DNA from: a virus
Lineage: Duplodnaviria > Caudoviricetes
Strand: one strand, 5' to 3'
Length of the DNA: 55,616 bases
IMG/VR virus record: IMGVR_UViG_3300028045_000018
Span: 1 to 55,616 of that record
In this document: piece after piece, positions 1 to 55,616 of the stretch
Layout of the letters: each line of letters opens with the position of its first letter
How positions within the stretch are numbered: position 1 is the stretch's first letter
Translations under genes and position numbers: made by a program
The notes under the pieces: model-generated
The model's database searches: none
What the model was told of the DNA's origin: nothing
The model's input: the letters and a program-made list of their open reading frames with translations, nothing else

Positions 1-419
1 CTTATTTCTTCCCAATGGTCTTTATTTTCTATGAATGCTCCCCAATGAAGTAGTTTTTTATCGCTTGATATAGCCCAATGATCTACATTATAGTCTTTAA
101 TATTGATGAAAGCTTTTGTGAATTGAACTGCTTTTGGATCAAAACCTTCATCTTCTAGTTCTGGAACTGATAGATTGAATGGAGAATAGATATTATCATC
201 TGTTATTGATAGTAGATCTTCTGAGAATATGTTACTCACAGCTATGATATCTAAGTCTCTTATCACTGAGTTTTTCTTTTGTGCATTTTTAACGAAAGAT
301 CCCCAAACAAGAACTGATTTAACACCATCTATTTCTGATATATTCTTAGCTATATTGTTTATATTAGCCTCAACAGTAACTATTGTAGGCATTGATTTCT
401 TGTACCAAGAGTTTCCCAT
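1..419 (-). CDS. Pol-beta-superfamily nucleotidyltransferase-like protein (runs off the left edge; not in ORF track)
   Basis: Manual translation from ATG at 419: MGNSWYKKSMPTIV...VKSVLVWGSFVKNAQKKNSVIRDLDIIA; hGS...DxD signature. Confidence 0.6.
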   Translation of the reverse strand, partial: MGNSWYKKSMPTIVTVEANINNIAKNISEIDGVKSVLVWGSFVKNAQKKNSVIRDLDIIAVSNIFSEDLLSITDDNIYSPFNLSVPELEDEGFDPKAVQFTKAFINIKDYNVDHWAISSDKKLLHWGAFIENKDHWEEI

Positions 420-525
420 GATATTATAATTCGACAAAAAATTAATAAATCTTTTATTCTTTTGTAGGAAAAAGAGATAAAAAGGTGGAATAGTAAATAT
501 TCTGTAGTTTAGAAAGGAAAATGAG

Positions 526-2055
526 ATGTCTTTTAAAACATTCTTTAAATTAGCTCAAGAAGAAATTGTACAAAACGAACCTGCTCCTGTACCAACTGGA
601 GATGTGCAACTCGGTACTTCCCCTCCAAGTCCTGCCGTTCAACCAGTTGGTACTATCGATACGTTTGTTAACAAAGGTAAAAAAGGCAGCTATCTTGCTG
701 TCAGCGTTAACGCAGATCCAGCAACAAAGAAACAAGCTAACGCTAAGTTTGTTGTTGGATTCAGTGGCTATAACGAGTTCAGAGGCAAGCCTACAAAGCT
801 CGTAACCAAAGAAAACATTGCTGACGTAGAAGCCGAAGTCTATCAAGTTGCTCAAATCTTCAATCTTGAAGTTAATGCCAAAGGTCTTGAATATGCAAAA
901 AGTACGTTAGCTGGGGAGAAATATGTTCCTAAACAATCAGAGTTTAAAGTCGAAGATCTCATCGTTCCTGGTGATGTAGACGCAACAGTTGATAATTTGG
1001 CAACAAAATTTAAAGATATATTGAAAGGAATTCCTGCATCAGATCAATCAAAAACAGTTGGCAATCTTATAGATCAACAACTTGAGATGTTGGCAGGAGA
1101 AGTCGATGATGCAGCAAAAAACAAATTAATACAAAATTTCTTAGCTATGTCTTCTCGCTTATATAACTATAGCTTTTTCAACCAAATGTTAATCTTCTTT
1201 CAAACTCGCGGTCAAGCTAAAGAAGTTCAATCATATAAAAAGTGGCAATTAATGGGAAGGCAAGTTAAAAGAAAAGAAGATCATCAATTAGGAGGTATTC
1301 TTATATACTATCCTATGATGTTAAAAAATAAAGATAGTCAAGGACAAGTTCGAATAAATCCACAAACTGGAGAAGAAGACAAGTTTGTAAGGTTTAAACT
1401 TGGAAATGTTTTTGATATTTCAGATACAGAACCATTCACAGGTGTCGCTCTAGAAAGATGGAAAAAGAAAAATGATGGTAAAAATCCATATGAACCTATA
1501 GCAAGAGATGTTTGGATGAGCGGAGACAATGAAGATACAGACTATACAGCAGCAATCAGAAATGCAGCTATAAAATTTGCAGATTCTGTAGGTATCCAAG
1601 TTGATCTTGGAAAAGACACTGGCACTGCTGGAGGATGGTCCGCTGGCGGTAATGTCGCTATCAATGTAGAGTCTGCTGGTGTAAGACAAGCAAGCACTAT
1701 TATGCATGAAATAGCTCACGAACTAATTCACTGGGCAGAAAGAAAAGAAAAAGGTAAACATAAACTTGATTATGGACACAAAGAAATAGAAACAGACGCC
1801 GAAGCAAGTGCATATATTATTATGAAACACTTCGGATTTGAGGTTCCATCCGCTTCCAACTATCTCGCGTTAAAAGGTGTAAACTCTGCTGGTGTAAGAA
1901 AAAGAAAAAGTTACATTCAAAAGGCAGTCAAACAAATCATTGATGGAATTTATGCAAACTTCCCAGAGGAATACAAACAAGCAAGTAAAACTTGTAATTG
2001 GTATAAATCGGCTCGTAGAAAAAATATTTATAAAAAAATATTTAATTCGTTGTAA
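526..2055 (+). CDS. ArdC-like N-terminal ssDNA-binding domain plus zincin (HExxH) metallopeptidase-like domain
   Basis: YNYSFFNQMLI...SYKKWQLMGRQVKR...VFDISDT matches ArdC-N; HEIAHELIH...E..AE; SD AAGGA upstream. Confidence 0.75.
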   Translation: MSFKTFFKLAQEEIVQNEPAPVPTGDVQLGTSPPSPAVQPVGTIDTFVNKGKKGSYLAVSVNADPATKKQANAKFVVGFSGYNEFRGKPTKLVTKENIADVEAEVYQVAQIFNLEVNAKGLEYAKSTLAGEKYVPKQSEFKVEDLIVPGDVDATVDNLATKFKDILKGIPASDQSKTVGNLIDQQLEMLAGEVDDAAKNKLIQNFLAMSSRLYNYSFFNQMLIFFQTRGQAKEVQSYKKWQLMGRQVKRKEDHQLGGILIYYPMMLKNKDSQGQVRINPQTGEEDKFVRFKLGNVFDISDTEPFTGVALERWKKKNDGKNPYEPIARDVWMSGDNEDTDYTAAIRNAAIKFADSVGIQVDLGKDTGTAGGWSAGGNVAINVESAGVRQASTIMHEIAHELIHWAERKEKGKHKLDYGHKEIETDAEASAYIIMKHFGFEVPSASNYLALKGVNSAGVRKRKSYIQKAVKQIIDGIYANFPEEYKQASKTCNWYKSARRKNIYKKIFNSL

Positions 2056-2078
2056 TGTGTCTTGTTTGTTGTTATAAT
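2056..2078 (+). promoter_or_regulatory. Class A promoter TGTG-N13-TATAAT upstream of tRNA
   Basis: TGTG 2056-2059, TATAAT 2073-2078; motif recurs at 13 sites. Confidence 0.65.
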
Positions 2079-2086
2079 AAAGATCT

Positions 2087-2161
2087 TGCAGGGTAGAGCA
2101 GTCCGGTCAGCTTGTCAGTCTCATAATCTGGAGGTCGCAGGTTCAAATCCTGCCCCTGCTA
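2087..2161 (+). tRNA. tRNA-Met(CAT), initiator-like (1:72 mismatch)
   Basis: Cloverleaf TGCAGGG/CCCTGCT, loop CTCATAA, T-loop TTCAAAT. Confidence 0.85.
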
Positions 2162-2176
2162 TTTGTTAAAAATAAA

Positions 2177-2395
2177 GTGGAGATAATTATGTGTGATGCA
2201 GGAATGGACGGTGATATGTATGACCCCAATACGAGTAGTGGTAAATGGGTTGGGACAAGACCTCAAATGACTTCAGAAGGACCAAAGTATCCAGTACAAC
2301 CACTGGTTCTTAATAAACCTAAGATCGAAGAAGAGACTTTAAGTTTTAGAGAACGATTTGCTAGATCGATGCGTATGCTATTTACAGGTAAATAG
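2177..2395 (+). CDS. Hypothetical protein (start possibly 2189)
   Basis: ORF between tRNAs; GGAG upstream of ATG 2189. Confidence 0.5.
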   Translation: MEIIMCDAGMDGDMYDPNTSSGKWVGTRPQMTSEGPKYPVQPLVLNKPKIEEETLSFRERFARSMRMLFTGK

Positions 2396-2476
2396 ACGCA
2401 TAAGAAATAATTTTTCAAAATAATAATTTTTATGTAGGAATGTGTCTTACTTTCCGATATACTATATGTAGAACAT

Positions 2477-2548
2477 CGCGGGAGCAGCCCTGGCGGGCTA
2501 CTGAGGTTCATATCCTCGGCGAGATCGGTTCGACTCCGATTCCCGCTA
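2477..2548 (+). tRNA. tRNA-Met(CAT), second copy with 1:72 mismatch
   Basis: CGCGGGA/TCCCGCT, anticodon arm TGAGG-TTCATAT-CCTCG, T-loop TTCGACT. Confidence 0.8.
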
Positions 2549-2832
2549 TTCGCATCAATATGATGCGTAGATTAGAACGGATAAAAAAATGATTAATTAC
2601 ATTACATCTTGCTTAGTCGCATACGGCATCAGCCAAGCAGATGTTATACGTCCCAAACCACCTATCAGCAAGCCGAAACGTATATAATACGTTTATCTGG
2701 CTTGAATCTCTTTGTCGCAAATTCCCATTTAAAAGATTTTAATGCCAGTGTGTTTGTTTGTATGATATACTGTTAGAGTATTAGTAGTTATTTAAAAATT
2801 GAATTAGGGTTGTTTTTCAATCGTCATATATA

Positions 2833-2897
2833 CGGTTAGGACGAGCCCAGCTTCTGCCAGAGCTAATGGCTTTCACAAGTTGGGTTTTGTCCATCCG
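2833..2897 (+). ncRNA. Candidate GC-rich long-hairpin RNA in tRNA cluster
   Basis: GGACGAGCCCAGCTT pairs with AAGTTGGGTTTTGTCC; apical AGAGC/GCTTT; downstream of class A promoter 2749-2771. Confidence 0.4.
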
Positions 2898-2913
2898 TTT
2901 AAAAGATGATGAC

Positions 2914-3081
2914 GGGCGGGTAGCATAACAGGCAATGCAATCGACTTAGGCCAAAAGCTCAATTTGGCAGAGCAAATGGTTCTTACCCATAAGGATGCAG
3001 GTTCGATCCCTGCTTGGCCTAGTGGTTTTTTTAAACCGTAGCTTAATCGATAGATTGTGGGTTCGAATCCCACTTCGCCCA
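2914..3081 (+). tRNA. Intron-containing tRNA (probably Lys) with a 95-nt anticodon-loop insert
   Basis: GGGCGGG/TTCGCCC acceptor, GCAT/ATGC D-stem, ATCGA(2940-44)/TCGAT(3047-51) anticodon stem separated by 102 nt, GTGGG-TTCGAAT-CCCAC T-arm. Confidence 0.8.
2948..3021 (+). tRNA. tRNA-Lys(CTT) nested in the intron of tRNA 2914-3081
   Basis: AGGCCAA/TTGGCCT, GCTC/GAGC, loop TTCTTAC, GCAGG-TTCGATC-CCTGC. Confidence 0.85.
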
Positions 3082-3124
3082 GTCTAGGAGTATTGTTTAA
3101 TTTATATGTTTTGATTTGTAAGTA

Positions 3125-3201
3125 CAGTGCGTAGCTCAGCTTGGTTTTAGAGCGGCGGTTTTGGGAATCGCAGGCCGGAGGTTCGAATCCTCTCGCACTG
3201 A
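3125..3201 (+). tRNA. tRNA-Pro(TGG)
   Basis: CAGTGCG/CGCACTG, loop TTTGGGA, TTCGAAT. Confidence 0.92.
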
Positions 3202-3326
3202 GTTGATTTATAGAACAGTTTTGTTTTATAAATAAAAAAGAAGCGACTAGACAGAAACGTAGTCTTGCAGCGAAAAAGGCGTGGGCAGAAAGAAAAGCAC
3301 CTTGTAAAATAGATGATTAGTCTATC

Positions 3327-3398
3327 GGGCCTTTAGCTCAGTGGCAGAGCCGCATTCTCATAAAATGTAGGTGGCTGGTTCGAATCCAGCAAGGCCCA
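3327..3398 (+). tRNA. tRNA(CAT), Ile2-like or elongator Met
   Basis: GGGCCTT/AAGGCCC, loop CTCATAA, TTCGAAT. Confidence 0.88.
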
Positions 3399-3412
3399 TT
3401 AAGGAAGTAATA

Positions 3413-3625
3413 ATGAAGATGATATTAAGACAAAAAAGAAACGATGATATTCACAGTCCATTAAGTTATAGATATCATCATTCAGATAGTGGATATCATT
3501 ATCTTTTCCCTCTTTCTATAAGCAAATATGGTTCTTTTTGTGTTGTTGGACGTTTTACACATTCATTTAATTTTGGCATGAAGAGTCATTTTTCTTCAAG
3601 AAAAGAAAGAGACAGATTATTATGA
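3413..3625 (+). CDS. Small MKMI(L/M)R-family Ser/aromatic-rich protein
   Basis: SD AAGGA then ATG 3413 (track start lies inside the tRNA); begins MKMILRQ. Confidence 0.55.
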   Translation: MKMILRQKRNDDIHSPLSYRYHHSDSGYHYLFPLSISKYGSFCVVGRFTHSFNFGMKSHFSSRKERDRLL

Positions 3626-3804
3626 AAATGATAATGAGAAATGGTACGGTTACTAATAGATGTAATGCTTGGTCTCAGTCTTCTCCAACTCATCATTGGT
3701 CTCAATCTTGGACTTGGTGGATATGTTGGTCTGAGCCATCATCTAATTTGTCTTGGTCTTTAAATTGGTCTTTATCTTGGGGCTATTCGAGGTTAGAAGA
3801 ATGA
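3622..3804 (+). CDS. Small MKMIMR-family Ser/Trp-rich protein
   Basis: MKMIMRN...WSQSWTWW...SWSLNWSLSWGYS; ATGA-coupled to neighbours. Confidence 0.6.
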   Translation: MKMIMRNGTVTNRCNAWSQSSPTHHWSQSWTWWICWSEPSSNLSWSLNWSLSWGYSRLEE

Positions 3805-4007
3805 AAATGATAATGCGAAGACCAATAACGTGGAAGAACGATGGAAAGATGTCTTATTCATCAGGAGGAGGTACACTTAGAGATATGTGGCTCCAACCAT
3901 TAAAATATTCTGTTAGCACTTTTAATACAGATAGATATATAAGTTTTGAATATTCATTTTGTTTTAGTTGCAATATTTCTACAAGCAATTTTAACAATAA
4001 TGGCTAA
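3801..4007 (+). CDS. Small MKMIMR-family protein
   Basis: ATG 3801 overlaps upstream TGA; MKMIMRR. Confidence 0.55.
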   Translation: MKMIMRRPITWKNDGKMSYSSGGGTLRDMWLQPLKYSVSTFNTDRYISFEYSFCFSCNISTSNFNNNG

Positions 4008-4008
4008 A

Positions 4009-4371
4009 TTATTTAAGCGTTAGCAGATATTCTAATTTGTTAATTTCTGCTATAATTTCATCTCTGATATTCAATAGATCAGTATCTTTTTCATCTATGA
4101 TATCTGCGAAATCATTTGCAAGAGCATCACCTAGTTCAGAGAATATGCTTTCTGGGTTATCTGAGACATCTTTTAGTTCGATTGTATTTTCATCGTCTAG
4201 ATAGATTCTATCATATTTACCTTGATAACATTCTACGAGTAAGTCAATTAAAGGCGTTAGAGCGTCATAGAAGTTACCGAAAGCTATATGTTGGGCATAA
4301 CTTTTTGTTTGCCAGTGAAGTATTCTTGTTTGGTCTTGCGTCTTTAACAGTAGAAGTAGAATGTTTTTCAT
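4009..4371 (-). CDS. Ferritin/Dps-like protein (DUF5856-like)
   Basis: LHWQTKSYAQHIAFGNFYD...D..VE.YQG...LLNIRDEI...YLLTLK. Confidence 0.8.
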   Translation of the reverse strand: MKNILLLLLKTQDQTRILHWQTKSYAQHIAFGNFYDALTPLIDLLVECYQGKYDRIYLDDENTIELKDVSDNPESIFSELGDALANDFADIIDEKDTDLLNIRDEIIAEINKLEYLLTLK

Positions 4372-4517
4372 TATATTAGTTCCTTTGTGAGTCACAATTA
4401 TATTATTGTATATTTATGCGATTTCCTTTAATCTTATTTGGGTTAGAAGTTTTATTTGTGATATATAATATGGTATAATGTTTTTGGAAGATTAACTATA
4501 AATTACGAGGTAGAAAA

Positions 4518-5042
4518 ATGAGTTTAAAAATAATCGTAGTAGACAGCCATAATACACAAGAGTATAATTTTGATGAATGTGGTGATGCCATCGATGGTGT
4601 AGAGTCAACCGTATATTCTGGTGATTCTATTCTTTCTATTATTGAAGATCCGAATACTCCAGCAGGAGTTGTGGAAGAGCTTTTAGAAAGTCTTACATCT
4701 AATGGTTGGATAAACATTGAAGACATTAAAGATAGAGAGGATAGGATCAAAGCTCTTAAAGAATATTTGATGGTTGATCGTTATCAAAGAGTTTATCACA
4801 CTAACATTGACAAGCCCACTCTTAGTGTTATAAGGGATTTGGCTACAGGTGAAGGTTTCCTTGTACAGAAAATTAGCAATGAGCATTTAACTGGCAAGGC
4901 AAAAGAACGACTTGACAAAGAGATCGAGAAGAATAAAAAACTTGTTGCTGCGAATAAGAAAGCATTAGCAACTAGAAAAAAGAATAAAAAAGCAAAAGAT
5001 ATAGAGAAGGCTAAAAAGGTTCTTAAAGACGCGGGCCTATAA
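4518..5042 (+). CDS. Hypothetical protein with Lys-rich C-terminus
   Basis: GAGG SD; class A promoter 4457-4479. Confidence 0.7.
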   Translation: MSLKIIVVDSHNTQEYNFDECGDAIDGVESTVYSGDSILSIIEDPNTPAGVVEELLESLTSNGWINIEDIKDREDRIKALKEYLMVDRYQRVYHTNIDKPTLSVIRDLATGEGFLVQKISNEHLTGKAKERLDKEIEKNKKLVAANKKALATRKKNKKAKDIEKAKKVLKDAGL

Positions 5043-5647
5043 TGGAAACCACACAAACAGAGATAGATTGGATTGGAATCATTAATTACATTGCTAGTTC
5101 TATGAGTGATAGATATAGATTCTTGTCAGAAGATGATGTAAGAAGTGCAGCGAATGAAGGCTGTCTGCTTGCAGCCAGAGGATTCGATCCTAACAAAGGG
5201 CAAAATATAACTAAACATATCAAAATCAAAGGCTATTTCAAAACGATTGATATATTGAGGAGAGAGAAATGGCTCAATAGGCCGGGAAAAACGCACTACG
5301 AAATAAAAACATATAACGAATTTCACGAAAGAGAACTAGTAGACGGACTTAAAACAACCGTAGAACATATCAACTTGGACGAGACTTGCATACAATCGAA
5401 AAGCTATGAAAACTTTGATAATTTTTGGTTTGAATTGACGGATGGTTTAGGAGCGTTTTACACAAAAGTTCTTTATCTGAGATACATAGAAAATAGAACC
5501 ATATTCGAGATGATGGAGATAATGGAGACTACTAATAAGTATATTAAACAATACATTTATGATGCGAGAAAAAGGTTATGTAGGTTGCATGGTCTCAGTG
5601 AGGACGAATTACAACTGACAACGCGCACTACATCTAGAGTACGTTAA
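5042..5647 (+). CDS. Sigma70-family sigma factor-like protein (divergent)
   Basis: Region 2-like EDDVRSAANEGCLLAARGFDP...IDILRR; region 4-like KVLYLRYIENRTIFEM. Confidence 0.65.
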   Translation: METTQTEIDWIGIINYIASSMSDRYRFLSEDDVRSAANEGCLLAARGFDPNKGQNITKHIKIKGYFKTIDILRREKWLNRPGKTHYEIKTYNEFHERELVDGLKTTVEHINLDETCIQSKSYENFDNFWFELTDGLGAFYTKVLYLRYIENRTIFEMMEIMETTNKYIKQYIYDARKRLCRLHGLSEDELQLTTRTTSRVR

Positions 5648-5648
5648 A

Positions 5649-6233
5649 ATGGAAAAAATAAAAACTTCACAAATAGATTGGCTTAAAATAAGTAATCTTA
5701 TTGTAGGCAGTCTAAAAAGCAAGTTACCTCTCGTTCCTGCTGATGAGATAGAGGCAAGTTCTTTTGTAGGATTAGCTGTAGCTAAATCTATATTTGATCG
5801 TTCTGAAAAGACAGATATAGATGATAATATTGGTCTCATATATAGTGTTGGTTTAAAAAGAACGATAGACGACCTTAGAGATAGGAGGCTCATTGACAGG
5901 ACTTGTACTGTCAACAAGAAGAGAGAGAAGTTAGAAGCTGATATTGGTGGCGAAGATATAGATTGGTCTATTTTCGATATAGTAAGATATTCCGAAGATA
6001 CAGCAGGCGAGATGGAGCGAAAAGACTTCTGGAAAGAGGTCACAAAACGTCTATCAAAAGAAGAGGAACGAATCATTTTGTTGTATTATCGAGATGGGAT
6101 TACAATGAAAAAAATAGGAGTTTTATTAGAATGTACTGAAGGACGAATATCTCAGGTTATCAAAAAGACACTTTTAAAAATAAAGAAAAGGTTCGAAGAA
6201 AACGAATATACTTGGAACGAGTTTTTAACTTAA
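5649..6233 (+). CDS. Sigma70-family (FliA/WhiG-like) sigma factor
   Basis: GL..A...FD...IDDLR (region 2); LSKEEERIILLYYRDGITMKKIGVLLECTEGRISQ (region 4 HTH). Confidence 0.85.
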   Translation: MEKIKTSQIDWLKISNLIVGSLKSKLPLVPADEIEASSFVGLAVAKSIFDRSEKTDIDDNIGLIYSVGLKRTIDDLRDRRLIDRTCTVNKKREKLEADIGGEDIDWSIFDIVRYSEDTAGEMERKDFWKEVTKRLSKEEERIILLYYRDGITMKKIGVLLECTEGRISQVIKKTLLKIKKRFEENEYTWNEFLT

Positions 6234-6239
6234 TATTTA

Positions 6240-6266
6240 AAGGTCTTAGCCTAATAATGCCGAATA
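6240..6266 (+). promoter_or_regulatory. Class B promoter AAGG-N15-GCCGAATA
   Basis: Same spacing recurs at several sites; -10 half resembles sigma28 GCCGATAA. Confidence 0.55.
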
Positions 6267-6285
6267 GATAATTGGAGAGGAAACA

Positions 6286-6789
6286 ATGTTTACATACATT
6301 AAAATGTCGGCTGAAGAGTTTAATGACAAGCTATCTGAAGGTCAAGATTTTTCTATCGTAGTTCCTCAAGATGATTTTGAAATAAGTTTATTACATAAAG
6401 TTTTGATTGACGAATTACATCTTATGTTTGAAGGCAAGATAACAGCTTACGATAAATTTGATACGTTGTGTAATTATATATACTATGATGGTAATGGAAG
6501 ATTTTTCTTTGACTTATCAGAAGATCCGAAATGTTCTAATGATAAAATCGCGTTTTATATTGCTGTTTACGGTTCGAGTGAGTTAGAATTTGATGAAGAG
6601 GGTGAGTTTATTGATCCTCCTCCTGAAGATATGAATCTAGTTTCCTACGATGTCATGGAAGACGATGTTCTAAGTACAGAAGATAGAGAATATAGTTTTG
6701 AGATTTACTCTCATCATAAAGGTTTAATGAAAATAGATTTGCGTGAAGCCATTGGCATGATGATGAGTAATACTATAAAGAAGATATAA
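6286..6789 (+). CDS. Acidic hypothetical protein
   Basis: ORF with GAGG SD. Confidence 0.7.
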   Translation: MFTYIKMSAEEFNDKLSEGQDFSIVVPQDDFEISLLHKVLIDELHLMFEGKITAYDKFDTLCNYIYYDGNGRFFFDLSEDPKCSNDKIAFYIAVYGSSELEFDEEGEFIDPPPEDMNLVSYDVMEDDVLSTEDREYSFEIYSHHKGLMKIDLREAIGMMMSNTIKKI

Positions 6790-6792
6790 AAT

Positions 6793-7020
6793 ATGAGTTT
6801 TTTAATTTATTTGTTGTTATATTTGCTTAGCGGTTGTTTGGGGGTTTCTATTGTTAGATTTTTTTATTGGGTATATGGATGTCCATGGGAAGAAGACAAA
6901 AAGTGTTTCCTTTGGACTGGTTTGACTTTGGGATGGTTTGCTTTAATCGGTTTTAGTCTTTGGATTGGTTGTATTTTGATTAACGAGCTTTTAAGAAAGG
7001 TTCATTTAAATATTTTTTGA
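6793..7020 (+). CDS. Small two-TM membrane protein
   Basis: Two hydrophobic stretches. Confidence 0.6.
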   Translation: MSFLIYLLLYLLSGCLGVSIVRFFYWVYGCPWEEDKKCFLWTGLTLGWFALIGFSLWIGCILINELLRKVHLNIF

Positions 7021-7021
7021 C

Positions 7022-7096
7022 GCTCCTGTAGCTTAAATGGATAAGCTTTCGTTTTCGAAACGAAATTAAATGTGGGTTCGAGTCCTATCAGGAGTA
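7022..7096 (+). tRNA. tRNA-Arg(TCG)
   Basis: GCTCCTG/CAGGAGT, TTCGT-TTTCGAA-ACGAA, TTCGAGT. Confidence 0.85.
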
Positions 7097-7141
7097 TTTG
7101 TCGGTTCTATTTAGAATAATTTTATTGGCGGGTAAAAATTA

Positions 7142-8080
7142 ATGGCAGACTCTAAAGAGTATCAATTTAGAAATGTTCAGAGGTATGTTGTTCCTGCTCC
7201 GATCCCTCATATTATTACTGAAAAAGATTTACCTAAAAATCACAAAATACTTATTGTTTTACCGCATGGTGATGATGGCAGATACTTTGGATCATCTCTA
7301 TCTTTTTTGAACAAAACGAATGACGTAAAAATAGTTGTTATGTCGCCTGGGCATCATGGAGTAGAAACAAACATTTCTAAAACCAAAAAGATGCGACAGA
7401 GATGGGATGAAACTGTTGCATGGGCTAAAATGCTTGGATACGAAATAGAACAATTAGTTGATTTTAGAGCCGATAAGACATATAAAAAAGAAGTCATTGA
7501 TAACGTTGATATGCAAAAGCTTCATTGGTTCATGGAATATGAAAAACCATCTTTAATTTTCCTTCCTCATATCAGTGATACTGCTCATGCTATAAATTTC
7601 AATAGTAGAACTATGGTTATTCGAGCTTTGTCATGTTGGATAACTGATAGACACAGACGAAGTTCTCGTGATAAGAAATCGATCTTTATTGCGGAATACC
7701 CTACAAATCATGTTCCTATCCTTCCTCCTTCAGACAAAAACTTTATTGTGATGTTCACAGATCCTTCAATCGCAGAAATTAAACATCAAGCCAACAAGTG
7801 TCATGTTAGTCAAAAAGATACTGGATTTGAGATGACAGAAAGAATGGTTGAAGCGATAGAAACCGTAACAGAAGCAGAAGATATATATCAAGCGAATAAA
7901 CGAAGAAAACATGCAAGACTTTTATCTGGTGTTGACATAGATTCTAACACATCAAGAGGAGAGCAGTTTGGCATAACTAAAATTTCAATTAAAGTAATGC
8001 GATCCGTACCCTTTATCGTAGAGGAAAGATTAAAATTTCCTCTTAGCAAATCCGACAAAAATAGATGGAATAACGTTTAG
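7142..8080 (+). CDS. PIG-L/LmbE-family deacetylase-like protein
   Basis: ILIVLPHGDD motif; R.DE; H.SQ. Confidence 0.7.
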   Translation: MADSKEYQFRNVQRYVVPAPIPHIITEKDLPKNHKILIVLPHGDDGRYFGSSLSFLNKTNDVKIVVMSPGHHGVETNISKTKKMRQRWDETVAWAKMLGYEIEQLVDFRADKTYKKEVIDNVDMQKLHWFMEYEKPSLIFLPHISDTAHAINFNSRTMVIRALSCWITDRHRRSSRDKKSIFIAEYPTNHVPILPPSDKNFIVMFTDPSIAEIKHQANKCHVSQKDTGFEMTERMVEAIETVTEAEDIYQANKRRKHARLLSGVDIDSNTSRGEQFGITKISIKVMRSVPFIVEERLKFPLSKSDKNRWNNV

Positions 8081-8090
8081 GAAGAATAAG

Positions 8091-9047
8091 ATGAAAATAT
8101 TAGTAACTGGAGCAGCGGGTTTTATTGGCTCACATCTTTCTACAAGTTTAGTAGCTGAAGGAATTGAAGTAGTTGGGATTGATAATTTTGATCCGTTTTA
8201 CAGTAGAAAAGAAAAAGAAGCTAACATACAAGATCTTTTAGAAGCTGACAATTTTGAATTTGTCGAAACCAACATTTGTTGCCGAGGTCGTGCTGGATGT
8301 TGTGGAGTTTTTGGATCAACAGAGTTTGATGCAATCGTTCATTTAGCAGCTAAAGCCGGTGTTCGTCCAAGTATACAAGATCCTAGAGGTTATGTTGAAA
8401 CAAATATTCATGGCACAATCAATCTTTTAGAATCAGCTATTACTCAAAAAAAAGTTCCTAAATTTATATTCGCATCTAGTTCAAGTGTTTATGGGAACAA
8501 TCGTAAAGTTCCGTTTAGCGAGGATGATATAGTAGACTTTCCAATAAGTCCATACGCTGCGACTAAAAAAGCTGGGGAATTGATATGTCATACATATCAT
8601 CATCTTTATCAGATGCCTGTAACTTGTTTGCGTTTCTTTACTGTCTATGGACCTAAACAACGACCTGATTTAGCTATTAATAAATTTGCTAAATTGCTAT
8701 TAGCTAGACAATCTATAGAAAGATTTGGGGATGGGCATTCTAGTCGTGACTATACTTATATAGATGATATAGTTGATGGAATCAAATCCGCAATTGATAT
8801 GTGTAATGAATATCAAATAATTAATCTTGGTTCTAAAAATCCAATAACTTTAAATGATATGATTGAGACGATCAGTCAAGTTGTTGGACATCCTACTGTT
8901 ATATTAGATAGACCTATGCAACCAGGCGACGTAGACATTACATATGCTGACATTAGCAAGGCAGAACGATTACTTGGTTATCAGCCAAAAACATCATTTC
9001 TTCAAGGTGTAACCAATCAAGTAGAATGGCTAAAAAAGAATAAATAA
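8091..9047 (+). CDS. UDP-glucuronate 4-epimerase (extended SDR)
   Basis: VTGAAGFIG, HLAAKAGVR, YAATK, RFFTVYGP, QPGDV. Confidence 0.92.
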   Translation: MKILVTGAAGFIGSHLSTSLVAEGIEVVGIDNFDPFYSRKEKEANIQDLLEADNFEFVETNICCRGRAGCCGVFGSTEFDAIVHLAAKAGVRPSIQDPRGYVETNIHGTINLLESAITQKKVPKFIFASSSSVYGNNRKVPFSEDDIVDFPISPYAATKKAGELICHTYHHLYQMPVTCLRFFTVYGPKQRPDLAINKFAKLLLARQSIERFGDGHSSRDYTYIDDIVDGIKSAIDMCNEYQIINLGSKNPITLNDMIETISQVVGHPTVILDRPMQPGDVDITYADISKAERLLGYQPKTSFLQGVTNQVEWLKKNK

Positions 9048-9083
9048 TTGGTAATGTGACAACAAAAATGGTATAATGCCTTG

Positions 9084-9452
9084 ATGAAATCAGGAATGTT
9101 AGGACTTACAGTATTGACTTTGGCTCTTATCGCTTTTGTTGCTTCTGCGGCATTCGAAATCAATATTAAGACTAAAAAAACGGCAAAAATACAAAGGAAA
9201 AGTTATGGATTCATCGAATTAAAGGTAGACAAAATACATACGAATAAGGGATTACTTGTCTTAAAAGGGAAAGAACAAGATTACCATATAAACCCTCAAC
9301 GTATTCATACAATAGTAAGCTATAAAACCGAAGATGGAAAGAATAAAAAAGGCGTAGAAATAGGAATTTCAAATACGTCTGGTTTTATAATAACAAACAT
9401 TGACATTGATTCAGTTTTAAAGAATTATGAACAATGTCAAAACATTAAATAA
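9084..9452 (+). CDS. Secreted or membrane-anchored hypothetical protein
   Basis: N-terminal hydrophobic signal; class A promoter 9055-9077. Confidence 0.6.
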   Translation: MKSGMLGLTVLTLALIAFVASAAFEINIKTKKTAKIQRKSYGFIELKVDKIHTNKGLLVLKGKEQDYHINPQRIHTIVSYKTEDGKNKKGVEIGISNTSGFIITNIDIDSVLKNYEQCQNIK

Positions 9453-9462
9453 AGAGAGAACG

Positions 9463-10005
9463 ATGTCAATAAAGCCTAAAAATGGTGATAAGACCTCTAC
9501 CAAAACTGTCGATGTTGAGGTTGTTAATACGTTAGATGATAGTCGTAGAAAGCATCTTAGTGCTTTAATTAGGCATATTAAGTTGGTTCAAGATGCTGCT
9601 CAACTTATGGGCGAACGCTTAATAGAGGCTGGCGACCCAGAATTTGCCGTAATTCTTATTGCTAATAGTTTGTGCCATGATAAATCCAAATTTCATGGTA
9701 TAGAATGGAATCATTTAGTAAGAGAAGAAAACAAAGAATTGCTTCAAAAAGCGTTGGATCAGCATTATTGTACAAATGAGCATCATCCAGAATATTGGGG
9801 AGGTATCGCCGATATGCCTCGTATCTATATAGCTGAAATGGTTTGCGATATTTATGCGAGATCAGCAGAGCAAGGAACTGACCTTAGAGGATGGATTAAA
9901 GATGTTGCAGTTCCCAAGTATAACATGACTGTACGAAGTAAACCATATAGAATAATCAAAGAATTTCTTGATCTATTACTTGAAGAAAGATTCAAAAAGG
10001 TATAG
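9463..10005 (+). CDS. HD-like phosphohydrolase (DUF5662-like)
   Basis: HDKSK...HY..NEHHPEYW...EMVCD. Confidence 0.75.
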   Translation: MSIKPKNGDKTSTKTVDVEVVNTLDDSRRKHLSALIRHIKLVQDAAQLMGERLIEAGDPEFAVILIANSLCHDKSKFHGIEWNHLVREENKELLQKALDQHYCTNEHHPEYWGGIADMPRIYIAEMVCDIYARSAEQGTDLRGWIKDVAVPKYNMTVRSKPYRIIKEFLDLLLEERFKKV

Positions 10006-10007
10006 AA

Positions 10008-10247
10008 ATGAAAAATATAGACGAAGAATTACTTGAATATAAATGTGCTATTTATACAGAAACTTTTTCAGGCGAATTTAAGTATACTGTTTTTAGATAT
10101 GGGAACAATGGAATATCTCAATGGTTTAACGAAGAAATCGGCTTTGTAATGCACACAACAGTTTATATGGACAAATCAAGATCGTGGTACGATAACAGAC
10201 AAAAAGCTTATGACGCTGCAATTAAATGGCTTAAAAAAGAAGATTAA
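10008..10247 (+). CDS. Hypothetical protein
   Basis: Closely packed ORF. Confidence 0.6.
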   Translation: MKNIDEELLEYKCAIYTETFSGEFKYTVFRYGNNGISQWFNEEIGFVMHTTVYMDKSRSWYDNRQKAYDAAIKWLKKED

Positions 10248-10248
10248 A

Positions 10249-11091
10249 ATGAATACAAAAGTAACATGGCTTTTAGAAGATGCAGTATTCGAAGAAAACA
10301 TTGACACATTAAAAACCGAATTAACTCGACAGGGGATATCATTTGAGTCGATCAAACACATTCCGCTTGAAAGTGACAAGTATAAAAATCCAAAAGGGGT
10401 TGATAATAACGGTTGTGTTTTGGTTTATGGGAGTCTCAATTTAATGAGACAACTTCTGAGAGAAAAATCTTGGATTCCATGTGGATACTGTACACTCAAA
10501 AACTTTGAATGTTCAAAATATTATACTTACTTTGGCAAATTTTTATTAAACCAAGACTATATGATGATCCCTGCTTTGGAACTATTAAGGCAAAAAGAAT
10601 TTATATACGATAAGATGGGCGTTGATGGATGTATTTTCGTCCGACCAAGTAGCGGGTTTAAAGAGTTTGCTGGTGCGACAGTTCCTTTTGAAGATATGAA
10701 TAAAAATACGTTAGGGTTCGGTTTTTATCATGAAAACCCTGAACTTTTAACTGTTGTGACAACTTCGAAAATCATCACAAAAGAATGGCGATTTGTTGTT
10801 GCTAAAAAGAAAGTAATTACAGGTAGTCAATATAGACTAGGAAAAGACGTAGAACCAGAACTGGTAGAAACAACATGTGAAGCTGCATTATATGCTCAGA
10901 GCATAGTAGACGCAGTAGAATGGGAACCTGACCCAATATATACTTTGGATGTTTGTGAAAGTAATGGCGAATTATTTTTACTTGAATTAAATGGTTTTAG
11001 TACATCAGGATTGTATGACTGCGACTTAGAAATTATTGTACGAGTTGCTTCCAAAATGGCAGAAGAAGATTGGGCAAACACTCATGGATAA
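10249..11091 (+). CDS. ATP-grasp protein (DUF4343/R2K-like)
   Basis: FVRPSSGFKEFAG...EWRFVV...YTLDVC...LLELN. Confidence 0.8.
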   Translation: MNTKVTWLLEDAVFEENIDTLKTELTRQGISFESIKHIPLESDKYKNPKGVDNNGCVLVYGSLNLMRQLLREKSWIPCGYCTLKNFECSKYYTYFGKFLLNQDYMMIPALELLRQKEFIYDKMGVDGCIFVRPSSGFKEFAGATVPFEDMNKNTLGFGFYHENPELLTVVTTSKIITKEWRFVVAKKKVITGSQYRLGKDVEPELVETTCEAALYAQSIVDAVEWEPDPIYTLDVCESNGELFLLELNGFSTSGLYDCDLEIIVRVASKMAEEDWANTHG

Positions 11092-11094
11092 ATC

Positions 11095-11364
11095 ATGATT
11101 TGTTCTTTATGCGAATTTGATTGTGAAAGGTATACAGAGCATCATCTTATACCAAAAACGGTCCATTCGAATAAGTGGTTTAAGAAACGATATACTAGAG
11201 AGCAGATGAGCGAGACGACACCTGTTTGTAGGGAATGTCATCACGCAATACATGATTTGATTCCTAGCGAAAAAGACCTTGGTCGTAAGTACAATAGTAT
11301 ACAAGACCTTAAGTCAAACGCTAAAATTAAAAAATATTTAAAGTGGATGAAAAGAAAATCATAG
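11095..11364 (+). CDS. Small HNH-fold protein
   Basis: CSLC...TEHHLIP...VCRECHHAIH. Confidence 0.8.
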   Translation: MICSLCEFDCERYTEHHLIPKTVHSNKWFKKRYTREQMSETTPVCRECHHAIHDLIPSEKDLGRKYNSIQDLKSNAKIKKYLKWMKRKS

Positions 11365-11368
11365 AAAA

Positions 11369-11605
11369 ATGACGAAACAAACATATACACAAACAATGGA
11401 CATGGCTATGGCAAAGAATCTAGGATCTATAAAAAGAGATGGGTTGAAAATCTTTCTCCATTCTGGAGAAGAGATATTCGTATGCTTTGCCTCAAAGAAA
11501 ACTGTTTATGTCAGCGATCCTAAAGACGTAGAAGAATTAGGTCGTTGGTTAGTTAAAGCAGCTAGTGCCATGAAAAAAGAGAAAAGGATAAAAAACAAAA
11601 AATGA
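11369..11605 (+). CDS. Hypothetical protein
   Basis: Coupled ORF. Confidence 0.55.
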   Translation: MTKQTYTQTMDMAMAKNLGSIKRDGLKIFLHSGEEIFVCFASKKTVYVSDPKDVEELGRWLVKAASAMKKEKRIKNKK

Positions 11606-12396
11606 AAACATTTGAATCTATATTTACAACAGAGAACGCTGCAAAAGTCGCACAATCTATACTTAAGAGCATGGACGATGAAGAAACAATAGTAGACTAT
11701 GATTTCCGCTTCCAACAAGGCGAGTTTGTCAGCGACGATATAAATACTTGGATTAAGTTTGATACTGATAAGTATCCTCTATTACAAGCGATGCTTGAGA
11801 CTCTTATGGACGAAGAGATAGAACCTACAAAAGAAAGAGTTGATTTATTTACTAAATTTAGAGAAGAGATTTGTGGTTTTTTAGCTGGAGAACTCAAAGC
11901 TCAAGTTTCTAACAAATTGAGAGAATGTGTCTTCGGAGGTAAGATAGACGCGGATATGTGTCCTATCAAAAAAATCAAAGTTATTAGTTTCGATTTGGCA
12001 GATGTCCCTGATAGTGCTAAATATCTTTTAGTTGTTAAAAAAGAACAGCCTAAAGACAATATTGCTCCGTCTGTTTCTAAAGATCTTTATGATTACCTAC
12101 ATACTCTTGATGATGAACAAGATTTTGTTTATACTGTCGAAGATGAAAATGGTGAGACTGTAGAAACAAACGTACCAGAAGATAACGAAAAAATGACTAA
12201 AGAAGAGATAGAACAAAAATTAAATGATTTTATCTCAGAAAAACGAGATTGTGACTCAAAATTCAAGTATATTAAAGAGGTTAAATTAAAGAAGGCATTC
12301 TTCGAATGTCAGGTCGAGTTATTCGCGGATTATACCATGCTAAAGCCAGAAGATATAAATACTTCTGGCGGAATCGAAAATATCCCCGATTTTTAA
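11602..12396 (+). CDS. Acidic hypothetical protein
   Basis: 264-aa ORF, ATGA-type coupling. Confidence 0.7.
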   Translation: MKTFESIFTTENAAKVAQSILKSMDDEETIVDYDFRFQQGEFVSDDINTWIKFDTDKYPLLQAMLETLMDEEIEPTKERVDLFTKFREEICGFLAGELKAQVSNKLRECVFGGKIDADMCPIKKIKVISFDLADVPDSAKYLLVVKKEQPKDNIAPSVSKDLYDYLHTLDDEQDFVYTVEDENGETVETNVPEDNEKMTKEEIEQKLNDFISEKRDCDSKFKYIKEVKLKKAFFECQVELFADYTMLKPEDINTSGGIENIPDF

Positions 12397-12427
12397 ACAA
12401 TTTACAATAGATGCAGAAAGGTAAACG

Positions 12428-12868
12428 ATGAAAATAAGAAATGGATTTGTAAGCAACAGTTCTAGTAGCTCTTTTTGTATTATGGGAGTTACTACATCAG
12501 AAAGCGAACTATTGCCGTTATATTTGAAAGCGATGGGCAAAGATGCTTCTGCCACTATCGAACCAGGTTGTAGTTGCGACATAGATAGAGATGCTATGAA
12601 GGAGCAAGGTTATAGCTTCTGTCCTAAATGTCAGAGCAAACTTTTTGTTGAAATAGAACCAGACGAAGAGTTATACGAAATGTGCGAAGCATTAGATCTA
12701 GACTACGCTTCCGAAGAATACGGAGACGCTTATGTTGGTATCAGTCTAAAATCAGGCAAAAACGTAGAAGGCGTAATCGAAGAACTTAGAAAAGCAGAAA
12801 AGAAATTGAAAGAACTATTTGGTGATGATGCAGACATCAGGGTACATTCTGGTGTTACATACGGATAA
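12428..12868 (+). CDS. GFVSNSSS-motif protein (orphan copy), CxxC zinc site
   Basis: Begins MKIRNGFVSNSSSSSF; CPKC. Confidence 0.85.
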   Translation: MKIRNGFVSNSSSSSFCIMGVTTSESELLPLYLKAMGKDASATIEPGCSCDIDRDAMKEQGYSFCPKCQSKLFVEIEPDEELYEMCEALDLDYASEEYGDAYVGISLKSGKNVEGVIEELRKAEKKLKELFGDDADIRVHSGVTYG

Positions 12869-12885
12869 ACTAGAGGAAGAATAAG

Positions 12886-13938
12886 ATGTCTATTTTAATT
12901 GTAAAAGTTTGTAAAATCAAAGAAGTCAAACCATTAACGAATGCCGACAAATTAGAGCTTTGTGTGGTAAACGGATGGCAATGTGTAATTCCTAAAGGGA
13001 AATATCAAACGAATGATTTGATCGTTTATTTCCCTCCTGATACTGCACTCCCAGAGACAGTAACAGACGAGATGGGGGTCTCAAATTATTGTCAAAGAAC
13101 AGATCAAGGAATGCGTATTCGTCAAGTTAGACTTCGTGGAGAACCTTCTTTCGGATTGATCGTTGATCTTCCAGACAACGTTGATTGGAAAGAAGGAGAT
13201 GCTGTTGACGAGCATTACGATGCTAAGAAATATGAGCCTCCCGTTAAAGGTCATGGTGGAGACATTCTTGGAACCAATCATGCTTTGTTTGACAAGTTCA
13301 CTGATATCCAAAATCTTCGAAACTTCGTTGATGTTTTCGAGGACGGAGAGGATATCGTTGCCACTGAGAAGTTGCATGGAACACAAGTTAGAGGTTGCAT
13401 GATCCAAGATGAGAGCGAGGGAGAGTTACTTTTCTTCGGCTCTAAACAGCATCCTCGTAAAAGACCTGAGACTGATACAGAAATGAAGTCTCATTTGTAT
13501 TGGCTCCCTTATAGCTATCAAAGCGTAAAGGATATGTTTGAAGGTCTTAAAAAAGATCACAAAGTTATCGAGATTTACGGCGAGACATATGGAAGAGTTC
13601 AGTCTCTTAGATACGGTATCAATGGACTTGCTTTTCGTTGTTTTGGTTTAAAGCTTGATGGAAGATATGTTGACTTTGATGATAGAGTCAGCATTTGTGA
13701 GAAGTATGGCGTTCCAATGGTTCCTGTGCTTTACAGAGGACCGTACAGCCTCGAAAAGATCAAAGAGGTTAGCGAAGGTAACACTACAGTCGCTGATATC
13801 GATCAGATTCGAGAAGGAACGGTTGTACAACCTGTCAAAGAGCGAACTCATCCTTCTATTGGAAGGTGTATCTTAAAATATGTGTCTGATACATATCTGA
13901 TGGGCAAACATGCAGAAAGGGACACTACCGATGCTTGA
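12886..13938 (+). CDS. RNA ligase, DRB0094/Rnl2-type with N-terminal OB-like domain
   Basis: NADKLELC..NGWQCV, motif I TEKLHGT, YGE, REGTVV, ILKY. Confidence 0.88.
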   Translation: MSILIVKVCKIKEVKPLTNADKLELCVVNGWQCVIPKGKYQTNDLIVYFPPDTALPETVTDEMGVSNYCQRTDQGMRIRQVRLRGEPSFGLIVDLPDNVDWKEGDAVDEHYDAKKYEPPVKGHGGDILGTNHALFDKFTDIQNLRNFVDVFEDGEDIVATEKLHGTQVRGCMIQDESEGELLFFGSKQHPRKRPETDTEMKSHLYWLPYSYQSVKDMFEGLKKDHKVIEIYGETYGRVQSLRYGINGLAFRCFGLKLDGRYVDFDDRVSICEKYGVPMVPVLYRGPYSLEKIKEVSEGNTTVADIDQIREGTVVQPVKERTHPSIGRCILKYVSDTYLMGKHAERDTTDA

Positions 13939-14566
13939 TCATGAAAAAGCTGATAAAGCTTGTAAAAAAATTAGGTCTAGTCTCCGTCGATGTAGTAACT
14001 CGTTATGGGAAGTAGAAAAGTTCGAAGTAACGAATAATGATAGTGAATCCTATAACTCTCATGAAGTTATAAGTGGGCTACAAGGAGGTTCTGTTCGTTG
14101 TGTTGAACCTGGGACATATACTAGACTTATTAGATTGCCCAATACGACTGTAATGAGTGATACCCCTGCTGAAACCTCAGACCTTTTCTCCTTGGCTCAA
14201 AACGCAAGGGGAAAAGTTCTGATAGCAGGATTGGGTCTTGGCATCGCTATCGACCTTATCATGCAAGATAAAGAAGTTGAACATGTAACTGTTATTGAAA
14301 TTTCCCAAGAGATTATCGATCTTGTTGGTGATCATTTTAAAGACAAATATAAAGATAGACTTACAATTATCAATGCCGACATATTAGAATGGAAAGCCCC
14401 TAAAGATGCTTACTATGACTATTGTTGGTTTGACATTTGGGATAATATCTGCACAGACAACTTGAAAGATATGACAAAACTTAAACGAAAATATGCAAAG
14501 AAAGCGGAGCGTAAAGGTTTTTGGGCAGAAGTTGAATGTCTAAGAGCTAAACGCAGATGGGGCTAA
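13931..14566 (+). CDS. Class I SAM-dependent methyltransferase (spermidine synthase-like fold)
   Basis: MSDTPAE...VLIAGLGLG...VTVIE...ADI...DIW. Confidence 0.8.
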   Translation: MLDHEKADKACKKIRSSLRRCSNSLWEVEKFEVTNNDSESYNSHEVISGLQGGSVRCVEPGTYTRLIRLPNTTVMSDTPAETSDLFSLAQNARGKVLIAGLGLGIAIDLIMQDKEVEHVTVIEISQEIIDLVGDHFKDKYKDRLTIINADILEWKAPKDAYYDYCWFDIWDNICTDNLKDMTKLKRKYAKKAERKGFWAEVECLRAKRRWG

Positions 14567-14567
14567 A

Positions 14568-14774
14568 ATGAAAATGATAATGAGAATAAACGCTCTTGCA
14601 GTCATAAAGTCTTTTAAAAATGTAACTCCCATATCTAGCTGTTGGAACGAAAAAAAATATAGTCCTCATTCTGTCATAAATAATTGGGTAAATACTCATT
14701 CTTCGTGTCGTTTTTGGTGGGACAATAATTCTCTAACCAGGCTTGCAACATATCATTCTATATGTTTTAAATAA
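14568..14774 (+). CDS. Small MKMIMR-family protein
   Basis: Begins MKMIMRI; first 18 nt identical to gene 3622. Confidence 0.55.
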   Translation: MKMIMRINALAVIKSFKNVTPISSCWNEKKYSPHSVINNWVNTHSSCRFWWDNNSLTRLATYHSICFK

Positions 14775-14775
14775 A

Positions 14776-15576
14776 ATGGATATAATTAAAAAAAGTAAAT
14801 TTCTAAGTCTAATTTTAAGACATAAACCAGAAACAGTCGATCTTACATTGGACTCTGCTGGTTGGGCAAGAGTTAGTGAGGTTCTTGTTAAATGCAATAT
14901 GTCTATGTTGGATCTTGAAGTTGTAGTTGAGCAAAATAACAAAAAGAGATTTGAGTTTAATGAGGATAGAACTAAGATAAGGGCATCTCAAGGACATAGT
15001 GTTGATGTAGATTTAGAATATACTCCTACGTTACCACCTGAACATCTTTTTCATGGAACTTCGAATAAAGCTATTTTTGAGATATTGATGAATGGCATAA
15101 AGAAAATGCAACGCAATCATGTTCATTTATCAGCAGAAAAACAAACAGCCATTGAGGTAGGAAGACGTAAAGGTAATCCATTCGTTTTAGTTATTGACGC
15201 ACAAAGAATGTATTTAGATGGTCATAGATTCTTTTTGTCAACTAATGGTGTATGGTTGACTGAATTTGTTCCTAAACAATATCTCCATGACGTAGACATG
15301 AAACAGTATTATCATGATGTTCATTGTAATGTGACAAGACACGAACCTATGGGTTGTGAAGGATGCTCTTGTTATATGACACAAAAATTAAATTCTGCCC
15401 AAACTAAAATTGCGGAACTACAAGCTCGTTTAGATAAAACAAAAGATTATTGGGTAAAACGTGAAGCAGACTCTACTTGGTTGTGTAAATGTGGAGTGAG
15501 AATAACTAGTGAAATAAACTATTGCCTGGAATGTTCAAGTATAAGATCCCACGATGCAAAGAAAGAGGAAGAATAA
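14776..15576 (+). CDS. kptA: RNA 2'-phosphotransferase Tpt1/KptA with Cys-rich C-terminal extension
   Basis: SKFLSLILRHKP, KKRF, IRASQGHS, LFHGT, HVHLS, NGVWL. Confidence 0.93.
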   Translation: MDIIKKSKFLSLILRHKPETVDLTLDSAGWARVSEVLVKCNMSMLDLEVVVEQNNKKRFEFNEDRTKIRASQGHSVDVDLEYTPTLPPEHLFHGTSNKAIFEILMNGIKKMQRNHVHLSAEKQTAIEVGRRKGNPFVLVIDAQRMYLDGHRFFLSTNGVWLTEFVPKQYLHDVDMKQYYHDVHCNVTRHEPMGCEGCSCYMTQKLNSAQTKIAELQARLDKTKDYWVKREADSTWLCKCGVRITSEINYCLECSSIRSHDAKKEEE

Positions 15577-16235
15577 TGCTTTACGCCTGTGCAGATTTAC
15601 ATTTTTCACATGAAAACATAATAAAATATTGTAATCGTTTTTTCTGTCTAACAGATTTAGAACGAGATACTATTTTATCTATTAAAGAGCGATGCCCTAA
15701 CGACAACAGAGCAGTAAGAGAGTTTAAAATCTCTCAAGAGTCTGTTGACAAGATGGATGATACTATTGTAGACAGAATTAATGCAGTTGTGAATCCTAAT
15801 GATACATTCTATATTCTTGGTGATTTTTGTTTTGCTAGGAAAGATTTTAGTATAGTAAAAAAATATAGAGACAGAATTAATTGTAAACATATTCATTTCA
15901 TCAAAGGTAATCATGATTATTTTAGTGACAGAGAATATAGAACGATATTCGAGTCTGTAGATCATTACAAAGAGGTCAATTTTAATAAGACTAAATTTGT
16001 GATGAGTCACTGGCCTATGGTCACTTGGAATAACTCTTTCCGAGGTTCTATTATGTTGCATGGTCATTGTCATTCAATGATAAACGATTGGAAAGACAAG
16101 CATATGCCTGGTTTACCTTTGATCGATGTTGGTTTCGATGAATGGGATGGACCTGTGTCGTTTGAATATATCATAGATGAAGCAAATAGGCTAAAAACTA
16201 CTGTTGCAGAGATTAAATATCCAGACATGCCTTGA
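15576..16235 (+). CDS. Calcineurin-like metallophosphoesterase
   Basis: ADLHFSH, LGD, GNHD, SHWP, LHGHCH. Confidence 0.9.
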   Translation: MLYACADLHFSHENIIKYCNRFFCLTDLERDTILSIKERCPNDNRAVREFKISQESVDKMDDTIVDRINAVVNPNDTFYILGDFCFARKDFSIVKKYRDRINCKHIHFIKGNHDYFSDREYRTIFESVDHYKEVNFNKTKFVMSHWPMVTWNNSFRGSIMLHGHCHSMINDWKDKHMPGLPLIDVGFDEWDGPVSFEYIIDEANRLKTTVAEIKYPDMP

Positions 16236-16245
16236 AAGGATTCTA

Positions 16246-16908
16246 ATGGACCGAACAATAGAACACAAAAAGAAATATGGAATATATGAATTAAATGCAT
16301 CTTTAGATGGAAAGAAGCTGTTTGATGAGACTAACAGTTACAACAAGGCTTTGAGTATATGTGAAGAACGACATAATGATTTTGTGTGTGGTCTTGATGG
16401 AACTAATGATAGTATAGGATATATATGTGTTATAGATCGTGATGGTAATATTATAGGGAATAAGAAAGTTCGTAAAATTATCAGGAATTTCTATCCTAAA
16501 ACAGATTATCATTTTCTGTCTAACTTTTTTGAATGCGATTTTAAATTCATGGGAGTTACGTATAAAACTTGCGAACATTACTTCCAAGCTGCTAAAGCGA
16601 CTAACGAAAAAAATGCTCAAAAGATAATAGACGCTAAAACTCCAGCAGATGCGAAGTCTTTAGGCAGAAAAATCGTAATTAGAAAAGATTGGGAAGATAT
16701 CAAAATTGACGTAATGAGATTTGCGTTGAGACTTAAATTCCAAGATAAAGTTTTAAAAGAATTACTTTTAGAAACTGGTGATGCTGAGCTAGAAGAAGGT
16801 AATCATTGGCAGGATTTGTATTGGGGTGTAAACGAATCTAGATATGGTGAAAACTGGCTTGGCAAATTATTGATGGAACTCAGAGAAAACATAAAAGATT
16901 GGGAGTAA
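16246..16908 (+). CDS. NADAR (YbiA-like) N-glycosidase with N-terminal extension
   Basis: FLSNF...TCEHYFQAAK...AK.LGR...KF...LLETG..ELEE...D.YWG...GENWLGKLLMELR. Confidence 0.9.
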   Translation: MDRTIEHKKKYGIYELNASLDGKKLFDETNSYNKALSICEERHNDFVCGLDGTNDSIGYICVIDRDGNIIGNKKVRKIIRNFYPKTDYHFLSNFFECDFKFMGVTYKTCEHYFQAAKATNEKNAQKIIDAKTPADAKSLGRKIVIRKDWEDIKIDVMRFALRLKFQDKVLKELLLETGDAELEEGNHWQDLYWGVNESRYGENWLGKLLMELRENIKDWE

Positions 16909-17099
16909 TGATGAATGAACCGTTACATAGTGTTGTATTCTCTGGTCCCATTTTTGGAGAAAGCGTAGACAACTTCAATGAATGGTTGGGAAAGCAAGAA
17001 GATTTACGTATAATAAATTGCGAGAGCAGTTTTAACAATTGGCGTTCAGACTGGGAACTAGTAGTCTTTTATCAATTTATTGAGAATAAAATGAAATAA
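16908..17099 (+). CDS. Hypothetical protein
   Basis: Coupled ORF with GGAG SD. Confidence 0.5.
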   Translation: MMNEPLHSVVFSGPIFGESVDNFNEWLGKQEDLRIINCESSFNNWRSDWELVVFYQFIENKMK

Positions 17100-17134
17100 T
17101 ATCCTAAAATTATTGGGAGTAAAGGAGTAAATTA

Positions 17135-17365
17135 ATGACAACAGAAATAAATAATCCAATCGAGAATATATGGTCGTGTGAAGTCGCATGCTTGGCAATA
17201 GGTCAGTGGTTTATGTACAATTCAATGCTTCACAGAGTTGTGGGTATTAAAAATGAGAATGCAGTATATGTTAATATGGAATCTGGTGTCAGTATTCTTA
17301 TCAAAGGATCAGATAAAGTACTGCAAGTTGATGCGACGATTGATGCAAAGTATAAAATGAAATAA
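17135..17365 (+). CDS. Hypothetical protein
   Basis: AAGGAG SD. Confidence 0.65.
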   Translation: MTTEINNPIENIWSCEVACLAIGQWFMYNSMLHRVVGIKNENAVYVNMESGVSILIKGSDKVLQVDATIDAKYKMK

Positions 17366-17390
17366 CTGAATTTTTTACTATAGGAGTAAT

Positions 17391-17780
17391 ATGAGTACGG
17401 AAAAATCTAAGATAACAGTAGCAGTTGATTTTGACGCAACATTGGCGAATTACGAAAGTTGGGATAAGCATGGAGCAAATCCAGGCGATCCTAGAGAAGA
17501 TGTTGTAGAAGGTCTACAGCGTTTAAAAGATAAAGGTTGGATCATAGGAATACATAGCACAAGAAATACAGAAGTAATAAAGAAATGGATCGTTAAACAT
17601 AATTTGTCAGAACTGATAGATTTCGTCAATGACAATCCTAATCAGCCAGAGGGCTGTTCATCTAAAGCTATTGCTTTTGCGTATATAGATGATAGAGGCG
17701 TTAGGTATGACGGAACAAACATGAGTAAGGTTGTTGATTCTATACTAGATGGAACAATGGAACCTTATTACAAGGAGTAA
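17391..17780 (+). CDS. Capless HAD-superfamily phosphatase
   Basis: VAVDFDATL...HSTR...K...YIDDR. Confidence 0.8.
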   Translation: MSTEKSKITVAVDFDATLANYESWDKHGANPGDPREDVVEGLQRLKDKGWIIGIHSTRNTEVIKKWIVKHNLSELIDFVNDNPNQPEGCSSKAIAFAYIDDRGVRYDGTNMSKVVDSILDGTMEPYYKE

Positions 17781-17782
17781 AA

Positions 17783-18049
17783 ATGGGCAGATATACAACT
17801 TATCAAGATTGTCCTGAATGTGGAACAAACGCTTGTTTTACATCTAAACGTGGTGTTACATATAAGAAGAAATGTGATACTTGCATAAAAAAAGAAATAG
17901 AGGCTAAAGCGAAAAAAGAAGAAGATGACCATATCGCAGAATTAGCAAAGCTACCGATTAGTAAACGTTTAGAACTAATAGAACGTTGGATGTATAACCA
18001 TAAAGATCATGGTTATGGTTCATCAAATGGATTTCTAACAAGGTTTTAA
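17783..18049 (+). CDS. Small Zn-ribbon protein
   Basis: CPEC...CDTC. Confidence 0.6.
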   Translation: MGRYTTYQDCPECGTNACFTSKRGVTYKKKCDTCIKKEIEAKAKKEEDDHIAELAKLPISKRLELIERWMYNHKDHGYGSSNGFLTRF

Positions 18050-18060
18050 AAGGAATAAAA

Positions 18061-18195
18061 ATGGCAAGAAGAATACGTTACGAATACGATAATTGTAGGG
18101 GAAATGTCCCTACAAAACCTATGGGACCAGTAGATTGGGCTTTACTTGTCCTTCTAACTGTAGCAATAATAGGGTTTTGGGTATTTTTGGTTTAG
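18061..18195 (+). CDS. 44-aa membrane peptide (not in track)
   Basis: AAGGA SD; MARRIRYEY...WALLVLLTVAIIGFWVFLV*. Confidence 0.5.
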   Translation: MARRIRYEYDNCRGNVPTKPMGPVDWALLVLLTVAIIGFWVFLV

Positions 18196-18271
18196 AATTC
18201 CCGATTTTTTAAAAGAATACAATATAAGCAAAGGATAGAACAATGAGTAAGAAAATTAGTGGAACATTAGA

Positions 18272-18505
18272 GTTAGCTGCCTCTCTAAAGGAAACTTTAG
18301 AGAATCTCGCAAGAGATTAAGTTGACCAGACCACTGACAGGAGATTAAAAGTTGTTAGTAAACGATAAGAAAGAAATTAGAAACGAAAGTATGACGCACC
18401 AGTACTTTCCTCTTTGGTTACAGATTAAACAGTTCTGTGAGGTAGGAACAGTGTTTGTAGCGTTAAACCTTTTATTATCAGGTCGAGGTGAAGGCGAATT
18501 CTGCG
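18272..18505 (+). ncRNA. omegaRNA/HEARO-like RNA of a decayed IscB element
   Basis: GTTAGCT/AGTTGAC closing stem with two tetraloop hairpins (GAAA, GCAA); TTAAACAGTTCTG...GGAACAGTG and GTCGAGG motifs typical of IscB upstream RNAs. Confidence 0.7.
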
Positions 18506-18506
18506 A

Positions 18507-18824
18507 TTGATTAAGTTAAATAACGATAATGTTTATTTAAAAAAACATGTATCTTCAGGAGACTATCAGCAGACTAAAGGGAAACATAGTGAAATAAGAA
18601 TACCTACAGGAAAGTTGTTTGGATTAAGAAAATTTGATTTAATAGAAACAGTAAAAGGTATTGGTTTCGTAAAAGGAAAGAGAAAAAGGGGTTGGTTTGT
18701 TCTTTTTAATTTGAGCAATGATACAAAATTTGAGGTTAGTGTAAAGAAAAATTGTAAAAGAATTTTGGCAAGAAAAACAGTTTTAACAGAAAGATTGAGA
18801 ATTTCCCTTCTCAAAACGACATAA
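18507..18824 (+). pseudogene. iscB: IscB C-terminal fragment (PLMP, RuvC and HNH deleted)
   Basis: KKHVSSGDYQQTKG...GKLFGLRKFDLI...GFVKGKR..G resembles IscB C-termini; follows omegaRNA directly. Confidence 0.65.
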
Positions 18825-19306
18825 TGGAATACTACGGCAATAATCATCTTATTCATTTAGCAGAGTTTTCTGTTGAAGATGTTCTACCTTATAGAGAAGA
18901 GAAAAAGGGTAGAACAAGAGATTATGTAGTAAATGGTAAAACATATTCTGTTAAAATGGCATCGCAACGATATCAGATATTTGCTAAATCAATAGTTTGT
19001 TCATGTTGCGGTCTTGTTGGTAATAGGATGGTCTTAGATATTAGTCATTATGATTTTGATAGAAATGGAAGACCTCATTTCAACCTTTATGCCGAATTAG
19101 ATGGCTATATTGTCTTAATGACAAAAGATCATATTGTCCCAAGAAGTAAAGGCGGCAAGAACATGCTTGAAAATTACCAAACGATGTGTTGTTTGTGTAA
19201 CTCTGCGAAGAGCGATCATGATGTGACTATCGAAGAATTACGCTCTTTTGAGACTGTCGCAGAAAGAATTAAAGAAATTAATAAATTGTACCATAAATGT
19301 GTTTGA
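18824..19306 (+). CDS. HNH endonuclease
   Basis: CSCC...MTKDHIVPRSKGG.N..ENYQTMCCLCNSAK. Confidence 0.88.
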   Translation: MEYYGNNHLIHLAEFSVEDVLPYREEKKGRTRDYVVNGKTYSVKMASQRYQIFAKSIVCSCCGLVGNRMVLDISHYDFDRNGRPHFNLYAELDGYIVLMTKDHIVPRSKGGKNMLENYQTMCCLCNSAKSDHDVTIEELRSFETVAERIKEINKLYHKCV

Positions 19307-19366
19307 TTTTATGATATAATTAACTTGTTGAAATAACTGAAGAAACCTTAATTGAAGGAGATGTAA

Positions 19367-20164
19367 ATGAGAATTGAAGTTTTAATTATCGACCCGCAAG
19401 TTAGTTTTTGCGACCCAAATGGAGAATTATTCGTTCCTGGAGCAGATGAGGATATGAAACGATTAGCTACAATGATTAATCGTTTAAAATCAAAAATCGA
19501 TGACATACATGTTACGCTTGATTCTCATCACTTGTTTGATATATCTCACCCTATATATTGGAAGGATTCTAATGGGAAAAATCCTGATCCTTTCACTATT
19601 ATCTCTGTTTCTGATGTGGAAAATGGCGTATGGACTCCTTCTGTAAGTAGTCTCTATAAGAAGTCTCTAGAATACGTAAAAGCTCTTGAGGCTAATCAAA
19701 GATATCCTCTTTGTACATGGATTCCGCATTGCCTAATTGGTAGCAAAGGATGTTCTGTCGTTCCAGAACTTTTTGACGCATTGATTGAATGGGAAAGAAC
19801 TCAAATTGCTATGGTTGATTACGTAACCAAAGGGAGCAATCCATTCACAGAACATTATGGCGTTTTTATGGCAGATGTTCCACAGCCTAATGATCCATCA
19901 ACTCAAGTGAATACAAAATTTTTGCAATCACTAGAAAATGTAGACATGCTTATTGTTGCAGGTGAAGCTGGATCTCATTGTGTTAAATTTAGTCTAGAAG
20001 ATTTGATTGACAATATCAACGATAATTCTTATGCTAAAAAAGTTGTTCTTTTAACAGATGCTATGTCTCCTGTTATCGGATTCGAACAAGATCAACAAAT
20101 TTTTGTAGATAAGATGGTGAAAACAGGAGTAAAAACGGCAAAAACTATAGATGTTTTAGTATGA
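19367..20164 (+). CDS. pncA: Nicotinamidase/isochorismatase-family hydrolase
   Basis: IIDPQVSFC, TLDSHH, W.PHC, KG...EHY, AGEAGSHCV; class A promoter 19298-19320. Confidence 0.85.
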   Translation: MRIEVLIIDPQVSFCDPNGELFVPGADEDMKRLATMINRLKSKIDDIHVTLDSHHLFDISHPIYWKDSNGKNPDPFTIISVSDVENGVWTPSVSSLYKKSLEYVKALEANQRYPLCTWIPHCLIGSKGCSVVPELFDALIEWERTQIAMVDYVTKGSNPFTEHYGVFMADVPQPNDPSTQVNTKFLQSLENVDMLIVAGEAGSHCVKFSLEDLIDNINDNSYAKKVVLLTDAMSPVIGFEQDQQIFVDKMVKTGVKTAKTIDVLV

Positions 20165-20174
20165 TTCCGTTTAG

Positions 20175-20216
20175 ATAGTTGAGGAGCTATGATATTAATT
20201 ATAGCTCCTCAACTAT
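20175..20216. terminator. Perfect 16-bp inverted repeat between convergent genes
   Basis: ATAGTTGAGGAGCTAT-N10-ATAGCTCCTCAACTAT. Confidence 0.6.
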
Positions 20217-20937
20217 ATCTTCTGCATTTCCATCCATGAGAGGTCTTTCTGTTCCCTTTAGCGACCTGACAAAGATTGCTATAATGAATTTTTTTCTCAT
20301 TACAGAACTTTTTCAAATTATAAATTACAAAACTTTCGCCCAAAGAAGATGTTACAATCCATAATTTTGATTTAGAAAATGACATAAGTTCTTTTGTTTT
20401 TTCTGTGTGCTTTTTACCTTTCCAGTTGTTAGGTCTCCATTCGGTTTGAAGATAAAATTTTTCAAGTCCTTCTGATATCTTTTTTTTATGTTCTTGAGTG
20501 TGCGGTCCAAGCCTTTTTCCACGTTTAATTTTACTTATTTTGTCTTTAGTCTTTTGAGAATGATGTTTACCTAGCCAATTATGTGGTTTTCCTTTTCTTT
20601 TAATTTTTATGGCATCTCGCATTCTTTGTTTTGATTCTTCTGAATGTCTGCCTCCACCTCCTCCCTCTTTACAGTTATATCCGTTTTTTATACAATCAAA
20701 AAACTTTATATAATGTATTTCTTTTTGGTCTAATGTTTCTTGATTGTCTGTTTTGTCTATTATCTCATATTTAAAATTTTCAGGTCCGTATTTTTTAAGT
20801 GCTCTTTCTAATTTAACTTGTCCTTTTACATAAAGATTCTTATAGCAAACCCATCTATGTTTATAATTCCAACTTTGTCCAACATAGCACTTCCCTTTAG
20901 GACTTGTAAGTTTATATATTACACCTATTTTAAACAT
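20209..20937 (-). CDS. GIY-YIG homing endonuclease with NUMOD3 repeats
   Basis: VIYKLT...CYVGQS...R...E..YI...GYN; repeated GKxHSxxTKxK(I/M)S. Confidence 0.9.
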   Translation of the reverse strand: MFKIGVIYKLTSPKGKCYVGQSWNYKHRWVCYKNLYVKGQVKLERALKKYGPENFKYEIIDKTDNQETLDQKEIHYIKFFDCIKNGYNCKEGGGGGRHSEESKQRMRDAIKIKRKGKPHNWLGKHHSQKTKDKISKIKRGKRLGPHTQEHKKKISEGLEKFYLQTEWRPNNWKGKKHTEKTKELMSFSKSKLWIVTSSLGESFVIYNLKKFCNEKKIHYSNLCQVAKGNRKTSHGWKCRRYS

Positions 20938-21110
20938 GATTTTAACAACCTTTCTATTGATGTCTCACTAAACATAAATCTTCTATTGTTTATTTTATGA
21001 GCAATTAATTTTCCACTTTGTCTCCATTTGGCTATCGTTCCAATGGTAACGTCAAATTTTTTAGCGACTTCTAATGGAGTGTAATATTTTTCGTTTTTTA
21101 TCTCTATCAT
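20925..21110 (-). CDS. MerR/excisionase-like HTH protein
   Basis: YTPLEVAKKFDVTIGTIAKWRQSGKL. Confidence 0.8.
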   Translation of the reverse strand: MIEIKNEKYYTPLEVAKKFDVTIGTIAKWRQSGKLIAHKINNRRFMFSETSIERLLKSCLK

Positions 21111-21276
21111 TATTTATTTCTTTCTATATCTATCGATCCGTTCCTATCTATATCTATTCTATGCTGTCGTATGAATCCCTTTAAAAATAATAAATAAATT
21201 TAAAAGTGGTAAAAATCATGCTATAATATTAACATGTTGTTGATATCGCAGAATTCTTAAGATAAAGGAAAAAACA

Positions 21277-22044
21277 ATGCCTAAATTAAATGATGGATTA
21301 GTTGACCACAAACTTACTACAGGCTCTTACGGCTATTCTGCCGTACATCTTGACGACTTGGGAGCATCCGAATATACTCTTGTCACAATAGTACAAGACG
21401 TAAGCGGTAGCGTCTTAGGTTTTAAAGACGAAATGGAAACATGTTTGAAAGCAATTATCAAGTCATGTAAATACAGTCCCAGAGCCGACAATCTCATGAT
21501 TCGCCTCGTCGGATTCAATACGCAGCTAAATGAGATTCATGGCTTCAAACTGTTGGACGAATGCAACGAAGGTGACTATGATGGTATCTTGCATTGTAGT
21601 GGCGGTACATCTTTGTTCGATGCTGCTGAAAATGCTATCGCTGCAAGTTCCAGCTATGGTCAGAATTTGACGAAAAACGGCTACGATGTCAATTCTATTG
21701 TTATTATCCTTACTGATGGTTGCGATAATGGTTCCGCTCTTACTGAGCTTAGCGTCAATGCAGCTTTGAAGGACGCAATGAGAGCCGAGAATTTAGAATC
21801 TATCATAACGGTTCTAGTAGGCGTTGGAGTCGGGCAGTATCCCGAAATCGGAACAAGACTTACTGATTTCAAAGATAAAGGCGGTTTGACTCAATTTATT
21901 GACATTAAGGACGCTGATGCTAAGACTCTTGCTAAGCTTGCTGATTTCATTAGCCAAAGCATTAGTGCTCAGTCACAATCGCTCGGAACTGGCTGTACCT
22001 CTACTCCGTTGAATCCTAAATCAGTCGGTTTCTTGAACTTCTAA
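21277..22044 (+). CDS. vWA domain protein (TerY-like)
   Basis: MIDAS DVSGS, GGTSLFDA, LTDG. Confidence 0.88.
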   Translation: MPKLNDGLVDHKLTTGSYGYSAVHLDDLGASEYTLVTIVQDVSGSVLGFKDEMETCLKAIIKSCKYSPRADNLMIRLVGFNTQLNEIHGFKLLDECNEGDYDGILHCSGGTSLFDAAENAIAASSSYGQNLTKNGYDVNSIVIILTDGCDNGSALTELSVNAALKDAMRAENLESIITVLVGVGVGQYPEIGTRLTDFKDKGGLTQFIDIKDADAKTLAKLADFISQSISAQSQSLGTGCTSTPLNPKSVGFLNF

Positions 22045-22053
22045 GGAAATAAA

Positions 22054-22854
22054 ATGAATTCTGATTGTGCCTTTACTATAGGATCAACGCATAAGGTCTG
22101 CGAAGACTATGCCATAGCCAACGATAGTGCTGACATGTCCTTTGTCGCACTCGCTGATGGATGTTCTAGCTCCAAGGACAGCGATATAGGAGCTAGAATC
22201 CTAGTCAAAACGGTAGAAGAACTAGAAGTAATGAAAATTGATATGACTTTTAGCGGCAAGGCTTATATAGCTAACGCAAAAGCTGTATCGAATATGATGA
22301 AACTAGACCAAACTGCTTTAGACGCGACTTTATTAATGGCTAGAGTTGAAGATGGCAGATATGTTATGGGTTGTTATGGAGACGGAGTAACTGTCGTAGG
22401 ATATAAAAATGGTAAAATACTCATTCGCTCTGTATCCTTTTTAACATCTTATCCTCAATATCTTTCGTATGAACTTAATCCTCAAAGGAAAAATTCTTTC
22501 GAAAGTGTTAATAAGGGAGCTAAATTAGAAACGGTTTCAATTAACGGAGGCAGAATAACTTCTCATAGCGTAACTACTCCTATCCCAGCGTTGTTTAGGG
22601 ATAACGTTGATGATATTTCTTTCATTGCTATTATGTCTGATGGAATACATTCTTTTTACGAACAAGTTCAAACAGAAACTTCAATGACTAACAGACCAGT
22701 AGATTTTGTTACTGTTATAAAGGATCTTTTAGACATTAAAGGTCGAAAAGGATGTTTCGTTCATAGGCTCTTTAATAGTTTTAAGAAAAGTTGTGCAACC
22801 AAGAACTGGCATCATTCTGACGATTTGTCTCTTGCAGTAATCAATGTTGAATAG
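22054..22854 (+). CDS. PP2C-family protein phosphatase
   Basis: H..CED, ALADGCSS, GDG, MSDG, DDLS. Confidence 0.88.
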   Translation: MNSDCAFTIGSTHKVCEDYAIANDSADMSFVALADGCSSSKDSDIGARILVKTVEELEVMKIDMTFSGKAYIANAKAVSNMMKLDQTALDATLLMARVEDGRYVMGCYGDGVTVVGYKNGKILIRSVSFLTSYPQYLSYELNPQRKNSFESVNKGAKLETVSINGGRITSHSVTTPIPALFRDNVDDISFIAIMSDGIHSFYEQVQTETSMTNRPVDFVTVIKDLLDIKGRKGCFVHRLFNSFKKSCATKNWHHSDDLSLAVINVE

Positions 22855-22863
22855 GAATTGAAA

Positions 22864-24540
22864 ATGAAAGTTTTCGTTAAAGGTAAGGGTCAGGTCAATC
22901 TTTCCAAGACTGATTTCTTGGCTCAGGGCGGCGAAGGCAAAATTTTTGTTAAGGGTAAAACTGCGTACAAGATTTACCTAGACCCTAAAAAGATGATTCC
23001 TGTCGCAAAAATTCAAGAACTTTCATCACTTTCTTTGCCAAATATTATACGTCCAGAACGTGTTATTTTAGATAACAAGGATAACCCAGTCGGTTATACG
23101 ATGCGTTATGTAAAAGATACGACTTCTCTTTGCAAAATCTTCACAAAAACGTTCAAAAGGAAGAACAACATACAACCTGGTTGCGTAGCGGATTTAGTCA
23201 AAAAACTATATGAAGGCATTCAGCATGTACATAGCAAGCAAATTCTAATCGTTGATTTAAACGAAATGAATTTCCTTCTCAATAACAAACTTGATGATAT
23301 ATTCTTTATTGATACTGATAGTTACAAAACTAAAAGTTATAATGCTACAGCCATCATGGAAAGCATTCGAGATAGACATTCGTCTTCGTTCAGTACAAAT
23401 ACGGACTGGTTCTCATTCGGAATTATCTCATTCCAAATGTTTATAGGTATACATCCATTTAAAGGGAAGCATTCTAAATTCAAAAATCTTGATGACAGGA
23501 TGATGAATAATGTTTCGGTATTGAATAAGGCTGTATCTATACCTAAACTTTGTGCTTCTTTTGACGTAATTCCTCAAACATATAGGGAATGGTATAAAGC
23601 TGTGTTTGAGGATGGGAAAAGAGTTCCTCCACCAGGTGGATTCCAAGATCTCATTATTATTCAGCCTACTATCCATACAGTTAAAGGTAGTGATAATCTC
23701 GATATTGAAGAGTTACAAAAATACGATCAAGCTGTCATCGACTGCAAATACATTAATGGTAATAGAGTTGCGATCACTAACTCTAATATCTATATCAATG
23801 ACAAGAAAAGACCGCCAATAGCGAATGTCTTTATCGGTTCTACTCCAAAGATGGGACATGTAGTTGCGGCACGTATTGAAAATGGTCTTTTAAAATTGCA
23901 TAACGTAACTATGAGCAAAGCCATTGATTGCACAATTGCTGCTGAAAAAGTCATGTCATATGACGAAAGAATATATGTAAAGAATGGTTTAGATGTATAT
24001 GAAATCAAACTAAACGAGTTAGGCAATAGAATTATTGCAACGCCTACTATCGTAGCTAATGTCATGGAGAAGGCTACGCATGTTTACGATGGAGTTATAT
24101 TGCAAGACTTATTGGGAGCATGTTATGCTTCTATGTTCCCAGAGCCAAAAACTCACGTACAGTCCCACTTGAAAGAACTTATTGGATACAAAATAGTTGA
24201 TGCTAAATATTCTAATAGAATTCTTATGATTGTAGGACAGAAAAAAGGTAAATACGATAAACTTATCTTTAGGTTTGATTCTTCGCATCAGTCTTACGAT
24301 TTGAATATAAAGAGTGATATCGTTTATTCTGGATTGAACTTCGTAGTTCTTGATAATGGAATATGCGTACATATAAATGAAGATGAAAATATAGAGTTGT
24401 TCGTTAATAAGCTTGGAGTAACTGATACTAAGGTTGTTGACGATACAAGTATTGATGGTAACATGACTCTATACAAAAATGGTAATCAAGTTCTGTTTGC
24501 CAAAGACAACGCGATTTACAAGATGTCACTTAAGAAATGA
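22864..24540 (+). CDS. Ser/Thr protein kinase with long beta-rich C-terminal region
   Basis: LAQGGEG, AYKIY, IVDLNEMNFL, FIDTDSY, TDWFSFG, HPFKG. Confidence 0.88.
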   Translation: MKVFVKGKGQVNLSKTDFLAQGGEGKIFVKGKTAYKIYLDPKKMIPVAKIQELSSLSLPNIIRPERVILDNKDNPVGYTMRYVKDTTSLCKIFTKTFKRKNNIQPGCVADLVKKLYEGIQHVHSKQILIVDLNEMNFLLNNKLDDIFFIDTDSYKTKSYNATAIMESIRDRHSSSFSTNTDWFSFGIISFQMFIGIHPFKGKHSKFKNLDDRMMNNVSVLNKAVSIPKLCASFDVIPQTYREWYKAVFEDGKRVPPPGGFQDLIIIQPTIHTVKGSDNLDIEELQKYDQAVIDCKYINGNRVAITNSNIYINDKKRPPIANVFIGSTPKMGHVVAARIENGLLKLHNVTMSKAIDCTIAAEKVMSYDERIYVKNGLDVYEIKLNELGNRIIATPTIVANVMEKATHVYDGVILQDLLGACYASMFPEPKTHVQSHLKELIGYKIVDAKYSNRILMIVGQKKGKYDKLIFRFDSSHQSYDLNIKSDIVYSGLNFVVLDNGICVHINEDENIELFVNKLGVTDTKVVDDTSIDGNMTLYKNGNQVLFAKDNAIYKMSLKK

Positions 24541-24932
24541 TTAATATATACACTGCCGGATATAATGCATGGTCGTTTTATGAATTCAAGACCAAAATCG
24601 AAGAGCTAGGGAATCCTCTTATAGTTGATGTTAGATATTCCCCTTATAGCTTTAATCCGTTTTGGACCAAAAAGAACCTGACAAAACACTTCAATAATTA
24701 TATTCATATAAAAAATCTTGGTAATGTCAATTATAAAAATGGTAAACCAATCAAGATATACAATCTTGATAAAGGTTGCAAACAGTTATTGAATAGTCTC
24801 GGCAAAGATTATGATAGTTGCTTGCTTCTATGTGCTTGTGAGGATGTCGAGGAATGCCATAGAAAAGTAATAGTAAAGAAACTGGAGACTATGACGCTTT
24901 GTGAAATTATACATCTGAAAGAGGAAGAATAA
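24537..24932 (+). CDS. DUF488-family protein
   Basis: IYTAGY...VDVR..P.S...Y.H...LG...LLCACE....CHR. Confidence 0.8.
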   Translation: MINIYTAGYNAWSFYEFKTKIEELGNPLIVDVRYSPYSFNPFWTKKNLTKHFNNYIHIKNLGNVNYKNGKPIKIYNLDKGCKQLLNSLGKDYDSCLLLCACEDVEECHRKVIVKKLETMTLCEIIHLKEEE

Positions 24933-25162
24933 TGGAATATTTTAAATGCCTAGAAAGCGTATTAGAAATGAAATGCGAATGTCCCAATTGCAAATCAATC
25001 AATTTTCATCGTATGAGTCTGACAAGAAATGAACCTTGTCATGATGCTGATGGACTAATGTGTTGGAATTGTAGGCAAGAATTTTTCTGGAACGAAGAGG
25101 CTGCAAAAGAATGCGAAAATGATATTGAATATGGAATGTTTGATGGAGGAGAAAAAGAATAA
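24932..25162 (+). CDS. Zn-ribbon hypothetical protein
   Basis: CPNC...CWNC. Confidence 0.6.
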   Translation: MEYFKCLESVLEMKCECPNCKSINFHRMSLTRNEPCHDADGLMCWNCRQEFFWNEEAAKECENDIEYGMFDGGEKE

Positions 25163-25413
25163 TGGGATGGAACTACAGATTATTTAAACATACAGATCAA
25201 AGTGTTTGGTACGGGATTCACGAAGTCTTTTACAAAACCGACGAGAGTGACGAACTTGATGAAAACGAAATAAATCTTATTTCTTCTGATCCCATAGATC
25301 CTCATGGAGCGACAAAAGAAGATATAGAAGACGATCTAAACATGATGCTTGCGGCGATTGATAAACCGACATTAAATTGGAATCAAATGTTAGAAAAACT
25401 TAAAAATGGATAA
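25162..25413 (+). CDS. Phage hypothetical protein (WNYR...IHEVFY type)
   Basis: Coupled ORF, GGAGG SD. Confidence 0.65.
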   Translation: MGWNYRLFKHTDQSVWYGIHEVFYKTDESDELDENEINLISSDPIDPHGATKEDIEDDLNMMLAAIDKPTLNWNQMLEKLKNG

Positions 25414-26050
25414 ATTTCTCTACCACCATTGCACTAACCTTTCTACTATTAGATACGATAGAATTGTACCGGCAGAGCAACATACGTTGAATAACGGTCA
25501 TATTAATGAATGGCTTAGTGAAGATGATTGGGAATGGGACATAAGAGCTAATAAATGGTTAAAAAATGAAGTTGGTTTTTATCCGTTATTTATGGCTGTC
25601 GGAGATACGCTTGATGCTTTATATCCTACTGGATATCAGGACAATTGGAGAGTCACATTAAGTAGTTGGTTTGACAAAAATAACAAGAAGTGTTATACAA
25701 GAAGAAAAAAAGGAGAATTTCCGAATCAGGTTCTTTTTTCTTTTAAAAATGTTAATTGTGTTTTCATGGATTGTGATTGGTGGATCATGACAGCTTTTAA
25801 CAATGCATTAGATGATAGACTTGAGACCACAGCCCAAGATAAAAGACGGACGTTCAAATACTCTTGGAGTAGATCTAAATGGCTTAGGAGGGCAGCAAAC
25901 GACCCAGGGAGGGTTATATGCGTTGTTCCGCAGTTAGATTTGAGACAAGCTGATAGAGTTTGGGTTAGAAATCAAAAAACTAAGAAAATCTTAGAAAAAA
26001 TGGGATTTGAGAATGTTTTCTCAAAAAGAATCCCAGTTGAGAATTTTTAG
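25406..26050 (+). CDS. Hypothetical protein
   Basis: 214-aa coupled ORF. Confidence 0.7.
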   Translation: MDKFLYHHCTNLSTIRYDRIVPAEQHTLNNGHINEWLSEDDWEWDIRANKWLKNEVGFYPLFMAVGDTLDALYPTGYQDNWRVTLSSWFDKNNKKCYTRRKKGEFPNQVLFSFKNVNCVFMDCDWWIMTAFNNALDDRLETTAQDKRRTFKYSWSRSKWLRRAANDPGRVICVVPQLDLRQADRVWVRNQKTKKILEKMGFENVFSKRIPVENF

Positions 26051-26090
26051 TTTGTGTTTATATATTTTGGTATAATTTAGAAAATCTTAT

Positions 26091-26576
26091 ATGGAGAACA
26101 TTATGGAAATTACGTTAGCAAGAGCACTGAAGTACAAAAATAGATTAGTTGGAAAAATAGCTACTGTTACAGAAATCGTTAGGACGAAGAACAGCGTTAT
26201 AAAAGGGACAGAGAAAGAAGTAGATATCAGGGAATTAGTTGCTTTAAGAGCTAAATTGATTAATAATTTGATTGATCTAAAGACTGCGATCAATAAAGCT
26301 AATGGTCCTATCGTTGAGACTATATTTGCAATTTCTGAGCTTAAATCAGACATTGTTTTTTGGAATAGCGTCAACACTACTCATGGTATGGCAAGTCAAG
26401 ATAGAGCTTACTACCCAGCAACAGAACCAACTGAGTTTGAAGCTGTCTTTCGTTTTGGCGATGCCGAAGAACTGAAGACTAATACAAACAAAAAAATTGA
26501 TGCTCGACAAGAAAAAATAGATAAACATAATCATTCAACGACTATAAATGTTGAAGTGCTTGACGAAGTTTATTAA
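26091..26576 (+). CDS. DUF6847/DIP1984-like helical protein
   Basis: ITLARAL..K..L...LIDLK.AI..AN...ID..N; own class A promoter 26053-26076. Confidence 0.65.
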   Translation: MENIMEITLARALKYKNRLVGKIATVTEIVRTKNSVIKGTEKEVDIRELVALRAKLINNLIDLKTAINKANGPIVETIFAISELKSDIVFWNSVNTTHGMASQDRAYYPATEPTEFEAVFRFGDAEELKTNTNKKIDARQEKIDKHNHSTTINVEVLDEVY

Positions 26577-26584
26577 AGTTTAAC

Positions 26585-26772
26585 GTGGGTGGGAGTTCGG
26601 ATAGAACTGAACTGTGTAATTATACATTCTTTGGAATGACTCCAATTTGACCTTGATCTCGAATTCAAAACTGATGATTCAAAGGTTCAAAATTGAAGAT
26701 TTAAGTATTAAAACTTATCCTATTACATTGTTCGGAGTTGCTTCGGCTTCTATATTCGAATCTCCCATCCAC
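26585..26772 (+). ncRNA. Candidate structured RNA with internal heptamer repeats
   Basis: GTGGGTGGGAG/CTCCCATCCAC 11-bp closing stem plus nested stems; about 7 repeats RTT(C/G/T/A)AAR at 26663-26713. Confidence 0.65.
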
Positions 26773-26803
26773 TATTTTAAAAGAATACTTAATAGGAGAC
26801 GAA

Positions 26804-27229
26804 ATGAAAGAGCGTGTAGCCAAAGCTGGTGTAGCAGTTTTTATCGTAAACGAATCAAATCAAATATTGCTTGGGGTCAGAATTGCCAAACCAGGTTACG
26901 GTCATAACGAATGGCAACTTCCAGGCGGTAAAATATCACATATGGAAGACTGGGTTGACACATGCGTGAGGGAGGTTAAAGAAGAAACAGATCTTGATAT
27001 AGATGATATTCATTTTATCACATCAAGAAATGACACTTATCCTGAATTAGATATACATTTTGTTTGTTCGTTTTTTGTAGCCAGAAAATATTCTGGAGAA
27101 GCTAAAATCATGGAACCAACAAAATGTTTTGAATGGAAATGGTTTGACATAGACAACTTGCCAAAACCTATGTTTTTGTCGATACAAGAGATAGTTAGTA
27201 AAAATTACAACACGATAATTGGAGATTGA
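26804..27229 (+). CDS. NUDIX hydrolase (MutT/NUDT15-like)
   Basis: LPGGK....E....C.REVKEETDL; EP.KC..W.WF. Confidence 0.9.
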   Translation: MKERVAKAGVAVFIVNESNQILLGVRIAKPGYGHNEWQLPGGKISHMEDWVDTCVREVKEETDLDIDDIHFITSRNDTYPELDIHFVCSFFVARKYSGEAKIMEPTKCFEWKWFDIDNLPKPMFLSIQEIVSKNYNTIIGD

Positions 27230-27232
27230 AAA

Positions 27233-27664
27233 ATGATAGAAGGAACACAAAAAACGATAGAAGTAGTAAAAGAAGAAAAAGCAACAGTACCGATGAGGAA
27301 GTTGGAGGTATATCAGACAGACGATGGTCGTAGAGTAGAAGTTTTTCCTATTGTTGGGTCAGTCGAACTAGACACAGCGAACGACGAAGAGGCTGCTGGT
27401 CAAAATTTCTCTGATAAAACTATTTTTGTTGGAGTTGTACACATTCCTTCGCCTTCTGGCCCTCAAGAAATAAAATTCGAAATACCTGGTGTTGGTACTC
27501 CAGAAGCGGCTTTTGAAGAATACTACGACTTTGCTAGTAAGGCTGTAGAAGAGATCAGAAAGCGAATGGCACAAAAACAAGAAGATGAGAGCAAAAAAAT
27601 CGTAACTGCACCAGCAGGAGCCTTGGATGCACTAGAACAAGGAAAAGGAAACATAATCCTATAA
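27233..27664 (+). CDS. Hypothetical protein
   Basis: GGAG SD, 143 aa. Confidence 0.7.
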   Translation: MIEGTQKTIEVVKEEKATVPMRKLEVYQTDDGRRVEVFPIVGSVELDTANDEEAAGQNFSDKTIFVGVVHIPSPSGPQEIKFEIPGVGTPEAAFEEYYDFASKAVEEIRKRMAQKQEDESKKIVTAPAGALDALEQGKGNIIL

Positions 27665-27684
27665 CAGTATAATAGCGACAAATA

Positions 27685-28740
27685 ATGACTAAAAAAGAAA
27701 CTAAAAGAAAAATTAAAAGAAAAATTAAAAGAAAAGTTATTATTCGTAACAGTCAATCGCCTGGTGATATAGTCATGTTAACGGCTGCTGTTCGAGACTT
27801 GTATTTGTCTCATCCTGAGATAGGCATTGACCCAAGAACTTCTGCCGGTGAATTATGGGAGAATAACCCATATATTGTCAAATTGAAAGAAGGCAATAAA
27901 GATGTTGAAGACATTAAGGTAGACTATCCATTAATTCACGAAAGCAATGAAGGTCAACATCACTTTATACATGGATATCGTAAAGACTTAGAAGAGAAGT
28001 TAGGCATTAATATCAAACCAACTAAGTTTAAAGGAGATATCCATATCAGCGATGAAGAGAAAGGATGGATTTCTCAGGTCGAAGAGATGGGTATTAAAAA
28101 TGATTTTTGGATTGTCATGGCAGGTGGAAAATACGACTACACCTGTAAATTTTCAAATCCCAAAACAATTCAAAAAGTTATCGACCATTTTAAAGGTAAA
28201 ATAACTTTTGTACAGTGCGGTCAAGCAGACCACTATCATCCACAGCTTGACAATGTTATTAACTTAATAGGGAAAACAGATTTAAGACAATTTATACGTC
28301 TTATTTATCATTCTGTTGGAGTTCTTTGCCCTGTAACGTTTGCCATGCATGGTGCTGCTGCTATTGAGATGAAAAATACTCCTCCACAAAATAGACCATG
28401 TGTTGTTATTGCTGGAGGTAGAGAACCTCCTCAATGGGAAGCATATCCAAATCACAGGTTTTTAGATGTAAATGGAGCGATAGACTGTTGCGACAATGGA
28501 GGTTGTTGGAAAAGTAGATGTCAGACTGTTGGTGATGGCGATAAAAAAGATATCAAAGATTTATGTCTTTATCCGGTAGAGATTACAGACAAACTCAAAA
28601 TACCGAAGTGTATGGATATGATTAAAGACATTGATATAATAAGAGCGATATCTACATATTATAAAGGTGGAGTTTTAAAATACAATGACGATAAATCAAA
28701 CGACAAAACAATAATAAAAGTAGAAGGTGGCATATTGTGA
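27685..28740 (+). CDS. GT9 (heptosyltransferase-like) glycosyltransferase
   Basis: SPGDIVMLTAAVRDL, NNPY, NLIGKTDLRQ, MH.AAA. Confidence 0.85.
   Translation: MTKKETKRKIKRKIKRKVIIRNSQSPGDIVMLTAAVRDLYLSHPEIGIDPRTSAGELWENNPYIVKLKEGNKDVEDIKVDYPLIHESNEGQHHFIHGYRKDLEEKLGINIKPTKFKGDIHISDEEKGWISQVEEMGIKNDFWIVMAGGKYDYTCKFSNPKTIQKVIDHFKGKITFVQCGQADHYHPQLDNVINLIGKTDLRQFIRLIYHSVGVLCPVTFAMHGAAAIEMKNTPPQNRPCVVIAGGREPPQWEAYPNHRFLDVNGAIDCCDNGGCWKSRCQTVGDGDKKDIKDLCLYPVEITDKLKIPKCMDMIKDIDIIRAISTYYKGGVLKYNDDKSNDKTIIKVEGGIL
27703..27738 (+). repeat. 12-bp tandem repeat x3 encoding KRKI-KRKI-KRKV
   Basis: AAAAGAAAAATT AAAAGAAAAATT AAAAGAAAAGTT. Confidence 0.8.
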
Positions 28741-29810
28741 GTACGATAGGAATTTTTTCGAAGTTTGAGATGTGTGGTGGATCTGAGATAAGATGCATCG
28801 AGCTTGCTAATGCTATTTCTAAATATACTGAGCATGTGCCTTTAATTTTATGCGAAAAGAACATGCCCAAAAGTTTACTCGAATACAAAAACCATGAAGT
28901 ACAAGTAGTCGAAAACGTTTTATTGCCAGAACCAAATAATTTCGAGTATTTATATAAAGTTGATTCTCTTGTTATTATTAACACTGATTGTAAAGAGTTT
29001 TCAACGTTAGACTATTGGGAAGGCAAATCGACTAGGCATTCTATCAAAATCGATTTATCTAGAATATCTCAAATGACGTTTCTTTATAACTTTATAGTTA
29101 GTCCATCTAGACATTTACATACTATAGCAGAAAAAGGTGTTGATGTTAGAATTCTAGTTGCAAATCGCAAGTTTTTTGATGAGATCAGTAAGCAAGACAG
29201 ATATGAGATGGTTAGACATTTGCCTCGTATGATTATAGAAAGTCCTATAAATACAAAAAAAATACAACTTCCTAAAAACGTTTGTGATAAAATAAGAATT
29301 GGTAGACATTCTATAGGTTCTGAGTCTAAATTTGATGCTGAGAATGTTAAACTGATAAAAGAAATAAACAAAAGATATGAAAACGAGATAGAGTGGGATT
29401 TTATGGGAGTCCCAAAAAGAGACATAAAAGAATTGAAGAAAATCGAGAATGTAACTATAAGAAATACATTTTCTATTCCAGTATCTAAATACTTACAAGA
29501 TATAGATATTTTCCTTTTCTTTGTTTCGTGGAAGAGAGAAGAGCCATGGTCTAGATCTGTAGCTGAAGCGATAGCTAGTGGATGTCCGATTCTTGCAACT
29601 AATAGAGGCGGCAATAAAGATCAAGTTGTGCATGGAAACAATGGATTTTTATGCAAATCTCAAAAAGACTTTCATAAACATATTATTTCTTTGATAGAAC
29701 ATAGAGATCAAATAAAAAAAATGGGAGAAAATAGTTTACTTTATTCAAAATTCTTCACATCAGAATATGTTATAAATAAACTAGTTAAGTTCATTGGATT
29801 AGAAATATGA
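28737..29810 (+). CDS. GT4 (GT-B) glycosyltransferase
   Basis: GGSE; EPWSRSVAEAIASGCPILATNRGG..DQV..G.NGFL. Confidence 0.88.
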   Translation: MSTIGIFSKFEMCGGSEIRCIELANAISKYTEHVPLILCEKNMPKSLLEYKNHEVQVVENVLLPEPNNFEYLYKVDSLVIINTDCKEFSTLDYWEGKSTRHSIKIDLSRISQMTFLYNFIVSPSRHLHTIAEKGVDVRILVANRKFFDEISKQDRYEMVRHLPRMIIESPINTKKIQLPKNVCDKIRIGRHSIGSESKFDAENVKLIKEINKRYENEIEWDFMGVPKRDIKELKKIENVTIRNTFSIPVSKYLQDIDIFLFFVSWKREEPWSRSVAEAIASGCPILATNRGGNKDQVVHGNNGFLCKSQKDFHKHIISLIEHRDQIKKMGENSLLYSKFFTSEYVINKLVKFIGLEI

Positions 29811-30931
29811 AAAATATAATAGTTTGTAATCTAAAAAGATCTAAGGACTTAGAGCATTACAAAAAATATATTCATGGTCAAATAGACAATAGTTTATTAT
29901 TGGGTTGGAAAAAAGAAGATATCATTTTTGCGACAAATTTTTCTTATTCTTATAGGGGAGTAGAATCTGTCATTTTTGATTTAGACTGTAATTTTTGTTT
30001 AACTGGCAGTAAAGTATTTGCAATGGTCAAATTATTTGATGCTGGAATGATAACTGAAAATGCATGGTTACATGATTTAGATTTATGGCAAACACATCAA
30101 TTTGAGTTTCCTGAAGACATTGCTGATGTCGGCATGACCAGATATATTGGCAGATGGCAGGGAGGCAGTGTTTTTCTCAAACCATCTTCTAAAGATGTTT
30201 TTGTTAGGATTACAGATCGCATTAGGCAAGAAAAATCTAGAAAAGAAGAGCCTATTATTAAACTTGTTTTCAAAGAAGACGAATACAAAAAACGTGTTAC
30301 GCGAATAGATGGATCATATAATGTAGGAGCGACTGGTTTTGAAAAAAGATACGTTAACAGCCAGAAGCCCATTAAAGCCATACACATGCATCCTCATAGA
30401 GGAACAGATTATAATCGGAATATAGCTGGGATGAACAGGTTAGGCGTTAAAACTGTTGATAGTGATTTATTAAATATATTTTCTAAGTATTTTAACATAT
30501 CTAAAGATTTGACTAAAGATGCTTCTATAGACATAAAGATTAATAATTCCGATTATAATATAAGAGATTTATGTTGTGGAGAAAAGTTTCATACAAATAG
30601 AAGATTTAGTTTTGTAGGTATAGCAGATGTTTTAAAAGGAAGAAAATTTCTAGCTATACCGCATAAAAAGAAAGTTTCGATAGATATTACTGTCGTTGAG
30701 CCAGGTATTTTTGAAATAGGTCTTTGTGATGAGCATAAAGAAATAATATCTAGATTTGTAGAGTATTATGAGATGGAACACATACCTCTCAAAACAGATT
30801 ACAGAGACGCAAAAAAAATTAGATTATTTAGGAAGTTCTTCAAAAAAGGCGAGAGACTTTGTCTCGAACATGAATGGCGTGTTAATCCTATTATAATCGC
30901 AAACAAAATTAATTGTAAAAGGCAAAATTAA
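29807..30931 (+). CDS. Putative GT-A glycosyltransferase-like protein
   Basis: WLHDLD DxD motif; glycan-island context. Confidence 0.5.
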   Translation: MKNIIVCNLKRSKDLEHYKKYIHGQIDNSLLLGWKKEDIIFATNFSYSYRGVESVIFDLDCNFCLTGSKVFAMVKLFDAGMITENAWLHDLDLWQTHQFEFPEDIADVGMTRYIGRWQGGSVFLKPSSKDVFVRITDRIRQEKSRKEEPIIKLVFKEDEYKKRVTRIDGSYNVGATGFEKRYVNSQKPIKAIHMHPHRGTDYNRNIAGMNRLGVKTVDSDLLNIFSKYFNISKDLTKDASIDIKINNSDYNIRDLCCGEKFHTNRRFSFVGIADVLKGRKFLAIPHKKKVSIDITVVEPGIFEIGLCDEHKEIISRFVEYYEMEHIPLKTDYRDAKKIRLFRKFFKKGERLCLEHEWRVNPIIIANKINCKRQN

Positions 30932-31591
30932 ATGAAACCATCAAAAGATTTTAATAATATCTTTAAAGAAGTAGTAAATAAAGACACTTATATGATAAGA
31001 GATATTAAGAGAGATATAGATTTTGTAATCGACATAGGAGCTAATATAGGTGTATTTTCGTTATATTCTAGAATTATGTTTCCAGATGCACGCATAATAG
31101 CTATAGAACCAGAAAAAACCAACTTTGTACATTTGACAGAAAATCTTAAAGGATTATATGTCGATTGCGAGAATGCAGCTTGTGGTGACGGGCGAGAATT
31201 GTATTTCAGAAATAATGGTAGCAATTGTGGACAGTATACCTTCGAAGATAAGCCAATAGATGAAAAATCACTAATGGTAAGAAGTATTTCTCTAAAAGAT
31301 ATATTTAAAAAATATAATTTTAAAACAGATAAAAATTATATTATTAAATCCGATTGTGAAGGTGGAGAGAGATTTTTGTTAAATGATTATAAAGATATTA
31401 TAGGAAAATGTAAACATTTTTGCATGGAAATTCACTTTCCCAATCCTAGGCATAAACAGTTTGATAAGTTTCCTTCTTATATGGAATATTATAATTGGGT
31501 TCAAACCTTTTCACATACGCATAAAATAACATATCATCACTCTAGGAAAAAAAGTGGTATAGGGGTTTATGTTTTATCGAGATATATATAG
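30932..31591 (+). CDS. FkbM-family methyltransferase
   Basis: VIDIGANIG, AIEP, KSDCEGGE. Confidence 0.9.
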   Translation: MKPSKDFNNIFKEVVNKDTYMIRDIKRDIDFVIDIGANIGVFSLYSRIMFPDARIIAIEPEKTNFVHLTENLKGLYVDCENAACGDGRELYFRNNGSNCGQYTFEDKPIDEKSLMVRSISLKDIFKKYNFKTDKNYIIKSDCEGGERFLLNDYKDIIGKCKHFCMEIHFPNPRHKQFDKFPSYMEYYNWVQTFSHTHKITYHHSRKKSGIGVYVLSRYI

Positions 31592-31601
31592 AAAGATATA
31601 A

Positions 31602-32417
31602 ATGGCAGTTTGGAACGATTATAATTGGAGTTTTTGGGATTCAAATAAAAACCCATTACCTGAAAAATCTTCTAGATATAGGAAAATATCTATTTGTACT
31701 ACATGCATGAATAGATTAGGCAATCTTAAAGAAACATTACCCAAAAACATAGAAGACAACAAAGACTATCCAAATGTAGAATTTGTGCTGTTAGATTATA
31801 ATAGTGCAGATGGACTAGAAGATTGGGTAAAACAAAATATGATGGATCACATTAATTCTGGAAGATTAGTTTATTATAAAACATCTGAACCAGAACACTT
31901 TAGAATGGGACATTCTAGAAACGTTGCGTTTAAATTGTCAACAGGGGATATAGTTAACAATGTAGATGCCGATAATTTTATAGGGAAGGGGTTTATTGAC
32001 GTTATAAATAAATTAGCTGAACTTTGTCCGGAAAGAGCTATTTTCGCAAAAGGTAAACGAATGATGCATGGAAGAATAGGTCTTTATAAAAATGAGTTTT
32101 TGACTTTGGGCGGTTATGATGAAGATTTATTAGGATATGGATTTGATGATCATAGCGTGGTTTATAGAGCGATGGCTTTAGGACATAAATTCATGTGGTG
32201 GAATAATTCTGGTGATTTTATGAATAGAATAAAAACGTCCAGTAGAGATAAAACAAGACATATGTCAAAAACGAATAAAAACTGGAAAGAGACAGAAGTT
32301 ATCAATAAAGAAATAACGATGAAAAAAATAAAAGCTGGTGAATTTATAGTTAATCAAAACAGTCATTGGGGAAAAGCCGTTGTAACCAAAAATTTTGTAG
32401 AAACAACTAGTATATAA
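31602..32417 (+). CDS. GT2/GT7-like glycosyltransferase
   Basis: LLDYNSADG, SRNVA, NVDAD, GGYDE...GYGFDD. Confidence 0.85.
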   Translation: MAVWNDYNWSFWDSNKNPLPEKSSRYRKISICTTCMNRLGNLKETLPKNIEDNKDYPNVEFVLLDYNSADGLEDWVKQNMMDHINSGRLVYYKTSEPEHFRMGHSRNVAFKLSTGDIVNNVDADNFIGKGFIDVINKLAELCPERAIFAKGKRMMHGRIGLYKNEFLTLGGYDEDLLGYGFDDHSVVYRAMALGHKFMWWNNSGDFMNRIKTSSRDKTRHMSKTNKNWKETEVINKEITMKKIKAGEFIVNQNSHWGKAVVTKNFVETTSI

Positions 32418-32444
32418 AACGATTCGTCTAAAAGGTAAAAACAA

Positions 32445-33116
32445 ATGATTAGTAACGGCAATAATGACGGTGTTTCTGAGATTAAAACGATTGTCACAAA
32501 CGACATATATAAAGTGTCATCTTTTTTAAGTGGCGATTTAGACTTTATAGTAGATATAGGAGCGAATATAGGTGTTTTCTCTGTAATGATGCGAATGAAA
32601 CATCCTAAATCTAAAATAGTTGCTGTAGAGCCATGTTTAGAAACTGCATATTTTTTAGAGAAAAATACGAACATGCTTGATATAGATGTGCTTCCACATG
32701 CTTTTGGCAACGGTTCTGAAGTTTCTTTTTTTAGTGTAGATGACAATTTATTACGTAACGTTTTTATATCTGACGAAGAAGAGACATATCGGGTTAAAAG
32801 CTTAACGCTGGGAGATATATTCGACAAACAAAAATTAGACATATCACAAAATTACTTGTTAAAATTTGATTGTGAAGGTGCTGAACAGTTTTTGATAGGA
32901 GATCCTATCGCAGAAAATATCATTAAAAACTCGCTCCAAACAAGTTTAGAAATACATTTTAAATCTAAGAAAACTCCATATGACTTTTGGATCGATTTCA
33001 CTTCATACAATGATTGGGTCTACGAAAAGTTTTCAGATTCTCATTCAATAGATTATTATAAATCACGTAAAAACAATGGTTATGGTCATTACTGCATCAA
33101 AAGGAAAAATGGTTGA
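32445..33116 (+). CDS. FkbM-family methyltransferase
   Basis: IVDIGANIG, AVEP, KFDCEGAE. Confidence 0.9.
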   Translation: MISNGNNDGVSEIKTIVTNDIYKVSSFLSGDLDFIVDIGANIGVFSVMMRMKHPKSKIVAVEPCLETAYFLEKNTNMLDIDVLPHAFGNGSEVSFFSVDDNLLRNVFISDEEETYRVKSLTLGDIFDKQKLDISQNYLLKFDCEGAEQFLIGDPIAENIIKNSLQTSLEIHFKSKKTPYDFWIDFTSYNDWVYEKFSDSHSIDYYKSRKNNGYGHYCIKRKNG

Positions 33117-36100
33117 AAATAATCAAACAATTAATTTTTTACACAATGGTGCTCAGGGAGATATAATCTATTCTCTTCCAACGGTTATCGCTTTTGGAGG
33201 AGGCGATTTTTATTTTGAAAAACACAACCAATTTAAAAACTTATTATCTCTTTTAGAGTTGCAACCATATCTTAATTCAGTTGCTTTGTATGATAAAACT
33301 GCTAAAATTGATGTAAATCTTAGTGTTTATAGAAAAGAGGATTTAGTAAATAAGCACTTATGCAGATGTCATTTAGATCCATTTCAAAAAGAATACGATT
33401 TATCGAAGTCATGGATTACGAACATAGAACCAAAACATATGGCCGATATAATAATATGTAGGACTAGAAGATATCATGATAAGAAAGAGATTGATTGGTC
33501 TATATTAAAAAAATATGAAGATAAATTACTTTTCATTGGAGATGAAAAAGATCGTAAACTTCTTCATCAAGAATATGGAGTAAACGCAAAAGGATATTGG
33601 TGTAAAGACGGTTTAGAATTCGCACAGATTATAAAAGGTAGTAAGATATATATCGGGAATCAATCTTTGGGTTTCGCTTTAGCCGAAGCAATGAAACATC
33701 CTAGAATATTAGAAGTATATTATGGGAAAAATAATTGTCAACCAAATAGCGATAATGGATATACTTATCTTAATGAAGATTTAATTGATTCCCATTTAAA
33801 GGATAAAAAAATGATTAGTAAAAAAACTAAACATAGTGGACTTTCAGAAATTAAAACGATAATAAAACAAGACATATATAATGTCAACTCATATCGAGAT
33901 GGTGATATAGATTTTATAATAGATATTGGGGCAAATATAGGTGTGTTTTCTGTAATGATGAGAATGCGTCATCCAAATGCAAGAATAATTGCTATAGAAC
34001 CCAATCCAGAATCTTATGAATATTTATTATCTAATACTAATGCCCTTAATATTGAAACTGTACAAAAAGCCTTTGGAAATGGAAAAGAACTATTTTTCTT
34101 CGATAGAGACGGTACGATAATTAGCAATATTTATTTACACGATATAGAACAAAAAGATCAACGCGGTCGCATAGAAAGTTTAACATTAAAAAATATATTT
34201 GAGACATTTAACTTAGACATGTCACAAAACTATATATTAAAATTTGACTGTGAAGGAGCAGAAAAATATCTTGTTGAAGATAGCGATTCTGAAGAAATTA
34301 TTAAGAATTCTCTTCAAACTTGTTTAGAAATACATTTTAATTCTGGGTTTGCATCGTTTGATTTTTTTGAAGAATACAATACCTACAATGATTGGATTAA
34401 TAAGAAACTTTCAAATTCTCATTTTATTAGATATTACAAATCGAGAAGATCAAAAGGTTATGGTCATTATTGTTTAGTAAACAAAAATAAACTAAAACCT
34501 GAAAATAGATCTTTTTTTTCTTTTGGATATAAAGCAAAACAAGGACAAGACAAATGGATCGTAGATACTCTTGACTGGAAAACTAACGGATATTTTGTTG
34601 ATATAGGAGCATACGATGGAGTTGACGAAAGCAATAGTTATATTCTTGAAAAGGATTTTAATTGGAATGGCATATGTATAGAACCAAACATACATACTTT
34701 TTCTGAAATGAAAAAACAAAGAAAATGTATATGTGAAAATATATGTATTTCAGACGTTAATGGAACAGTAGAATTTATTGAAAGAGATAAAAAACATAAA
34801 ATGATTTCTGGGATACATGCAGAATTCTCAGATGATGCGGTTATAGATGGAATAAAAGATGGAGTTCCTGTGGTATCAAGGACATCAATGAGACTTTATG
34901 ATCTTTTGAAAAAACATAACAGTCCAAACGTCATAGATTATCTCAGCATAGATACAGAAGGATCTGAATATGAAATACTGAAAAACTTTCCTTTTGACAA
35001 ATATATATTTAAAAGAATAACAATAGAACATAATGCATGTAATGGTCAAAAAGAAGAAAAAAAGAAGAAAAAAATATTTGAGCTACTTACACAAAATGGT
35101 TATAAAAGAGTTGAAGAAATGCAATTTGAAGATTGGTACGTTTATAGCAACTCTTTAAAAGTAATTCATTTTGACGATTTACAACATATATCTAAAAAAT
35201 ATAAATCAATAAATAAAAAAATAGTTTCGACAAATGGTGTTTTTGATTTATTACATCCTGGACATTTGAGATTCCTTTCAGAGTGCAAAGAAAACGGAGA
35301 CATACTTGTTGTCGGACTCAATACGGATAGTTCTGTAAAAAGAATAAAGGGAGACAACAAACCAATATTAAACCAACAAGAACGAATTGAAATGTTGTCG
35401 CATGTTGATATTGTAGATTATATATGCTTGTTTGATGAAGAAACTCCATGCAAAATGCTTGCCGAGCTTAAGACAGATGTCCACTGTAAAGATTCAAGTT
35501 ATTCCATTGACGAAATAGTAGAAAAACCAACCGTTGAAGAAAATGGTGGAAAAATAGAACTTATAAAAAATCATTACGGATATTCGACTACCAATATTAT
35601 TAAAAGAGTAAAAAACAAATTAAAGATTGGAGTAATTATAATAGCAACAGGTCGTTATTTGGAATTAATACAAGATCCTCGTTTTGATATAATAAACTCA
35701 TTAAATAAGCACTTCTTTACTGAAGATATAGTTAATATTTATTTGTTTACTGATGGCGATCCACCAGATAATGTAAAACATATTTATCAAGAACAAATGC
35801 CGTGGCCGTATCCTACGTTATTGAGATTCCGCTCTTTTTATAATTCGAGAGATATCTATAAAGATAATGATTATATGTTCTATATAGACGCAGATTCTCG
35901 TATCGTATCTGATGTTGGGAAAGAAATTATTTCTGATTTTACAGTTGTACAACATTGGTCATTAAGAAGATACAAAAACAAAAAAAGATTTCCATTCGAA
36001 ACCAACATACAATCAACTTCAGCAATAACAGATCCAAATTATTCAGAATATTATTCTGGAGCTTTCTTTGGAGCAAAAACAGATAAGTTTATATCAATGT

Positions 36101-36348
36101 CCAAAAACCTGTCTGATAATGTAGATAAAGATCTGGAAAATAACATTATTGCGGTATGGCACGATGAAAGTCATTTAAATAAATATTGTTATGACAATCC
36201 CCCAGAACTAGTTCTTGACAGTAGGTATCAAGCAAGGATAAACCATGTACACGAACTAGAAGACACAGATCTATTGAAACAAAGAGATTATAAAATAACT
36301 GGTTTAAATTTAGTTGATAAAAAACATTATAGGATTAAAGAAAAATGA
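33109..36348 (+). CDS. Five-domain glycan enzyme: GT9-like + FkbM + FkbM + cytidylyltransferase (RfaE/HldE-II-like) + GT6
   Basis: GAQGDIIYSLP...YIGNQS; DIGANIG..KFDCEG; DIGAYDG..SIDTEGSE; NGVFDLLHPGH..GLNTD; IIATGRY..YIDAD..AVWHDESHLNKY. Confidence 0.85.
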   Translation: MVENNQTINFLHNGAQGDIIYSLPTVIAFGGGDFYFEKHNQFKNLLSLLELQPYLNSVALYDKTAKIDVNLSVYRKEDLVNKHLCRCHLDPFQKEYDLSKSWITNIEPKHMADIIICRTRRYHDKKEIDWSILKKYEDKLLFIGDEKDRKLLHQEYGVNAKGYWCKDGLEFAQIIKGSKIYIGNQSLGFALAEAMKHPRILEVYYGKNNCQPNSDNGYTYLNEDLIDSHLKDKKMISKKTKHSGLSEIKTIIKQDIYNVNSYRDGDIDFIIDIGANIGVFSVMMRMRHPNARIIAIEPNPESYEYLLSNTNALNIETVQKAFGNGKELFFFDRDGTIISNIYLHDIEQKDQRGRIESLTLKNIFETFNLDMSQNYILKFDCEGAEKYLVEDSDSEEIIKNSLQTCLEIHFNSGFASFDFFEEYNTYNDWINKKLSNSHFIRYYKSRRSKGYGHYCLVNKNKLKPENRSFFSFGYKAKQGQDKWIVDTLDWKTNGYFVDIGAYDGVDESNSYILEKDFNWNGICIEPNIHTFSEMKKQRKCICENICISDVNGTVEFIERDKKHKMISGIHAEFSDDAVIDGIKDGVPVVSRTSMRLYDLLKKHNSPNVIDYLSIDTEGSEYEILKNFPFDKYIFKRITIEHNACNGQKEEKKKKKIFELLTQNGYKRVEEMQFEDWYVYSNSLKVIHFDDLQHISKKYKSINKKIVSTNGVFDLLHPGHLRFLSECKENGDILVVGLNTDSSVKRIKGDNKPILNQQERIEMLSHVDIVDYICLFDEETPCKMLAELKTDVHCKDSSYSIDEIVEKPTVEENGGKIELIKNHYGYSTTNIIKRVKNKLKIGVIIIATGRYLELIQDPRFDIINSLNKHFFTEDIVNIYLFTDGDPPDNVKHIYQEQMPWPYPTLLRFRSFYNSRDIYKDNDYMFYIDADSRIVSDVGKEIISDFTVVQHWSLRRYKNKKRFPFETNIQSTSAITDPNYSEYYSGAFFGAKTDKFISMSKNLSDNVDKDLENNIIAVWHDESHLNKYCYDNPPELVLDSRYQARINHVHELEDTDLLKQRDYKITGLNLVDKKHYRIKEK

Positions 36349-37025
36349 TTACTAATAATAAAAATCAAGGGTTCGCACCAATCAAACAAATCATAACAGA
36401 AGACCTTTTTAGAGTAAGAGGTTATCCAATTGATTCTTTTGATTATATAATTGATATAGGAGCTAATTTAGGGGTGTTTTCATTATTCACTGCCATGTTA
36501 TATCCCAAAGCTCGTATATTTGCATATGAACCATGTAAAGAAACATATAACTATTTGGTCAAAAACGTACATGGTTTTAATGTTGAATGTTTTCAACTCG
36601 CTCTAGGAGATGGCAATGATCTCTACCTGTCTGAACAAAAAGATCATACTGAAAACTTTTTTACTGAAAAGTCATTAGATGGAATTAAAACAAAAACTAA
36701 AAAACTATCAAACATGATTAAAGATATAGGAATAGATATTAACAATAGCAACTATTTGATTAAAATGAATGTAGAAGGTGGTGAGAAATTTCTACTTACA
36801 GATGATCTATCTGATATAATAAAAAATTGCAAGCATTTTTGCATGTCAATTCATTTCAGTTCGTTAAAAGGATGGGGTTCTGAAAAAAATAATCATTTAT
36901 TAACATACGATAAATATGATGAATGGACCAAACAATTCGAGTCAACGCATGACGTATTTTATTACAAATCAAGGAAATCTAAAGGCTATGGTCACTATTT
37001 GTTGAAAAAGAAAGTTGATTTATAA
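36345..37025 (+). CDS. FkbM-family methyltransferase
   Basis: IIDIGANLG, AYEP, KMNVEGGE. Confidence 0.9.
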   Translation: MITNNKNQGFAPIKQIITEDLFRVRGYPIDSFDYIIDIGANLGVFSLFTAMLYPKARIFAYEPCKETYNYLVKNVHGFNVECFQLALGDGNDLYLSEQKDHTENFFTEKSLDGIKTKTKKLSNMIKDIGIDINNSNYLIKMNVEGGEKFLLTDDLSDIIKNCKHFCMSIHFSSLKGWGSEKNNHLLTYDKYDEWTKQFESTHDVFYYKSRKSKGYGHYLLKKKVDL

Positions 37026-38090
37026 TATTTTATGCTTATTGATTTTTATTAAAGGATTTTTATCTGTCGGTTTCCATGAAGTTAATATTGTTTTTAAAGA
37101 TTCCCACATCCAAAAACTGTCCAACCTATAAAATTCCAGAATCTTTCTAGCATGAAAGAAACCAATGGTTTCTTTCCCGAATATGGATTTATTTAACAGT
37201 GTTTTAAAATATATACTATTAATGTCTACATTGTCATCGTATATATTATCTGATATAAACATTGTATTCATAGCTGGGACAGAAGAAAACAGTGAAGCCG
37301 CTCCAGCTACGCCCAGGTACTCTACTTGATTGAAAATACTCATCAATATTTGATAGGTAAGCAAATAATCACTGCCATTGAAATTTTTAATAATTTGTTT
37401 TTGTATTCGCCTATCTGTCCCTAAAATATAATCCAAGTTTAGATCATCTATTTTAGAAACTAAATCCGTATAATATCTAGGCTTGATCTCAGCAATAATA
37501 CATTTTTTAGGGAATTCATTCTCTAAAAAAAACTTGTAAGCTTTACTGTCTATGTACATCGGACGTTTATAAACCTCTGTTGTTAACGCTGAAGTCTCCC
37601 AAGAATATAAGTATCTTAGACCGCTTTTATTTACTTGTCCAATATCCCAGTTCCTATTTTTGCTATTAGGTATGTCATACACAATCCATGCTTTATTACG
37701 ATTAAACCCATATGTAGTCATACCTCTAAACCAGGTATCACCATCTACTTTATGCATCCGTATTTCATGACCAACAATTGAAGCTAAAGGAAATAGTGTA
37801 AATATACAATAAATAATAACTTTAATATTTCGTTTGTCCATCATTTTAAAGTATTGAAAATATTGATAATTGCCCCATGATTCCTTGCAATATAGCAGAA
37901 CATGAACTTCTGAATCAAATTCTCTATCCGGATAAAGATTTACTTCATAGAAACCATTGTCCTTTTTGTAACGTTCAAGATCGATAAGCTTTATAACATA
38001 GTTGTCAGATTTGTTTTCATTTTGTGTTATTAAAGGGGGTTTATGTGTTTTTTTTTTATGCGATTTTTTAGGTTTACGTATTATCCTCAT
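37020..38090 (-). CDS. Hypothetical protein (possibly glycan-related)
   Basis: 356-aa ORF convergent with glycan island. Confidence 0.7.
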   Translation of the reverse strand: MRIIRKPKKSHKKKTHKPPLITQNENKSDNYVIKLIDLERYKKDNGFYEVNLYPDREFDSEVHVLLYCKESWGNYQYFQYFKMMDKRNIKVIIYCIFTLFPLASIVGHEIRMHKVDGDTWFRGMTTYGFNRNKAWIVYDIPNSKNRNWDIGQVNKSGLRYLYSWETSALTTEVYKRPMYIDSKAYKFFLENEFPKKCIIAEIKPRYYTDLVSKIDDLNLDYILGTDRRIQKQIIKNFNGSDYLLTYQILMSIFNQVEYLGVAGAASLFSSVPAMNTMFISDNIYDDNVDINSIYFKTLLNKSIFGKETIGFFHARKILEFYRLDSFWMWESLKTILTSWKPTDKNPLIKINKHKIL

Positions 38091-38197
38091 ATAATATTTT
38101 TCAAAAATAAATAAGAATATCCTCTAATTGTGACGCATTTTAGAGTATAATTAATGAATTAATTGTAAGTCGTACTTTAGAACTACTAACTTGGAGA

Positions 38198-39352
38198 ATG
38201 CGAATGTTTAATGATGGACCAAAGATGGCAATAATTGAAAGTCCGAAAAAAAAGGCTCTCATATCTGAACATTATAATTATGTTTTTGATAAAGAGACAG
38301 GATTTTTCGCGCGTTGGGGCAAGACCAAAGAGGAAGATCCCGATTTTTCTCCTTTCGGGCCAGAGATTCTTGACCTTGAGATTGACTCTGGTGAGTGTCT
38401 CGGCAATTGCAAGTTCTGTTACAAATGCAATGGTAGCGGCGTACCAAGTAAACATATGTCTCTCGAAGACTTTAAAACTTTACTCGAAAAAATGCCTAAA
38501 ACGCTTACCCAAATAGCTCTAGGTATCACCAATATACATTCAAATCCTGATTTCTTTGACATTATGAGACACTCCAAAGAGAAAGGCGTAATTCCGAACT
38601 ATACGACTCACGGCTTAGATGTTGATGAAGAAGCTGTTAAAATTACATCAGAGCTTTGCGGTGCAGTCGCCGTAAGTATTGTTAACAAAAACAAAACTTA
38701 TGACGCTATCAAGAAATATGTTGACGCTGGCATGGATCAAGTTAACATCCATTATATGCTCAGCGAAGAGACTTATGAGAGAGCGTTTGAAATTGTTGAA
38801 GACATGAAAACCGATGAAAGGCTTGCTGGAATGAGAGCAATCGTCTTCCTTCAATATAAGCCCAAGGGAGATACTCCAGACGCTTTCCATTCGATAAGAG
38901 ACCCAGAACAATATAAAAAACTTGTCAACTTCTGTCTTGAAAAACAAGTTAATTTCGGCTTCGATTCCTGTTCTGCACCTCTCTTTTTAAAGAGCATTGA
39001 AGGATTAGAAAGAGAAGATGATTTTGTTCAATCGGCAGAGCCTTGTGAAGGCTTTGGGATGTTTAGCTCTTATATCAATTGTGATGGCGAATTTTTCCCC
39101 TGTTCTTTCTGCGAAGGAGAAAAGGGATGGGAAGAAGGTCTTGACGCTTTAAATTGCGAAAGCTTTTTGAAAGACGTTTGGCATTCAGAAAAAATTAAAA
39201 TGTGGCGTGATATTATATTACAATCATCTGAGAACTGCGATTGTAAGTTTAGCGACGGATGCAGATCATGTCCTATTTTTGATATAACCTCTTGTAAAAA
39301 TTGGGCAGATAAAGACGAAAAAGAACTTCGTTATTGGGATACTGCTGTATAG
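38198..39352 (+). CDS. Radical SAM enzyme with C-terminal SPASM/Twitch-like domain
   Basis: CLGNCKFC (CxxxCxxC); PCEG..S.YINCDG..FPCSF...CDC.....CRSCP; class A promoter 38129-38151. Confidence 0.9.
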   Translation: MRMFNDGPKMAIIESPKKKALISEHYNYVFDKETGFFARWGKTKEEDPDFSPFGPEILDLEIDSGECLGNCKFCYKCNGSGVPSKHMSLEDFKTLLEKMPKTLTQIALGITNIHSNPDFFDIMRHSKEKGVIPNYTTHGLDVDEEAVKITSELCGAVAVSIVNKNKTYDAIKKYVDAGMDQVNIHYMLSEETYERAFEIVEDMKTDERLAGMRAIVFLQYKPKGDTPDAFHSIRDPEQYKKLVNFCLEKQVNFGFDSCSAPLFLKSIEGLEREDDFVQSAEPCEGFGMFSSYINCDGEFFPCSFCEGEKGWEEGLDALNCESFLKDVWHSEKIKMWRDIILQSSENCDCKFSDGCRSCPIFDITSCKNWADKDEKELRYWDTAV

Positions 39353-39360
39353 GAAATAAG

Positions 39361-39708
39361 ATGAAACAGAGAAACGGATTTGTTAGCAATAGTTCAAGTA
39401 CGTCATTTACGATAACAAATACATCAGATGATGATAAAACAATTGTAGATTTTATTAAAGAAAATTTACAACTTGTAGACGACTTTAACGCAATGTATGA
39501 TTGGCACAACTATTCTCACGAAGATGCAATAGAAAGTGCAAAAAACAACTATTGTGGTGATGAATATTCTTTTTCGGGGAAAGAAAAGAAAAACATCGCC
39601 TTTGGAGATGAAGAAGGAACAGTTTTAGGTAGAATCTTTGATTACATTCTTCGAGATGGTGGAACTTCTGAAAATTTCACTTGGAAGTTTGATCAATACT
39701 ATAGATAG
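39361..39708 (+). CDS. GFVSNSSS-motif protein 1
   Basis: MKQRNGFVSNSSSTSF (start 39361). Confidence 0.85.
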   Translation: MKQRNGFVSNSSSTSFTITNTSDDDKTIVDFIKENLQLVDDFNAMYDWHNYSHEDAIESAKNNYCGDEYSFSGKEKKNIAFGDEEGTVLGRIFDYILRDGGTSENFTWKFDQYYR

Positions 39709-39717
39709 GAGAATAAA

Positions 39718-39993
39718 ATGAAAATTAGAAACGGATTCGTTAGCAATAGCTCAAGTAGCTCTTTTGTAGTTAAAAAAGAAGGACTCAATGAGTTACAGAT
39801 TTATGCGATTCACAATCATATAGAAATAGTAAATAAAATGATTTTCCCTGAATGGACAGCCGAAGAGCATCCAGATGGGGCATGGAGCATAATAGAATGC
39901 GATACTGTCATTGAGCTATCTACTTCGATGGATAATTTTGATATGGAGTTTTTCCTTAATAAAATAGGTGTTCCGAAAGAAAATATATCATGA
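39718..39993 (+). CDS. GFVSNSSS-motif protein 2
   Basis: MKIRNGFVSNSSSSSF. Confidence 0.85.
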   Translation: MKIRNGFVSNSSSSSFVVKKEGLNELQIYAIHNHIEIVNKMIFPEWTAEEHPDGAWSIIECDTVIELSTSMDNFDMEFFLNKIGVPKENIS

Positions 39994-40370
39994 AAATAAG
40001 AAATGGATTTGTAAGTAATAGCTCAAGTAGCTCTTTCGTAGTTGCTATTAAAAAAGATGACGTATGTCCTCATTGCGGAAGAGGCGATCCCAGTATTTTA
40101 AAAGCTATTGAAGAAAAAGCTAATTATGGTGGAGAAACAGAACTTGATGGTGTAGGACTAGATGCAGTTTTAGAGTATGCTGATGAAATAAGCAGTTATG
40201 GTGACTATCACGACGATGAAGCAGACAGAATAAGAGAAAAAGCTGTAACATACGGAAACGACTGGGAATTGGCTGTTTTTTCCGTGTCTTATCACGATGA
40301 ATTCATAAATCAAATGATAGAAGAGATGAAATCAGCAGGAACAATAGAATTTTTAGATAAAGAAGGTTAA
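39990..40370 (+). CDS. GFVSNSSS-motif protein 3
   Basis: MKIRNGFVSNSSSSSF; CPHC. Confidence 0.85.
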   Translation: MKIRNGFVSNSSSSSFVVAIKKDDVCPHCGRGDPSILKAIEEKANYGGETELDGVGLDAVLEYADEISSYGDYHDDEADRIREKAVTYGNDWELAVFSVSYHDEFINQMIEEMKSAGTIEFLDKEG

Positions 40371-40371
40371 A

Positions 40372-41211
40372 ATGAAAATAAGAAACGGATTCGTAAGCAA
40401 TAGTTCAAGTAGTTCTTTTGTAGTCGCTTTTCCTAGTGAACCAAAGAACTATGATAACGTCTTTGAGATGATGTTCCATGGTAAAGAAGGCGGTATTTCT
40501 ATCTATGACACAGAAGGAATGTCTCACTCTCAAATTGCGGATAGAGTTTGGAGAGATATTGAAAACGGGACAGACGATAAATACTATGGTTATAGTAAAA
40601 CTATACCAGCCAAAAAAGATGATATTATAGAGGAGTTTTCTGGTCGATATTATTACAGTCCTGCCGATTCAAATATGTCTTGGTTTGGTCAAAAGGGTGA
40701 TGAACTCGGTGGATCTTGGATGGAACCTATTGATAAATATTGCGGTAATGACAAGACCTCTATGGACGAACTTAGAAATTTTACTATCAGTTCTAATACC
40801 AAAGAAAAAGAGCTTTATCAAAAAATGAACGACATCATCAAAAACGAGTTCAAACTCAAACAGCCAAAATTTGCGTATAAGAATGGCAAAGACAGAAAAA
40901 CTGGTGATCCCTACACAGATGAAGAGATTAAAACTTATGATGATTATCTCGCGGCTCTTCTTAAATTCAGAAATGAACATGAAGAGTATAAAGCTGTTAG
41001 AGATGAAGAGCTTTCCACTAGTCAAAATAAGTGGAAAGAAAAAGAGCGTCTTGCTCGTCAAATAGCCAAAGTTGATGCAGAAGTTTTTCTTGAAGATAAC
41101 AAAGAAGCTTACATTGTTATTCTTTCGTATGCAGATGATGGTGGAGAATGTACTCTTGAGCATGGCGATATTTTTAGAAACGTTCCACACATACAGATAA
41201 GTCACCACTAA
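40372..41211 (+). CDS. GFVSNSSS-motif protein 4
   Basis: MKIRNGFVSNSSSSSF; 279 aa. Confidence 0.85.
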   Translation: MKIRNGFVSNSSSSSFVVAFPSEPKNYDNVFEMMFHGKEGGISIYDTEGMSHSQIADRVWRDIENGTDDKYYGYSKTIPAKKDDIIEEFSGRYYYSPADSNMSWFGQKGDELGGSWMEPIDKYCGNDKTSMDELRNFTISSNTKEKELYQKMNDIIKNEFKLKQPKFAYKNGKDRKTGDPYTDEEIKTYDDYLAALLKFRNEHEEYKAVRDEELSTSQNKWKEKERLARQIAKVDAEVFLEDNKEAYIVILSYADDGGECTLEHGDIFRNVPHIQISHH

Positions 41212-41222
41212 GGAATAGAAGA

Positions 41223-41627
41223 ATGAAACAAAGAAACGGATTTGTAAGTAACTCAAGTAGTGCCAGTTTCATTGTAAAATGGAAATGGAAAGGAGATCAT
41301 TCATCAGAAGAAAATATGTTGGCAGCAAGCCTACTTAAAATATTTGCTATGTATCATAAATGTGGAGATGTAACATTAGAAGAATTAGAATCAGACGATT
41401 TCGACTTTGAAAAACTTGATGGTATTGACGAAGATGGAAAAGAACGTCTCGAAAAAATACGTGAAATGATAAAGCAGACTGAAGAAATCGAAGGATGGTA
41501 TGTTACAATGTTTTGGACATGCATGTATAATGAGAATAATGATTTCGGAGAAGTAGCAAAAGAGTTGATGTTTTATCTCTTAATATCAGGTCACATTGAG
41601 TATAATTTCGAAATCATAGAAGGCTAA
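41223..41627 (+). CDS. GFVSNSSS-motif protein 5
   Basis: MKQRNGFVSNSSSASF. Confidence 0.85.
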   Translation: MKQRNGFVSNSSSASFIVKWKWKGDHSSEENMLAASLLKIFAMYHKCGDVTLEELESDDFDFEKLDGIDEDGKERLEKIREMIKQTEEIEGWYVTMFWTCMYNENNDFGEVAKELMFYLLISGHIEYNFEIIEG

Positions 41628-41636
41628 GGAGAATTA

Positions 41637-41888
41637 ATGAAAATTAGAAATGGTTTTGTTAGTAATAGTAGCGGAAGTAGCTTCGTTTGCGATATATGCG
41701 GAGACGAAAGACAAGGATATGAATTAGTAGATATCCGTATGGTAGAATGCGAAAATGGCTGTATTATTTGCGATGACCATTTAGACTCAGATGCAATTAT
41801 AAATTACGTCTGTATTGAACCAAGATTAGATGAAGAAAGTTGTCCGGTTTGTAGTCCCAAAAAGAAAGGATCAAAAAATGAAAATTAG
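41637..41888 (+). CDS. GFVSNSSS-motif protein 6 (Cys-rich)
   Basis: MKIRNGFVSNSSGSSF; CDIC, CENGC..C..H, CPVC. Confidence 0.85.
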   Translation: MKIRNGFVSNSSGSSFVCDICGDERQGYELVDIRMVECENGCIICDDHLDSDAIINYVCIEPRLDEESCPVCSPKKKGSKNEN

Positions 41889-42315
41889 AAACGGATTCGT
41901 AAGTAACAGTTCAACCAGTTCTTTTTACATCTATGGAATATGTTTAGATGAAGGCGACGAAATAATAAACAGAATTAAAGAAAATGCTACAGATGAAATA
42001 CAAAAAACTCTGTTAACCAAAAACAATGAAGCCGCAGCAAAATCCTCATACAAAAATGCGTTTGATGATTTCGCTGCATACATAGACAGTTTTGGTGAAG
42101 ACTTTTATGAATTGCTGTACGATGTAGGAGACGTAGTAAAACTTTCAATAAACCAACCTGAATACTGTGGAACTTTTATCGGTATCGATCCATGCAACAT
42201 CAGAGATGATGAGACAGGTAAAGAATTTAAAACTCGCGTAGAAACTCTTATCAAATCTTTGCTTGGAGATATCAAAGGTTTTGGTTGGCACGAACATGCA
42301 TGGAGAGACGGTTAA
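41878..42315 (+). CDS. GFVSNSSS-motif protein 7
   Basis: MKIRNGFVSNSSTSSF (start 41878, AAGGA SD). Confidence 0.85.
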   Translation: MKIRNGFVSNSSTSSFYIYGICLDEGDEIINRIKENATDEIQKTLLTKNNEAAAKSSYKNAFDDFAAYIDSFGEDFYELLYDVGDVVKLSINQPEYCGTFIGIDPCNIRDDETGKEFKTRVETLIKSLLGDIKGFGWHEHAWRDG

Positions 42316-42316
42316 A

Positions 42317-42691
42317 ATGAAAATTAGAACTGGATTCGTAAGCAATAGTAGCTCAAGCAGTTTCATTTGCGAGGTTTGCGGAGCATCAGAAGTAGGATAT
42401 GATAACATTCCAAAAGATTTAGGAATGGAAGAATGCGAACATGATCATCTTTTTTGTAAAAGCCATTTAAGAAAAATCGGCAAAAAAATAACCTATAAAG
42501 AAGAAGATGACTATGGCATTATGGCAGTAACTGAAAATTGCTGCCCAATCTGTACCTTGAAAGATATACATGATTCTCTATTGTTGAGATATCTTAATAA
42601 TAAATTCAGTATAACAAAAAAAGAAATTATAGATGAAATCCAACGAGATTTTAAAAATATAGACGAACTAAATACATACTTAGAAAAATAA
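42317..42691 (+). CDS. GFVSNSSS-motif protein 8 (Cys-rich)
   Basis: MKIRTGFVSNSSSSSF (start 42317); CEVC, CEHDH..C..H, CPIC. Confidence 0.85.
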   Translation: MKIRTGFVSNSSSSSFICEVCGASEVGYDNIPKDLGMEECEHDHLFCKSHLRKIGKKITYKEEDDYGIMAVTENCCPICTLKDIHDSLLLRYLNNKFSITKKEIIDEIQRDFKNIDELNTYLEK

Positions 42692-42726
42692 TCCTCCTAG
42701 CAACTAACAATAAGATTGGAAAAGAC

Positions 42727-43026
42727 ATGGGAACAATGCGTTTTAAATGTCCCGTTTGTGGTCACGACATTCACTTCAAAGATAAGGATAATGTATTCCC
42801 TGTCAATTACAAGTTAAAATGTAAATTCTGTACTTCTATCTTCGGATTTGTACCTAAAGTCTTTGTAAAAGCAGACTTTACGTTGTCTGAGGGATTAATA
42901 GAAGAAAAAGAAATAGAAAATATACTTGACTTTGATCCATATGCTGATGATAATGGACCATTGCTAGAAGAAGAGTTGACATCAGCGATAGATGAATTCG
43001 AGAAACATACAAAAAAAAGCATCTAG
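42727..43026 (+). CDS. Zn-ribbon hypothetical protein
   Basis: CPVC...CKFC. Confidence 0.65.
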   Translation: MGTMRFKCPVCGHDIHFKDKDNVFPVNYKLKCKFCTSIFGFVPKVFVKADFTLSEGLIEEKEIENILDFDPYADDNGPLLEEELTSAIDEFEKHTKKSI

Positions 43027-43029
43027 ATG

Positions 43030-43056
43030 AAGGAATTTCATTTTTTTGTCCGAAAT
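43030..43056 (+). promoter_or_regulatory. Class B promoter AAGG-N15-TCCGAAAT
   Basis: Same spacing as sites at 6240, 51952 and 53806-53832(-). Confidence 0.55.
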
Positions 43057-43089
43057 ATAAGTTAACAGCCTAATTATAAGGAGAATAAA

Positions 43090-43374
43090 ATGAAAGTTAA
43101 AAAATATGCAAGTGGCAGAACAACTATAAAACTGACTAAACAAGAATGGCTTAGAATAGGCAAAGAAGCAGGTTTTGCACCTGATGGATATCAACCATAT
43201 CAGGCACCAGATTTCTCAATAGGAGAAGAATGTGATGTTTGCGGAAAAAAGTTTCCAAATAAAAAGAAAATGCGTGAACATCGAGAATTATGCCTAGAAG
43301 AGCATAGTGATGATGACCTGATGGTCGAAATCGCACAAGAAAAGGCTCGTCCAGGCATTGATATGGGACTGTAA
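43090..43374 (+). CDS. Small protein with C2H2/C2HC-like zinc finger
   Basis: CDVCGKKF.....MREH...C; AAGGAG SD. Confidence 0.75.
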   Translation: MKVKKYASGRTTIKLTKQEWLRIGKEAGFAPDGYQPYQAPDFSIGEECDVCGKKFPNKKKMREHRELCLEEHSDDDLMVEIAQEKARPGIDMGL

Positions 43375-43923
43375 GTGAAAATTATAAAAACAGCACAATA
43401 CCAAAGATAAGTAGCACAAAATGGCGAGGAAGATTTTTATGCAGTACCAGATAGTAAAATGTCATCCATTGACATCAAAAAAACACTTCAAGACAAACCA
43501 CTAGAATGGATACAAGCTGTAAGCAGATTCCCTGCAATGCTTCAAAAAGAAATAATAGATGAACGACCGAATCCCAATCAAGAGGATATTCAAGATATTA
43601 ACTCATGGAAACTAATGGCAAATCAACCAGTTAAATATGAAATGACTCATTTATTAAGAAACGCGAATAATTTAGATTCCATAGCAAGATGTCCGGTTGA
43701 TGTGATTGAAGAAATAAATCAAAAATGGGGATTACAGATAGTTGCTGGAAAAGTTTACGATCAAAACCCCGGACGCTATAAAGAATATGCGACAAATTTT
43801 AAAGGAGAAACTGCTGAACCTTCCGTCATGGTGAACGATGAGATAATTTGGGGGGTAGGACGATTTATTTCTGCTTTATTACGAAAAGACCAAAACTTAA
43901 CTGTTTGGGATATAAAAAAATAA
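43375..43923 (+). CDS. Hypothetical protein; 5' part interrupted by in-frame TAA at 43408 (intact ORF 43459-43923)
   Basis: GTG-KIIKTAQYQR*VAQNGEED...MSSID is in frame with the track ORF. Confidence 0.55.
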
Positions 43924-44237
43924 AATAAAGGAATCTTATTTTTTTCTTGCAATGTGTATAGATATCGTGCTATAATGCCGATACTGAAGTTAGAAGCATG
44001 TTCTATGAGGGCATGCATAAATAAACGAGATAGAAAATGAAGACTAATCAAAACATTACGACTGACCAACAGAACGCCACTGGCGTAGTTGCTCAATCTC
44101 TATCATCGTATTATTCATATCTCTTGCTGTCCAGTTTATGTCTCTAAGACATAATTAGGATTTGCTCTAAATTTTTCCCCTTTCGTTCCCCAGTAATTTC
44201 CAGCAAATCCAGTAAGAGAATTTTTATAATTAAATAA

Positions 44238-44321
44238 GTACCAGTTGGACAATTGGCTGTCCAGAAGGCTGTAACCCTTCCACCCGAGAGGGTATTGCAG
44301 GTTCGAATCCTGCCTGGTACA
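44238..44321 (+). tRNA. tRNA-Tyr(GTA)
   Basis: GTACCAG/CTGGTAC, GAAGG-CTGTAAC-CCTTC, long variable arm. Confidence 0.92.
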
Positions 44322-44345
44322 TGAGAATGGGATGATGGTTGGAAA

Positions 44346-44610
44346 GTCAACTACCCTAAAGGAAGGGCTTGAACCGTGAGGTTCGAGAGTAATTAGTTGA
44401 TTAGTGAGCTTAATTAAGGAATTAGTTATGCAGCAGTTACAATCAAAGTTAAAGAACGCACCAAGGAATGCCTCCCTAGTTCCTTGCTCTGTAAATTCTT
44501 CATTAAACAAAGATCAAAGTCTTAGTGTGGAGAATAAAGTACTGAATTGTAACAATCACGAAGGGAATCTACCTCAACGTAAAGAGGGAAAGAACTTGAG
44601 AGTCTCTTTC
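44346..44610 (+). ncRNA. omegaRNA (HEARO-like) scaffold of IscB
   Basis: GTCAACTACCC...GGGCTTGAACC-GTGA-GGTTCGAG...TAGTTGA opening; TTAAACA motif; directly upstream of PLMP-containing ORF. Confidence 0.8.
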
Positions 44611-45813
44611 ATGGTTTACGTATTAAATTTACGAGGAGAACCTTTGATGCCATGTTCTCCGCAGAAAGCTAAGAAATTGATTAAGGAGAATTTAGCGTGT
44701 GTAGTTAGAAGAAGTCCATTTACGATTCAGTTGAAATATGCGACTGGAGAGAATAAACAGGAAGTAACATTAGGAATAGATTCTGGAGCAAAGAATATAG
44801 GTTTTAGTGCAGTTTCGAAAGAAAAAGAATTAATAAGCGGAACTGTAGTTCTTGATGATAAAATGAAATCAAGACTAGCAGATAGAAAAATGTATCGCAG
44901 AAGTAAAAGAGGCAAATTGTGGTACAGGAAACCCAGATGGAAAAATAGAGTTTCTACTAAGAAGAAAGGTTGGCTTCCACCTTCTATTTTAAGGAAATAT
45001 TTCACTCATTTAACTCTTATTAATAAAATTAAACATCTTCTTCCTATTACTAAAGTAGTAGTAGAAGTAGGAAATTTTGACATACAAAAGATTAAGAATC
45101 CTGATATTTCTGGTAAAGAGTATCAAGAAGGTGATTTATTAGGTTATAATAATGTTAAATCTTATATTTTTGCAAGAGAAAATTATATTTGTCAACTTTG
45201 TAAGAAATCAGTTATTGGAGATAAGACTAATTTACATCATATTATTCCTAAACCTGAAGGAACCGACAAAGCAGACAACTTGGCTTTATTACACAAGAAG
45301 TGCCACAAAAAACTACATGAACAAGGTTTAGAAAGTAAACTGAAGAAAAGTAAACAATATAAAGAAGCAACGTTTATGAATATTGTTAAGAATAAGTTTC
45401 AAGAAGATTTAGATTGTAAACTTGTTTTTGGTTATGAAACGTTTACTAAGAGAAATGAACTAGGAATAGGAAAATCACATATTAACGATGCTTTTGTAAT
45501 TTCAGGTGGAGAAAAACAAGAAAGAACATTACCTTTTGAAGCAACACAAAAACGTAAAAACAATAGATGTTTACAAAAAAATAGAAAAGGATTTAAACGT
45601 TCTGTTCGTAAGCAAAGATATGCTATTCAACCTAAAGACCTAGTTAAGATAGAAGGTAAGTTTTTTGAAGTCAAAGGTATATTTAGTTATGGAAAACAGA
45701 TTAGATTAGTTAATAAGGTAGGAAAAATTGTTAATAAATCAGTTAAAAAAGTGAATTGGGTTTTTCATAATAAAACGTTAATATGGAACGTAACTGTGAA
45801 TCGAAGAAAGTAA
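44611..45813 (+). mobile_element. iscB: IscB RNA-guided nuclease (IS200/IS605 OMEGA), apparently intact; no TnpA in window
   Basis: MVYVL...PLMP, LGIDSG (RuvC-I), R..RR..R bridge helix, VEVGNFD, CQLC..HHIIP..N..HKKCH (HNH), KSHINDA (RuvC-III). Confidence 0.93.
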
Positions 45814-45914
45814 TGTCTGTCGATAGCAGAATGGACGAAAAAGCTCTCTTTGAAAGAAAGAAAGTTGATAAAAAGCAAAGAATAGCTTCTGATATTTAAA
45901 TAAAGAAAATACAT

Positions 45915-46000
45915 GCGGGTGTGGCGAAACTGGAAAACGTGCCAGATTTAGAATCTGGTGAGCTTTAATGCTCTTGGAGGTTCAAGTCCTCTCACCCGTA
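45915..46000 (+). tRNA. tRNA-Leu(TAG)
   Basis: GCGGGTG/CACCCGT, CCAGA-TTTAGAA-TCTGG, long variable arm. Confidence 0.92.
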
Positions 46001-46006
46001 TTATAT

Positions 46007-46077
46007 GACTCATTGGGCAAGTGGTAAGTCGATTCTCTGCAAAAGAATAGACCCCAGTTCGATTCTGGGATGGGTCT
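46007..46077 (+). tRNA. tRNA-Cys(GCA)
   Basis: ATTCT-CTGCAAA-AGAAT, discriminator T. Confidence 0.9.
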
Positions 46078-46084
46078 TTGATTT

Positions 46085-46174
46085 GGATAGATCAGCCGAT
46101 AGTTGGCAGCGGCGACAGTTTTGAAAACTGTTTGCCCAGAAATGGGCGTGGGAGTTCGACCCTCTCTCTATCCG
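46085..46174 (+). tRNA. tRNA-Ser(TGA)
   Basis: ACAGT-TTTGAAA-ACTGT, long variable arm, G73. Confidence 0.9.
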
Positions 46175-46181
46175 GTATTTT

Positions 46182-46270
46182 GGATAAGTGGCAGAGTCTG
46201 GTTTATCGCGCGAAACTGCTAATTTCGTTGTCCTTAACGGGGCACGTTGGTTCGAATCCAACCTTATCCG
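46182..46270 (+). tRNA. tRNA-Ser(GCT)
   Basis: CGAAA-CTGCTAA-TTTCG, long variable arm, G73. Confidence 0.92.
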
Positions 46271-46276
46271 GTAGTT

Positions 46277-46352
46277 GGCAGAGTAGGCTAATTGGTATTG
46301 CCGCTCCTTTCAAAAAGGAGTGTTTCTGTGGGTTCGACTCCCATCTCTGCTA
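46277..46352 (+). tRNA. tRNA with CAA (Leu) anticodon, short variable arm
   Basis: GGCAGAG/CTCTGCT, CTCCT-TTCAAAA-AGGAG, 7-nt variable region. Confidence 0.8.
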
Positions 46353-46355
46353 TCT

Positions 46356-46431
46356 GGTCCTGTAGGCTAACTAGGCATGTGCCGCCAAACTTAAAACTTG
46401 GTGTTTGAGAGTTCGAATCTCTCCGGGACTA
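46356..46431 (+). tRNA. tRNA with TAA (Leu) anticodon, short variable arm
   Basis: GGTCCTG/CGGGACT, CCAAA-CTTAAAA-CTTGG, 5-nt variable region. Confidence 0.8.
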
Positions 46432-46438
46432 TTTACAC

Positions 46439-46470
46439 GCCGCAGTAACCCAATGGCATGAGGTGACTAA
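46439..46470 (+). pseudogene. 5' half of a tRNA, truncated just before the HNH cassette
   Basis: GCCGCAG-TA-ACC-CAATGGCATGA-GGT-G-ACTAA; no matching 3' half seen. Confidence 0.45.
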
Positions 46471-46522
46471 ATAGAGGTATTGTTTGAGCAACATAGAATA
46501 GTAGGTATAAGGAGATAATATT

Positions 46523-47014
46523 ATGCCTACTTGTAAAAAATGTAATCAAAAATATCCATGTTGGGTTGAAATAGATGGGAAACAAAGAAACTTAGGAACT
46601 AGAAAATTCTGTCTTGACTGTTCCCCTTTTGGAAGTCATAATACAAGAGATCTTACTATTCCTAAAAAAGACAAAAAGCAAAGAAATTTAAGAACTTTTA
46701 CTTGTAAAATTTGCAAAAAAGAAAAGACAGCATATAACACTGGATATACATGCAATACTTGTAGAGCCTCTAAGAAGCGAAAAGACAATAAACTAAAAGC
46801 TTTAGAGTTCATGGGAGGGAGTAAATGTTCTAAATGTGGATACGATAAATGTCATTTTGCTTTAGATTTTCATCATATTGATGAGGATAAAAAGAAATTT
46901 ACTCTATCTGCACATTGGAATTATTCATGGCAAAAGCTTCTTCCAGAGATAAAAAAATGTGTTGTTCTTTGTAGAAATTGTCATGCAGAATTACATGCTG
47001 GATTAGCTTTATAA
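46523..47014 (+). CDS. HNH homing endonuclease with Zn fingers, within tRNA cluster
   Basis: CSKCGY..C..ALDFHH...KCVVLCRNCHAELH; class B-like motif GAGG-N15-ATAGAATA at 46474-46500. Confidence 0.9.
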   Translation: MPTCKKCNQKYPCWVEIDGKQRNLGTRKFCLDCSPFGSHNTRDLTIPKKDKKQRNLRTFTCKICKKEKTAYNTGYTCNTCRASKKRKDNKLKALEFMGGSKCSKCGYDKCHFALDFHHIDEDKKKFTLSAHWNYSWQKLLPEIKKCVVLCRNCHAELHAGLAL

Positions 47015-47048
47015 AATTTATTTACGCAGACAACAAGCAGTAGTTTTT

Positions 47049-47171
47049 ATCCGGGTGATGGAAAGGAAGACATGGCAGATTTAATGGATTCTTGCAGTAT
47101 GTACCTGATAACGAGAATCCCTTAATCTGTTGCTCTTAACGAGCGTGTGGGTTCGAATCCCACTCCGGATA
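47049..47171 (+). tRNA. Leu-type tRNA with a 39-nt hairpin intron in the anticodon loop
   Basis: ATCCGGG/TCCGGAT, GCAGA(47075-79)/TCTGT(47126-30) separated by 46 nt, long variable arm GCTC-TTAAC-GAGC, GTGGG-TTCGAAT-CCCAC. Confidence 0.8.
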
Positions 47172-47194
47172 TTTATTTTTAGAAAGGAAATAAA

Positions 47195-47491
47195 ATGGAT
47201 ATAGAATTTATTAATCGTTTAGTAAAAGAACCTAAAGAAATTGACGGATGGATAGTAGTCTATAAACAAAACAAACGCGAGTTCGCAAAAATACTAGCTT
47301 ATGTTGATGCATTAGATTTCGATACAGAAACTAAACAAAAAATTATGATCATTTGTTTAATAAGAGAAGAAGAAAAAACGCAAAGAATAAATGAAAGAAA
47401 CATAGCTAGATGGAAAGCGTCTGATAAAATAAAAGCTAATACAAGAAGTGGATGTAGAAACGGACGATGTGGAAATAAACGTAAACCTTAA
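47195..47491 (+). CDS. Hypothetical protein
   Basis: AAGGA SD. Confidence 0.65.
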   Translation: MDIEFINRLVKEPKEIDGWIVVYKQNKREFAKILAYVDALDFDTETKQKIMIICLIREEEKTQRINERNIARWKASDKIKANTRSGCRNGRCGNKRKP

Positions 47492-47528
47492 AACCAATTG
47501 TGTTTATCAAATCTCTTATAATATACAT

Positions 47529-47879
47529 ATGAATCGCTACAAAAAAACTATTCAAACGATAAGAAGTCTTCAAGAAAAAGAGACTCAAGACAAGAAGAAC
47601 CGTATCCAAGCTCGCAAGAATCGCCAACAGAAACGAATCGATTTTTCTAAGAAGATACAAAAAGCTATGGAACTATCTGACGAAGATTTAAAATTTGCAT
47701 CTGATAATAACATATCTTGGAGATTGCCAGGTTCAGTCTATGTGATTCGATATGTCACATTTCAGAAAACTTTTATCGTAATCATAGATAGTGATAGTCT
47801 TGATGTTGATTGTTTCGAAAACCCTCCCACAGAAACAAAACAAAAAAAGATTCTCAAATTAATAAAAGAAAACAGATAA
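47529..47879 (+). CDS. Hypothetical protein
   Basis: Likely start MNRYKK at 47529. Confidence 0.55.
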   Translation: MNRYKKTIQTIRSLQEKETQDKKNRIQARKNRQQKRIDFSKKIQKAMELSDEDLKFASDNNISWRLPGSVYVIRYVTFQKTFIVIIDSDSLDVDCFENPPTETKQKKILKLIKENR

Positions 47880-48014
47880 TGTGACTTAACTTTATACTAT
47901 AATAATAGATGAAGGAAAGAAATAAAAAATAAAGAATAATTTATTGGTTATTTGTGACTCTGATAGACGATACAATTAATATAGTTGATAACCGAAACCC
48001 AAAAGGAGTTTAAA

Positions 48015-48362
48015 ATGGATAAGAAGCAAACACAAGCAAGACAAGGCGACATTTTCTTTGAAGTAGTTGACGGACCATCTGAGGCTGCACTGAAAAAGAA
48101 CCAACGGCATGAGACTCCAGTTCTCGCTCACGGAGAAGTAACTGGTCACACTCACGCCATCGCAACCCCGCATATCTCTCAGTTCCAAAGTTATGTTGAC
48201 CCAGACAATGGACATGTTTATGTCAAGTCTGCAACGCAGATGTCTGTAGATCATGACGAACATGATACTATCACAATGCCAAAAGATGAATGGATCAAGA
48301 TTTCTCGTCAACGCGAATATGATCCGCTTTCCGCTGAAAAAGAACGTCAAGTAAGAGACTAA
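48015..48362 (+). CDS. RQGD...GEVTGH.H...HDEH...QREY family protein (His-rich, putative metal-binding)
   Basis: Motif set; AAGGAG SD. Confidence 0.75.
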   Translation: MDKKQTQARQGDIFFEVVDGPSEAALKKNQRHETPVLAHGEVTGHTHAIATPHISQFQSYVDPDNGHVYVKSATQMSVDHDEHDTITMPKDEWIKISRQREYDPLSAEKERQVRD

Positions 48363-48430
48363 TACTCTTACCTAGAAGTATAACCGTTTAGCTAATTAAG
48401 CTAAAATAACCTAAGACAGGAGTAGTAAAA

Positions 48431-48829
48431 ATGACAGATGTAGCAAATGACGCAAAAGAAGTAGATCCAAAAGCCCAGGCAGATAAGATCAAAAAAATGT
48501 TAAATGGTTTAACCAAATTTGGTGAGATCATCAACTCTCATGAAGGTCAAAAAATCGCTGTACTATGTGCACGATATCAGTATCGAGGCGTTGTAGCTCA
48601 TGTTGGTGAAGACTTTATTGTCTTAGCTAATGCAAGATCAGTTGAAATTTCTGGTCCTTCTGCAAAAGCAACGCCTGAACGAGAAGACGATATTGGTGGG
48701 TTCGTAATCATCAAACATGATGCTATCGAGATCGCTTATCAGCCAACTTGGTCGCAAGCCCCTTTGTCTTTTGAAGAAGACGCGGTCTCAACTTCTAACG
48801 AAGATTCGACTGATGGTCCTGTAGCATAA
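48431..48829 (+). CDS. Sm/LSm-like beta-barrel hypothetical protein
   Basis: KIAVLCARYQYRG.V..V....IVL.NA pattern. Confidence 0.5.
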   Translation: MTDVANDAKEVDPKAQADKIKKMLNGLTKFGEIINSHEGQKIAVLCARYQYRGVVAHVGEDFIVLANARSVEISGPSAKATPEREDDIGGFVIIKHDAIEIAYQPTWSQAPLSFEEDAVSTSNEDSTDGPVA

Positions 48830-48860
48830 TTATCGCAACAACTAAACAGAAGAGGTAATT

Positions 48861-49487
48861 ATGAGTGATACTAGACAAAAGTTTGAGAAATGGCAAAGTA
48901 GAATTAGGGGCATTCGTAGGCTCTATCCATTTGGACCTTTGGAACTCAAGAAAGACATTCTTGGGAGACTCCATTGTGACGATGGTCCAGCATACATCTC
49001 TCCGTTACGTTGTACTTGGTATCAGGAAGGCAGAAAGCATGGTTTAGATGTTGATGCTTTTGGTTCAACATGTTTTTACTATGAAAACATTCTTGTTCCT
49101 CCTCGTTATATTAATGACCCTGATTCATTAACATTCGAGGAAGTGATGAACCATGACAATACTGAGATCCGTTATGTCGGAATGCAAGTATATGGTTATG
49201 ATCGAATGAGAAAAGAGAATCGATTTAGAGTCATTGATGCTGATGTAGCGGCAGATGGAACTGAACGAGAGCTTCTACAGTGCGATGGAATCTTCAAGGA
49301 GCAGGCTCAGACAGACGCTCCTGAGCCTATTGCTCTTGTTAAAGTTTCTAACTCTACTCCAAATGAAGATGGGACTTTTAAGCCGTATTATCTAAAAGTT
49401 CCGCCAGATGTAACAACGTGTCAAGAAGCTGTTGCTTGGACGTTTGGCAAGACAGCAGATGATTACGCACCAGGACAGGAAACCTGA
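48861..49487 (+). CDS. DUF6745-like protein
   Basis: GRLHCDDGPA; N.E.R; V.NSTP..DGT.K.Y.L.VPP...TC.EAVAWTFG. Confidence 0.75.
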   Translation: MSDTRQKFEKWQSRIRGIRRLYPFGPLELKKDILGRLHCDDGPAYISPLRCTWYQEGRKHGLDVDAFGSTCFYYENILVPPRYINDPDSLTFEEVMNHDNTEIRYVGMQVYGYDRMRKENRFRVIDADVAADGTERELLQCDGIFKEQAQTDAPEPIALVKVSNSTPNEDGTFKPYYLKVPPDVTTCQEAVAWTFGKTADDYAPGQET

Positions 49488-49506
49488 TAGTCATGGTTAA
49501 CCCGTT

Positions 49507-49545
49507 AAAAAAGTAGGGTATGTTTACTCATATCCTACTTTTTTT
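49507..49545 (+). terminator. Rho-independent (bidirectional) terminator
   Basis: AAAAAAGTAGGGTATG-loop-CATATCCTACTTTTTTT. Confidence 0.8.
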
Positions 49546-49566
49546 AAAACTTAAAAGGAATAAAAG

Positions 49567-49746
49567 ATGAGTGAAATGAAATTTGATGTTAAAGTTTATG
49601 ATGAATCCGACGAATTGGTTGGAAAATATGTTTTTGAAGATGAAAAGTATGACATACTTTCAGCAGATGGAGCAATGGATCTTGCTAAAAGTGCTGCTGC
49701 ATGGGTAACTCCTGAAAAAGGAAGGTCTACAGTCGAAAGTAAATAG
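49567..49746 (+). CDS. 59-aa hypothetical protein (not in track)
   Basis: AAGGA SD; MSEMKFDVKVYDES...TVESK*. Confidence 0.6.
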   Translation: MSEMKFDVKVYDESDELVGKYVFEDEKYDILSADGAMDLAKSAAAWVTPEKGRSTVESK

Positions 49747-49750
49747 AAAA

Positions 49751-50083
49751 ATGGCAAAAAAGGAAAATAATATTGACAAAGAGTATTACGGACCATATAT
49801 AGTAGTACAAGAGATAACGAATAGACACTCTAAAAGATGCAATCTTTGTGGAGAGAAGCCAAAAGACATTAGAATATTGGTGAAGTCTGAAGACATATTC
49901 GAACATGGTAAAGTAGATTGTTATTGTCTCCATCATGGTATTCAATTCTTGCATCTTCAAATAGATTCTCTTAAGTCGATATTAGGTCAGATAGAGGAAA
50001 AAGAACCTATTCCCCTTGAGGTGAAAGAAGATACGTTTTGCGATTTTATTAAGTTTCGACCCACCGAAACAAAAACAATTTAA
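49751..50083 (+). CDS. Hypothetical protein (CxxC...CxxH)
   Basis: Coupled ORF. Confidence 0.6.
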   Translation: MAKKENNIDKEYYGPYIVVQEITNRHSKRCNLCGEKPKDIRILVKSEDIFEHGKVDCYCLHHGIQFLHLQIDSLKSILGQIEEKEPIPLEVKEDTFCDFIKFRPTETKTI

Positions 50084-50167
50084 TTTTTAATTAAGTTGTG
50101 ATATATTATATGTTATAATGCATCAGATCAATAAAATAGATATTTAAGACCGAAAGGTCTTTGTTCT

Positions 50168-50240
50168 GCGTCCGTAGTTGAGGGATTTAACGGCAAATTC
50201 TAAATTTGTGACTACGTGGGTTTGAATCCCACCGGACGCG
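50168..50240 (+). tRNA. Amber suppressor tRNA (anticodon CTA)
   Basis: GCGTCCG/CGGACGC, GTTG/TAAC D-stem, GCAAA-TTCTAAA-TTTGT with CTA at 50200-50202, T-loop TTTGAAT; class A promoter 50097-50119. Confidence 0.8.
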
Positions 50241-50245
50241 ATTCG

Positions 50246-50545
50246 ATGAATTGGAAACAGCATAAAGAAGATTTGCTCAAAGGTAAAGACGTAAGTTTTT
50301 GTCCTAAAGGCAATTCGATGAAGCCGAAAATTAATAGCGGAGACAAGATAACCATTTCTCCTACAGACGATATTAAAAAGGGAGATATAGTTTTTTGTAA
50401 GGTTAAAGGAAGTTTTTACGTCCATCTTGTTAAAGCCGTACAAGGCGATAAGTTCTTGATAGGTAACAACAAAGGTAGAACAAACGGATGGACTAACAAA
50501 AAAAAAGTATTTGGAAAAGTAATTAAAATTGAGAGCAAGAAATAA
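50246..50545 (+). CDS. S24/S26 peptidase-like protein
   Basis: GNSMKP.I.SGD...GDIVF...HLVK. Confidence 0.65.
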   Translation: MNWKQHKEDLLKGKDVSFCPKGNSMKPKINSGDKITISPTDDIKKGDIVFCKVKGSFYVHLVKAVQGDKFLIGNNKGRTNGWTNKKKVFGKVIKIESKK

Positions 50546-50575
50546 ATTGCCGATATTATACTTAGGAGAATAACA

Positions 50576-50935
50576 ATGAGACCATTCCAATAGACTAAAG
50601 AAGAATACGGATAGGACCAACATTTCTATGTCTACATCTTAGTAAGACATGACCTTTCTATAGCACAGCAATCCGTTCAGAGCGTCCACGCTGCGATCTG
50701 TGCGACTCAATCATTCATACAGCCTCAGAGACATCCTTCGGTCATTATATGCTCTGTAGAGGACGAGAGAGCCTTACAGAGAGCTATATTTAAGATCGAG
50801 CAGTCTGGGATCAAGTATAAAGAATTCCTAGAACCAGATATAGGGAATCAATTGACAGCCGTTGCTACGGAACCTGTATATGGAGACAGAAGGAAAGTCT
50901 TTAAAAAGTTCAAGCTTATGGGAGGTGTATCATGA
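50576..50935 (+). CDS. Pth2-like peptidyl-tRNA hydrolase with in-frame TAG at codons 6 and 13 (not in track)
   Basis: SD AGGAG 50564-68; MRPFQ*TKEEYG*DQHFYVYILVRHDLSIAQQSVQSVHAA...EPDIGNQLTAVATEP...KFKL. Confidence 0.8.
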
Positions 50936-50984
50936 TTTAATTACACTTTTTTCATAATCATTAATTTAACAAGAAAGGACAAAA

Positions 50985-51404
50985 ATGAGTTATATAGAAA
51001 ATTTAAAAAAAACAAAAAAAGAAATGTTACAAATGGAAAAAGTCTTAGAATTGTATCCAGATATTGAAGAACATACAGATAGATGGAGTAACAAAAGAAT
51101 TTCTTCTTCATCTATTAATTCTGAGACAGATCAAGTTTTTATCAATCACAATTGTGGATGTTGTGACGATTCTCCATTACAAGTCTGGCCGTATAAAAAT
51201 GTTAATGGTATTGAAGTTTTTAGTAATCCTGCCTGTTTTATAATTGGAGAAAAAATTCCATTTTATTCAGGGATAGGAGAAAGACCATACGATAATTGGC
51301 AAGAAAAACTTCGCAAAGAGAACATCACAGAAACTGTTATTAATAAAATACAAATATTCTTTAACGACAACAAACCACAACATATAGAATATGTTGATGA
51401 TTAA
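50985..51404 (+). CDS. Hypothetical protein
   Basis: AAGGA SD; HNCGCCDD. Confidence 0.7.
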   Translation: MSYIENLKKTKKEMLQMEKVLELYPDIEEHTDRWSNKRISSSSINSETDQVFINHNCGCCDDSPLQVWPYKNVNGIEVFSNPACFIIGEKIPFYSGIGERPYDNWQEKLRKENITETVINKIQIFFNDNKPQHIEYVDD

Positions 51405-51415
51405 GGAGAAACAAA

Positions 51416-51952
51416 ATGACTACAATGACAGAAACTAAAGTTTATCAATCAAAATGGGGATATCATCCCTGCGATCTTGAGACGTACAAGAAGCTTAGAA
51501 AGCTCAATCAATGGTTCATGAAAGCTCAGAGAGAGGCGGCTGAGTGGAATCGTTGGGCGCGAAAAGACAAACAGAACAGAGTTATAAGAAAGTTCATTAG
51601 AAATGATCAAGGACAGAAGATAGGATGCGAGATAGTTGGTCCTAAACCAGAACCTGTTATAGACTCTCCTTTTTGCAAAATTGATTTAAATGATGAAAGT
51701 TGTTGGAGACGATTTGATTGGACAAGAACTCCTCAAACCTATTGGCTAAGAAAACATAAATTAGATGGAAACACAAGAATTAGAGAAGAATATTGCTTCT
51801 ATTTAACGAACTTGTTTGTCAATTCTTTTGGTGTAGACATAGACTATAATAACGCCAAAAGACCTGTAACTGAGGATGCTGTGACTCCTTTGAGGAACTC
51901 GGTTAAAGAGATTAACAATTTGTACGAGAAAGTTTTTAATCTGAACAGCTAA
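51416..51952 (+). CDS. Hypothetical protein
   Basis: AAGGAG SD. Confidence 0.7.
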   Translation: MTTMTETKVYQSKWGYHPCDLETYKKLRKLNQWFMKAQREAAEWNRWARKDKQNRVIRKFIRNDQGQKIGCEIVGPKPEPVIDSPFCKIDLNDESCWRRFDWTRTPQTYWLRKHKLDGNTRIREEYCFYLTNLFVNSFGVDIDYNNAKRPVTEDAVTPLRNSVKEINNLYEKVFNLNS

Positions 51953-52082
51953 AGGATTCTATATGTAATTGTCGAATATAATACTGATAAATCGTTCGAA
52001 TCTCATAAAGGAAAGAGTATAATATTGTTTATTATGCTCTTTTTCTTTGCAAAGTGAATAAGAATATGTTATAATTAAAGTT

Positions 52083-52718
52083 ATGAACCCTAGAATTACA
52101 AAAATATTAAAAAAGAGAATTAAAGATTTAGACAAACAGATCGAGAAAGGGACGCTTAAAACTTATCCTATCGAAGGACTAAAAGATCGCATGCATGCTC
52201 TCAGCGAAAAGCGTAAACATTTCCCTCATAATCTTTTTTGGTGGCTCAGTAAATGTAAAAGGAAAATCGGTGATAGTTATTACTATTGCAAGTGTTTCAT
52301 CTTCCATCGTTATAATGTAGTAAAAGCAAAGACTCTACCTCCAACATGGGTAGACAGAGATCTTCTCTTGCTCCATGCCAGTTTTGCTATCTTCTGTGAT
52401 GTCATAGAAGGAGAGAAGTTGTTAGAGAACGTTGGTTGGGATCATACCGATCAAATAGAAAAGATGAAAAAAGAAGATTGGGAAGACGAACAATCTCAAG
52501 CAGACAATATCAAAGCACTTCAAGAGAAACATGAACATGATCAAAAATTAGAGAAAGAATTAAAGTATCTTTATAGCTGGTGGAAGGTCGTTCGACCTGA
52601 GAGACAGAAAGAAGAACTGAACAATCACTGGAGTTTTGATGCAGAAGAAAAATACTACCAAGAAGATACAAATCATTTGATAAGACTGATGAAGATTAGA
52701 GGAACTTTGTGGACATGA
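52083..52718 (+). CDS. Phage hypothetical protein (LLHA.F...Y.WW...LWT type)
   Basis: Class A promoter 52053-52075. Confidence 0.7.
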   Translation: MNPRITKILKKRIKDLDKQIEKGTLKTYPIEGLKDRMHALSEKRKHFPHNLFWWLSKCKRKIGDSYYYCKCFIFHRYNVVKAKTLPPTWVDRDLLLLHASFAIFCDVIEGEKLLENVGWDHTDQIEKMKKEDWEDEQSQADNIKALQEKHEHDQKLEKELKYLYSWWKVVRPERQKEELNNHWSFDAEEKYYQEDTNHLIRLMKIRGTLWT

Positions 52719-52900
52719 ACATGTTGTTTAGAACAGTTAATATTAGAGATCTTGAAACTGGACAAAGAATGACGTTAGAGAAATTCAAAGTTTCACTTTC
52801 GGCTACAAGATTTGCTAAAAGTCTTTCTTGGAGTTCTAAATTTTATTGGTCTTGGGGTTGGAGTCAGATGAATGAAGTATCCTTAAAGTGGTGGGACTGA
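52715..52900 (+). CDS. Small Ser/Trp-rich protein, possible MKMIMR-family relative
   Basis: MNMLFRT...SLSWSSKFYWSWGWSQ; ATGA coupling. Confidence 0.5.
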   Translation: MNMLFRTVNIRDLETGQRMTLEKFKVSLSATRFAKSLSWSSKFYWSWGWSQMNEVSLKWWD

Positions 52901-52904
52901 TTTG

Positions 52905-53792
52905 TTAAATTTGTCCTAGCTCTCTAGCGTATTGGAGCATAGCTTTTTGATTTTCTTCCATTCTAGTTCTTACTCCCCCGAGTCCTCTTTGTTTAGCACT
53001 TCTATAGCCTCGATGATTCAAGTATTCTTTAGCAGCAGCAGCCCAATTGTTAGCGTTCATTAACTTAACAGTCATAGGAGTAGCTCTAGTTCCGATATCT
53101 CCTCTGTAAACTCCGTCTAGTATGGCATCTTGTAGGTATGGTGGCAATGAATCAAAATGTCTTGGGTTTTTGAATAACTGTTTAGCTCTATTAGAGTGTT
53201 CATCTATATCATGTTTCAACAATTGTTCTATTTGTGGATCTGTTAGTTGTTGTCTTCCATTAAGGACTGCAACAAAATTTACTGTGTTTCCGAAGAGTTT
53301 TGAGAAAATTCTTCTTGAGACTGCTGTTTGTTGTGCTTTCGTTTTGCCGTTATTGGGGTTAAGCATGGCATGTCCGACGCCTATATCTATTTCCCCTTTA
53401 TTGCCTATTTTATTTGCCTTATTAACAAAGCCTTCATTATCAATTAACTTTTGACGCAATCGATCAAAGGTTGTAGGTTCTTTTTGTATGGGTGCTTGTT
53501 CTGTCACTTCTTGTTGAGGTTGGTTATTGATGTTGTTTTGGACTTGTTGGATGATTTGTTCTGGCACATCTTGTTGTTGAGCTTCTTCTAGGGCTTGTTG
53601 TTTTAAAGCTATTGTGTCTCCGTTATTGTTTTTTAGGCGATTGAAGATATCTGTTTGGGTCCATCCTAGATAGCCTAGTAACGGAGCTAAGACCATTATT
53701 TCTCCGATAACGAAATTGCTTAAGAATCCTGCTTCTTTCATAATTGTTTCGTCCAAATAGTATTTAATTTTTGACTGTTTATACCAATTCAT
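52905..53792 (-). CDS. Lysozyme-like (GH24/T4-lysozyme fold) protein with N-terminal extension
   Basis: LIDNEG...IDIGVGH...LLKHDI...AILD..YRG...NWAAAAKEYL; class B promoter 53806-53832(-). Confidence 0.75.
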   Translation of the reverse strand: MNWYKQSKIKYYLDETIMKEAGFLSNFVIGEIMVLAPLLGYLGWTQTDIFNRLKNNNGDTIALKQQALEEAQQQDVPEQIIQQVQNNINNQPQQEVTEQAPIQKEPTTFDRLRQKLIDNEGFVNKANKIGNKGEIDIGVGHAMLNPNNGKTKAQQTAVSRRIFSKLFGNTVNFVAVLNGRQQLTDPQIEQLLKHDIDEHSNRAKQLFKNPRHFDSLPPYLQDAILDGVYRGDIGTRATPMTVKLMNANNWAAAAKEYLNHRGYRSAKQRGLGGVRTRMEENQKAMLQYARELGQI

Positions 53793-53837
53793 AATGTCGA
53801 TACTATATTCGGTACAAAATGGAGATTACCTTTAATA

Positions 53838-54437
53838 ATGAAAAATATATTACTAACATTGATAATAGCTTTAGTTTTTTGTTCTGGATGTTACGAATGC
53901 TTCTATTTTAATGACAAGCCAGACGATTCTATAACGGCTCCAAAAGCTCCTCAGACGGCAGGAGATGTAGGTGAGCCGATTTTTGAAGATCCGATAACTC
54001 TTGAGGATCTTGTGGTAGAGAATCGAGTTAAAACAGAGGTTATTGCTCAGAGGGACGAAGAAATAGATGTTCTTGAGAGGATAGTAATGCAGAAGCAAAA
54101 AGCTATCGAAAACATCGTTGCTGAGAGCAATAAAATAAAAGATGATGTTGATGCCATAAAATCTATAATAAAGACCGCAGGACCGACTACAAAGCCTTCT
54201 ATAGAGCCTCATTTACAAGATATCGGCGACAGTTCTAACAAAATAAGCGATTTAGTCGCTGATCCTATTGAACCAGAGATTGGACCTATGGATATTGATG
54301 ATATTGGTCCTATAGATGTTCCTTTAGTTCAAAGTCCATATATTAATATTTGGAAAAGTCCGAAATTTTGGTTAGGTTTAATATTTGGTCTTTTGGGACT
54401 AGGTTTAGTCGTTAAATTTATGTTTTTCAAAAATTAA
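53838..54437 (+). CDS. Lipoprotein with coiled coil and C-terminal TM helix (u-spanin-like topology)
   Basis: MKNILLTLIIALVFCSGC lipobox-like; FWLGLIFGLLGLGLVVKFMFF. Confidence 0.55.
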   Translation: MKNILLTLIIALVFCSGCYECFYFNDKPDDSITAPKAPQTAGDVGEPIFEDPITLEDLVVENRVKTEVIAQRDEEIDVLERIVMQKQKAIENIVAESNKIKDDVDAIKSIIKTAGPTTKPSIEPHLQDIGDSSNKISDLVADPIEPEIGPMDIDDIGPIDVPLVQSPYINIWKSPKFWLGLIFGLLGLGLVVKFMFFKN

Positions 54438-54994
54438 AGCAATCGACTAACAGCATTATTCCACATGCCGCAATAAAGCCAACCTTTAGCTGACCATTTG
54501 ATAGTTCTATCGCCCACCAAAAGATTAATCTGTTCAGCGTTTAAGACAAGTATTTCTATATCTTCGGAAGATTCATTTTCTGCGGTAGACGGTTCTCCTT
54601 CTACTTCAGCAAAAACCATAGTCACTGTTTCATCTGTTAGTCCTGCGGAGTTATATGTTGATGGGCTAACAACTAGAATGTTCTTTACTTCCATCCCTGT
54701 TTCTTCTTTAAACTCTCTTCTAGCCGCATCTTCTGCGGTCTCGCCTTCGTCTATAAGCCCAGCAGGAAATTCTAGGATATAATCGCCAACAGGGACTCTA
54801 TATTGTTTTATGAGAACTAATCTATAAGGATCTATCATTAGACCGACAATCATAACGGCATCGCTCTGGCCGGTCTTTTTGGTTGATCTATTTACGTAGG
54901 TCCACTTCCCTTCTTTCTCTTTGTGTTCATATGTTGCTTCCATAAGATTTAAGAACGGGCGTTTTGTGACTATTTCTCGTTTAGTAACTTTCAT
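54434..54994 (-). CDS. NUDIX hydrolase, ADP-ribose pyrophosphatase-like
   Basis: KQYRVP....LEFPAGLIDEGE.....ARREFKEETG; SAGLTDE. Confidence 0.9.
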   Translation of the reverse strand: MKVTKREIVTKRPFLNLMEATYEHKEKEGKWTYVNRSTKKTGQSDAVMIVGLMIDPYRLVLIKQYRVPVGDYILEFPAGLIDEGETAEDAARREFKEETGMEVKNILVVSPSTYNSAGLTDETVTMVFAEVEGEPSTAENESSEDIEILVLNAEQINLLVGDRTIKWSAKGWLYCGMWNNAVSRLL

Positions 54995-55011
54995 TTTTTA
55001 TCCTTTAATAT

Positions 55012-55616
55012 TCATTTTAGCTTTTTTACGACAGGCATTCTACGACCGGTCCCAAAGGCTACAGAACATACCTTAATACCAATGGCTGATTGACGACGCT
55101 TGAACTCACTTTTATCAACTAAATGTATCATTCTGTTGTAGTCTGCTTTTGCATTTGGCGTTTCAGCCCAGTTTTTAACTACTGTAATGTTAGTAGTATT
55201 TTTGAATTCATCGAAATCGCCAAGATAACATTCAATATATTGGTAAAGAATAGGATCTAGAATCTCATATGGCAATAAGCTATCATCATCTTTTTGATCT
55301 GGAGCCAATTCTGCACTTGGTGGTTTCTTAATGATATTAATAGGTATAAGTTCTTTTTTTGCTTTTTTATTAAAATATTCAGCTAAAGCATAAACAATAG
55401 TTTTATAGACATCGCTAATAGGAGCGAAACCTCCGCACATATCGCCGTAAAGCGTGCAATATCCGACTGATAGTTCAGATTTATTGCCAGTACTGAGAGG
55501 AAGCATGCCAAAAGCGTTTGAAGCGTGCATTACGGCTGCTCCGCGAATTCTAGCTTGCATATTTTGGTCTGCTACATCGTTGTATCCTTTATCAAATATT
55601 AATGCCTCGAATATAT
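55012..55616 (-). CDS. nadE: NAD+ synthetase (C-terminal part; starts beyond the window)
   Basis: QNMQARIRG, STGNKSE..VGYCTLYGD, PISDVYKT, PPSAELAPDQKDDDSL, SEFKRRQ. Confidence 0.93.
   Translation of the reverse strand, partial: IFEALIFDKGYNDVADQNMQARIRGAAVMHASNAFGMLPLSTGNKSELSVGYCTLYGDMCGGFAPISDVYKTIVYALAEYFNKKAKKELIPINIIKKPPSAELAPDQKDDDSLLPYEILDPILYQYIECYLGDFDEFKNTTNITVVKNWAETPNAKADYNRMIHLVDKSEFKRRQSAIGIKVCSVAFGTGRRMPVVKKLK

What the first reader, a model, noticed from the sequence alone, without database searches (positions are those of the whole stretch)
26053..26772. DUF6847-like gene followed by a 188-nt structured RNA displaying heptamer repeats
Seen: 8 nt after the stop begins a nested fold: GTGGGTGGGAG/CTCCCATCCAC, TTCGGA/TTCGAA, TAGAA/TTCTA, CTGAAC/GTTCGG, TGTAAT/ATTACA, plus a GC-TTCG-GC side hairpin. 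G-U pairs favour RNA-level structure. The enclosed loop carries a 7-8-nt periodic series: ATTCAAA ACTGATG ATTCAAA (G) GTTCAAA ATTGAAG ATTTAAG (T) ATTAAAA (26663-26713). The unit has its own promoter. Inference: a ribonucleoprotein in which an oligomeric helical protein binds one repeat per subunit, or a protein-RNA toxin-antitoxin or decoy pair.
Basis: partly seen in the sequence, partly recalled or inferred. Interest (0 to 1): 0.78.

Follow-up and report, generated by a model that had tools for sequence, protein, structure and literature searches.

The report
Conserved RNA partner of DUF6847 genes
A small helical protein gene of unknown function in a marine phage is followed by a folded non-coding RNA, and the same gene-plus-RNA pair recurs in phages, plasmids and many bacteria, which points to a protein-RNA module that has not been described.

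Summary
Eight nt after the stop of a 157-aa gene (26103-26576), a 188-nt stretch (26585-26772) folds at -60.2 kcal/mol (z -5.6). In 9 related phage sequences, 11 of its 53 pairs show compensatory changes (0/500 shuffles).

The protein is a distant DUF6847/DIP1984 member. It has no Pfam hit of its own, but 8/14 homologs hit PF20935, and its model matches only PDB 3KDQ (Z 11.9).

The pairing extends far beyond this phage. Relatives at 27-40% identity also carry a downstream RNA on the same strand. They come from other phage contigs, Planctomycetota, Fimbriimonas, Verrucomicrobia, a Eubacteriales MAG and a Pacearchaeota MAG, at 26-70% GC. Each RNA has a long closing helix and about 8 units of 7-8 nt ([U/G]NAAR).

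In 151 Gemmatales-order genomes the gene occurs in 22, and the RNA core lies just downstream in 17. Four whole genomes have one significant copy, beside the gene. Canonical DIP1984 genes carry a related downstream element. Neighbouring genes are not conserved.

Nothing in Rfam matches, and no paper found describes it.

Best reading: a self-contained gene-RNA module whose RNA is bound by the protein, which is predicted to form a dimer. Binding, stoichiometry and any toxin-antitoxin role are untested.

The parts
26068..26076 (+). Promoter-like extended -10 element (TGGTATAAT)
   Evidence: Read from the sequence. TGnTATAAT or a one-mismatch version is conserved at the same distance from the start codon in 9 phage-clade loci. 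The generic scan is not enriched, so this is inference.
26093..26096 (+). Shine-Dalgarno GGAG, 6 nt before the ATG at 26103
   Evidence: It is conserved in the phage clade.
26103..26576 (+). Gene for a 157-aa DUF6847/DIP1984-like helical protein (stop included)
   Evidence: ORF. The start is set by homologs beginning MEITLARAL. 8/14 homologs hit PF20935. AF2 pLDDT 96.9, four long helices plus a small sheet. Best structural match is 3KDQ, Z 11.9 with 142 residues aligned, TM 0.75. A homodimer is predicted.
26585..26772 (+). Structured non-coding RNA, 188 nt
   Evidence: Fold z -5.56. 96.1% of cells paired, and 11 pairs have changes on both sides, 0/500 shuffles. CM R1 finds it after relatives' genes. 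No Rfam family.
26585..26603 (+). P1 5' strand, pairs with 26753-26772 (19 bp)
   Evidence: Helix 1 has 4 pairs with compensatory change.
26607..26620 (+). P2/P3 5' strand, pairs with 26722-26735 (13 bp)
   Evidence: Helix 2 has 7 of 14 pairs with compensatory change.
26625..26638 (+). Small hairpin CAUUC-UUUG-GAAUG
   Evidence: It is variable or absent in L015 and L016, and no covariation was seen.
26643..26723 (+). Conserved core: a UUGACCUUGAUCUCG segment, then about 7-8 units of 7-8 nt (U[C/G/U]AA[A/G]NN), ending AAAACUUAUCC
   Evidence: nhmmer profile and the 30-sequence alignment A10. The AA of the units are the invariant columns.
26722..26735 (+). P3/P2 3' strand
26736..26751 (+). Side hairpin AG-UU-GC-UUCG-GC-UU-CU
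   Evidence: Present in 8 of 9 phage-clade sequences and missing in L007.
26753..26772 (+). P1 3' strand
26773..26779 (+). T-rich tract (TATTTTA) right after P1, the likely 3' end or terminator
   Evidence: Read from the sequence. A T-run or a separate canonical terminator hairpin follows the RNA in most relatives. This is inference.

Best explanation
The 157-aa DIP1984-fold protein gene and the 188-nt RNA right after it form one self-contained, co-transcribed module: promoter, gene, RNA, T-tract.

The RNA is a real structured non-coding RNA. Long covarying helices (P1-P3) close a conserved core in which about 8 short units with invariant AA dinucleotides recur every 7-8 nt.

I think the most likely mechanism is that the protein, probably a symmetric dimer, binds this RNA, so that the two act as a ribonucleoprotein. 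The conserved basic N-terminal helix (ALKxKNR) and the conserved pole formed with the C-terminal Q..D..N motif would then be the RNA-contacting surface, and the repeated NAAR units would be the recognition sites.

Shown here: the fold, its covariation, the strand, the conservation of the pair and the family's spread. Inferred: co-transcription, physical binding, which surfaces touch, and how many proteins bind per RNA. What the complex does for a phage, plasmid or cell is unknown.
For: (1) The structure is real. MFE z is -5.56. In 9 phage-clade sequences 96.1% of cells pair, and 11 pairs (19 cells) change on both sides, 0/500 shuffles reaching that. Slid controls give 34-54% paired. Separate alifolds of three bacterial clades also show closing helices with 9, 13 and 10 compensatory pairs.

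(2) The linkage to the gene is conserved.
- CM R1, built from the phage clade alone, hits the right place and strand in L017/L018, L045, L019 and L040 at E<0.01.
- A sequence profile trained on 12 AT-rich RNAs puts 13 of 25 untrained loci on target at E<=1.5, against one off-target hit in that range.
- After iteration, 34 of 38 distinct loci align. That figure is circular for the 31 loci used in training.
- In 151 genomes of one order the gene is in 22, and the core lies 100-250 nt downstream on the same strand in 17. Two more have weak hits, one has a diverged core, one gene sits at a contig edge, and one is only a partial gene match.

(3) The RNA does not occur away from the gene. In whole genomes G001-G004 the only significant R2 hit is the one beside the gene. 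Of 30 R2 hits in the order sample, 18 are beside the gene, 1 is beside a gene remnant, and 11 are perfect simple tandem repeats.

(4) No other neighbour is conserved. Neighbours include NUDIX, GDSL lipase, GIY-YIG, LysR, a glycosyltransferase, and convergent genes on plasmids.

(5) Protein and RNA diverge in step. Canonical DIP1984 genes (8 of 8 loci looked at) carry a variant RNA with a shared 3' ACUACC-N-GYRCU motif and a covarying AGYRC/GYRCU helix.

(6) Indels come in whole units: +7 nt in L044, L024 and L045, and -39 nt in L020 versus L021.

(7) A homodimer is predicted. The score is 0.70, the best of 3 controls is 0.01, the runs agree in >=98% of contacts, and partner pLDDT is >=90. This mark was reached by 20 of 30 proteins solved as pairs of one chain and by 1 of 23 solved as single chains. 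A relative (3KDQ) has a solved structure, so this pass may partly come from memory.
Against: - There is no direct evidence of binding or of transcription.
- The proteins are near neutral (median pI 6.57, only 19% above 8). Neither Foldseek nor VIA-align links the fold to a known RNA-binding protein; below 3KDQ there are only generic helical hairpins.
- Part of the repeat array can pair with a complementary 5' segment, so the units may not be free single-stranded sites. Helix 4 in the phage clade has no covariation. In the Gemmata type, GGGGAYUCCG/CGGAARCCUC has one covarying pair. L045 shows UAACGAU/AUCGUUA.
- Within the window alone the periodicity is only mildly unusual.
- In L017/L018 an extra ORF lies between gene and RNA. 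In several Gemmata-type loci a long palindrome does the same.
- L023, L041 and L046 were not detected by the core profile.
Confidence: 0.5

Rival explanations
1. A type III-like toxin-antitoxin, addiction or defence module. The protein harms the cell when free. The co-encoded RNA binds and neutralises it, and loss or decay of the RNA (plasmid loss, phage attack) releases the protein.
For: - It is a two-part protein plus repeat-bearing RNA unit with no other conserved partner.
- Its distribution is patchy and typical of mobile genes. It was found in 5/301 and 4/301 sampled genomes of two phyla.
- It is found on 371 plasmid records, 342 of them Acinetobacter and many small.
- Several protein clusters are mostly viral.
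- One RNA copy lies beside a truncated gene and a recombinase-like ORF.
Against: - No similarity to ToxN, CptN, TenpN, AbiF or HEPN. There are 0 Pfam hits, and PADLOC gives only weak coiled-coil matches for relatives. No catalytic motif is conserved.
- The RNA lies after the gene, not before it. Its units are 7-8 nt, not about 35 nt. It is one compact fold, not a processed array.
- In the Gemmatales-order sample the gene is single-copy and well conserved (22/151 genomes, mostly E about 1e-45). That looks more like a cellular function.
Confidence: 0.17
2. The RNA acts without binding its neighbour protein. It could be a 3'UTR-derived small RNA or a sponge for a host factor. It could be a self-assembling structured RNA. 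Or it could be a cis element that sets the stability or translation of the DUF6847 mRNA.
For: - The RNA sits at the 3' end of the transcript and ends in a closing helix plus T-run, which would protect the mRNA.
- Conserved unpaired-looking AA dinucleotides could also serve as tertiary contacts or as sites for a host protein.
- The protein lacks an overall positive charge.
Against: - A stabiliser or terminator does not need 190-260 nt with a sequence core conserved from 26% to 70% GC.
- A sponge for a host factor would not be expected to stay welded to one gene family across phages, plasmids, bacteria and an archaeal MAG, or to change type along with the protein subfamily.
Confidence: 0.2
3. 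The RNA is a leader or riboswitch for the downstream gene (NUDIX hydrolase in this window).
For: The RNA ends 31 nt before the NUDIX start at 26804. NUDIX follows it in most phage-clade loci.
Against: - The downstream gene differs in L016, L019, L022, L026 and all the bacterial loci.
- It is convergent on the three plasmids.
- The RNA ends with a T-run or terminator.
- No riboswitch family matches.
Confidence: 0.03
4. A DNA-level element (MITE-like terminal inverted repeats, attachment site, iterons) or a chance palindrome plus an A-rich stretch.
For: An 11-19-bp inverted repeat flanks about 150 nt. Short repeated units could be iterons.
Against: - Pairing is kept through compensatory and G-U changes that work on the + strand only.
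- There is one copy per genome, always beside the same gene.
- The window holds no other copy.
- The fold z-score is asymmetric between strands.
Confidence: 0.03

Closest known systems
DIP1984 / DUF6847 family (PF20935, NF038048; crystal structure 3KDQ from Corynebacterium diphtheriae), often annotated 'septicolysin'
   Same: Same fold: 3KDQ at Z 11.9, rmsd 3.1 over 142 residues, and TM 0.75. Same length and the same conserved N..K..E..G..Q..D..N pattern. 8/14 close homologs hit PF20935. Canonical members also have a structured downstream element.
   Different: The window protein itself is below both curated cut-offs. It belongs to a phage-rich subfamily. Its RNA has more repeat units than the canonical type. 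The family has no known function. The papers found use the name only as an annotation.
Type III toxin-antitoxin systems (ToxIN, CptIN, TenpIN)
   Same: A protein gene is coupled to a non-coding RNA built of repeats. The unit is small and mobile, and is found in phages and plasmids. The RNP is formed by protein plus repeat units (definition taken from the abstract starts listed: PMC8860590, PMC13682666, PMC12283969).
   Different: The protein is not a ToxN-like endoribonuclease. The RNA is downstream, the units are 7-8 nt rather than about 35 nt, and they sit inside one closed fold rather than a tandem array that is cut into monomers.
Rsr (Ro60) with Y RNA in bacteria (from my own knowledge, not from a call)
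   Same: A protein gene is followed on the same strand by the structured RNA that it binds. The RNA is closed by a long stem formed from its 5' and 3' ends.
   Different: There is no TROVE/Ro60 protein and no Y RNA match in Rfam. The core motif is different.
Repeat-displaying protein-binding RNAs: CsrB/RsmZ (GGA motifs) and the trp leader bound by TRAP ((G/U)AG repeats) (from my own knowledge)
   Same: A short motif recurs at regular spacing and could bind one protein subunit per unit.
   Different: The motif is NAAR, with no GGA or UAG series. The RNA is genetically fixed next to its putative partner. The partner is a four-helix protein predicted to be a dimer, not a ring.
HEARO RNA (IscB omega RNA), two copies in this same window
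   Same: A roughly 200-nt structured RNA that travels with one protein gene in mobile DNA.
   Different: HEARO lies upstream of its ORF and matches RF02033 at 18272-18498 and 44346-44572. The RNA at 26585-26772 does not match it, and its neighbour is not a nuclease.

Membership tests
DUF6847 (Pfam PF20935) | Score above the Pfam gathering cut-off | tested here: not met
   The window protein has 0 families even at E<=10. 8 of its 14 homologs match, best E 5.2e-10. It is therefore a distant relative, not a member by the curated threshold.
DIP1984 family (NCBIfam NF038048) | Score above the curated cut-off of 70 bits | tested here: not met
   19.1 bits, E 0.0012, residues 5-68 only. Relatives score 31-51 bits.
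DIP1984 fold (PDB 3KDQ) | Same three-dimensional fold over the whole protein | tested here: met
   AF2 pLDDT 96.9. Foldseek places 3kdq first, prob 1.00, TM 0.66-0.75. VIA-align gives Z 11.9, rmsd 3.1, 142 of 157 residues, and the next row is Z 8.4 over 58 residues.
Any Rfam 15 RNA family | cmscan match at the family's gathering score | tested here: not met
   Whole window at gathering score: only 2 HEARO and 11 tRNA matches elsewhere. Region 26400-26950 at E<=10: two chance-level rows. 20 related loci: nothing at the RNA. 8 canonical loci at E<=0.1: nothing at the RNA.
Type III toxin-antitoxin | The toxin is a ToxN/CptN/TenpN-type endoribonuclease | tested here: not met
   No Pfam, PHROG or PADLOC hit of that kind. 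The fold is a DIP1984 helical bundle.
Type III toxin-antitoxin | The antitoxin is a tandem array of about 34-37-nt repeats upstream of the toxin gene | tested here: not met
   The RNA is downstream. TRF finds no tandem array. The units are 7-8 nt inside a closed fold.
Type III toxin-antitoxin | The protein is toxic alone and is neutralised by the RNA | not testable with these tools
   This needs expression with and without the RNA.
HEARO / IscB omega RNA (RF02033) | Match to the covariance model, with an IscB/HNH ORF downstream | tested here: not met
   No match at 26585-26772, although the same scan finds two HEARO copies elsewhere in the window.
Intrinsic terminator | A G+C-rich stem directly followed by a T-run | tested here: inconclusive
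   The P1 3' strand is followed by TATTTTA. The scanner flags only the small side hairpin. In high-GC relatives a separate canonical terminator follows the RNA.
Csr/Rsm-type sponge RNA | Multiple GGA motifs in loops | tested here: not met
   Read directly from A10: the conserved unit is NAAR and GGA is not conserved.

The most novel reading that the evidence does not exclude
A widespread and so far undescribed class of ribonucleoprotein. Dimers of the DIP1984-fold protein assemble on an array of about 8 NAAR units displayed by a dedicated 190-260-nt RNA encoded right after the gene. The module is carried by marine phages, small plasmids and the chromosomes of several phyla. Its activity would be new, for example an RNA-gated effector or an RNA-scaffolded assembly, and it would give DUF6847 its first function.
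Probability: 0.4. Interest if true: 0.85.

Novelty: new variant of a known kind. Interest (0 to 1): 0.78.

Why it matters
DUF6847/DIP1984 is a large family. A profile search found 1790 clusters at 50% identity with E<=1e-3. A crystal structure has existed since 2009, yet the family has no known function. It sits on hundreds of small Acinetobacter plasmids, in many phages and in the chromosomes of diverse bacteria.

A dedicated, covarying RNA travels with the gene almost everywhere. That gives the first concrete handle on what the family does, and it adds an RNA class that Rfam lacks. The hypothesis is simple to test: does the protein bind this RNA, and what happens when one part is removed? 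The situation resembles HEARO RNA, which was a gene-linked orphan motif until it was recognised as the guide RNA of IscB.

If the pair turns out to be a toxin-antitoxin or defence module, it would be a new architecture for RNA-controlled proteins. If not, it is a new bacterial and phage RNP.

Tried and rejected
- Phage GenBank records: blastn of 25400-27700 found no match.
- Viral contigs by protein patterns: no relative found, from 9 and from 35 pattern hits.
- RNA-first pattern scan of viral contigs: 119+ stretches matched. 0 of the 80 fetched match model R1 at E<=0.1, so these are chance hits.
- PDB by sequence profile: only a chance-level row, E 0.54.
- Expression: no RNA holder was listed for 25900-27000 among 20 runs, which are all seawater or marine DNA contig sets.
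- TRF on the RNA: no array.
- A fixed BAAR-chain statistic was too strict for the high-GC variants and only partly discriminating.
- tblastn of P0014 against plasmids found nothing. A canonical family member used as query worked.
- PF20935 as a genome query was too insensitive for this subfamily: 2 of 5 genomes known to carry the gene.
- MAFFT plus alifold on 7 canonical-type RNAs did not recover the long-range helices. Those pairings are read by eye.
- Hammerhead idea: the CUGAUGA at 26673 is not conserved in relatives, and there is no Rfam hit. Rejected.
- tRNA-like T-arm idea for GGGAG..UUCGAAUCUCCC: the continuous helix with covariation argues against it. Rejected.
- HEPN Rx6H idea for ARQEKIDKH: the R is not conserved. 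Rejected.
- Supplementary files of papers were not consulted.
- Searches behind 'not in print': DUF6847 or DIP1984 (1 paper, annotation only), septicolysin (34 papers, listing only), 3KDQ (2 unrelated), septicolysin plus sRNA (0), new type III TA families (29, listing only). Subscription journals are mostly outside this library.
Full report
**What the window is.** The window is a 55.6-kb IMG/VR virus record, estimated at 27% complete. GC is about 34%, and nearly all genes are on the + strand. It carries 14 tRNA genes and two HEARO RNAs. The runs that hold it are seawater or marine metagenomes.

**Checking the observation.** The ORF at 26091/26103-26576 ends with TAA. The MFE is -60.2 kcal/mol against a mean of -39.4 for 200 dinucleotide shuffles, z -5.56. 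The reverse strand folds less well, z -4.09.
- All the listed helices are found except TAGAA/TTCTA. That pairing is an alternative register that competes with the one preferred by the MFE and alifold folds.
- By itself the series is weak. TRF reports nothing. My chain statistic is reached by 1/5000 shuffles of the RNA, but also by 41/2360 tiles of the window.

**The protein.** The window protein has no Pfam or PHROG hit. Among its 14 homologs in the large protein collection (100-32% identity), 8 hit PF20935 DUF6847.
- NCBIfam gives a sub-threshold DIP1984 match.
- A profile of the 14 finds 1790 representative clusters at E<=1e-3.
- The AF2 model from a 70-sequence alignment has pLDDT 96.9, with four long helices and a small sheet.
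- It matches only 3KDQ, the unannotated C. diphtheriae structure: Foldseek TM 0.75, and VIA-align Z 11.9 over 142 residues. Everything below that is generic helical hairpin.
- The ESM Atlas places it among several clusters that are 79-92% viral, and next to bacterial 'septicolysin'/DIP1984 clusters.
- A homodimer is predicted. The score is 0.70, the best of 3 controls is 0.01, the runs agree in >=98% of contacts, and pLDDT is >=90. The mark was reached by 20/30 proteins solved as homomeric pairs and by 1/23 solved as single chains. Because 3KDQ is a solved relative, this pass may partly come from memory. The interface uses helices 2 and 3 and the sheet region. It holds the invariant N30, K60, E79 and G95.
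- The conserved ALKxKNR helix and the C-terminal Q136/D140/N143 are left exposed.
- The family is not basic, with a median pI of 6.57.

**The RNA in close relatives.** Downstream of 12 metagenomic homologs at 54-81% protein identity, the same RNA follows the stop codon. On 9 distinct sequences the consensus fold has 53 pairs.
- 96.1% of cells pair, and 11 pairs have changes on both sides, 0/500 shuffles. Partners slid by 1-3 columns give 34-54% pairing.
- The compensatory changes sit in the two outer helices. The predicted helix inside the core does not vary.
- Conserved G-U pairs fix the strand as +.
- A TGnTATAAT element and a GGAG are conserved upstream of the gene, and a T-run follows P1. 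The unit therefore looks like promoter, gene, RNA, terminator. That layout is inferred, not shown.

**The RNA in distant relatives.** This is the main result. The covariance model R1 was built from the phage clade only. It finds the RNA after the homologous gene in L017/L018 (there after one extra ORF), in L019, in L040 (a Pacearchaeota MAG) and in L045 (a Eubacteriales MAG), all at E<0.01. Reading the DNA after the genes of 27-40% identical relatives shows the same plan at up to 70% GC. These relatives come from Planctomycetota, Fimbriimonas, Verrucomicrobia and others. The plan has three parts:
- a long closing helix
- variable hairpins
- a run of [U/G][C/U/G]AA[A/G] units every 7-8 nt, ending in AA(A/G)(A/C)CUC(A/U)(A/U)C

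Alifolds of three bacterial clades give closing helices with 9, 13 and 10 compensatory pairs. Many of these loci have a separate canonical terminator after the RNA.

A sequence profile of the core was trained on 12 AT-rich RNAs. It puts 13 of 25 untrained loci on target at E<=1.5, with one off-target hit in that range. After three iterations, 34 of 38 distinct loci align. The fit is circular for the 31 training loci. L023, L041 and L046 are missed, and L043/L048 are only weak.

MAFFT alone reproduces the alignment of 30 cores. The invariant columns are the AA of the units. Indels are unit-sized: +7 nt in three loci, and -39 nt in L020 versus L021.

**Co-occurrence.** Four tests bear on whether gene and RNA travel together.
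- *Whole genomes.* In G001-G004 (1.6-7.5 Mb), the only significant hit of the core model R2 is the copy beside the gene. These copies were in the training set, so the finding is the absence of other copies.
- *Order sample, gene to RNA.* In 151 genomes of the order of G001, the gene is found in 22, and R2 gives 30 hits at E<=1e-3. Eighteen hits in 17 genomes lie 100-250 nt downstream of the gene on the same strand, and 11 of those genomes were not in the training set. Of the other five gene-positive genomes, two have weak on-target hits, one has a closing helix with a diverged core, one gene is at a contig edge, and one is a 39-residue partial match.
- *Order sample, RNA to gene.* Of the 12 hits without a gene, 11 are perfect simple heptamer tandem repeats. 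One is a genuine-looking RNA beside a truncated gene copy and a recombinase-like ORF.
- *Spread and neighbours.* The family is sparse elsewhere: 5/301 and 4/301 genomes in two phylum samples. Neighbouring genes are unrelated from locus to locus.

**Canonical DIP1984 genes.** The more distant canonical subfamily was seen in four Bacillota genomes, one Planctomycetota genome, and plasmids of A. baumannii, E. faecium and M. branderi. All 8 of 8 loci looked at have a 300-500-nt gene-free stretch after the gene. That stretch holds closing helices, a conserved 3' motif AC(U/C/G)ACC-N-G(Y)(R)C(U), and a short helix that covaries between loci: AGUAC/GUACU, AGCGC/GCGCU, AGCAC/GUGCU, UGCAC/GUGCA. I read these pairings by eye; the automatic consensus fold failed on that alignment. 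The PLSDB gene tables list no RNA genes at all, so the lack of annotation there means nothing. The terminal motif resembles the end of the window-type core (ACUUAUCC followed by a helix 3' strand). I therefore regard the two as variants of one RNA that diverged along with the protein.

**What it is not.**
- *Not a known Rfam family.* No Rfam 15 family matches in the window, in 20 related loci or in 8 canonical loci.
- *Not a leader for the downstream gene.* The downstream gene is not conserved, and it is convergent on the plasmids, so the RNA is not its leader.
- *Not a DNA-level repeat or MITE.* It is single-copy, strand-specific and covarying.
- *Not a type III toxin-antitoxin member.* The protein family, the order of the parts and the unit size all differ. 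It may still work in a similar way.

**Mechanism.** The most economical reading of a two-part unit that stays together across phages, plasmids and distant phyla is direct physical partnership. The unit has no third conserved partner, and its protein and RNA diverge in step. I put about 0.5 on an RNP in which the predicted protein dimer binds the RNA. I put less, about 0.25, on one unit per subunit, because part of the array can pair with a complementary 5' segment whose sequence changes with the units. I put about 0.17 on an RNA-neutralised toxin. The function of the complex remains unknown.

**Literature.**
- DUF6847 occurs in no paper of the library.
- DIP1984 occurs in one paper, PMC10889530, of which I saw one passage. 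There it is only an annotation on OXA-24/40 plasmids.
- 'Septicolysin' occurs in 34 papers. I saw only the listing, which consists mostly of plasmid annotations. None of them also mentions sRNA.
- For the type III TA papers I saw only the listing with abstract starts.

Noticed in passing
window 18272-18498 and 44346-44572 (+): Two full-length HEARO RNAs (RF02033, 102 and 108 bits against a gathering score of 83). The second lies just after a tRNA-Tyr and is followed by an ORF starting near 44628 (MPCSPQKAKKL...), possibly IscB-like.
   Followed up: no
window 50167-50241 (+): A tRNA with a CUA anticodon (ARAGORN labels it Pyl), among 14 tRNA genes in the window. It could be an amber suppressor, which hints at TAG read-through or recoding in part of this phage.
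   Followed up: no
window 22858-24540 and 24537-24932 (+): A 560-aa protein with a Ser/Thr protein kinase domain (PF00069, E 5.6e-12), followed by a DUF488 protein, just upstream of the module.
   Followed up: no
L019 721-1190 (+): A related phage contig carries a GOLLD RNA (158 bits) with tRNAs embedded and alongside, about 1.8 kb upstream of its DUF6847-like gene. These phages are rich in large non-coding RNAs.
   Followed up: no
L185 ~1522-1580, L186 ~1533-1660, L191, L196, L188, L190 (Planctomycetota genomes): Perfect tandem arrays of 7-8-nt units (GTTTCAA, AGTCTCAAGTTTCAAG, AATCTTC, GATTTAA) lie right after stop codons. They are often followed by their inverted complement, so they can form long hairpins. 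They gave false hits to the RNA core model.
   Followed up: partly
L200 and L201 (two loci of genome G718): Two extra copies of the module in one genome lack the 3' strand of the closing helix. One has a gene interrupted by a TGA. They look like decaying duplicates.
   Followed up: partly
L189 ~1400-1640 (G676:C679): An RNA copy sits next to only the last few codons' worth of the DUF6847-like gene. A serine-recombinase-like ORF lies on the other strand, which suggests a rearrangement or an insertion into the gene.
   Followed up: partly
L027, L199, L203: between gene stop and RNA: Long, near-perfect palindromes of 75-130 nt are inserted between the gene and the RNA in several Gemmata-type loci. 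The RNA itself is untouched.
   Followed up: no
L020 versus L021: Two otherwise near-identical loci differ by a 39-nt block inside the repeat array, about five units. This is a natural unit-number variant.
   Followed up: partly
L056 2288-2462; L057 2509-2583: A c-di-AMP riboswitch and a NiCo riboswitch lie a few hundred nt beyond the canonical DIP1984 loci in two Bacillota genomes. They are probably unrelated to the module.
   Followed up: no

Follow-up and report, generated by a model that had tools for sequence, protein, structure and literature searches.

The window (the whole 55,616-nt stretch of marine phage DNA analyzed here) encodes a radical SAM enzyme and, downstream of it in the same orientation, eight genes whose products all begin with MK(I/Q)R(N/T)GFVSNSS (hereafter, the tag; consensus MKxRxGFVSNSSSSSF), and a ninth gene for such a tagged protein (hereafter, client) lies elsewhere in it. 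The genes and features are as follows.

12428..12868, + strand: ninth client, 146 aa, body family of client 7, detected as a degenerate-pattern match
38146..38151, + strand: perfect TATAAT hexamer, a possible -10 element, 46 nt 5' of the radical SAM gene
38198..39352, + strand: 384-aa radical SAM enzyme (SPASM/twitch group), assigned from the ORF, its motif, phrog_7293, invariant columns and PDB profile matches
39361..39708, + strand: client 1, 115 aa, MKQRNGFVSNSSSTSF; 2-member body family (in the loci studied)
39718..39993, + strand: client 2, 91 aa, 'MDNFDM' body family (26 unique members); co-fold partner
39990..40370, + strand: client 3, 126 aa; 5-member body family
40372..41211, + strand: client 4, 279 aa, 'core' family, the commonest client family; AF2 pLDDT 92.5
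41223..41627, + strand: client 5, 134 aa; 3-member body family
41637..41888, + strand: client 6, 83 aa, Cys-rich (zinc-ribbon-like) body family with 20 members
41878..42315, + strand: client 7, 145 aa, 'FCIYG...WxDG' body family (30 members); AF2 pLDDT 83.4
42317..42691, + strand: client 8, 124 aa, Cys-rich body family shared with client 6

A first-pass annotation of this DNA had placed a class A promoter and a radical SAM gene with a CxxxCxxC motif and a Cys-rich C-terminus ahead of eight closely packed tagged genes with products of 83–279 aa. The enzyme gene was borne out at 38198–39352, and so were all eight client starts (39361 to 42317), their lengths and the tight packing, with ORFs that abut or overlap (e.g., 39990/39993 and 41878/41888) and a purine-rich stretch a few bases 5' of every tag ATG. 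The inventory was nonetheless incomplete, as it missed the ninth client, which lies 26 kb upstream of the enzyme and adjoins an RNA ligase gene. The promoter could not be confirmed: the sigma-70 scan calls none upstream of 38198, and the TATAAT hexamer goes uncalled because no -35 element stands at a spacing of 16–18 nt. A degenerate DNA pattern for GFVSNSS matched nine times in the window, versus 0.26 expected from 100 shuffles. Between copies, the tag-coding DNA differs mainly at third codon positions and shows AGY/TCN serine codon switches, so the tag is conserved as protein and not as a DNA repeat, as the annotation had said.

The cysteines of the enzyme's CxxxCxxC motif (C67/C71/C74), which in this superfamily holds the 4Fe-4S cluster that cleaves SAM, are invariant in 26/26 aligned homologues, among which an extra cysteine (C154) and four C-terminal ones (C258/C283/C302/C358) are likewise invariant; the latter four agree with a Cys-rich C-terminal domain for at least one auxiliary 4Fe-4S cluster, as in the SPASM/twitch subgroup. 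With regard to the full seven-Cys SPASM motif (two auxiliary clusters), additional cysteines of the window enzyme lie in a CxC...CxxC...C region, a block absent in 12 of the 26 aligned homologues, the 4 distant-clade ones among them. The enzyme scored below the Pfam cut-offs for Radical_SAM (PF04055; 27.5 bits, cut-off 29.5) and SPASM (PF13186; 17.4, cut-off 21.5); the Radical_SAM shortfall is marginal, since many homologues at 50–60% identity carry PF04055 in precomputed annotation. With both scores sub-threshold, the family identity rests on the match to phrog_7293 (E = 4.8e-89; annotated in PHROG as 'unknown function'), the CxxxCxxC motif and the PF04055-bearing homologues. Against the PDB, the enzyme profile matched BtrN (3.5e-5), SkfB (1.9e-4) and CteB (3.6e-3), and its C-terminal part aligned with the twitch domain of BtrN. 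No Pfam domain was found in residues 1–60, and NCBIfam gave only weak partial matches, to the tungsten-cofactor maturase TIGR04317 (23.2 bits, cut-off 380) and NirJ (15.7, cut-off 515). A protein search returned ~2,770 enzyme clusters; one homologue is named 'sulfatase maturation enzyme AslB' in the search source.

The tag proved to be widespread. A search with a 30-residue tag profile returned 28,831 representative proteins, and almost all of the 150 best matches carry the tag at residue 1. N10, S11 and S12 were invariant in 445/445 unique tags that had been anchored on other positions. Of 462 tags, 44 have D in place of G6, 14 have S and 6 have some other residue. Position 7 admits L, Y and M besides F (8 of these tags have L and 1 has M), and all 3 tags found at one locus (L016) have L there. 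There is no Cys in the tag. A glycyl radical protein with its activase was considered and rejected, as G6 is not invariant; the glycyl radical motif is of the RVxG[FWY] type, and the R-x-G spacing of the tag differs from it.

Judged from sequence, the client bodies are unrelated to one another yet recur as families. All 28 profile–profile pairs among the 8 largest body families had probabilities of ≤12.3%, and at least 27 recurrent, mutually unrelated families were recognized, with architectures as different as Cys-rich ribbons and alpha/beta domains that carry a coiled-coil insert. The diversified 'library' envisaged at first is not a hypervariable one: it consists of recurrent, conserved body families. 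In the core family (client 4), the C-terminus is conserved (YxD..G....LEHGxIF..L.H..ISxH), D255, E263, F268 and H279 are invariant, and a long insert forms a helical hairpin. Client 4 matches phrog_7397 (E = 1.5e-17), annotated in PHROG as 'unknown function', which also matches the other seven cassette clients (E = 4.7e-6 to 6.6e-3); the alignment is confined to the N-terminal 19–32 residues in five clients and covers 58–77 residues in three.

In the AF2 models, residues 1–9 of client 4 and residues 5–12 of client 7 have pLDDT <50 and stand ahead of a confident first strand, and tag residues 13–20 form that first, core strand of the folded body in both. Free-tail behavior would thus be limited to only about residues 1–12 of the tag, and part of the tag conservation could be structural, given that residues 13–20 are core strand in both models. 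This strand, the C-terminal D/E/H/H motif of the core family, which resembles a metal or active site, and the similar Gly-rich C-termini of many clients would suit a tag that is an N-terminal structural or ligand-binding motif of one old superfamily diverged beyond recognition, with the enzyme in the same pathway and not acting on the tag. We consider this unlikely, as the bodies lack profile–profile similarity and are of such different types, and as the most conserved residues (1–12) are unstructured in the models and are placed inside the enzyme by the co-fold described below.

Tag-bearing genes and the radical SAM clade are associated across genomes. The lack of association that the first-pass annotation had named as refuting its proposal was thus not seen, and both of its computational checks (this one and the co-fold below) gave positive results. 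The enzyme was present in 68 of 76 virus records found via the core client family (34/38 and 34/38) and in 24 of 39 that had not been seen before and were found via a second client family, compared with a baseline of 173 enzyme matches in 50,697 phage records; some of the records counted are near-duplicates and a few large clades contribute, so the independent lineages are fewer than the records. Among records at least 90% complete, the enzyme was found in 9/9 and 11/11 for the core family and 3/3 for the second family (23/23 pooled). One of the 15 second-family records without the enzyme is 261 kb long and rated 79% complete. When the enzyme was ≥36% identical to that of the window, tags lay within 10 kb in 80 of 82 loci; below 36% identity they did so in 28 of 50, most of the remaining loci being small fragments. 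Only one complete record had no tag close to the enzyme; it is 321 kb long and matches the pattern 13 times in other places. The nearest tag is a median of 349 nt from the enzyme (≤2 kb in 100/108 loci), and of 512 tags, 511 share the strand of the enzyme and 411 lie downstream of it. Across 105 non-redundant enzyme loci, the families present in >25% of loci were the enzyme and tagged clients alone, and no conserved untagged partner gene was found beside the enzyme. The tag also varies with the enzyme: R4-G6-S9 is the majority tag in 78/80 loci with a close enzyme, and K4-D6-T9 in 23/28 loci with a distant one (<36% identity), a covariation that amounts essentially to one split.

The system is essentially restricted to phages, as 185,579 species genomes gave 8 loci, 7 of these on metagenome-assembled contigs. 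In T4-like isolates, enzyme and tagged genes are 19–23 kb apart and do not form one operon; phage Miller, for example, has the enzyme and two tagged genes 19–23 kb away. The enzyme was absent from T4, RB69 and KVP40 (0/3), in which single loose pattern matches do not read as the tag. In T4, internal proteins carry a capsid-targeting sequence, a short shared N-terminus on diverse tandem small proteins. The strictly N-terminal tag on diverse tandem small proteins follows the same pattern and could send clients to a common destination (capsid packaging, export or degradation), with only an indirect link to the enzyme. However, the T4 signal has another sequence and no known comparable partner enzyme, neither tag nor enzyme occurs in the three phages above, and the cassette is not among recognizable head genes within the window. 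A targeting signal would also leave unaccounted for the enzyme as sole conserved neighbor, the covariation of enzyme clade and tag variant, and the specific predicted docking, and we regard this explanation as very unlikely.

The enzyme was co-folded with SAM, two 4Fe-4S clusters and client 2 (39718–39993), as the annotation had suggested doing. The tag was placed in the active-site barrel with ipSAE of 0.84, 0.84 and 0.83, and none of the 3 controls exceeded 0.00; the ipSAE mark is reached by 58/80 solved complexes and 2/110 mismatched pairs, counts that are only a rough guide here because the co-fold used its own alignments and ligands. The runs had at least 65% of contacts in common, with partner pLDDT ≥41, and the client body was poorly folded (pLDDT 41–44). 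On the client side the interface comprises residues 1–11 and 14, of which residues 1–11 are received by the conserved barrel. On the enzyme side, 11 of 33 interface residues are invariant columns versus 3.2 expected (p = 6e-5). Tag residues 6–7 lie against the invariant barrel residues Q105, N134 and C154–A156, and the tag contacts a short conserved hairpin in the enzyme's N-terminus (residues 34–41). The prediction may be partial recall of solved radical SAM–peptide complexes, CteB and SkfB being distant relatives of the enzyme family.

The same co-occurrence, covariation and co-fold would be expected if the tag docked without being modified, as a plug that tethers proteins to the enzyme. The clients would then be interchangeable adaptors or regulators directing or gating it toward another substrate (nucleic acid, host protein or small molecule), and many are small and some zinc-ribbon-like, as adaptors often are. 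We nevertheless think this unlikely: in the co-fold, residues 6–7 are at the substrate site and not peripheral, up to 13–14 different adaptors per enzyme in one phage would be unusual, and the invariance of N10-S11-S12 is stricter than a docking strand usually requires.

Co-occurrence and the predicted complex together support the original proposal of one maturase editing an N-terminal motif shared by many clients. We infer that the radical SAM maturase probably modifies the shared N-terminal tail of the phage's own client proteins. From the co-fold and the conservation, the first ~12 client residues would hang free in front of the beta-strand that opens the body, K2–R4 would add as a strand to the enzyme's N-terminal hairpin, and the subsequent residues would thread into the barrel, with F7 beside Q105, N134 and C154–A156 and named contacts through residue 11. 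Radical SAM enzymes in general generate a 5'-deoxyadenosyl radical by reductive cleavage of SAM, and here this radical would abstract hydrogen from a tail residue. Candidate products are a formylglycine-like serine oxidation (-2 Da), a C-alpha epimerization (0 Da), for which the invariant C154 may be the hydrogen donor, and an intra-tail crosslink. Once modified, the tail would provide at least seven unrelated families of this phage, and dozens across phages, with a shared functional handle.

No description of the enzyme/tag system was found in the literature searched, Pfam or NCBIfam, and it is best read as a variant of radical SAM peptide/protein maturation, undescribed so far. The RiPP maturases of the CteB, SkfB and SuiB type belong to the same superfamily and subgroup, with the weak profile matches to BtrN, SkfB and CteB noted above. 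In RiPP systems, too, one enzyme serves several co-encoded substrates with a conserved N-terminal recognition sequence, the prochlorosins being a family with this one-enzyme-many-precursors logic. As in those systems, the substrate genes are directly downstream on the same strand, and the predicted complex has the substrate N-terminus joining the enzyme as an added strand. The phage clients differ in being folded proteins (83–279 aa) from many unrelated families and not short peptides with a leader and a variable core; two were confidently folded by AF2. The conserved part of the tag also appears to be the site of action rather than a leader for a variable core, and Pfam detected no recognition-element domain, protease or exporter in the phage system.

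The anSME/AtsB enzymes, which convert Ser or Cys to formylglycine in sulfatases, resemble the proposed maturase in that a SPASM-group enzyme acts on a serine in a short conserved motif near the N-terminus of a full-length protein. The phage clients are not sulfatases, and the analogy breaks down at the substrate motif, (C/S)xPxR, which the tag consensus lacks. Curated family models did not place the enzyme among the anSME/AtsB maturases either, the only NCBIfam matches being those above, far below cut-off.

QhpD is a SPASM radical SAM enzyme that crosslinks a protein and not a peptide. Protein crosslinking by an enzyme of this group has also been reported in methanogens in 2026 (PMC13692751). 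As far as the available part of that report goes, both are precedents for SPASM enzymes acting on whole proteins, both differ from the phage system in having one substrate where the phage has many, and their thioethers come from Cys, which the tag lacks. Thioether chemistry consequently fits the tag poorly, and cyclophane formation may do so too, given that F7 can be L, Y or M; the maturases of three-residue cyclophanes (triceptides) crosslink triads that begin with an aromatic residue.

Radical SAM epimerases such as PoyD and YydG/EpeE abstract the C-alpha hydrogen and return a hydrogen from a conserved Cys. EpeE is the subject of a published report (PMC13012085). The phage enzyme has a possible counterpart of that Cys in C154, an invariant extra Cys that the co-fold places next to tag residues 6–7, and Ser/Asn-rich stretches are plausible epimerase substrates, but beyond the superfamily no sequence relation between these epimerases and the phage enzyme is detectable.

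A further-reaching reading, possible though doubtful, is that phages of many lineages (T4-like, jumbo and marine) share a dedicated protein-arming system. The enzyme would then turn the invariant Asn-Ser-Ser of a universal tail into a new chemical group, such as an aldehyde, a D-residue cap or a backbone crosslink, on which dozens of unrelated host-takeover or anti-defense proteins depend to be active, stable or delivered. Such a system would define a new class of post-translational modification, and its natural substrates would number in the tens of thousands. If the tail is modified, a large block of viral dark matter (the 28,831 tagged proteins and ~2,770 enzyme clusters) could be assigned a function in one step, and phage biology would gain a radical SAM modification that acts on whole proteins. 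A way would also open into the arrays of small proteins from phage early regions, whose roles may lie in host takeover or counter-defense, and a portable tag of 16–20 residues with one enzyme might serve site-specific protein modification. The system is carried by cultured E. coli phages of the RB43 group, so direct testing is possible.

The radical SAM gene in the window is followed by eight co-directional genes that abut or overlap their neighbours, each of which begins with MK(I/Q)R(N/T)GFVSNSS, the start of a Ser-rich N-terminal tag of about 16 residues (proteins bearing it are hereafter clients). A degenerate DNA pattern for GFVSNSS matched nine times in the window, against 0.26 matches expected from shuffled sequences, and the ninth match revealed a further tagged gene adjoining an RNA ligase gene. 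The features concerned are as follows.

12428-12868, + strand: ninth tagged gene, FCIYG client family
12886-13938, + strand: ATP-dependent RNA ligase of DRB0094 type (TIGR02306 at 166 bits, over the cut-off), immediately following the ninth tagged gene
38146-38151, + strand: TATAAT hexamer
38198-39352, + strand: radical SAM enzyme, 384-aa ORF, CxxxCxxC motif (C67/C71/C74), C-terminus rich in Cys
start 39361, + strand: tagged client
39718-39993, + strand: tagged client, MDNFDM family
start 39990, + strand: tagged client
40372-41211, + strand: tagged client of 279 aa, core family
start 41223, + strand: tagged client
41637-41888, + strand: tagged client, Cys-rich family
41878-42315, + strand: tagged client of 145 aa, FCIYG family
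42317-42691, + strand: tagged client, Cys-rich family

The order of enzyme gene and eight tagged genes is as the first-pass annotation had described it. The tag-coding DNA differs between copies mainly at third codon positions and its Ser codons alternate between AGY and TCN, so selection acts on the peptide, which upholds the earlier claim that the tag is conserved as protein and not as a DNA repeat. The class A promoter proposed for the array was not borne out, as a sigma-70 scan gave no support upstream of 38198, where only the TATAAT hexamer was found, without a properly spaced -35. The window record is rated 27% complete in IMG/VR, and near-identical sequence was detected in seawater and marine metagenomes from several studies.

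With 27.5 bits for Radical_SAM and 17.4 bits for SPASM, the enzyme fell just short of both Pfam cut-offs; it matched phrog_7293 at E 4.8e-89. At E ≤ 0.001 a protein search gave 2,770 matches, among them many that carry PF04055. Its profile matched the solved structures of BtrN (3.5e-5, C-terminal domain), SkfB (1.9e-4), and CteB (3.6e-3), which places it in the SPASM/twitch group, with no close relative that has been characterised. Repeat-protein PDB matches from a single-sequence search were spurious, and the profile search was used in their place. In an alignment of 26 homologues (29–66% identity), C67/C71/C74, C154, and C258/C283/C302/C358 were invariant. The extra Cys block of the window enzyme was absent from 12 of the 26, including all four members of a distant clade, so the family surely has one auxiliary cluster throughout and probably a second in some members only.

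Among isolate phages the enzyme was found in 173 of 50,697 records, nearly all of them RB43/KP15-type T4-like phages. It was found in none of T4, RB69, and KVP40, each of which has one loose tag-pattern match that does not read as a tag. The radical SAM gene of several relatives is in two or three pieces 0.1–1.5 kb apart, or has one in-frame stop (records G031, G033, G035, G049, G056, G104, G132, G136, and G137; locus L014), a pattern that points to inserted introns or homing endonucleases, or to recoding. A homologue is reported as split into two genes in Klebsiella phage Kpn35c1, where the variable region that holds it also has a GIY-YIG endonuclease among its listed genes (PMC9960720). According to Table S1E of another report, a T4-like marine genome has 12 radical SAM genes, which may bear on the present finding (PMC5332604).

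Across 462 unique tags, residue frequencies were K2 (99%), F7 (97%; L in 8, Y in 5, M in 1), V8 (94%), F16 (93%), R4 (90%, otherwise K), S9 (88%; T in 49, A in 4, G in 1), and G6 (86%; D in 10%), and N10, S11, and S12 were invariant in all 445 tags that could be anchored outside positions 9–15. A 30-position tag profile matched 28,831 representative proteins (50% identity clusters) at E ≤ 0.001 among 1.84 billion, and in nearly all of the best 150 of these the match began at residue 1. A motif at this position could be a targeting signal, a reading that we hold to be improbable. Some database proteins (P0243–P0252) have a second, internal tag that starts with Met right after the apparent end of another client; each is most likely two neighbouring tagged genes joined into one, either in gene calling or through read-through of a stop codon.

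The proposed association of tag genes with this radical SAM clade was recovered in virus records in both search directions. From tag to enzyme, whole records were searched for 76 IMG/VR loci gathered with the core client family alignment, and 68 encoded the enzyme, including 20 of 20 rated at least 90% complete (these and the other linkage figures count records, with near-duplicates and large clades, not independent lineages). The eight lacking it were fragments rated 4–38% complete. A second client family, A6, gave 39 searchable records, all new to the analysis, of which 24 encoded the enzyme; three of these 39 were at least 90% complete, and all three encoded it. The other 15 were rated 5–79% complete, one being a 261-kb record at 79%. 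From enzyme to tag, 58 of the best 80 of 181 enzyme-profile loci had a tag within 10 kb. By identity to the window enzyme, tags were within 10 kb in 80 of 82 loci at ≥36% and in 28 of 50 below 36%, and four of four IMG/VR loci with enzymes 52–55% identical had one to four tagged genes directly downstream. Twenty-one searchable records had no nearby tag: one was complete (321 kb) and had 13 tag-pattern matches elsewhere, and 20 were rated 1–13% complete.

The median distance between the enzyme gene and its nearest tag was 349 nt; of 108 loci, 67 had a tag within 500 nt and 100 within 2 kb. On the enzyme's strand were 511 of 512 tags, and 411 of the 512 lay downstream. Arrays held a median of four tagged genes and a maximum of 13, with 14 on one metagenome-assembled contig. 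Phage Miller had no tagged gene within 6 kb of the enzyme and two at 19–23 kb, one of which belongs to the core family, as does 40372-41211. This Miller-type core client occurred in 175 isolate records, with genus tallies that nearly match those of the enzyme and are identical for eight name groups; the differences are Klebsiella (115 for the client vs 110) and three additional enzyme records (Vibrio and two others). A search of 185,579 cellular species genomes turned up just eight core-family loci, seven on metagenome-assembled contigs and four with the enzyme within 10 kb.

Where the enzyme was ≥36% identical to that of the window, the majority tag was R4-G6-S9 at 78 of 80 loci; where identity was below 36%, it was K4-D6-T9 (MKxKxDF[VI]TNSSS) at 23 of 28. 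This covariation amounts to essentially one evolutionary split, and is consistent with recognition of the tag by the enzyme, though it is not strong alone. We also profiled same-strand ORF families from -7 to +9 kb around the enzyme at 105 non-redundant loci. Those present in more than 25% were the enzyme (105), core client (56), FCIYG (38), and MDNFDM (26), with the Cys-rich clients just under one-quarter (22; 21%); no untagged family besides the enzyme passed this line. A small, conserved membrane protein was encoded directly 5' of the enzyme at 15 loci, all in the distant clade, whose tag is K4-D6-T9; it is ~127 aa long, with a hydrophobic segment at the N-terminus and then an acidic run (loci L072, L090, L144, L145, L049, and others).

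The 293 unique tagged proteins from 81 loci are 20–279 aa long (median 139) and fall into 82 body groups, 27 multi-member and 55 singletons; the nine clients of the window represent seven of the recurrent groups. Without their tags, the eight largest groups gave profile-profile probabilities of at most 12.3% in 28 of 28 pairs. The clients thus make up a set of separate, conserved families, so the diversified library envisaged earlier is not a hypervariable one. In the core family the conserved C-terminus comprises Y253, D255, E263, H264, G265, F268, and H279. Clients whose bodies are otherwise unrelated often have similar Gly-rich ends (...GGYNG, ...AWYNG, ...GAGRDG, ...GGNDNE, ...YGTxxx), for example at loci L025, L027, L034, L036, and L073 and in window genes 41878-42315 and 12428-12868 (both + strand), which hints at a possible second shared element at the C-terminus.

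Pfam searches with eight clients gave no score near any cut-off, NCBIfam searches with two gave no match, and tblastn with the 279-aa client against isolate phages gave none at 1e-3, with a low-complexity filter that masks the tag. In PHROGs the families of the enzyme and of the clients are alike annotated 'unknown function'. The 279-aa client was modelled with pLDDT 92.5 and pTM 0.86; residues 1–9 were below pLDDT 50, residues 13–20 formed a strand of the core sheet, and residues 128–242 a long helical hairpin. The 145-aa client (pLDDT 83.4) similarly had residues 5–12 below 50 and a strand at residues 15–23. The tag might accordingly be read as a common structural motif of one old superfamily, which we consider quite unlikely, the low scores between bodies speaking against it. 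No convincing relative of either model was found among solved structures: Foldseek gave no PDB match at E ≤ 0.001, and with VIA-align wide the 279-aa model matched nothing but look-alikes of its helical hairpin (best Z 7.5, the core being hardly probed), while the 145-aa model reached a best Z of 4.5. The ESM Atlas returned viral 'hypothetical protein' clusters only, besides a weak SMC/SbcC-like row that was not credited (TM 0.36).

In line with the earlier proposal of one maturase acting on the shared tag, docking was predicted when the enzyme (26-row alignment), SAM, and two 4Fe-4S clusters were co-folded with client 39718-39993 (20-row alignment), with ipSAE of 0.84, 0.84, and 0.83 against 0.00 for the best of three controls. 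In the tool's calibration, which applies here only roughly, 58 of 80 solved complexes attained this mark, as did 2 of 110 mismatched pairs. At least 65% of contacts were common to the runs, and partner pLDDT was at least 41. On the client side the confident interface was restricted to residues 1–11 and 14, with K2-R4 paired with enzyme residues 35–40, and G6 and F7 against Q105, N134, C154-A156, and residue 181. The enzyme interface contained 11 invariant alignment columns among 33 residues, against 3.2 expected (p = 6e-5). The predicted complex supports enzyme-tag binding, and solved radical SAM-peptide complexes may contribute to the pass.

Such a tail could also be a docking plug for adaptor proteins, which seems to us unlikely. 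The best-supported explanation is that the enzyme is probably a maturase with many tagged clients, which would hold the free N-terminal tail of each and perform radical chemistry on it. The reaction site most likely lies within F7-S12, where N10-S11-S12 never varies. Known thioether chemistry is ruled out since the tag has no Cys, anSME-type recognition since it lacks (C/S)xPxR, and a glycyl radical was set aside since G6 varies among tags; a cyclophane appears less likely, as F7 can be Leu. The candidate reactions are Ser oxidation, epimerisation, and a new crosslink. PoyD and YydG are precedents for Cys as a hydrogen donor in epimerisation, and by analogy invariant C154 could possibly play this part. 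From their size, their arrays, and their restriction to phages, the clients may be proteins for host takeover or counter-defence.

The full-text literature searched yielded no account of the motif or the system, and Pfam and NCBIfam hold no model for the clients. A 2026 report describes a SPASM enzyme that makes protein thioether crosslinks in methanogens (PMC13692751), a precedent for whole-protein substrates such as those proposed here. We would file the system under radical SAM maturation of ribosomal products, with unusual scale and substrate type; RB43-group phages of E. coli are in culture and would allow it to be tested.

The window also encodes a sugar-modification cluster at 27685-37025 (+ strand) and 7142-9047, and several other recognisable genes.

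526-2055, + strand: 509-aa ORF that narrowly passes the Pfam cut-off for the ArdC N-terminal (anti-restriction) domain (23.2 vs 22.6 bits)
7142-8080: PIG-L-like deacetylase, sugar-modification cluster
8091-9047: nucleotide-sugar epimerase, sugar-modification cluster
22858-24540, + strand: 560-aa ORF with a Ser/Thr protein kinase domain of eukaryotic type (Pkinase at 46 bits, over the cut-off)
28737-29810, + strand: GT1 glycosyltransferase, sugar-modification cluster
33076-36348, + strand: 1090-aa fusion protein, sugar-modification cluster (domains: FkbM methyltransferase; heptose-1-phosphate adenylyltransferase-like; glycosyltransferase family 6)
36345-37025, + strand: further FkbM methyltransferase, sugar-modification cluster
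44404-45813, + strand: IscB RNA-guided endonuclease, 469-aa ORF (NF040563, 296 bits, cut-off 175)

The kinase ORF lies in a phage whose clients bear a Ser-rich tag. The ~270 nt upstream of the IscB gene (44136-44400) could be the site of a guide (omega) RNA.

Follow-up and report, generated by a model that had tools for sequence, protein, structure and literature searches.

Can a phage tRNA gene be interrupted in its anticodon loop by a short hairpin, and if so, which tRNA does it encode, is the hairpin removed, and by what route? These questions are raised by positions 47049-47171 of an IMG/VR virus contig, analyzed over its full 55,616 bases and called the window here. Since the window is estimated to be only 27% complete at this length, it must derive from a large phage. 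The DNA runs that contain its sequence are marine or seawater metagenomes, the run listing gave no RNA run with it, and standard-code ORFs cover 93% of it. The tRNA-Tyr encoded in the window has the long variable arm typical of bacteria, and sigma-70 region 4 and lysozyme genes are also present; thus the host is bacterial, and an archaeal or eukaryotic host is ruled out by the same features. TTA is the commonest Leu codon both in this phage (406 of 1206) and in the relative described below (276 of 840). The window also has a tRNA with anticodon CTA (an amber suppressor, labeled Pyl by ARAGORN) at 50167-50241, and 12 of the 89 standard-code ORFs picked, which together give the 93% coverage, end in TAG. 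Other content includes a PP2C phosphatase adjoining a 560-aa Ser/Thr kinase-like protein (22054-24540) and a long block of glycosyltransferases and FkbM-type methyltransferases, among them a 1090-aa multidomain protein (27685-37025).

An interrupted tRNA gene and its junction

The gene at 47049-47171 is a complete tRNA with a long variable arm, in which 46 bases (47080-47125), equal to 7 + 39, lie between the two strands of the anticodon stem. Its parts are listed in Table 1 together with the other loci discussed. A first-pass annotation made from the sequence alone had described 39 extra nucleotides in the anticodon loop of a Leu-type body, folding as a hairpin, and this description is borne out by the gene anatomy, by the fold and by a conserved copy in a relative.

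Table 1. Positions in the window of the interrupted tRNA-Leu gene, its parts, and related genes
Feature	Position	Strand	Description
Acceptor stem	47049-47055 with 47164-47170	+	7 pairs, 1 G-T
D arm	47058-47073	+	from ARAGORN -i drawing
Anticodon stem	47075-47079 with 47126-47130	+	GCAGA with TCTGT
Long variable arm	47131-47146	+	4-pair stem, 2 pairs changed on both sides relative to the related lineage
T arm	47147-47163	+	
Discriminator (A73)	47171	+	A
5' exon	47049-47084	+	acceptor 5' strand, D arm, anticodon stem 5' strand, loop 32-36 TTTAA; anticodon TAA 47082-47084
Insert	47085-47123	+	39 bases, hairpin between exons
3' exon	47124-47171	+	A37, A38, anticodon stem 3' strand, variable arm, T arm, acceptor 3' strand, discriminator A
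Second interrupted tRNA	2914-3081	+	outer cloverleaf intact, short variable region, 102-base loop
Uninterrupted tRNA, anticodon TAA	46355-46432	+	loop CTTAAAA, short variable region; absent at that place in the relative
HNH endonuclease gene	46523-47014	+	phrog_2255, E 2.9e-40; just upstream of the interrupted tRNA; absent in the relative
RNA ligase, N-terminal OB domain (Rnl5-like)	12886-13938	+	PF09414 + PF21189; phrog_968; closest solved structure Naegleria gruberi RNA ligase 5cot, E 1.1e-16
RNA 2'-phosphotransferase Tpt1/KptA	14743-15576	+	PF01885, E 2.6e-48; phrog_5470
Calcineurin-like phosphoesterase	15522-16235	+	PF00149; phrog_547
NADAR domain protein	16204-16908	+	PF08719

Within the insert, GGATTCTTG (47086-47094) pairs with CGAGAATCC (47112-47120) in an outer stem of 9 pairs, and CAG pairs with CTG (47095-47097 / 47105-47107) in an inner stem of 3 pairs that closes a 7-base end loop (47098-47104); ATAA is bulged at 47108-47111. 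T47085 lies opposite C47121, a mismatch kept in both lineages, and the last two insert bases, TT (47122-47123), pair with A35 and A36. Insert and anticodon stem together form one rod of 21 pairs, made up of the 5 stem pairs, a bulged position 32, 4 pairs (TTAA/TTAA), the T-C mismatch, 9 pairs, the 4-base bulge, 3 pairs and the 7-base loop. The minimum free energy of this arm is -18.3 kcal/mol (z = -4.09), and 1 of 200 shuffles was as good. The anticodon is predicted from this fold to be buried in the rod, and the interrupted tRNA could read codons only if the hairpin were removed by some putative cut-and-rejoin route.

Standard searches miss the gene. It is absent from the 14 tRNA genes reported for the window by ARAGORN with default settings, and Rfam at the gathering threshold gave 13 matches in the window with no RF00005 match for this gene; in E-value mode only its T arm scored, at 14.6 bits. 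When introns were allowed (ARAGORN -i) the gene was found, bringing the number to 15, and the program accepts it as a tRNA only after the 39 bases have been removed in silico. Of the Leu-type features of RF00005, the cloverleaf, the long variable arm and A73 are present, and a 7-base anticodon loop and a gathering score are lacking. The ARAGORN label for the interrupted gene, Ile(aat) i(41,37), is an artefact of a forced and arbitrary junction and was rejected, as was the label Lys(ttt) given to the relative's copy, likewise the product of a forced junction.

Eight junctions leave a 7-base loop. If 2-3 bases are kept on the 5' side the anticodon is that of Lys (CTT or TTT), if 4 are kept it is TAT, and if 5-7 are kept it is TAA, in agreement with the earlier arithmetic, which had a 36/37 junction giving Leu(TAA) and a 33/34 or 34/35 junction giving a Lys anticodon. 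Only the junction after position 36, with 5 bases kept, yields a Leu anticodon together with a purine at position 37. The loop so formed is TTTAA/AA in the window and CTTAA/AA in the relative (the slash marks the junction). Among uninterrupted loops of the same phage are that of the TAA tRNA in Table 1 and TTTAGAA, found in a long-arm Leu(tag) tRNA at 45914-46001 with a nearly identical stem, and it is this Leu(tag) tRNA to which the exons of the interrupted gene are closest (63/88). The relative's 37-kb contig, a fragment, has 7 tRNAs, and among these the TAA anticodon occurs in the interrupted gene alone. Because the purine-37 junction is unique, the loops match those of uninterrupted tRNAs, the exons are nearest to Leu(tag), TTA is the commonest Leu codon and no second TAA tRNA is present in the relative's contig, the gene is best read, from its sequence, as a tRNA-Leu(UAA) with a 39-base hairpin at 36/37. 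In the window itself, the interrupted tRNA may be dispensable, given the uninterrupted TAA tRNA.

With this junction, the 5' cut would follow A36, which pairs with the second-to-last insert base, and the 3' cut would follow the last insert base, which pairs with A35. Read off the sequence, these cut sites are separated by 2 pairs, would give a 3' overhang and fall at the T-C mismatch, with about 9 pairs on each side. It should be noted that the 2-base stagger is weak evidence when taken alone, because it follows from a single fact, the pairing of the insert's final TT with A35 and A36.

Conservation in a related lineage

A protein-guided search identified four contigs of a related lineage that are identical over the tRNA: L003 and L004 from IMG/VR, and L009 and L010 from metagenomes. 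Two loci came from the metagenome scan, and over the tRNA neither differs from L003; L009 comes from a 101-kb contig. This lineage is syntenic with the window from 39 to 55.6 kb, with a DNA identity of 76-93%, and has the same tRNA gene with the same 39-base insert at the same place. Between window and relative, all 40 of the 40 helix pairs are kept as standard pairs, and 10 of them carry substitutions in both partners: 9 of these belong to stems of the cloverleaf (the anticodon stem among them), and the tenth, 47087/47119, to the hairpin of the insert. None of 500 shuffles reached this combination of pair conservation and compensatory change, and slid controls gave 0-1; these statistics are thin, since the comparison rests on two distinct sequences and one independent relative lineage. 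The insert is identical at 35 of 39 positions and the exons at 55-56 of 84, and all 4 insert differences are accounted for by one compensatory pair and two end-loop bases. Because every pair has been kept through much sequence change, the interrupted gene is not a decaying pseudogene. The comparison of the two sequences indicates selection on both the tRNA and the insert, and the gene is real, conserved and structurally constrained.

The insert was also unchanged in spanning contigs of three further DNA runs (X3, X4 and X6; X5 had no cover there), and neither an insert-free DNA form nor a joint skipping the insert was found in the contigs of these four runs. It is single-copy in the window and in the relative. 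In IMG/VR, exact-pattern scans with the 5' exon, with the tRNA 3' end and with the 3' end of the tRNA at 2914-3081 each gave 0 stretches, and the insert-core pattern gave 2, both on the related contigs already known. No tRNA was found in the more distant relatives L005 and L006 (records G003 and G004). In GenBank phages the only matches were a short one to HNH (8 records) and chance ones within protein-coding genes (104 records, of which none covered 80% of the query).

The DNA just upstream of the interrupted gene differs between the two lineages. In the window, 46272-47074 holds a cassette with short-arm CAA and TAA tRNAs and the HNH gene that differs from the corresponding stretch of L003, 3742-3861. 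The two tRNAs, at 46276-46354 (CAA) and 46355-46432 (TAA), score 51.3 and 48.8 bits in Rfam and carry Leu anticodons on bodies with a short variable region, while the tRNA(CAA) found there in the relative has a stem in its variable arm. The blastn homology between window and relative resumes at 47075, inside the interrupted tRNA, so that a recombination border seems to lie in its 5' exon. In L003, a 107-base tRNA-like gene that is absent from the window lies between Ser(tga) and Ser(gct) at 3528-3634; its D arm is Leu-like, its T arm is good and its anticodon region pairs poorly, and the whole lies within a 12-pair inverted repeat (3513-3524 / 3639-3650; fold z -3.18).

Several other elements were seen in the window. 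Two HEARO (IscB guide) RNAs are present, in the regions 44346-45813 (107.9 bits) and 18272-19306 (102.1 bits). The start of a full RRXRR+HNH IscB gene, located right after tRNA-Tyr, is overlapped by the first RNA, and the relative lacks this element. After the second RNA come short ORFs only, one of which encodes an HNH protein of 160 aa; this may be a broken copy. On the minus strand, at 20209-20937, lies a gene for a homing endonuclease with a NUMOD3 motif (phrog_314, with a weaker GIY-YIG family match), although nearly all of the genome is otherwise on the plus strand.

Intron classes and a second interrupted tRNA

The insert was compared with the known classes of tRNA intron. No group I intron, ribozyme or other family was found for it among the Rfam matches in the window (13 at the gathering threshold; 7 at E up to 10), and the insert has 39 bases as against roughly 200 or more for a group I core. 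The group I intron of bacterial and plastid tRNA-Leu(UAA) interrupts the same tRNA species, also in the anticodon loop, but its self-splicing core is about 200 bases long or longer, and it lies between positions 34 and 35, not at 36/37. The bulge-helix-bulge motif recognized at protein-spliced junctions has two 3-base bulges at the splice sites, a 4-pair helix between them and helices flanking them. All 12 registers of a 39-base excision were examined in the window and in L003, and none had the 4 central pairs together with at least 2 pairs in both flanking helices. Both the Rfam search and the register scan thus agree with the first-pass annotation, which had judged the insert too short for a group I intron and had seen no canonical bulge-helix-bulge. 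Genes for a splicing endonuclease (PF01974) or for RNase III numbered 0 in three phage fragments (27%, 8% and 6% complete); among 14 control genomes, PF01974 was found only in 4 archaeal ones and the RNase III family in 8, all bacterial.

The protein-spliced introns of archaea and eukaryotes do resemble the present case in that a short insert lies beside the anticodon, with the anticodon paired to the insert, and in that Tpt1 takes part in the fungal and plant version (PMC4090602). They differ from it in that here no bulge-helix-bulge fits, the site is not 37/38, the host is bacterial and no splicing endonuclease was found in the phage fragments searched. Two other types of insert also share features with it. 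Like the introns described in Lak megaphages, the insert lies in an anticodon loop, has no Rfam match and is conserved between related phages; the tRNA-like (acceptor/T-arm) element of the Lak type is absent from this simple 39-base hairpin and present at 2914-3081. As in intervening sequences of the RNase III type, an extra helix of sufficient length, here the 21-pair rod, grows from a native loop.

The loop of the second interrupted tRNA, at 2914-3081, holds a whole tRNA-Lys(CTT) at 2948-3021 (Rfam 60.8 bits) and a 20-21-base spacer with a weak GGTTT/AAACC hairpin. The candidate anticodons are UAG, UUU and CUU. Judged from the sequence, a 36/37 junction can be read here too; it would give CTTAG/AA, with anticodon UAG and a loop like that of the phage's own Leu(tag). 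On the UAG reading, TTAGGC (2946-2951) pairs with GCTTAA (3041-3046), with the same 2-base stagger. The short variable region does not exclude this reading, because the CAA and TAA tRNAs at 46276-46432 are also short. In a rival reading the gene would be a Lys(UUU): the 5' cut would coincide with the site at which RNase P processes the nested tRNA, exactly after CTT, joining this to TTAA would give a Lys(TTT) loop, and the junction would lie elsewhere; the cut geometry of the interrupted tRNA-Leu is reproduced only by the UAG reading. No relative of this second gene was found by protein-guided searches with the adjoining genes.

The two interrupted tRNAs share bases around their inserts. The pattern GA-Y-TTA...CTTAATC pointed out in the first-pass annotation is indeed present in both, at 2943-3048 and 47078-47127, and had been taken as a recognition motif for a common splicing nuclease. 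One part of that proposal stands, in that a common junction at 36/37 and a common geometry can be read: in both tRNAs (for 2914-3081 on the UAG reading) the final two insert bases, TT, pair with positions 35-36, which places the cuts 2 bases apart. The sequence motif itself fares less well. With a 36/37 junction the shared bases are mostly exon (the last two stem pairs, Y32, U33, U34, A35, A37 and A38), and the insert gives only CTT. The pattern has 3 matches in the window, 1 of them outside any tRNA, against a mean of 1.65, and at least 3 were obtained in 74 of 300 Markov simulations. Conservation of TTA...CTTAA among phage tRNA inserts in general, which had been put forward as the check, was not upheld: an IMG/VR scan with TTAATG..CCTTAATC..GGTTCGA gave 4 stretches, of which 2 are the orthologous contigs and 2 are chance matches that are not tRNAs, and the tRNA inserts of Lak megaphages have, by eye, different bases at the junction. 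Moreover, if a nuclease cut both copies of TTAAT at the same point, the loop left behind would have 5 bases. A nuclease that reads sequence is therefore not indicated, and what the two interrupted tRNAs have in common looks more like shape (a helix, a stagger and a site beside the anticodon) than sequence.

Possible fates of the insert

A set of genes related to RNA repair lies at 12.9-16.9 kb in the window, where an RNA ligase, a methyltransferase, Tpt1/KptA, a phosphoesterase and a NADAR protein follow one another in a row. We infer that the ligase is a candidate enzyme for joining the exons, and the phosphoesterase is possibly an RNA end-healing enzyme. No polynucleotide kinase was found among the 63 ORFs scanned in the window. 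NADAR proteins have been placed with RNA-repair systems, and large phages with gene sets of this kind are thought to restore cut tRNAs (PMC9503650). Elsewhere in the window (10210-11091, 17391-17780, 26738-27229 and 54434-55560) are genes for an R2K ATP-grasp protein, a small HAD protein, two NUDIX proteins and a NAD synthase fragment.

In T4, Pnkp and Rnl1 repair tRNA after cleavage by PrrC. The repair attributed to jumbo phages bearing KptA (PMC9503650) is similar to what is considered here in that a phage ligase set acts on breaks in the anticodon loop, and the window has the ligase, Tpt1/KptA, phosphoesterase and NADAR genes. In such repair, by contrast, one break left by a host defence nuclease is rejoined, while here two cuts would release an insert encoded in the genome.

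On balance we lean toward the view that the insert is spliced at all. How this would occur is more tentative, and as a leading model we suggest a cut in double-stranded RNA followed by ligation. A double-strand-specific endonuclease of the RNase III type, most likely that of the host, would cut both strands at the mismatch, after A47084 and after T47123, leaving a 2-base 3' overhang with 3'-OH and 5'-phosphate ends; a 2-base 3' overhang is the geometry of RNase III products. The phage RNA ligase might then close the loop again, producing a tRNA of 84 bases whose loop reads TTTAAAA. The intervening sequences of bacterial 23S rRNA offer a partial parallel, as they are extra stems that grow from a loop of a stable RNA and are excised by RNase III, a double-strand RNA nuclease of the type only proposed here (PMC8708148). 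They are longer (100-200 bases), however, and the pieces are not rejoined, so that the ribosome works in fragments (PMC8708148). A tRNA cut beside its anticodon must be rejoined, and therefore a ligase would be needed, unlike in fragmented rRNA. A literature search found no published precedent for the splicing of a tRNA by RNase III and a ligase. Several points speak against the model. Ligases of the Rnl5 type prefer nicks in duplexes, whereas the break would lie in a loop, and Tpt1 suggests that junctions form from ends with a 2',3'-cyclic phosphate, a kind of end not left by RNase III. The negative kinase search among the 63 ORFs also counts against it.

In a more general form, the cut-and-ligate model would amount to a protein-only tRNA splicing system of the phages' own. 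A hairpin placed after the anticodon would make the tRNA a substrate for RNase III, the host enzyme would release it with a 2-base stagger, and the phage ligase set would reseal the loop, with the same site and geometry for both interrupted tRNAs and for inserts of the Lak type. Such a system would be unrelated to group I ribozymes and to the archaeal and eukaryal endonuclease. We regard this as conceivable, with more doubt than confidence. If it were true, the insert could make the tRNA dependent on the phage ligase, or could hide the anticodon from host anticodon nucleases.

It is also possible, though we think it rather unlikely, that the insert is never removed and that the 123-base RNA works as a tRNA-shaped molecule with a masked anticodon, either as a decoy for host anticodon nucleases or as a leucine acceptor that does not decode. 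The greater conservation of the insert than of the exons is in keeping with this, as is the retention of the rod, its bulges and its mismatch in both lineages; leucyl-tRNA synthetase does not read the anticodon, and the window has another TAA tRNA. Against it, loop positions 32-38 stay those of a normal Leu(UAA) in both lineages though a third of the exon bases have changed, an observation that the TTAA/TTAA pairing could also explain, and no other TAA tRNA was seen in the relative's contig, itself a fragment.

If the insert is spliced, the cut might instead be made by another, metal-independent nuclease of host or phage that leaves a 2',3'-cyclic phosphate and a 5'-OH. The phosphoesterase and a kinase would then heal the ends, the ligase would seal them, and Tpt1 would remove the remaining 2'-phosphate, in the manner of yeast and plants. 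This would account for the presence of Tpt1, the phosphoesterase and NADAR beside the ligase, the removal of a junction 2'-phosphate being the known job of Tpt1 (PMC6097658; PMC9503650); it fits the similar junction surroundings in both interrupted tRNAs and the splicing nuclease that the first-pass annotation had postulated. We consider this route improbable, however. Neither a candidate nuclease nor a kinase was found among the 63 ORFs scanned, no bulge-helix-bulge fits any 39-base excision, no splicing endonuclease family was found in the three fragments, and the shared motif is not rarer than chance; gene sets of this kind are also generally read as serving the repair of host-cut tRNAs, not splicing (PMC9503650).

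The least likely explanation, and one to which we give little weight, is that a redundant tRNA gene has acquired, and tolerates, a selfish or accidental piece of DNA that is neither spliced nor functional. A direct repeat flanks the insert (TTAAT in the window, CTTAAT in the relative), the HNH gene and the extra TAA tRNA lie just upstream, and inserts in Lak phages show presence/absence polymorphism (PMC6784885), but 10 compensatory pair changes with no broken pair, between lineages that are 76-93% identical in the flanks, argue against it, as do the single copy of the insert in window and relative and the lack of an insert-free DNA form in the contigs of four runs. Removal of one repeat copy with the insert leaves a 5-base loop, and therefore duplication of a target in a normal loop does not account for the repeat. 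A transposon-like origin as the whole story was rejected for this reason and because the insert is single-copy.

The closest published cases are the "enigmatic" introns that Devoto et al. (2019; PMC6784885) described in tRNAs of Lak megaphages, with no Rfam match and one of them possibly encoding a tRNA. As in the window, these are inserts in the anticodon loops of phage tRNAs, have no Rfam match, are conserved in related phages and leave their route of removal unexplained. By eye, the Tyr, Phe and Thr cases in Table S6 of that study are likewise compatible with a junction that directly follows the anticodon and a 3' exon that begins with AA, and its authors place the Thr intron one base away from the program's call (PMC6784885). 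The Lak insert that may hold a tRNA has its counterpart at 2914-3081. There are differences as well: Lak inserts are mostly 79-141 bases long (Table S6 also has possible ones of 23, 52 and 76) and have a minihelix resembling an acceptor and T arm, whereas the tRNA-Leu insert is a plain 39-base hairpin; and Lak phages infect gut Prevotella and use an alternative code, whereas the present phage is marine, with standard-code ORFs over nearly all of the window. Our literature search found no paper proposing or testing a route of removal for such phage tRNA inserts, and introns are not mentioned by Al-Shayeb et al. (2020; PMC7162821).

The interrupted tRNA-Leu is thus a short, simple variant of phage tRNA inserts that are published but unexplained. 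Phage tRNA inserts that do not self-splice have been reported since 2019, and the 39-base case is a convenient test object, having one clear junction, compensatory changes in a relative, and a ligase and Tpt1 set in the same genome. It could show whether ordinary RNA-processing enzymes provide bacteria and phages with a way of splicing tRNAs. If instead the insert is left unspliced, the RNA would mimic a tRNA, conserved but with its anticodon masked, and this would have a bearing on how phages defend themselves against host systems that cut tRNAs.

What the first reader, a model, noticed from the sequence alone, without database searches (positions are those of the whole stretch)
50168..50935. 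Amber-suppressor tRNA next to a Pth2-like gene that needs two TAG read-throughs
Seen: a cloverleaf with anticodon CTA (50168-50240) under its own promoter. About 335 bp downstream is a strong SD and ATG (50576) opening MRPFQ*TKEEYG*DQHFYVYILVRHDL...QSVHAA...EPDIGNQLTAVA, a complete Pth2-like domain with no in-frame ATG, GTG or TTG between the second TAG and the conserved core. Both interruptions are TAG (50591, 50612) and lie in the leader before the domain, which random decay would not favour. Elsewhere TAG is an ordinary stop. Inference: a translational switch makes the hydrolase only when amber read-through is high, either because the suppressor is expressed or because RF1 is limiting. That is when peptidyl-tRNA recycling would be needed.
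Basis: partly seen in the sequence, partly recalled or inferred. Interest (0 to 1): 0.9.

Follow-up and report, generated by a model that had tools for sequence, protein, structure and literature searches.

The report
Suppressor tRNA gates a hydrolase gene
A large marine phage carries a stop-codon-reading tRNA beside a small tRNA-hydrolase-like gene that can only be made if two stop codons at its very start are read through, and the same pairing recurs in dozens of other large phages, which gives these puzzling phage tRNAs a first clear target.

Summary
A tRNA with anticodon CUA lies at 50168-50240. At 50576-50935 there is a Pth2-fold ORF with a strong SD, an ATG, TAG at codons 6 and 13, and no ATG/GTG/TTG before the conserved core. 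It is the only gene in the window that needs TAG read-through.

The arrangement is not a one-off. In 72 IMG/VR loci plus the window (53 clusters at 80% identity), 28 clusters have a leader of 1-5 sense codons (M-x0-4), then TAG, then the domain. All 28 have a tRNA(CUA) on the same contig. Two clusters have TGA leaders, and both carry tRNA(UCA). No case is discordant.

Two related jumbo phages have orthologous canonical Pth2 genes:
- Atu_ph07 has a TGA leader and tRNA(UCA).
- Phosso has a TAG leader and tRNA(CUA).

Cultured phages BF, fHe-Yen9-04, CBB, GAP32, ME3, Arash, RsoM2USA, RAS14 and XacN1 show the same leader. Their records leave the gene unannotated or truncated.

Leader stops are followed by a purine in 28 of 30 cases. 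Contigs from four marine metagenome runs keep both TAGs.

Best reading: translation of a Pth2-family hydrolase is gated by the phage's own cognate suppressor tRNA. The gate rests on comparative evidence only, and its purpose is inferred. My literature searches found no description of it.

The parts
50168..50240 (+). tRNA with anticodon CUA (amber suppressor); amino-acid identity unresolved
   Evidence: ARAGORN; Infernal RF00005 at 51.6 bits. Close relatives carry it 410-863 nt upstream of the gene on the same strand in 7 of 7 metagenome contigs.
50246..50545 (+). 99-aa S24-peptidase-like ORF between the tRNA and the gated gene. It is conserved in this clade; its membership of the module is uncertain.
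   Evidence: Pfam Peptidase_S24 at E 2.1e-10. It is 84-97% identical and in the same position in 7 of 7 close relatives, and there is a 44% copy in L052.
50564..50568 (+). Shine-Dalgarno AGGAG, 7 nt before the leader ATG
   Evidence: read from the sequence
50576..50626 (+). Leader: ATG, 4 sense codons, TAG, 6 sense codons, TAG, 4 sense codons (MRPFQ*TKEEYG*DQHF)
   Evidence: Translation. The double-TAG leader is conserved in L170, L172, L174/L175 and L177. Those copies show synonymous changes between the two TAGs.
50591..50593 (+). first in-frame TAG (codon 6), followed by A
   Evidence: unchanged in contigs of 4 runs
50612..50614 (+). second in-frame TAG (codon 13), followed by G; it is TCG (Ser) in relative L171
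50627..50935 (+). Pth2-fold domain and stop codon (TGA at 50933-50935)
   Evidence: Profile versus PDB Pth2. AF2 pLDDT 93.6. Foldseek matches to Pth2 at query-normalised TM 0.72-0.80. A natural variant haplotype has 14 nt changes in 13 codons: 9 codons change only synonymously at the third position and 4 change the amino acid.

Best explanation
The tRNA(CUA) and the Pth2-like gene form a two-part module. Ribosomes start at the SD-served ATG at 50576 and after 5 codons meet a TAG. Release factor 1 then ends translation with a pentapeptide, unless the phage's own amber-suppressor tRNA inserts an amino acid. The same choice recurs at codon 13.

Only double read-through yields the roughly 119-aa Pth2-fold protein. 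Its amount should therefore rise steeply, about with the square of suppressor activity.

The gate itself is inferred from comparative evidence. That evidence is conservation of the leader stop, exclusive pairing with a cognate suppressor tRNA, stop/anticodon covariation and the read-through-friendly context.

What the gate is for is also inferred. My preferred reading (about 35-40%) is feed-forward coupling: a specialised hydrolase acting on tRNA 3' ends is made in proportion to suppression, to clear or recycle peptidyl-tRNAs that suppression generates. Other possibilities:
- negative feedback on the suppressor (about 20%);
- a pure timing gate or AND gate (about 20%).
For: (1) Conservation. 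In 72 IMG/VR loci found by protein pattern alone, plus the window, there are 53 clusters at 80% identity.
- 28 clusters have a leader of 1-5 sense codons, then TAG, with no start codon between the stop and the domain.
- 2 clusters (L108, L066) have the same layout with TGA.
- By the stricter test, 15 of the 29 clusters examined (L066 was not among them) have no ATG/GTG/TTG anywhere up to the conserved Arg.

(2) Pairing.
- 56 of 72 loci hold a suppressor tRNA within about 10 kb.
- All 60 suppressor tRNAs counted (59 in these loci plus the window's) lie on the gene's strand, at a median distance of 1.1 kb.
- In 29 of 30 loci with exactly one tRNA, that tRNA is a suppressor (binomial 3e-40 against a 3.9% background).
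- The 4 gated clusters without a nearby suppressor have a tRNA(CUA) elsewhere on the contig. That makes 28 of 28.

(3) Covariation.
- TAG leaders pair only with CUA and TGA leaders only with UCA: 28/0 and 0/2 (Fisher 0.0023).
- L084's leader MES-TGA-VLDKT mirrors the BF-type MAH-TAG-NEKT, and its tRNA is UCA.
- A second Pth2 subfamily gives an independent case. Atu_ph07 reads MIGEHF-TGA-... and has tRNA(UCA). Its 73%-identical orthologue in Phosso reads MKY-TAG-..., and that phage has two tRNA(CUA) and gave no hit to the UCA pattern.

(4) Control. K64-1 starts with a plain ATG, and none of its 7 tRNAs is a suppressor.

(5) Context. The base after the leader stop is A in 16, G in 12, C in 2 and T in 0 of 30 cases. 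After TAG ends of long ORFs it is 59/50/45/42 (Fisher 3e-5). A purine at +4 favours suppressor tRNAs (PMC6266110, passages read).

(6) Coding signal upstream of the domain.
- The peptide between the two TAGs (xEKEEYG) is conserved with synonymous changes.
- In the longer fusion forms, residues are conserved from the first codon after the TAG. RAS14 has no ATG there at all.

(7) The TAGs are real, and the frame is under purifying selection in nature.

(8) The gated copy is an extra paralogue. Atu_ph07 also has two ungated Pth2 genes, and XacN1 has an ungated annotated Pth2.
Against: - No experiment, RNA data or peptide shows read-through. No RNA holder was listed.
- In 14 of 29 gated clusters a GTG, TTG or (in 4) ATG codon lies inside the first beta strand. 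It could give some ungated initiation, although none has an evident SD.
- 12 clusters have a nearby tRNA(CUA) but an ungated or ambiguous start, so the tRNA-gene linkage does not depend on the gate.
- One database protein, P0006, is 75% identical and reads Q at the first TAG site and nothing at the second. Its DNA was not recovered.
- TAG ends 15 of 92 ORFs in the window and about 20% of long open frames in suppressor-bearing loci, with no closer back-up stops. Strong suppression would therefore extend many phage proteins.
- Hydrolase activity is unproven. The window protein is below Pfam's cut-off. The Gly-Lys loop of canonical Pth2 is absent in the printed alignment.
- The tRNA's charging is unknown. 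Its T loop reads UUUGAAU rather than UUCGAAU.
- The clusters are related to each other, so the counts overstate the number of independent events.
Confidence: 0.8

Rival explanations
1. The leader is a separate mini-ORF (ATG, 1-5 codons, stop). The hydrolase is made by re-initiation or by a non-canonical or internal start just after it. The suppressor tRNA is nearby only because the gene sits among tRNA genes.
For: - 10 of 30 leader stops are followed by an Ile codon (ATH), and 4 by Val.
- 14 of 29 gated clusters have GTG, TTG or ATG inside the first strand.
- L068 and L095 have an ATG directly after the TAG.
- Short ORFs are known to load Pth (PMC2490762 and PMC10192219, search listing only; the lambda bar minigenes are recalled).
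Against: - 16 of 30 stops are followed by codons that cannot start translation.
- 15 of 29 clusters have no start codon at all before the conserved Arg.
- It does not explain the TAG/CUA and TGA/UCA covariation.
- It does not explain why the only tRNA within 10 kb is a suppressor in 29 of 30 loci.
- It does not explain the +4 purine bias, or the protein-level conservation between the window clade's two TAGs.
Confidence: 0.07
2. The phage reassigns TAG genome-wide or in its late genes (code 15), and the leader TAGs are just ordinary sense codons.
For: - Phage suppressor tRNAs are best known from recoded phages (bioRxiv 10.1101/2021.08.26.457843 and PMC13037316, passages read).
- Three gated clusters (L059/L063, L069, L109) also have a TAG inside the domain, as does the ungated L100.
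- P0006 reads Q at the first TAG site.
Against: - Reading TAG as sense adds almost no long-ORF length in the window: 33,561 to 34,845 nt for ORFs of 200 aa or more.
- 15 of 92 ORFs end in TAG, and no other gene needs read-through.
- The XacN1 authors read through all 18 annotated amber stops and found nothing (PMC5852040, passage read).
- TAGs concentrate in a leader of about 2-17 codons (30 stops in 29 clusters). The roughly 100-codon domain carries one in only 3 of those clusters.
- TGA leaders with UCA tRNAs show the same layout.
Confidence: 0.05
3. Read-through senses release-factor 1 activity, or occurs by near-cognate host tRNAs. The phage tRNA(CUA) serves other targets.
For: An early in-frame stop acts as a release-factor sensor in prfB (recalled). 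The two readings are not mutually exclusive, because RF1 and the suppressor compete at the same codon.
Against: - The stop/anticodon covariation and tight linkage point to the tRNA as the partner.
- The purine bias at +4 fits tRNA decoding.
- Two stops in series would give almost no product from spontaneous read-through alone (inference).
Confidence: 0.06
4. The gene is decaying (a pseudogene), or the TAGs are assembly errors.
For: Database records leave the gene unannotated or truncated in BF, fHe-Yen9-04, CBB, GAP32, RsoM2USA, Arash, RAS14 and Atu_ph07.
Against: - The same feature occurs in 30 clusters with intact domains.
- Both TAGs are present in contigs of 4 runs from 4 studies.
- In a natural variant, 9 of the 13 changed codons change only synonymously at the third position.
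- The fold prediction is confident.
Confidence: 0.01

Closest known systems
Stop-codon recoding in phages with phage-encoded suppressor tRNAs (codes 15 and 4; Borges et al. preprint 10.1101/2021.08.26.457843, passages read)
   Same: A phage-encoded suppressor tRNA lets in-frame stop codons be decoded, and this is proposed to switch on a subset of genes.
   Different: Here the genome otherwise uses the standard code. Only one gene is affected, and the stops sit only in a short leader before the domain. The target is a specific enzyme family genetically linked to the tRNA. That preprint contains neither 'hydrolase' nor 'peptidyl' (0 occurrences).
prfB (release factor 2) autoregulatory in-frame UGA (recalled, not tested here)
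   Same: An early in-frame stop codon in a translation-related gene makes its output depend on how efficiently that stop is terminated.
   Different: prfB escapes by a +1 frameshift and senses its own product. Here the frame is kept and the sensed quantity is a separately encoded tRNA.
Canonical Pth2 peptidyl-tRNA hydrolase (PF01981; archaeal Pth2, human Bit1/PTRH2)
   Same: Same fold, at query-normalised TM 0.72-0.80. Shared VR-DL...VQ-HA motif. Iyer et al. 2021 noted PTH2 in jumbo phages and proposed ribosome rescue (PMC7824862, passages read).
   Different: The window protein is below Pfam's cut-off. The loop carrying Gly-Lys is missing. No activity is known. That review contains neither 'suppressor' nor 'stop codon'.
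Synthetic suppressor-tRNA feed-forward gate (PMC7969014; title and start of abstract seen only)
   Same: Same logic: expression needs both the mRNA and a suppressor tRNA that reads an amber codon in the gene.
   Different: That system is engineered. This one is natural, conserved and tied to one enzyme family.
Minigenes and early peptidyl-tRNA drop-off (PMC2490762 and PMC10192219, search listing only; lambda bar recalled)
   Same: An ORF of 2-6 codons with a strong SD followed by a stop is the kind of ORF that yields peptidyl-tRNA, the substrate of Pth.
   Different: Here the mini-ORF is in frame with, and fused to, a Pth-like gene, and it is paired with a cognate suppressor tRNA.

Membership tests
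tRNA (Rfam RF00005), amber suppressor | Cloverleaf that scores above the family threshold | tested here: met
   51.6 bits against a gathering score of 29; also called by ARAGORN
tRNA (Rfam RF00005), amber suppressor | Anticodon CUA in a 7-nt loop with U33 and a purine at 37 | tested here: met
   The loop reads UU-CUA-AA
tRNA (Rfam RF00005), amber suppressor | Expressed, aminoacylated and able to decode UAG | not testable with these tools
   No RNA run holds the stretch. The amino-acid identity is unresolved. The label 'Pyl' is ARAGORN's name for the anticodon only.
Pth2 (PF01981) | Score above Pfam's gathering threshold | tested here: not met
   18.8 bits against 23, E 0.0019. NCBIfam Pth2 models give no hit for the window domain.
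Pth2 (PF01981) | Profile-level homology to solved Pth2 proteins | tested here: met
   A 46-sequence profile matches 24bt_A (E 3.4e-6), 1rzw and 2zv3
Pth2 (PF01981) | Pth2 fold | tested here: met
   AF2 pLDDT 93.6. The 11 best Foldseek hits are Pth2/Bit1-type chains (one, 1rlk, is titled 'protein of unknown function'); query-normalised TM 0.70-0.80, E 2e-6 to 4e-5.
Pth2 (PF01981) | Catalytic residues (a Lys in the Gly-Lys loop, an Asp and a Thr; this list is recalled) | tested here: inconclusive
   An acidic pair (E73/D75 of the domain) aligns at the DAG motif. The Gly-Lys loop is deleted. No residue-level structural superposition was made.
Pth2 (PF01981) | Hydrolysis of peptidyl-tRNA | not testable with these tools
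   none
Programmed stop-codon read-through (recoding site) | In-frame stop conserved in homologues at the same place in the gene | tested here: met
   30 of 53 clusters, plus BF, fHe-Yen9-04, CBB, GAP32, ME3, Arash, RsoM2USA, RAS14, XacN1, Atu_ph07 and Phosso
Programmed stop-codon read-through (recoding site) | Coding-type conservation on both sides of the stop | tested here: met
   The inter-TAG peptide is conserved with synonymous changes. Residues directly after the TAG are conserved in the fusion forms.
Programmed stop-codon read-through (recoding site) | Full-length product observed | not testable with these tools
   No proteomic or ribosome-profiling data were available
Genetic code 15 phage (TAG = Gln throughout) | Many genes interrupted by TAG and low coding density under the standard code | tested here: not met

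The most novel reading that the evidence does not exclude
In standard-code phages the suppressor tRNA and the stop-gated Pth2-like hydrolase form a self-contained regulatory pair. The hydrolase, made only through suppression, acts back on the suppressor tRNA or its peptidyl or aminoacyl forms. This would hold read-through at a set level. The pair would then be the first client from which wholesale stop-codon recoding of phage late genes later evolved.
Probability: 0.2. Interest if true: 0.95.

Novelty: new variant of a known kind. Interest (0 to 1): 0.87.

Why it matters
Suppressor tRNAs in phages that use the standard code have had no known target. The XacN1 authors searched and found none (PMC5852040). 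The Atu_ph07 and RsoM2USA papers only note that many stops exist.

This finding gives a specific, conserved target and a testable logic: a natural tRNA-operated translational gate on a translation-recycling enzyme. It matters in four further ways.
- It shows that genome records systematically miss or truncate this gene.
- It offers a compact natural part for synthetic biology (leader plus tRNA).
- It links to how stop-codon recoding may begin in phages.
- Several members are cultured phages of easily grown hosts, so the prediction can be tested directly.

Tried and rejected
- blastn of 49500-52000 against phage records found nothing.
Bacterial genomes and prophages were therefore not surveyed.
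- P0006 gave no relative in viral contigs. Its own DNA was not among the 8 metagenome loci.
- The code-15 test by long-ORF gain across loci was noisy and depended on GC content. It was clear only for the window.
- The back-up-stop and TAG-avoidance test found no signal. The median distance to the next stop after TAG was 22 codons, against 12 and 16 for the other two stops.
- Pfam on the N-terminal domains of the long forms found nothing significant.
- The fusion form (L055) was folded at pLDDT 92.2. Its N-terminal helical domain weakly resembles class II tRNA nucleotidyltransferase entries titled 'tRNA processing enzyme' (3wfr and others, E 1e-4, TM 0.39/0.26) and HD phosphohydrolases (E 0.06-0.1). 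I treat this as a hint only.
- The pattern search TTCTAAA was useless, and a loose UCA pattern gave mostly noise.
- PF01981 searched against the window's own record gave no hit.
- The promoter scan found no sigma-70 site upstream of the tRNA.
- No RNA holder was listed.
- The tRNA's amino-acid identity could not be settled from sequence. There are 51 distinct suppressors, all with a short variable arm. G001 and G002 carry 86- and 93-nt ones.
- I considered and rejected re-initiation, genome-wide recoding, pseudogene and sequencing error (see rivals).
- Supplementary files of the cited papers were not opened. The tRNA tables of XacN1, Atu_ph07 and RsoM2USA are in supplements.
Full report
WHAT IS IN THE WINDOW

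The window is a linear IMG/VR virus record with an estimated completeness of 27%. It has 34% GC and 14 tRNA genes. The stretch is held by marine and seawater metagenome runs from several studies.

ARAGORN and Infernal both find a tRNA at 50168-50240. It has anticodon CUA, a perfect 7-bp acceptor stem and G73. A 99-aa S24-peptidase-like ORF starts five bases after it, at 50246-50545. Then comes AGGAG, a 7-nt spacer and the ATG at 50576.

The frame from 50576 reads MRPFQ-TAG-TKEEYG-TAG-DQHF. It then runs through a roughly 100-residue domain to TGA at 50935. No ATG, GTG or TTG lies between the second TAG and the conserved Arg of the first strand.

The simple sigma-70 scan found no promoter directly upstream of the tRNA. 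That detail of the finding is therefore unconfirmed.

THE DOMAIN

- Pfam PTH2 matches only weakly: 18.8 bits against a cut-off of 23.
- PHROGs places the protein in two families of unknown function.
- A profile of 46 sequences matches solved Pth2 chains. The 46 are the window plus 45 of the 61 distinct domain translations from IMG/VR. I kept those of 85-125 aa and left out four near-identical BF-type rows.
- The AlphaFold model built on that alignment has pLDDT 93.6.
- Its 11 best Foldseek matches are archaeal Pth2-type chains and human Bit1, at query-normalised TM 0.70-0.80.

The protein therefore has the Pth2 fold. In the printed alignment the Gly-Lys loop of canonical Pth2 is missing, and no activity is known.

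The family is large. The profile finds 4,055 representative clusters at E <= 1e-3 among 1.84 billion proteins. About 30 of the best 150 predicted proteins begin inside the first strand, as if gene callers had found no start.

TAG ELSEWHERE IN THE WINDOW

Reading TAG as sense adds almost nothing to long-ORF length. A crude gene call gives 92 ORFs, of which 54 end in TAA, 23 in TGA and 15 in TAG.

Four gaps exceed 250 nt. Two hold tRNAs, one is this gene, and one (18050-18351) was not examined.

Two same-frame ORF pairs are separated by a single TAG. Both are separate genes with their own ATG:
- a PP2C phosphatase followed by a protein kinase;
- two tandem paralogues.

ARE THE TAGs REAL?

I laid contigs of four runs from four studies on 50100-51000. 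None shows a difference at either TAG. A 993-nt variant contig spans both TAGs while differing at 5 other places. One of the runs may be the window's own source.

A second haplotype carries 14 nucleotide changes in 13 codons within 50781-50889. Nine of those codons change only synonymously at the third position, and four change the amino acid. The frame is therefore under purifying selection.

CULTURED RELATIVES

tblastn against phage records finds 38 records, nearly all jumbo phages. Homology starts at about residue 15-18.

Leaders in cultured phages:
- Serratia phage BF reads MTH-TAG-NDKT.
- Yersinia phage fHe-Yen9-04 reads MSH-TAG-IDKT.
- Pectobacterium phage CBB and Cronobacter phage GAP32 both read MAQ-TAG-NEKT.

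In all four the leader is in frame with the domain. The records either lack the gene or start it at an internal ATG. Each of these phages has a tRNA(CUA) 3.1-4.3 kb downstream on the same strand.

K64-1 starts with a plain ATG, and none of its 7 tRNAs is a suppressor.

Further cultured cases:
- RsoM2USA reads ML-TAG and has a tRNA(CUA) about 13 kb away.
- Acinetobacter phage ME3 reads MT-TAG, with the tRNA about 520 nt upstream.
- Salmonella phage Arash reads ML-TAG, with the tRNA 1.3 kb downstream. The record labels that tRNA as tRNA-Phe.

In XacN1 and RAS14 the domain is the C-terminal part of a protein of about 280 aa. That longer ORF also begins MK-TAG. In RAS14 no ATG follows the TAG, and the annotated GTG start cuts off conserved residues. 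RAS14 has a tRNA(CUA). [quoted passage not shown]

UNCULTURED RELATIVES

The search for related loci works on protein patterns only. It returned 72 IMG/VR loci. With the window these form 53 clusters at 80% identity.

The script classed 27 clusters as TAG-gated and one (L108) as TGA-gated. By eye I added two more:
- the window, which the script missed because of its second TAG;
- L066, which has a 10-codon leader ending in TGA.

That gives 28 TAG-gated and 2 TGA-gated clusters. The other 23 are ungated or ambiguous:
- 12 have a tRNA(CUA) nearby;
- 2 have a tRNA(UCA) nearby (L084 and L114/L115);
- 9 have none nearby.

tRNA findings:
- ARAGORN finds a suppressor tRNA in 56 of 72 loci.
- All 60 suppressor tRNAs counted (59 in these loci plus the window's) are on the gene's strand, at a median distance of 1.1 kb.
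- In 29 of 30 loci with exactly one tRNA, that tRNA is a suppressor.

Four gated clusters had no suppressor nearby. All four were resolved:
- L094 has two tRNA(CUA) that ARAGORN missed. One has C33 and one has an insert.
- L070's contig has one about 14 kb away on the other strand.
- The 527-kb and 572-kb phages of L051 and L054 carry one elsewhere.

No TAG leader is paired with only a UCA tRNA, and no TGA leader is paired with only a CUA tRNA (Fisher 0.0023). Because the clusters are related to each other, these numbers overstate independence.

THE WINDOW'S OWN CLADE

Seven metagenome contigs 73-81% identical to P0006 were recovered. The relatives read as follows:
- L170, L172, L174/L175 and L177 keep both TAGs.
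- L171 keeps the first TAG and has TCG (Ser) at the second.
- L173 has a single TAG at codon 3.

All seven have a tRNA(CUA) 410-863 nt upstream. All seven keep the S24-like gene in between. The peptide between the two TAGs is conserved, with synonymous changes.

One database protein, P0006, reads Q at the first TAG site. Its DNA was not recovered. I cannot tell whether that Q is a Gln codon or a TAG translated under code 15.

AN INDEPENDENT SUBFAMILY

Atu_ph07 has one suppressor tRNA, with anticodon UCA (PMC6102473; ARAGORN). It has three canonical PF01981 genes. One of them reads MIGEHF-TGA and then 22 codons without a start before the first strand. The record's CDS for that gene begins inside the domain.

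The 73%-identical orthologue in Sinorhizobium phage Phosso reads MKY-TAG instead, again with no start codon after the stop. I predicted a CUA tRNA in Phosso and found two, one of them about 4.6 kb upstream on the same strand. The UCA pattern gave no hit in Phosso. The CUA pattern gave no tRNA(CUA) in Atu_ph07.

CONTEXT OF THE LEADER STOP

I examined 30 leader stops: one from each of 28 clusters plus the window's two. The next base is A in 16, G in 12, C in 2 and T in 0. After TAG ends of long ORFs in the same loci the counts are 59, 50, 45 and 42 (Fisher 3e-5). Purines at +4 raise suppression by suppressor tRNAs (PMC6266110, passages read).

The stricter test covered 29 clusters (those 28 plus the window; L066 was not examined). 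In 15 of them no start codon occurs anywhere before the conserved Arg. In the other 14 a Val, Leu or Met codon inside the first strand could serve as a weak alternative start.

INTERPRETATION

The simplest account of all this is that the hydrolase ORF is translated from the leader ATG only when the phage's cognate suppressor tRNA decodes the leader stop. In the window two stops in series make the dependence steeper.

Why a Pth2-like enzyme should be gated this way is not shown. Three facts bear on it:
- Gated copies coexist with ungated Pth2 genes in Atu_ph07 and XacN1. This suggests a specialised role tied to suppression.
- The N-terminal domain of the fusion form weakly resembles tRNA nucleotidyltransferase entries and HD phosphohydrolases. 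This is a hint that the enzyme works on tRNA 3' ends.
- TAG is neither avoided nor backed up by a second stop in these phages. This argues that suppression is moderate or restricted in time.

LITERATURE

Eight full-text searches were run. The six on suppressor tRNAs, Pth2 and phage recoding found no paper that links a leader stop in a Pth2 gene to a suppressor tRNA; the other two concerned minigenes and codon context. I also read passages of eight papers.
- The jumbo-phage review notes PTH2 and proposes ribosome rescue, but contains neither 'suppressor' nor 'stop codon'.
- The recoding preprint contains neither 'hydrolase' nor 'peptidyl'.

Noticed in passing
window 50246-50545: A stand-alone 99-aa S24 (LexA/UmuD/signal-peptidase-like) ORF sits between the tRNA(CUA) and the gated gene. 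It is conserved there in 7 of 7 close relatives (84-97% identity), and there is a 44% copy in L052. Its role is unknown.
   Followed up: partly
L085, L094, L095, L099, L122 (IMG/VR loci): The Pth2-like ORF has no stop before the tRNA(CUA) that begins about 291-306 nt after the domain start. The frame runs through the whole tRNA gene. If the tRNA is cut out of the transcript, the hydrolase mRNA would be left without a stop codon.
   Followed up: no
L082 13817-13888; L094 10295-10367: These tRNA(CUA) genes have C instead of U at position 33 of the anticodon loop. Infernal finds them and ARAGORN misses them. L094 10434-10536 and L070 13425-13523 carry inserts of about 28-33 nt.
   Followed up: partly
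L039, L042, L045 (BF, fHe-Yen9-04, CBB suppressor tRNAs): As ARAGORN prints these sequences, two positions in the middle of the acceptor stem look mismatched. GAP32's stem is fully paired. This was read by eye only.
   Followed up: no
L150 (G001, the 527-kb phage of L051); L154 and L156 (G002, the 572-kb phage of L054): G001 has adjacent tRNA(CUA) and tRNA(UUA) genes among 60 tRNAs. G002 has both tRNA(CUA) and tRNA(UCA) among 40. The CUA tRNAs in these two phages are long, at 86 and 93 nt.
   Followed up: no
window 22054-24540: A PP2C-type phosphatase (266 aa) and a protein kinase (557 aa) lie in the same frame, separated by one TAG. The kinase has its own ATG 4 codons later. A read-through fusion is possible but not needed.
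   Followed up: partly
window 39334-39993: Two tandem paralogues (MKQRNGFVSNSSS... and MKIRNGFVSNSSS...) lie in one frame, separated by a TAG.
   Followed up: no
window 12886-13938 and 44404-45813: An RNA ligase with an OB-fold domain, and an RRXRR/HNH endonuclease inside the tRNA region. These suggest tRNA repair and homing functions in the same phage.
   Followed up: no
L125 7301-7372 (Salmonella phage Arash record): The tRNA annotated as tRNA-Phe in the record has anticodon CUA by ARAGORN.
   Followed up: partly
window 18050-18351: A 302-nt gap with no ORF of 50 aa or more in the crude gene call. It was not examined.
   Followed up: no
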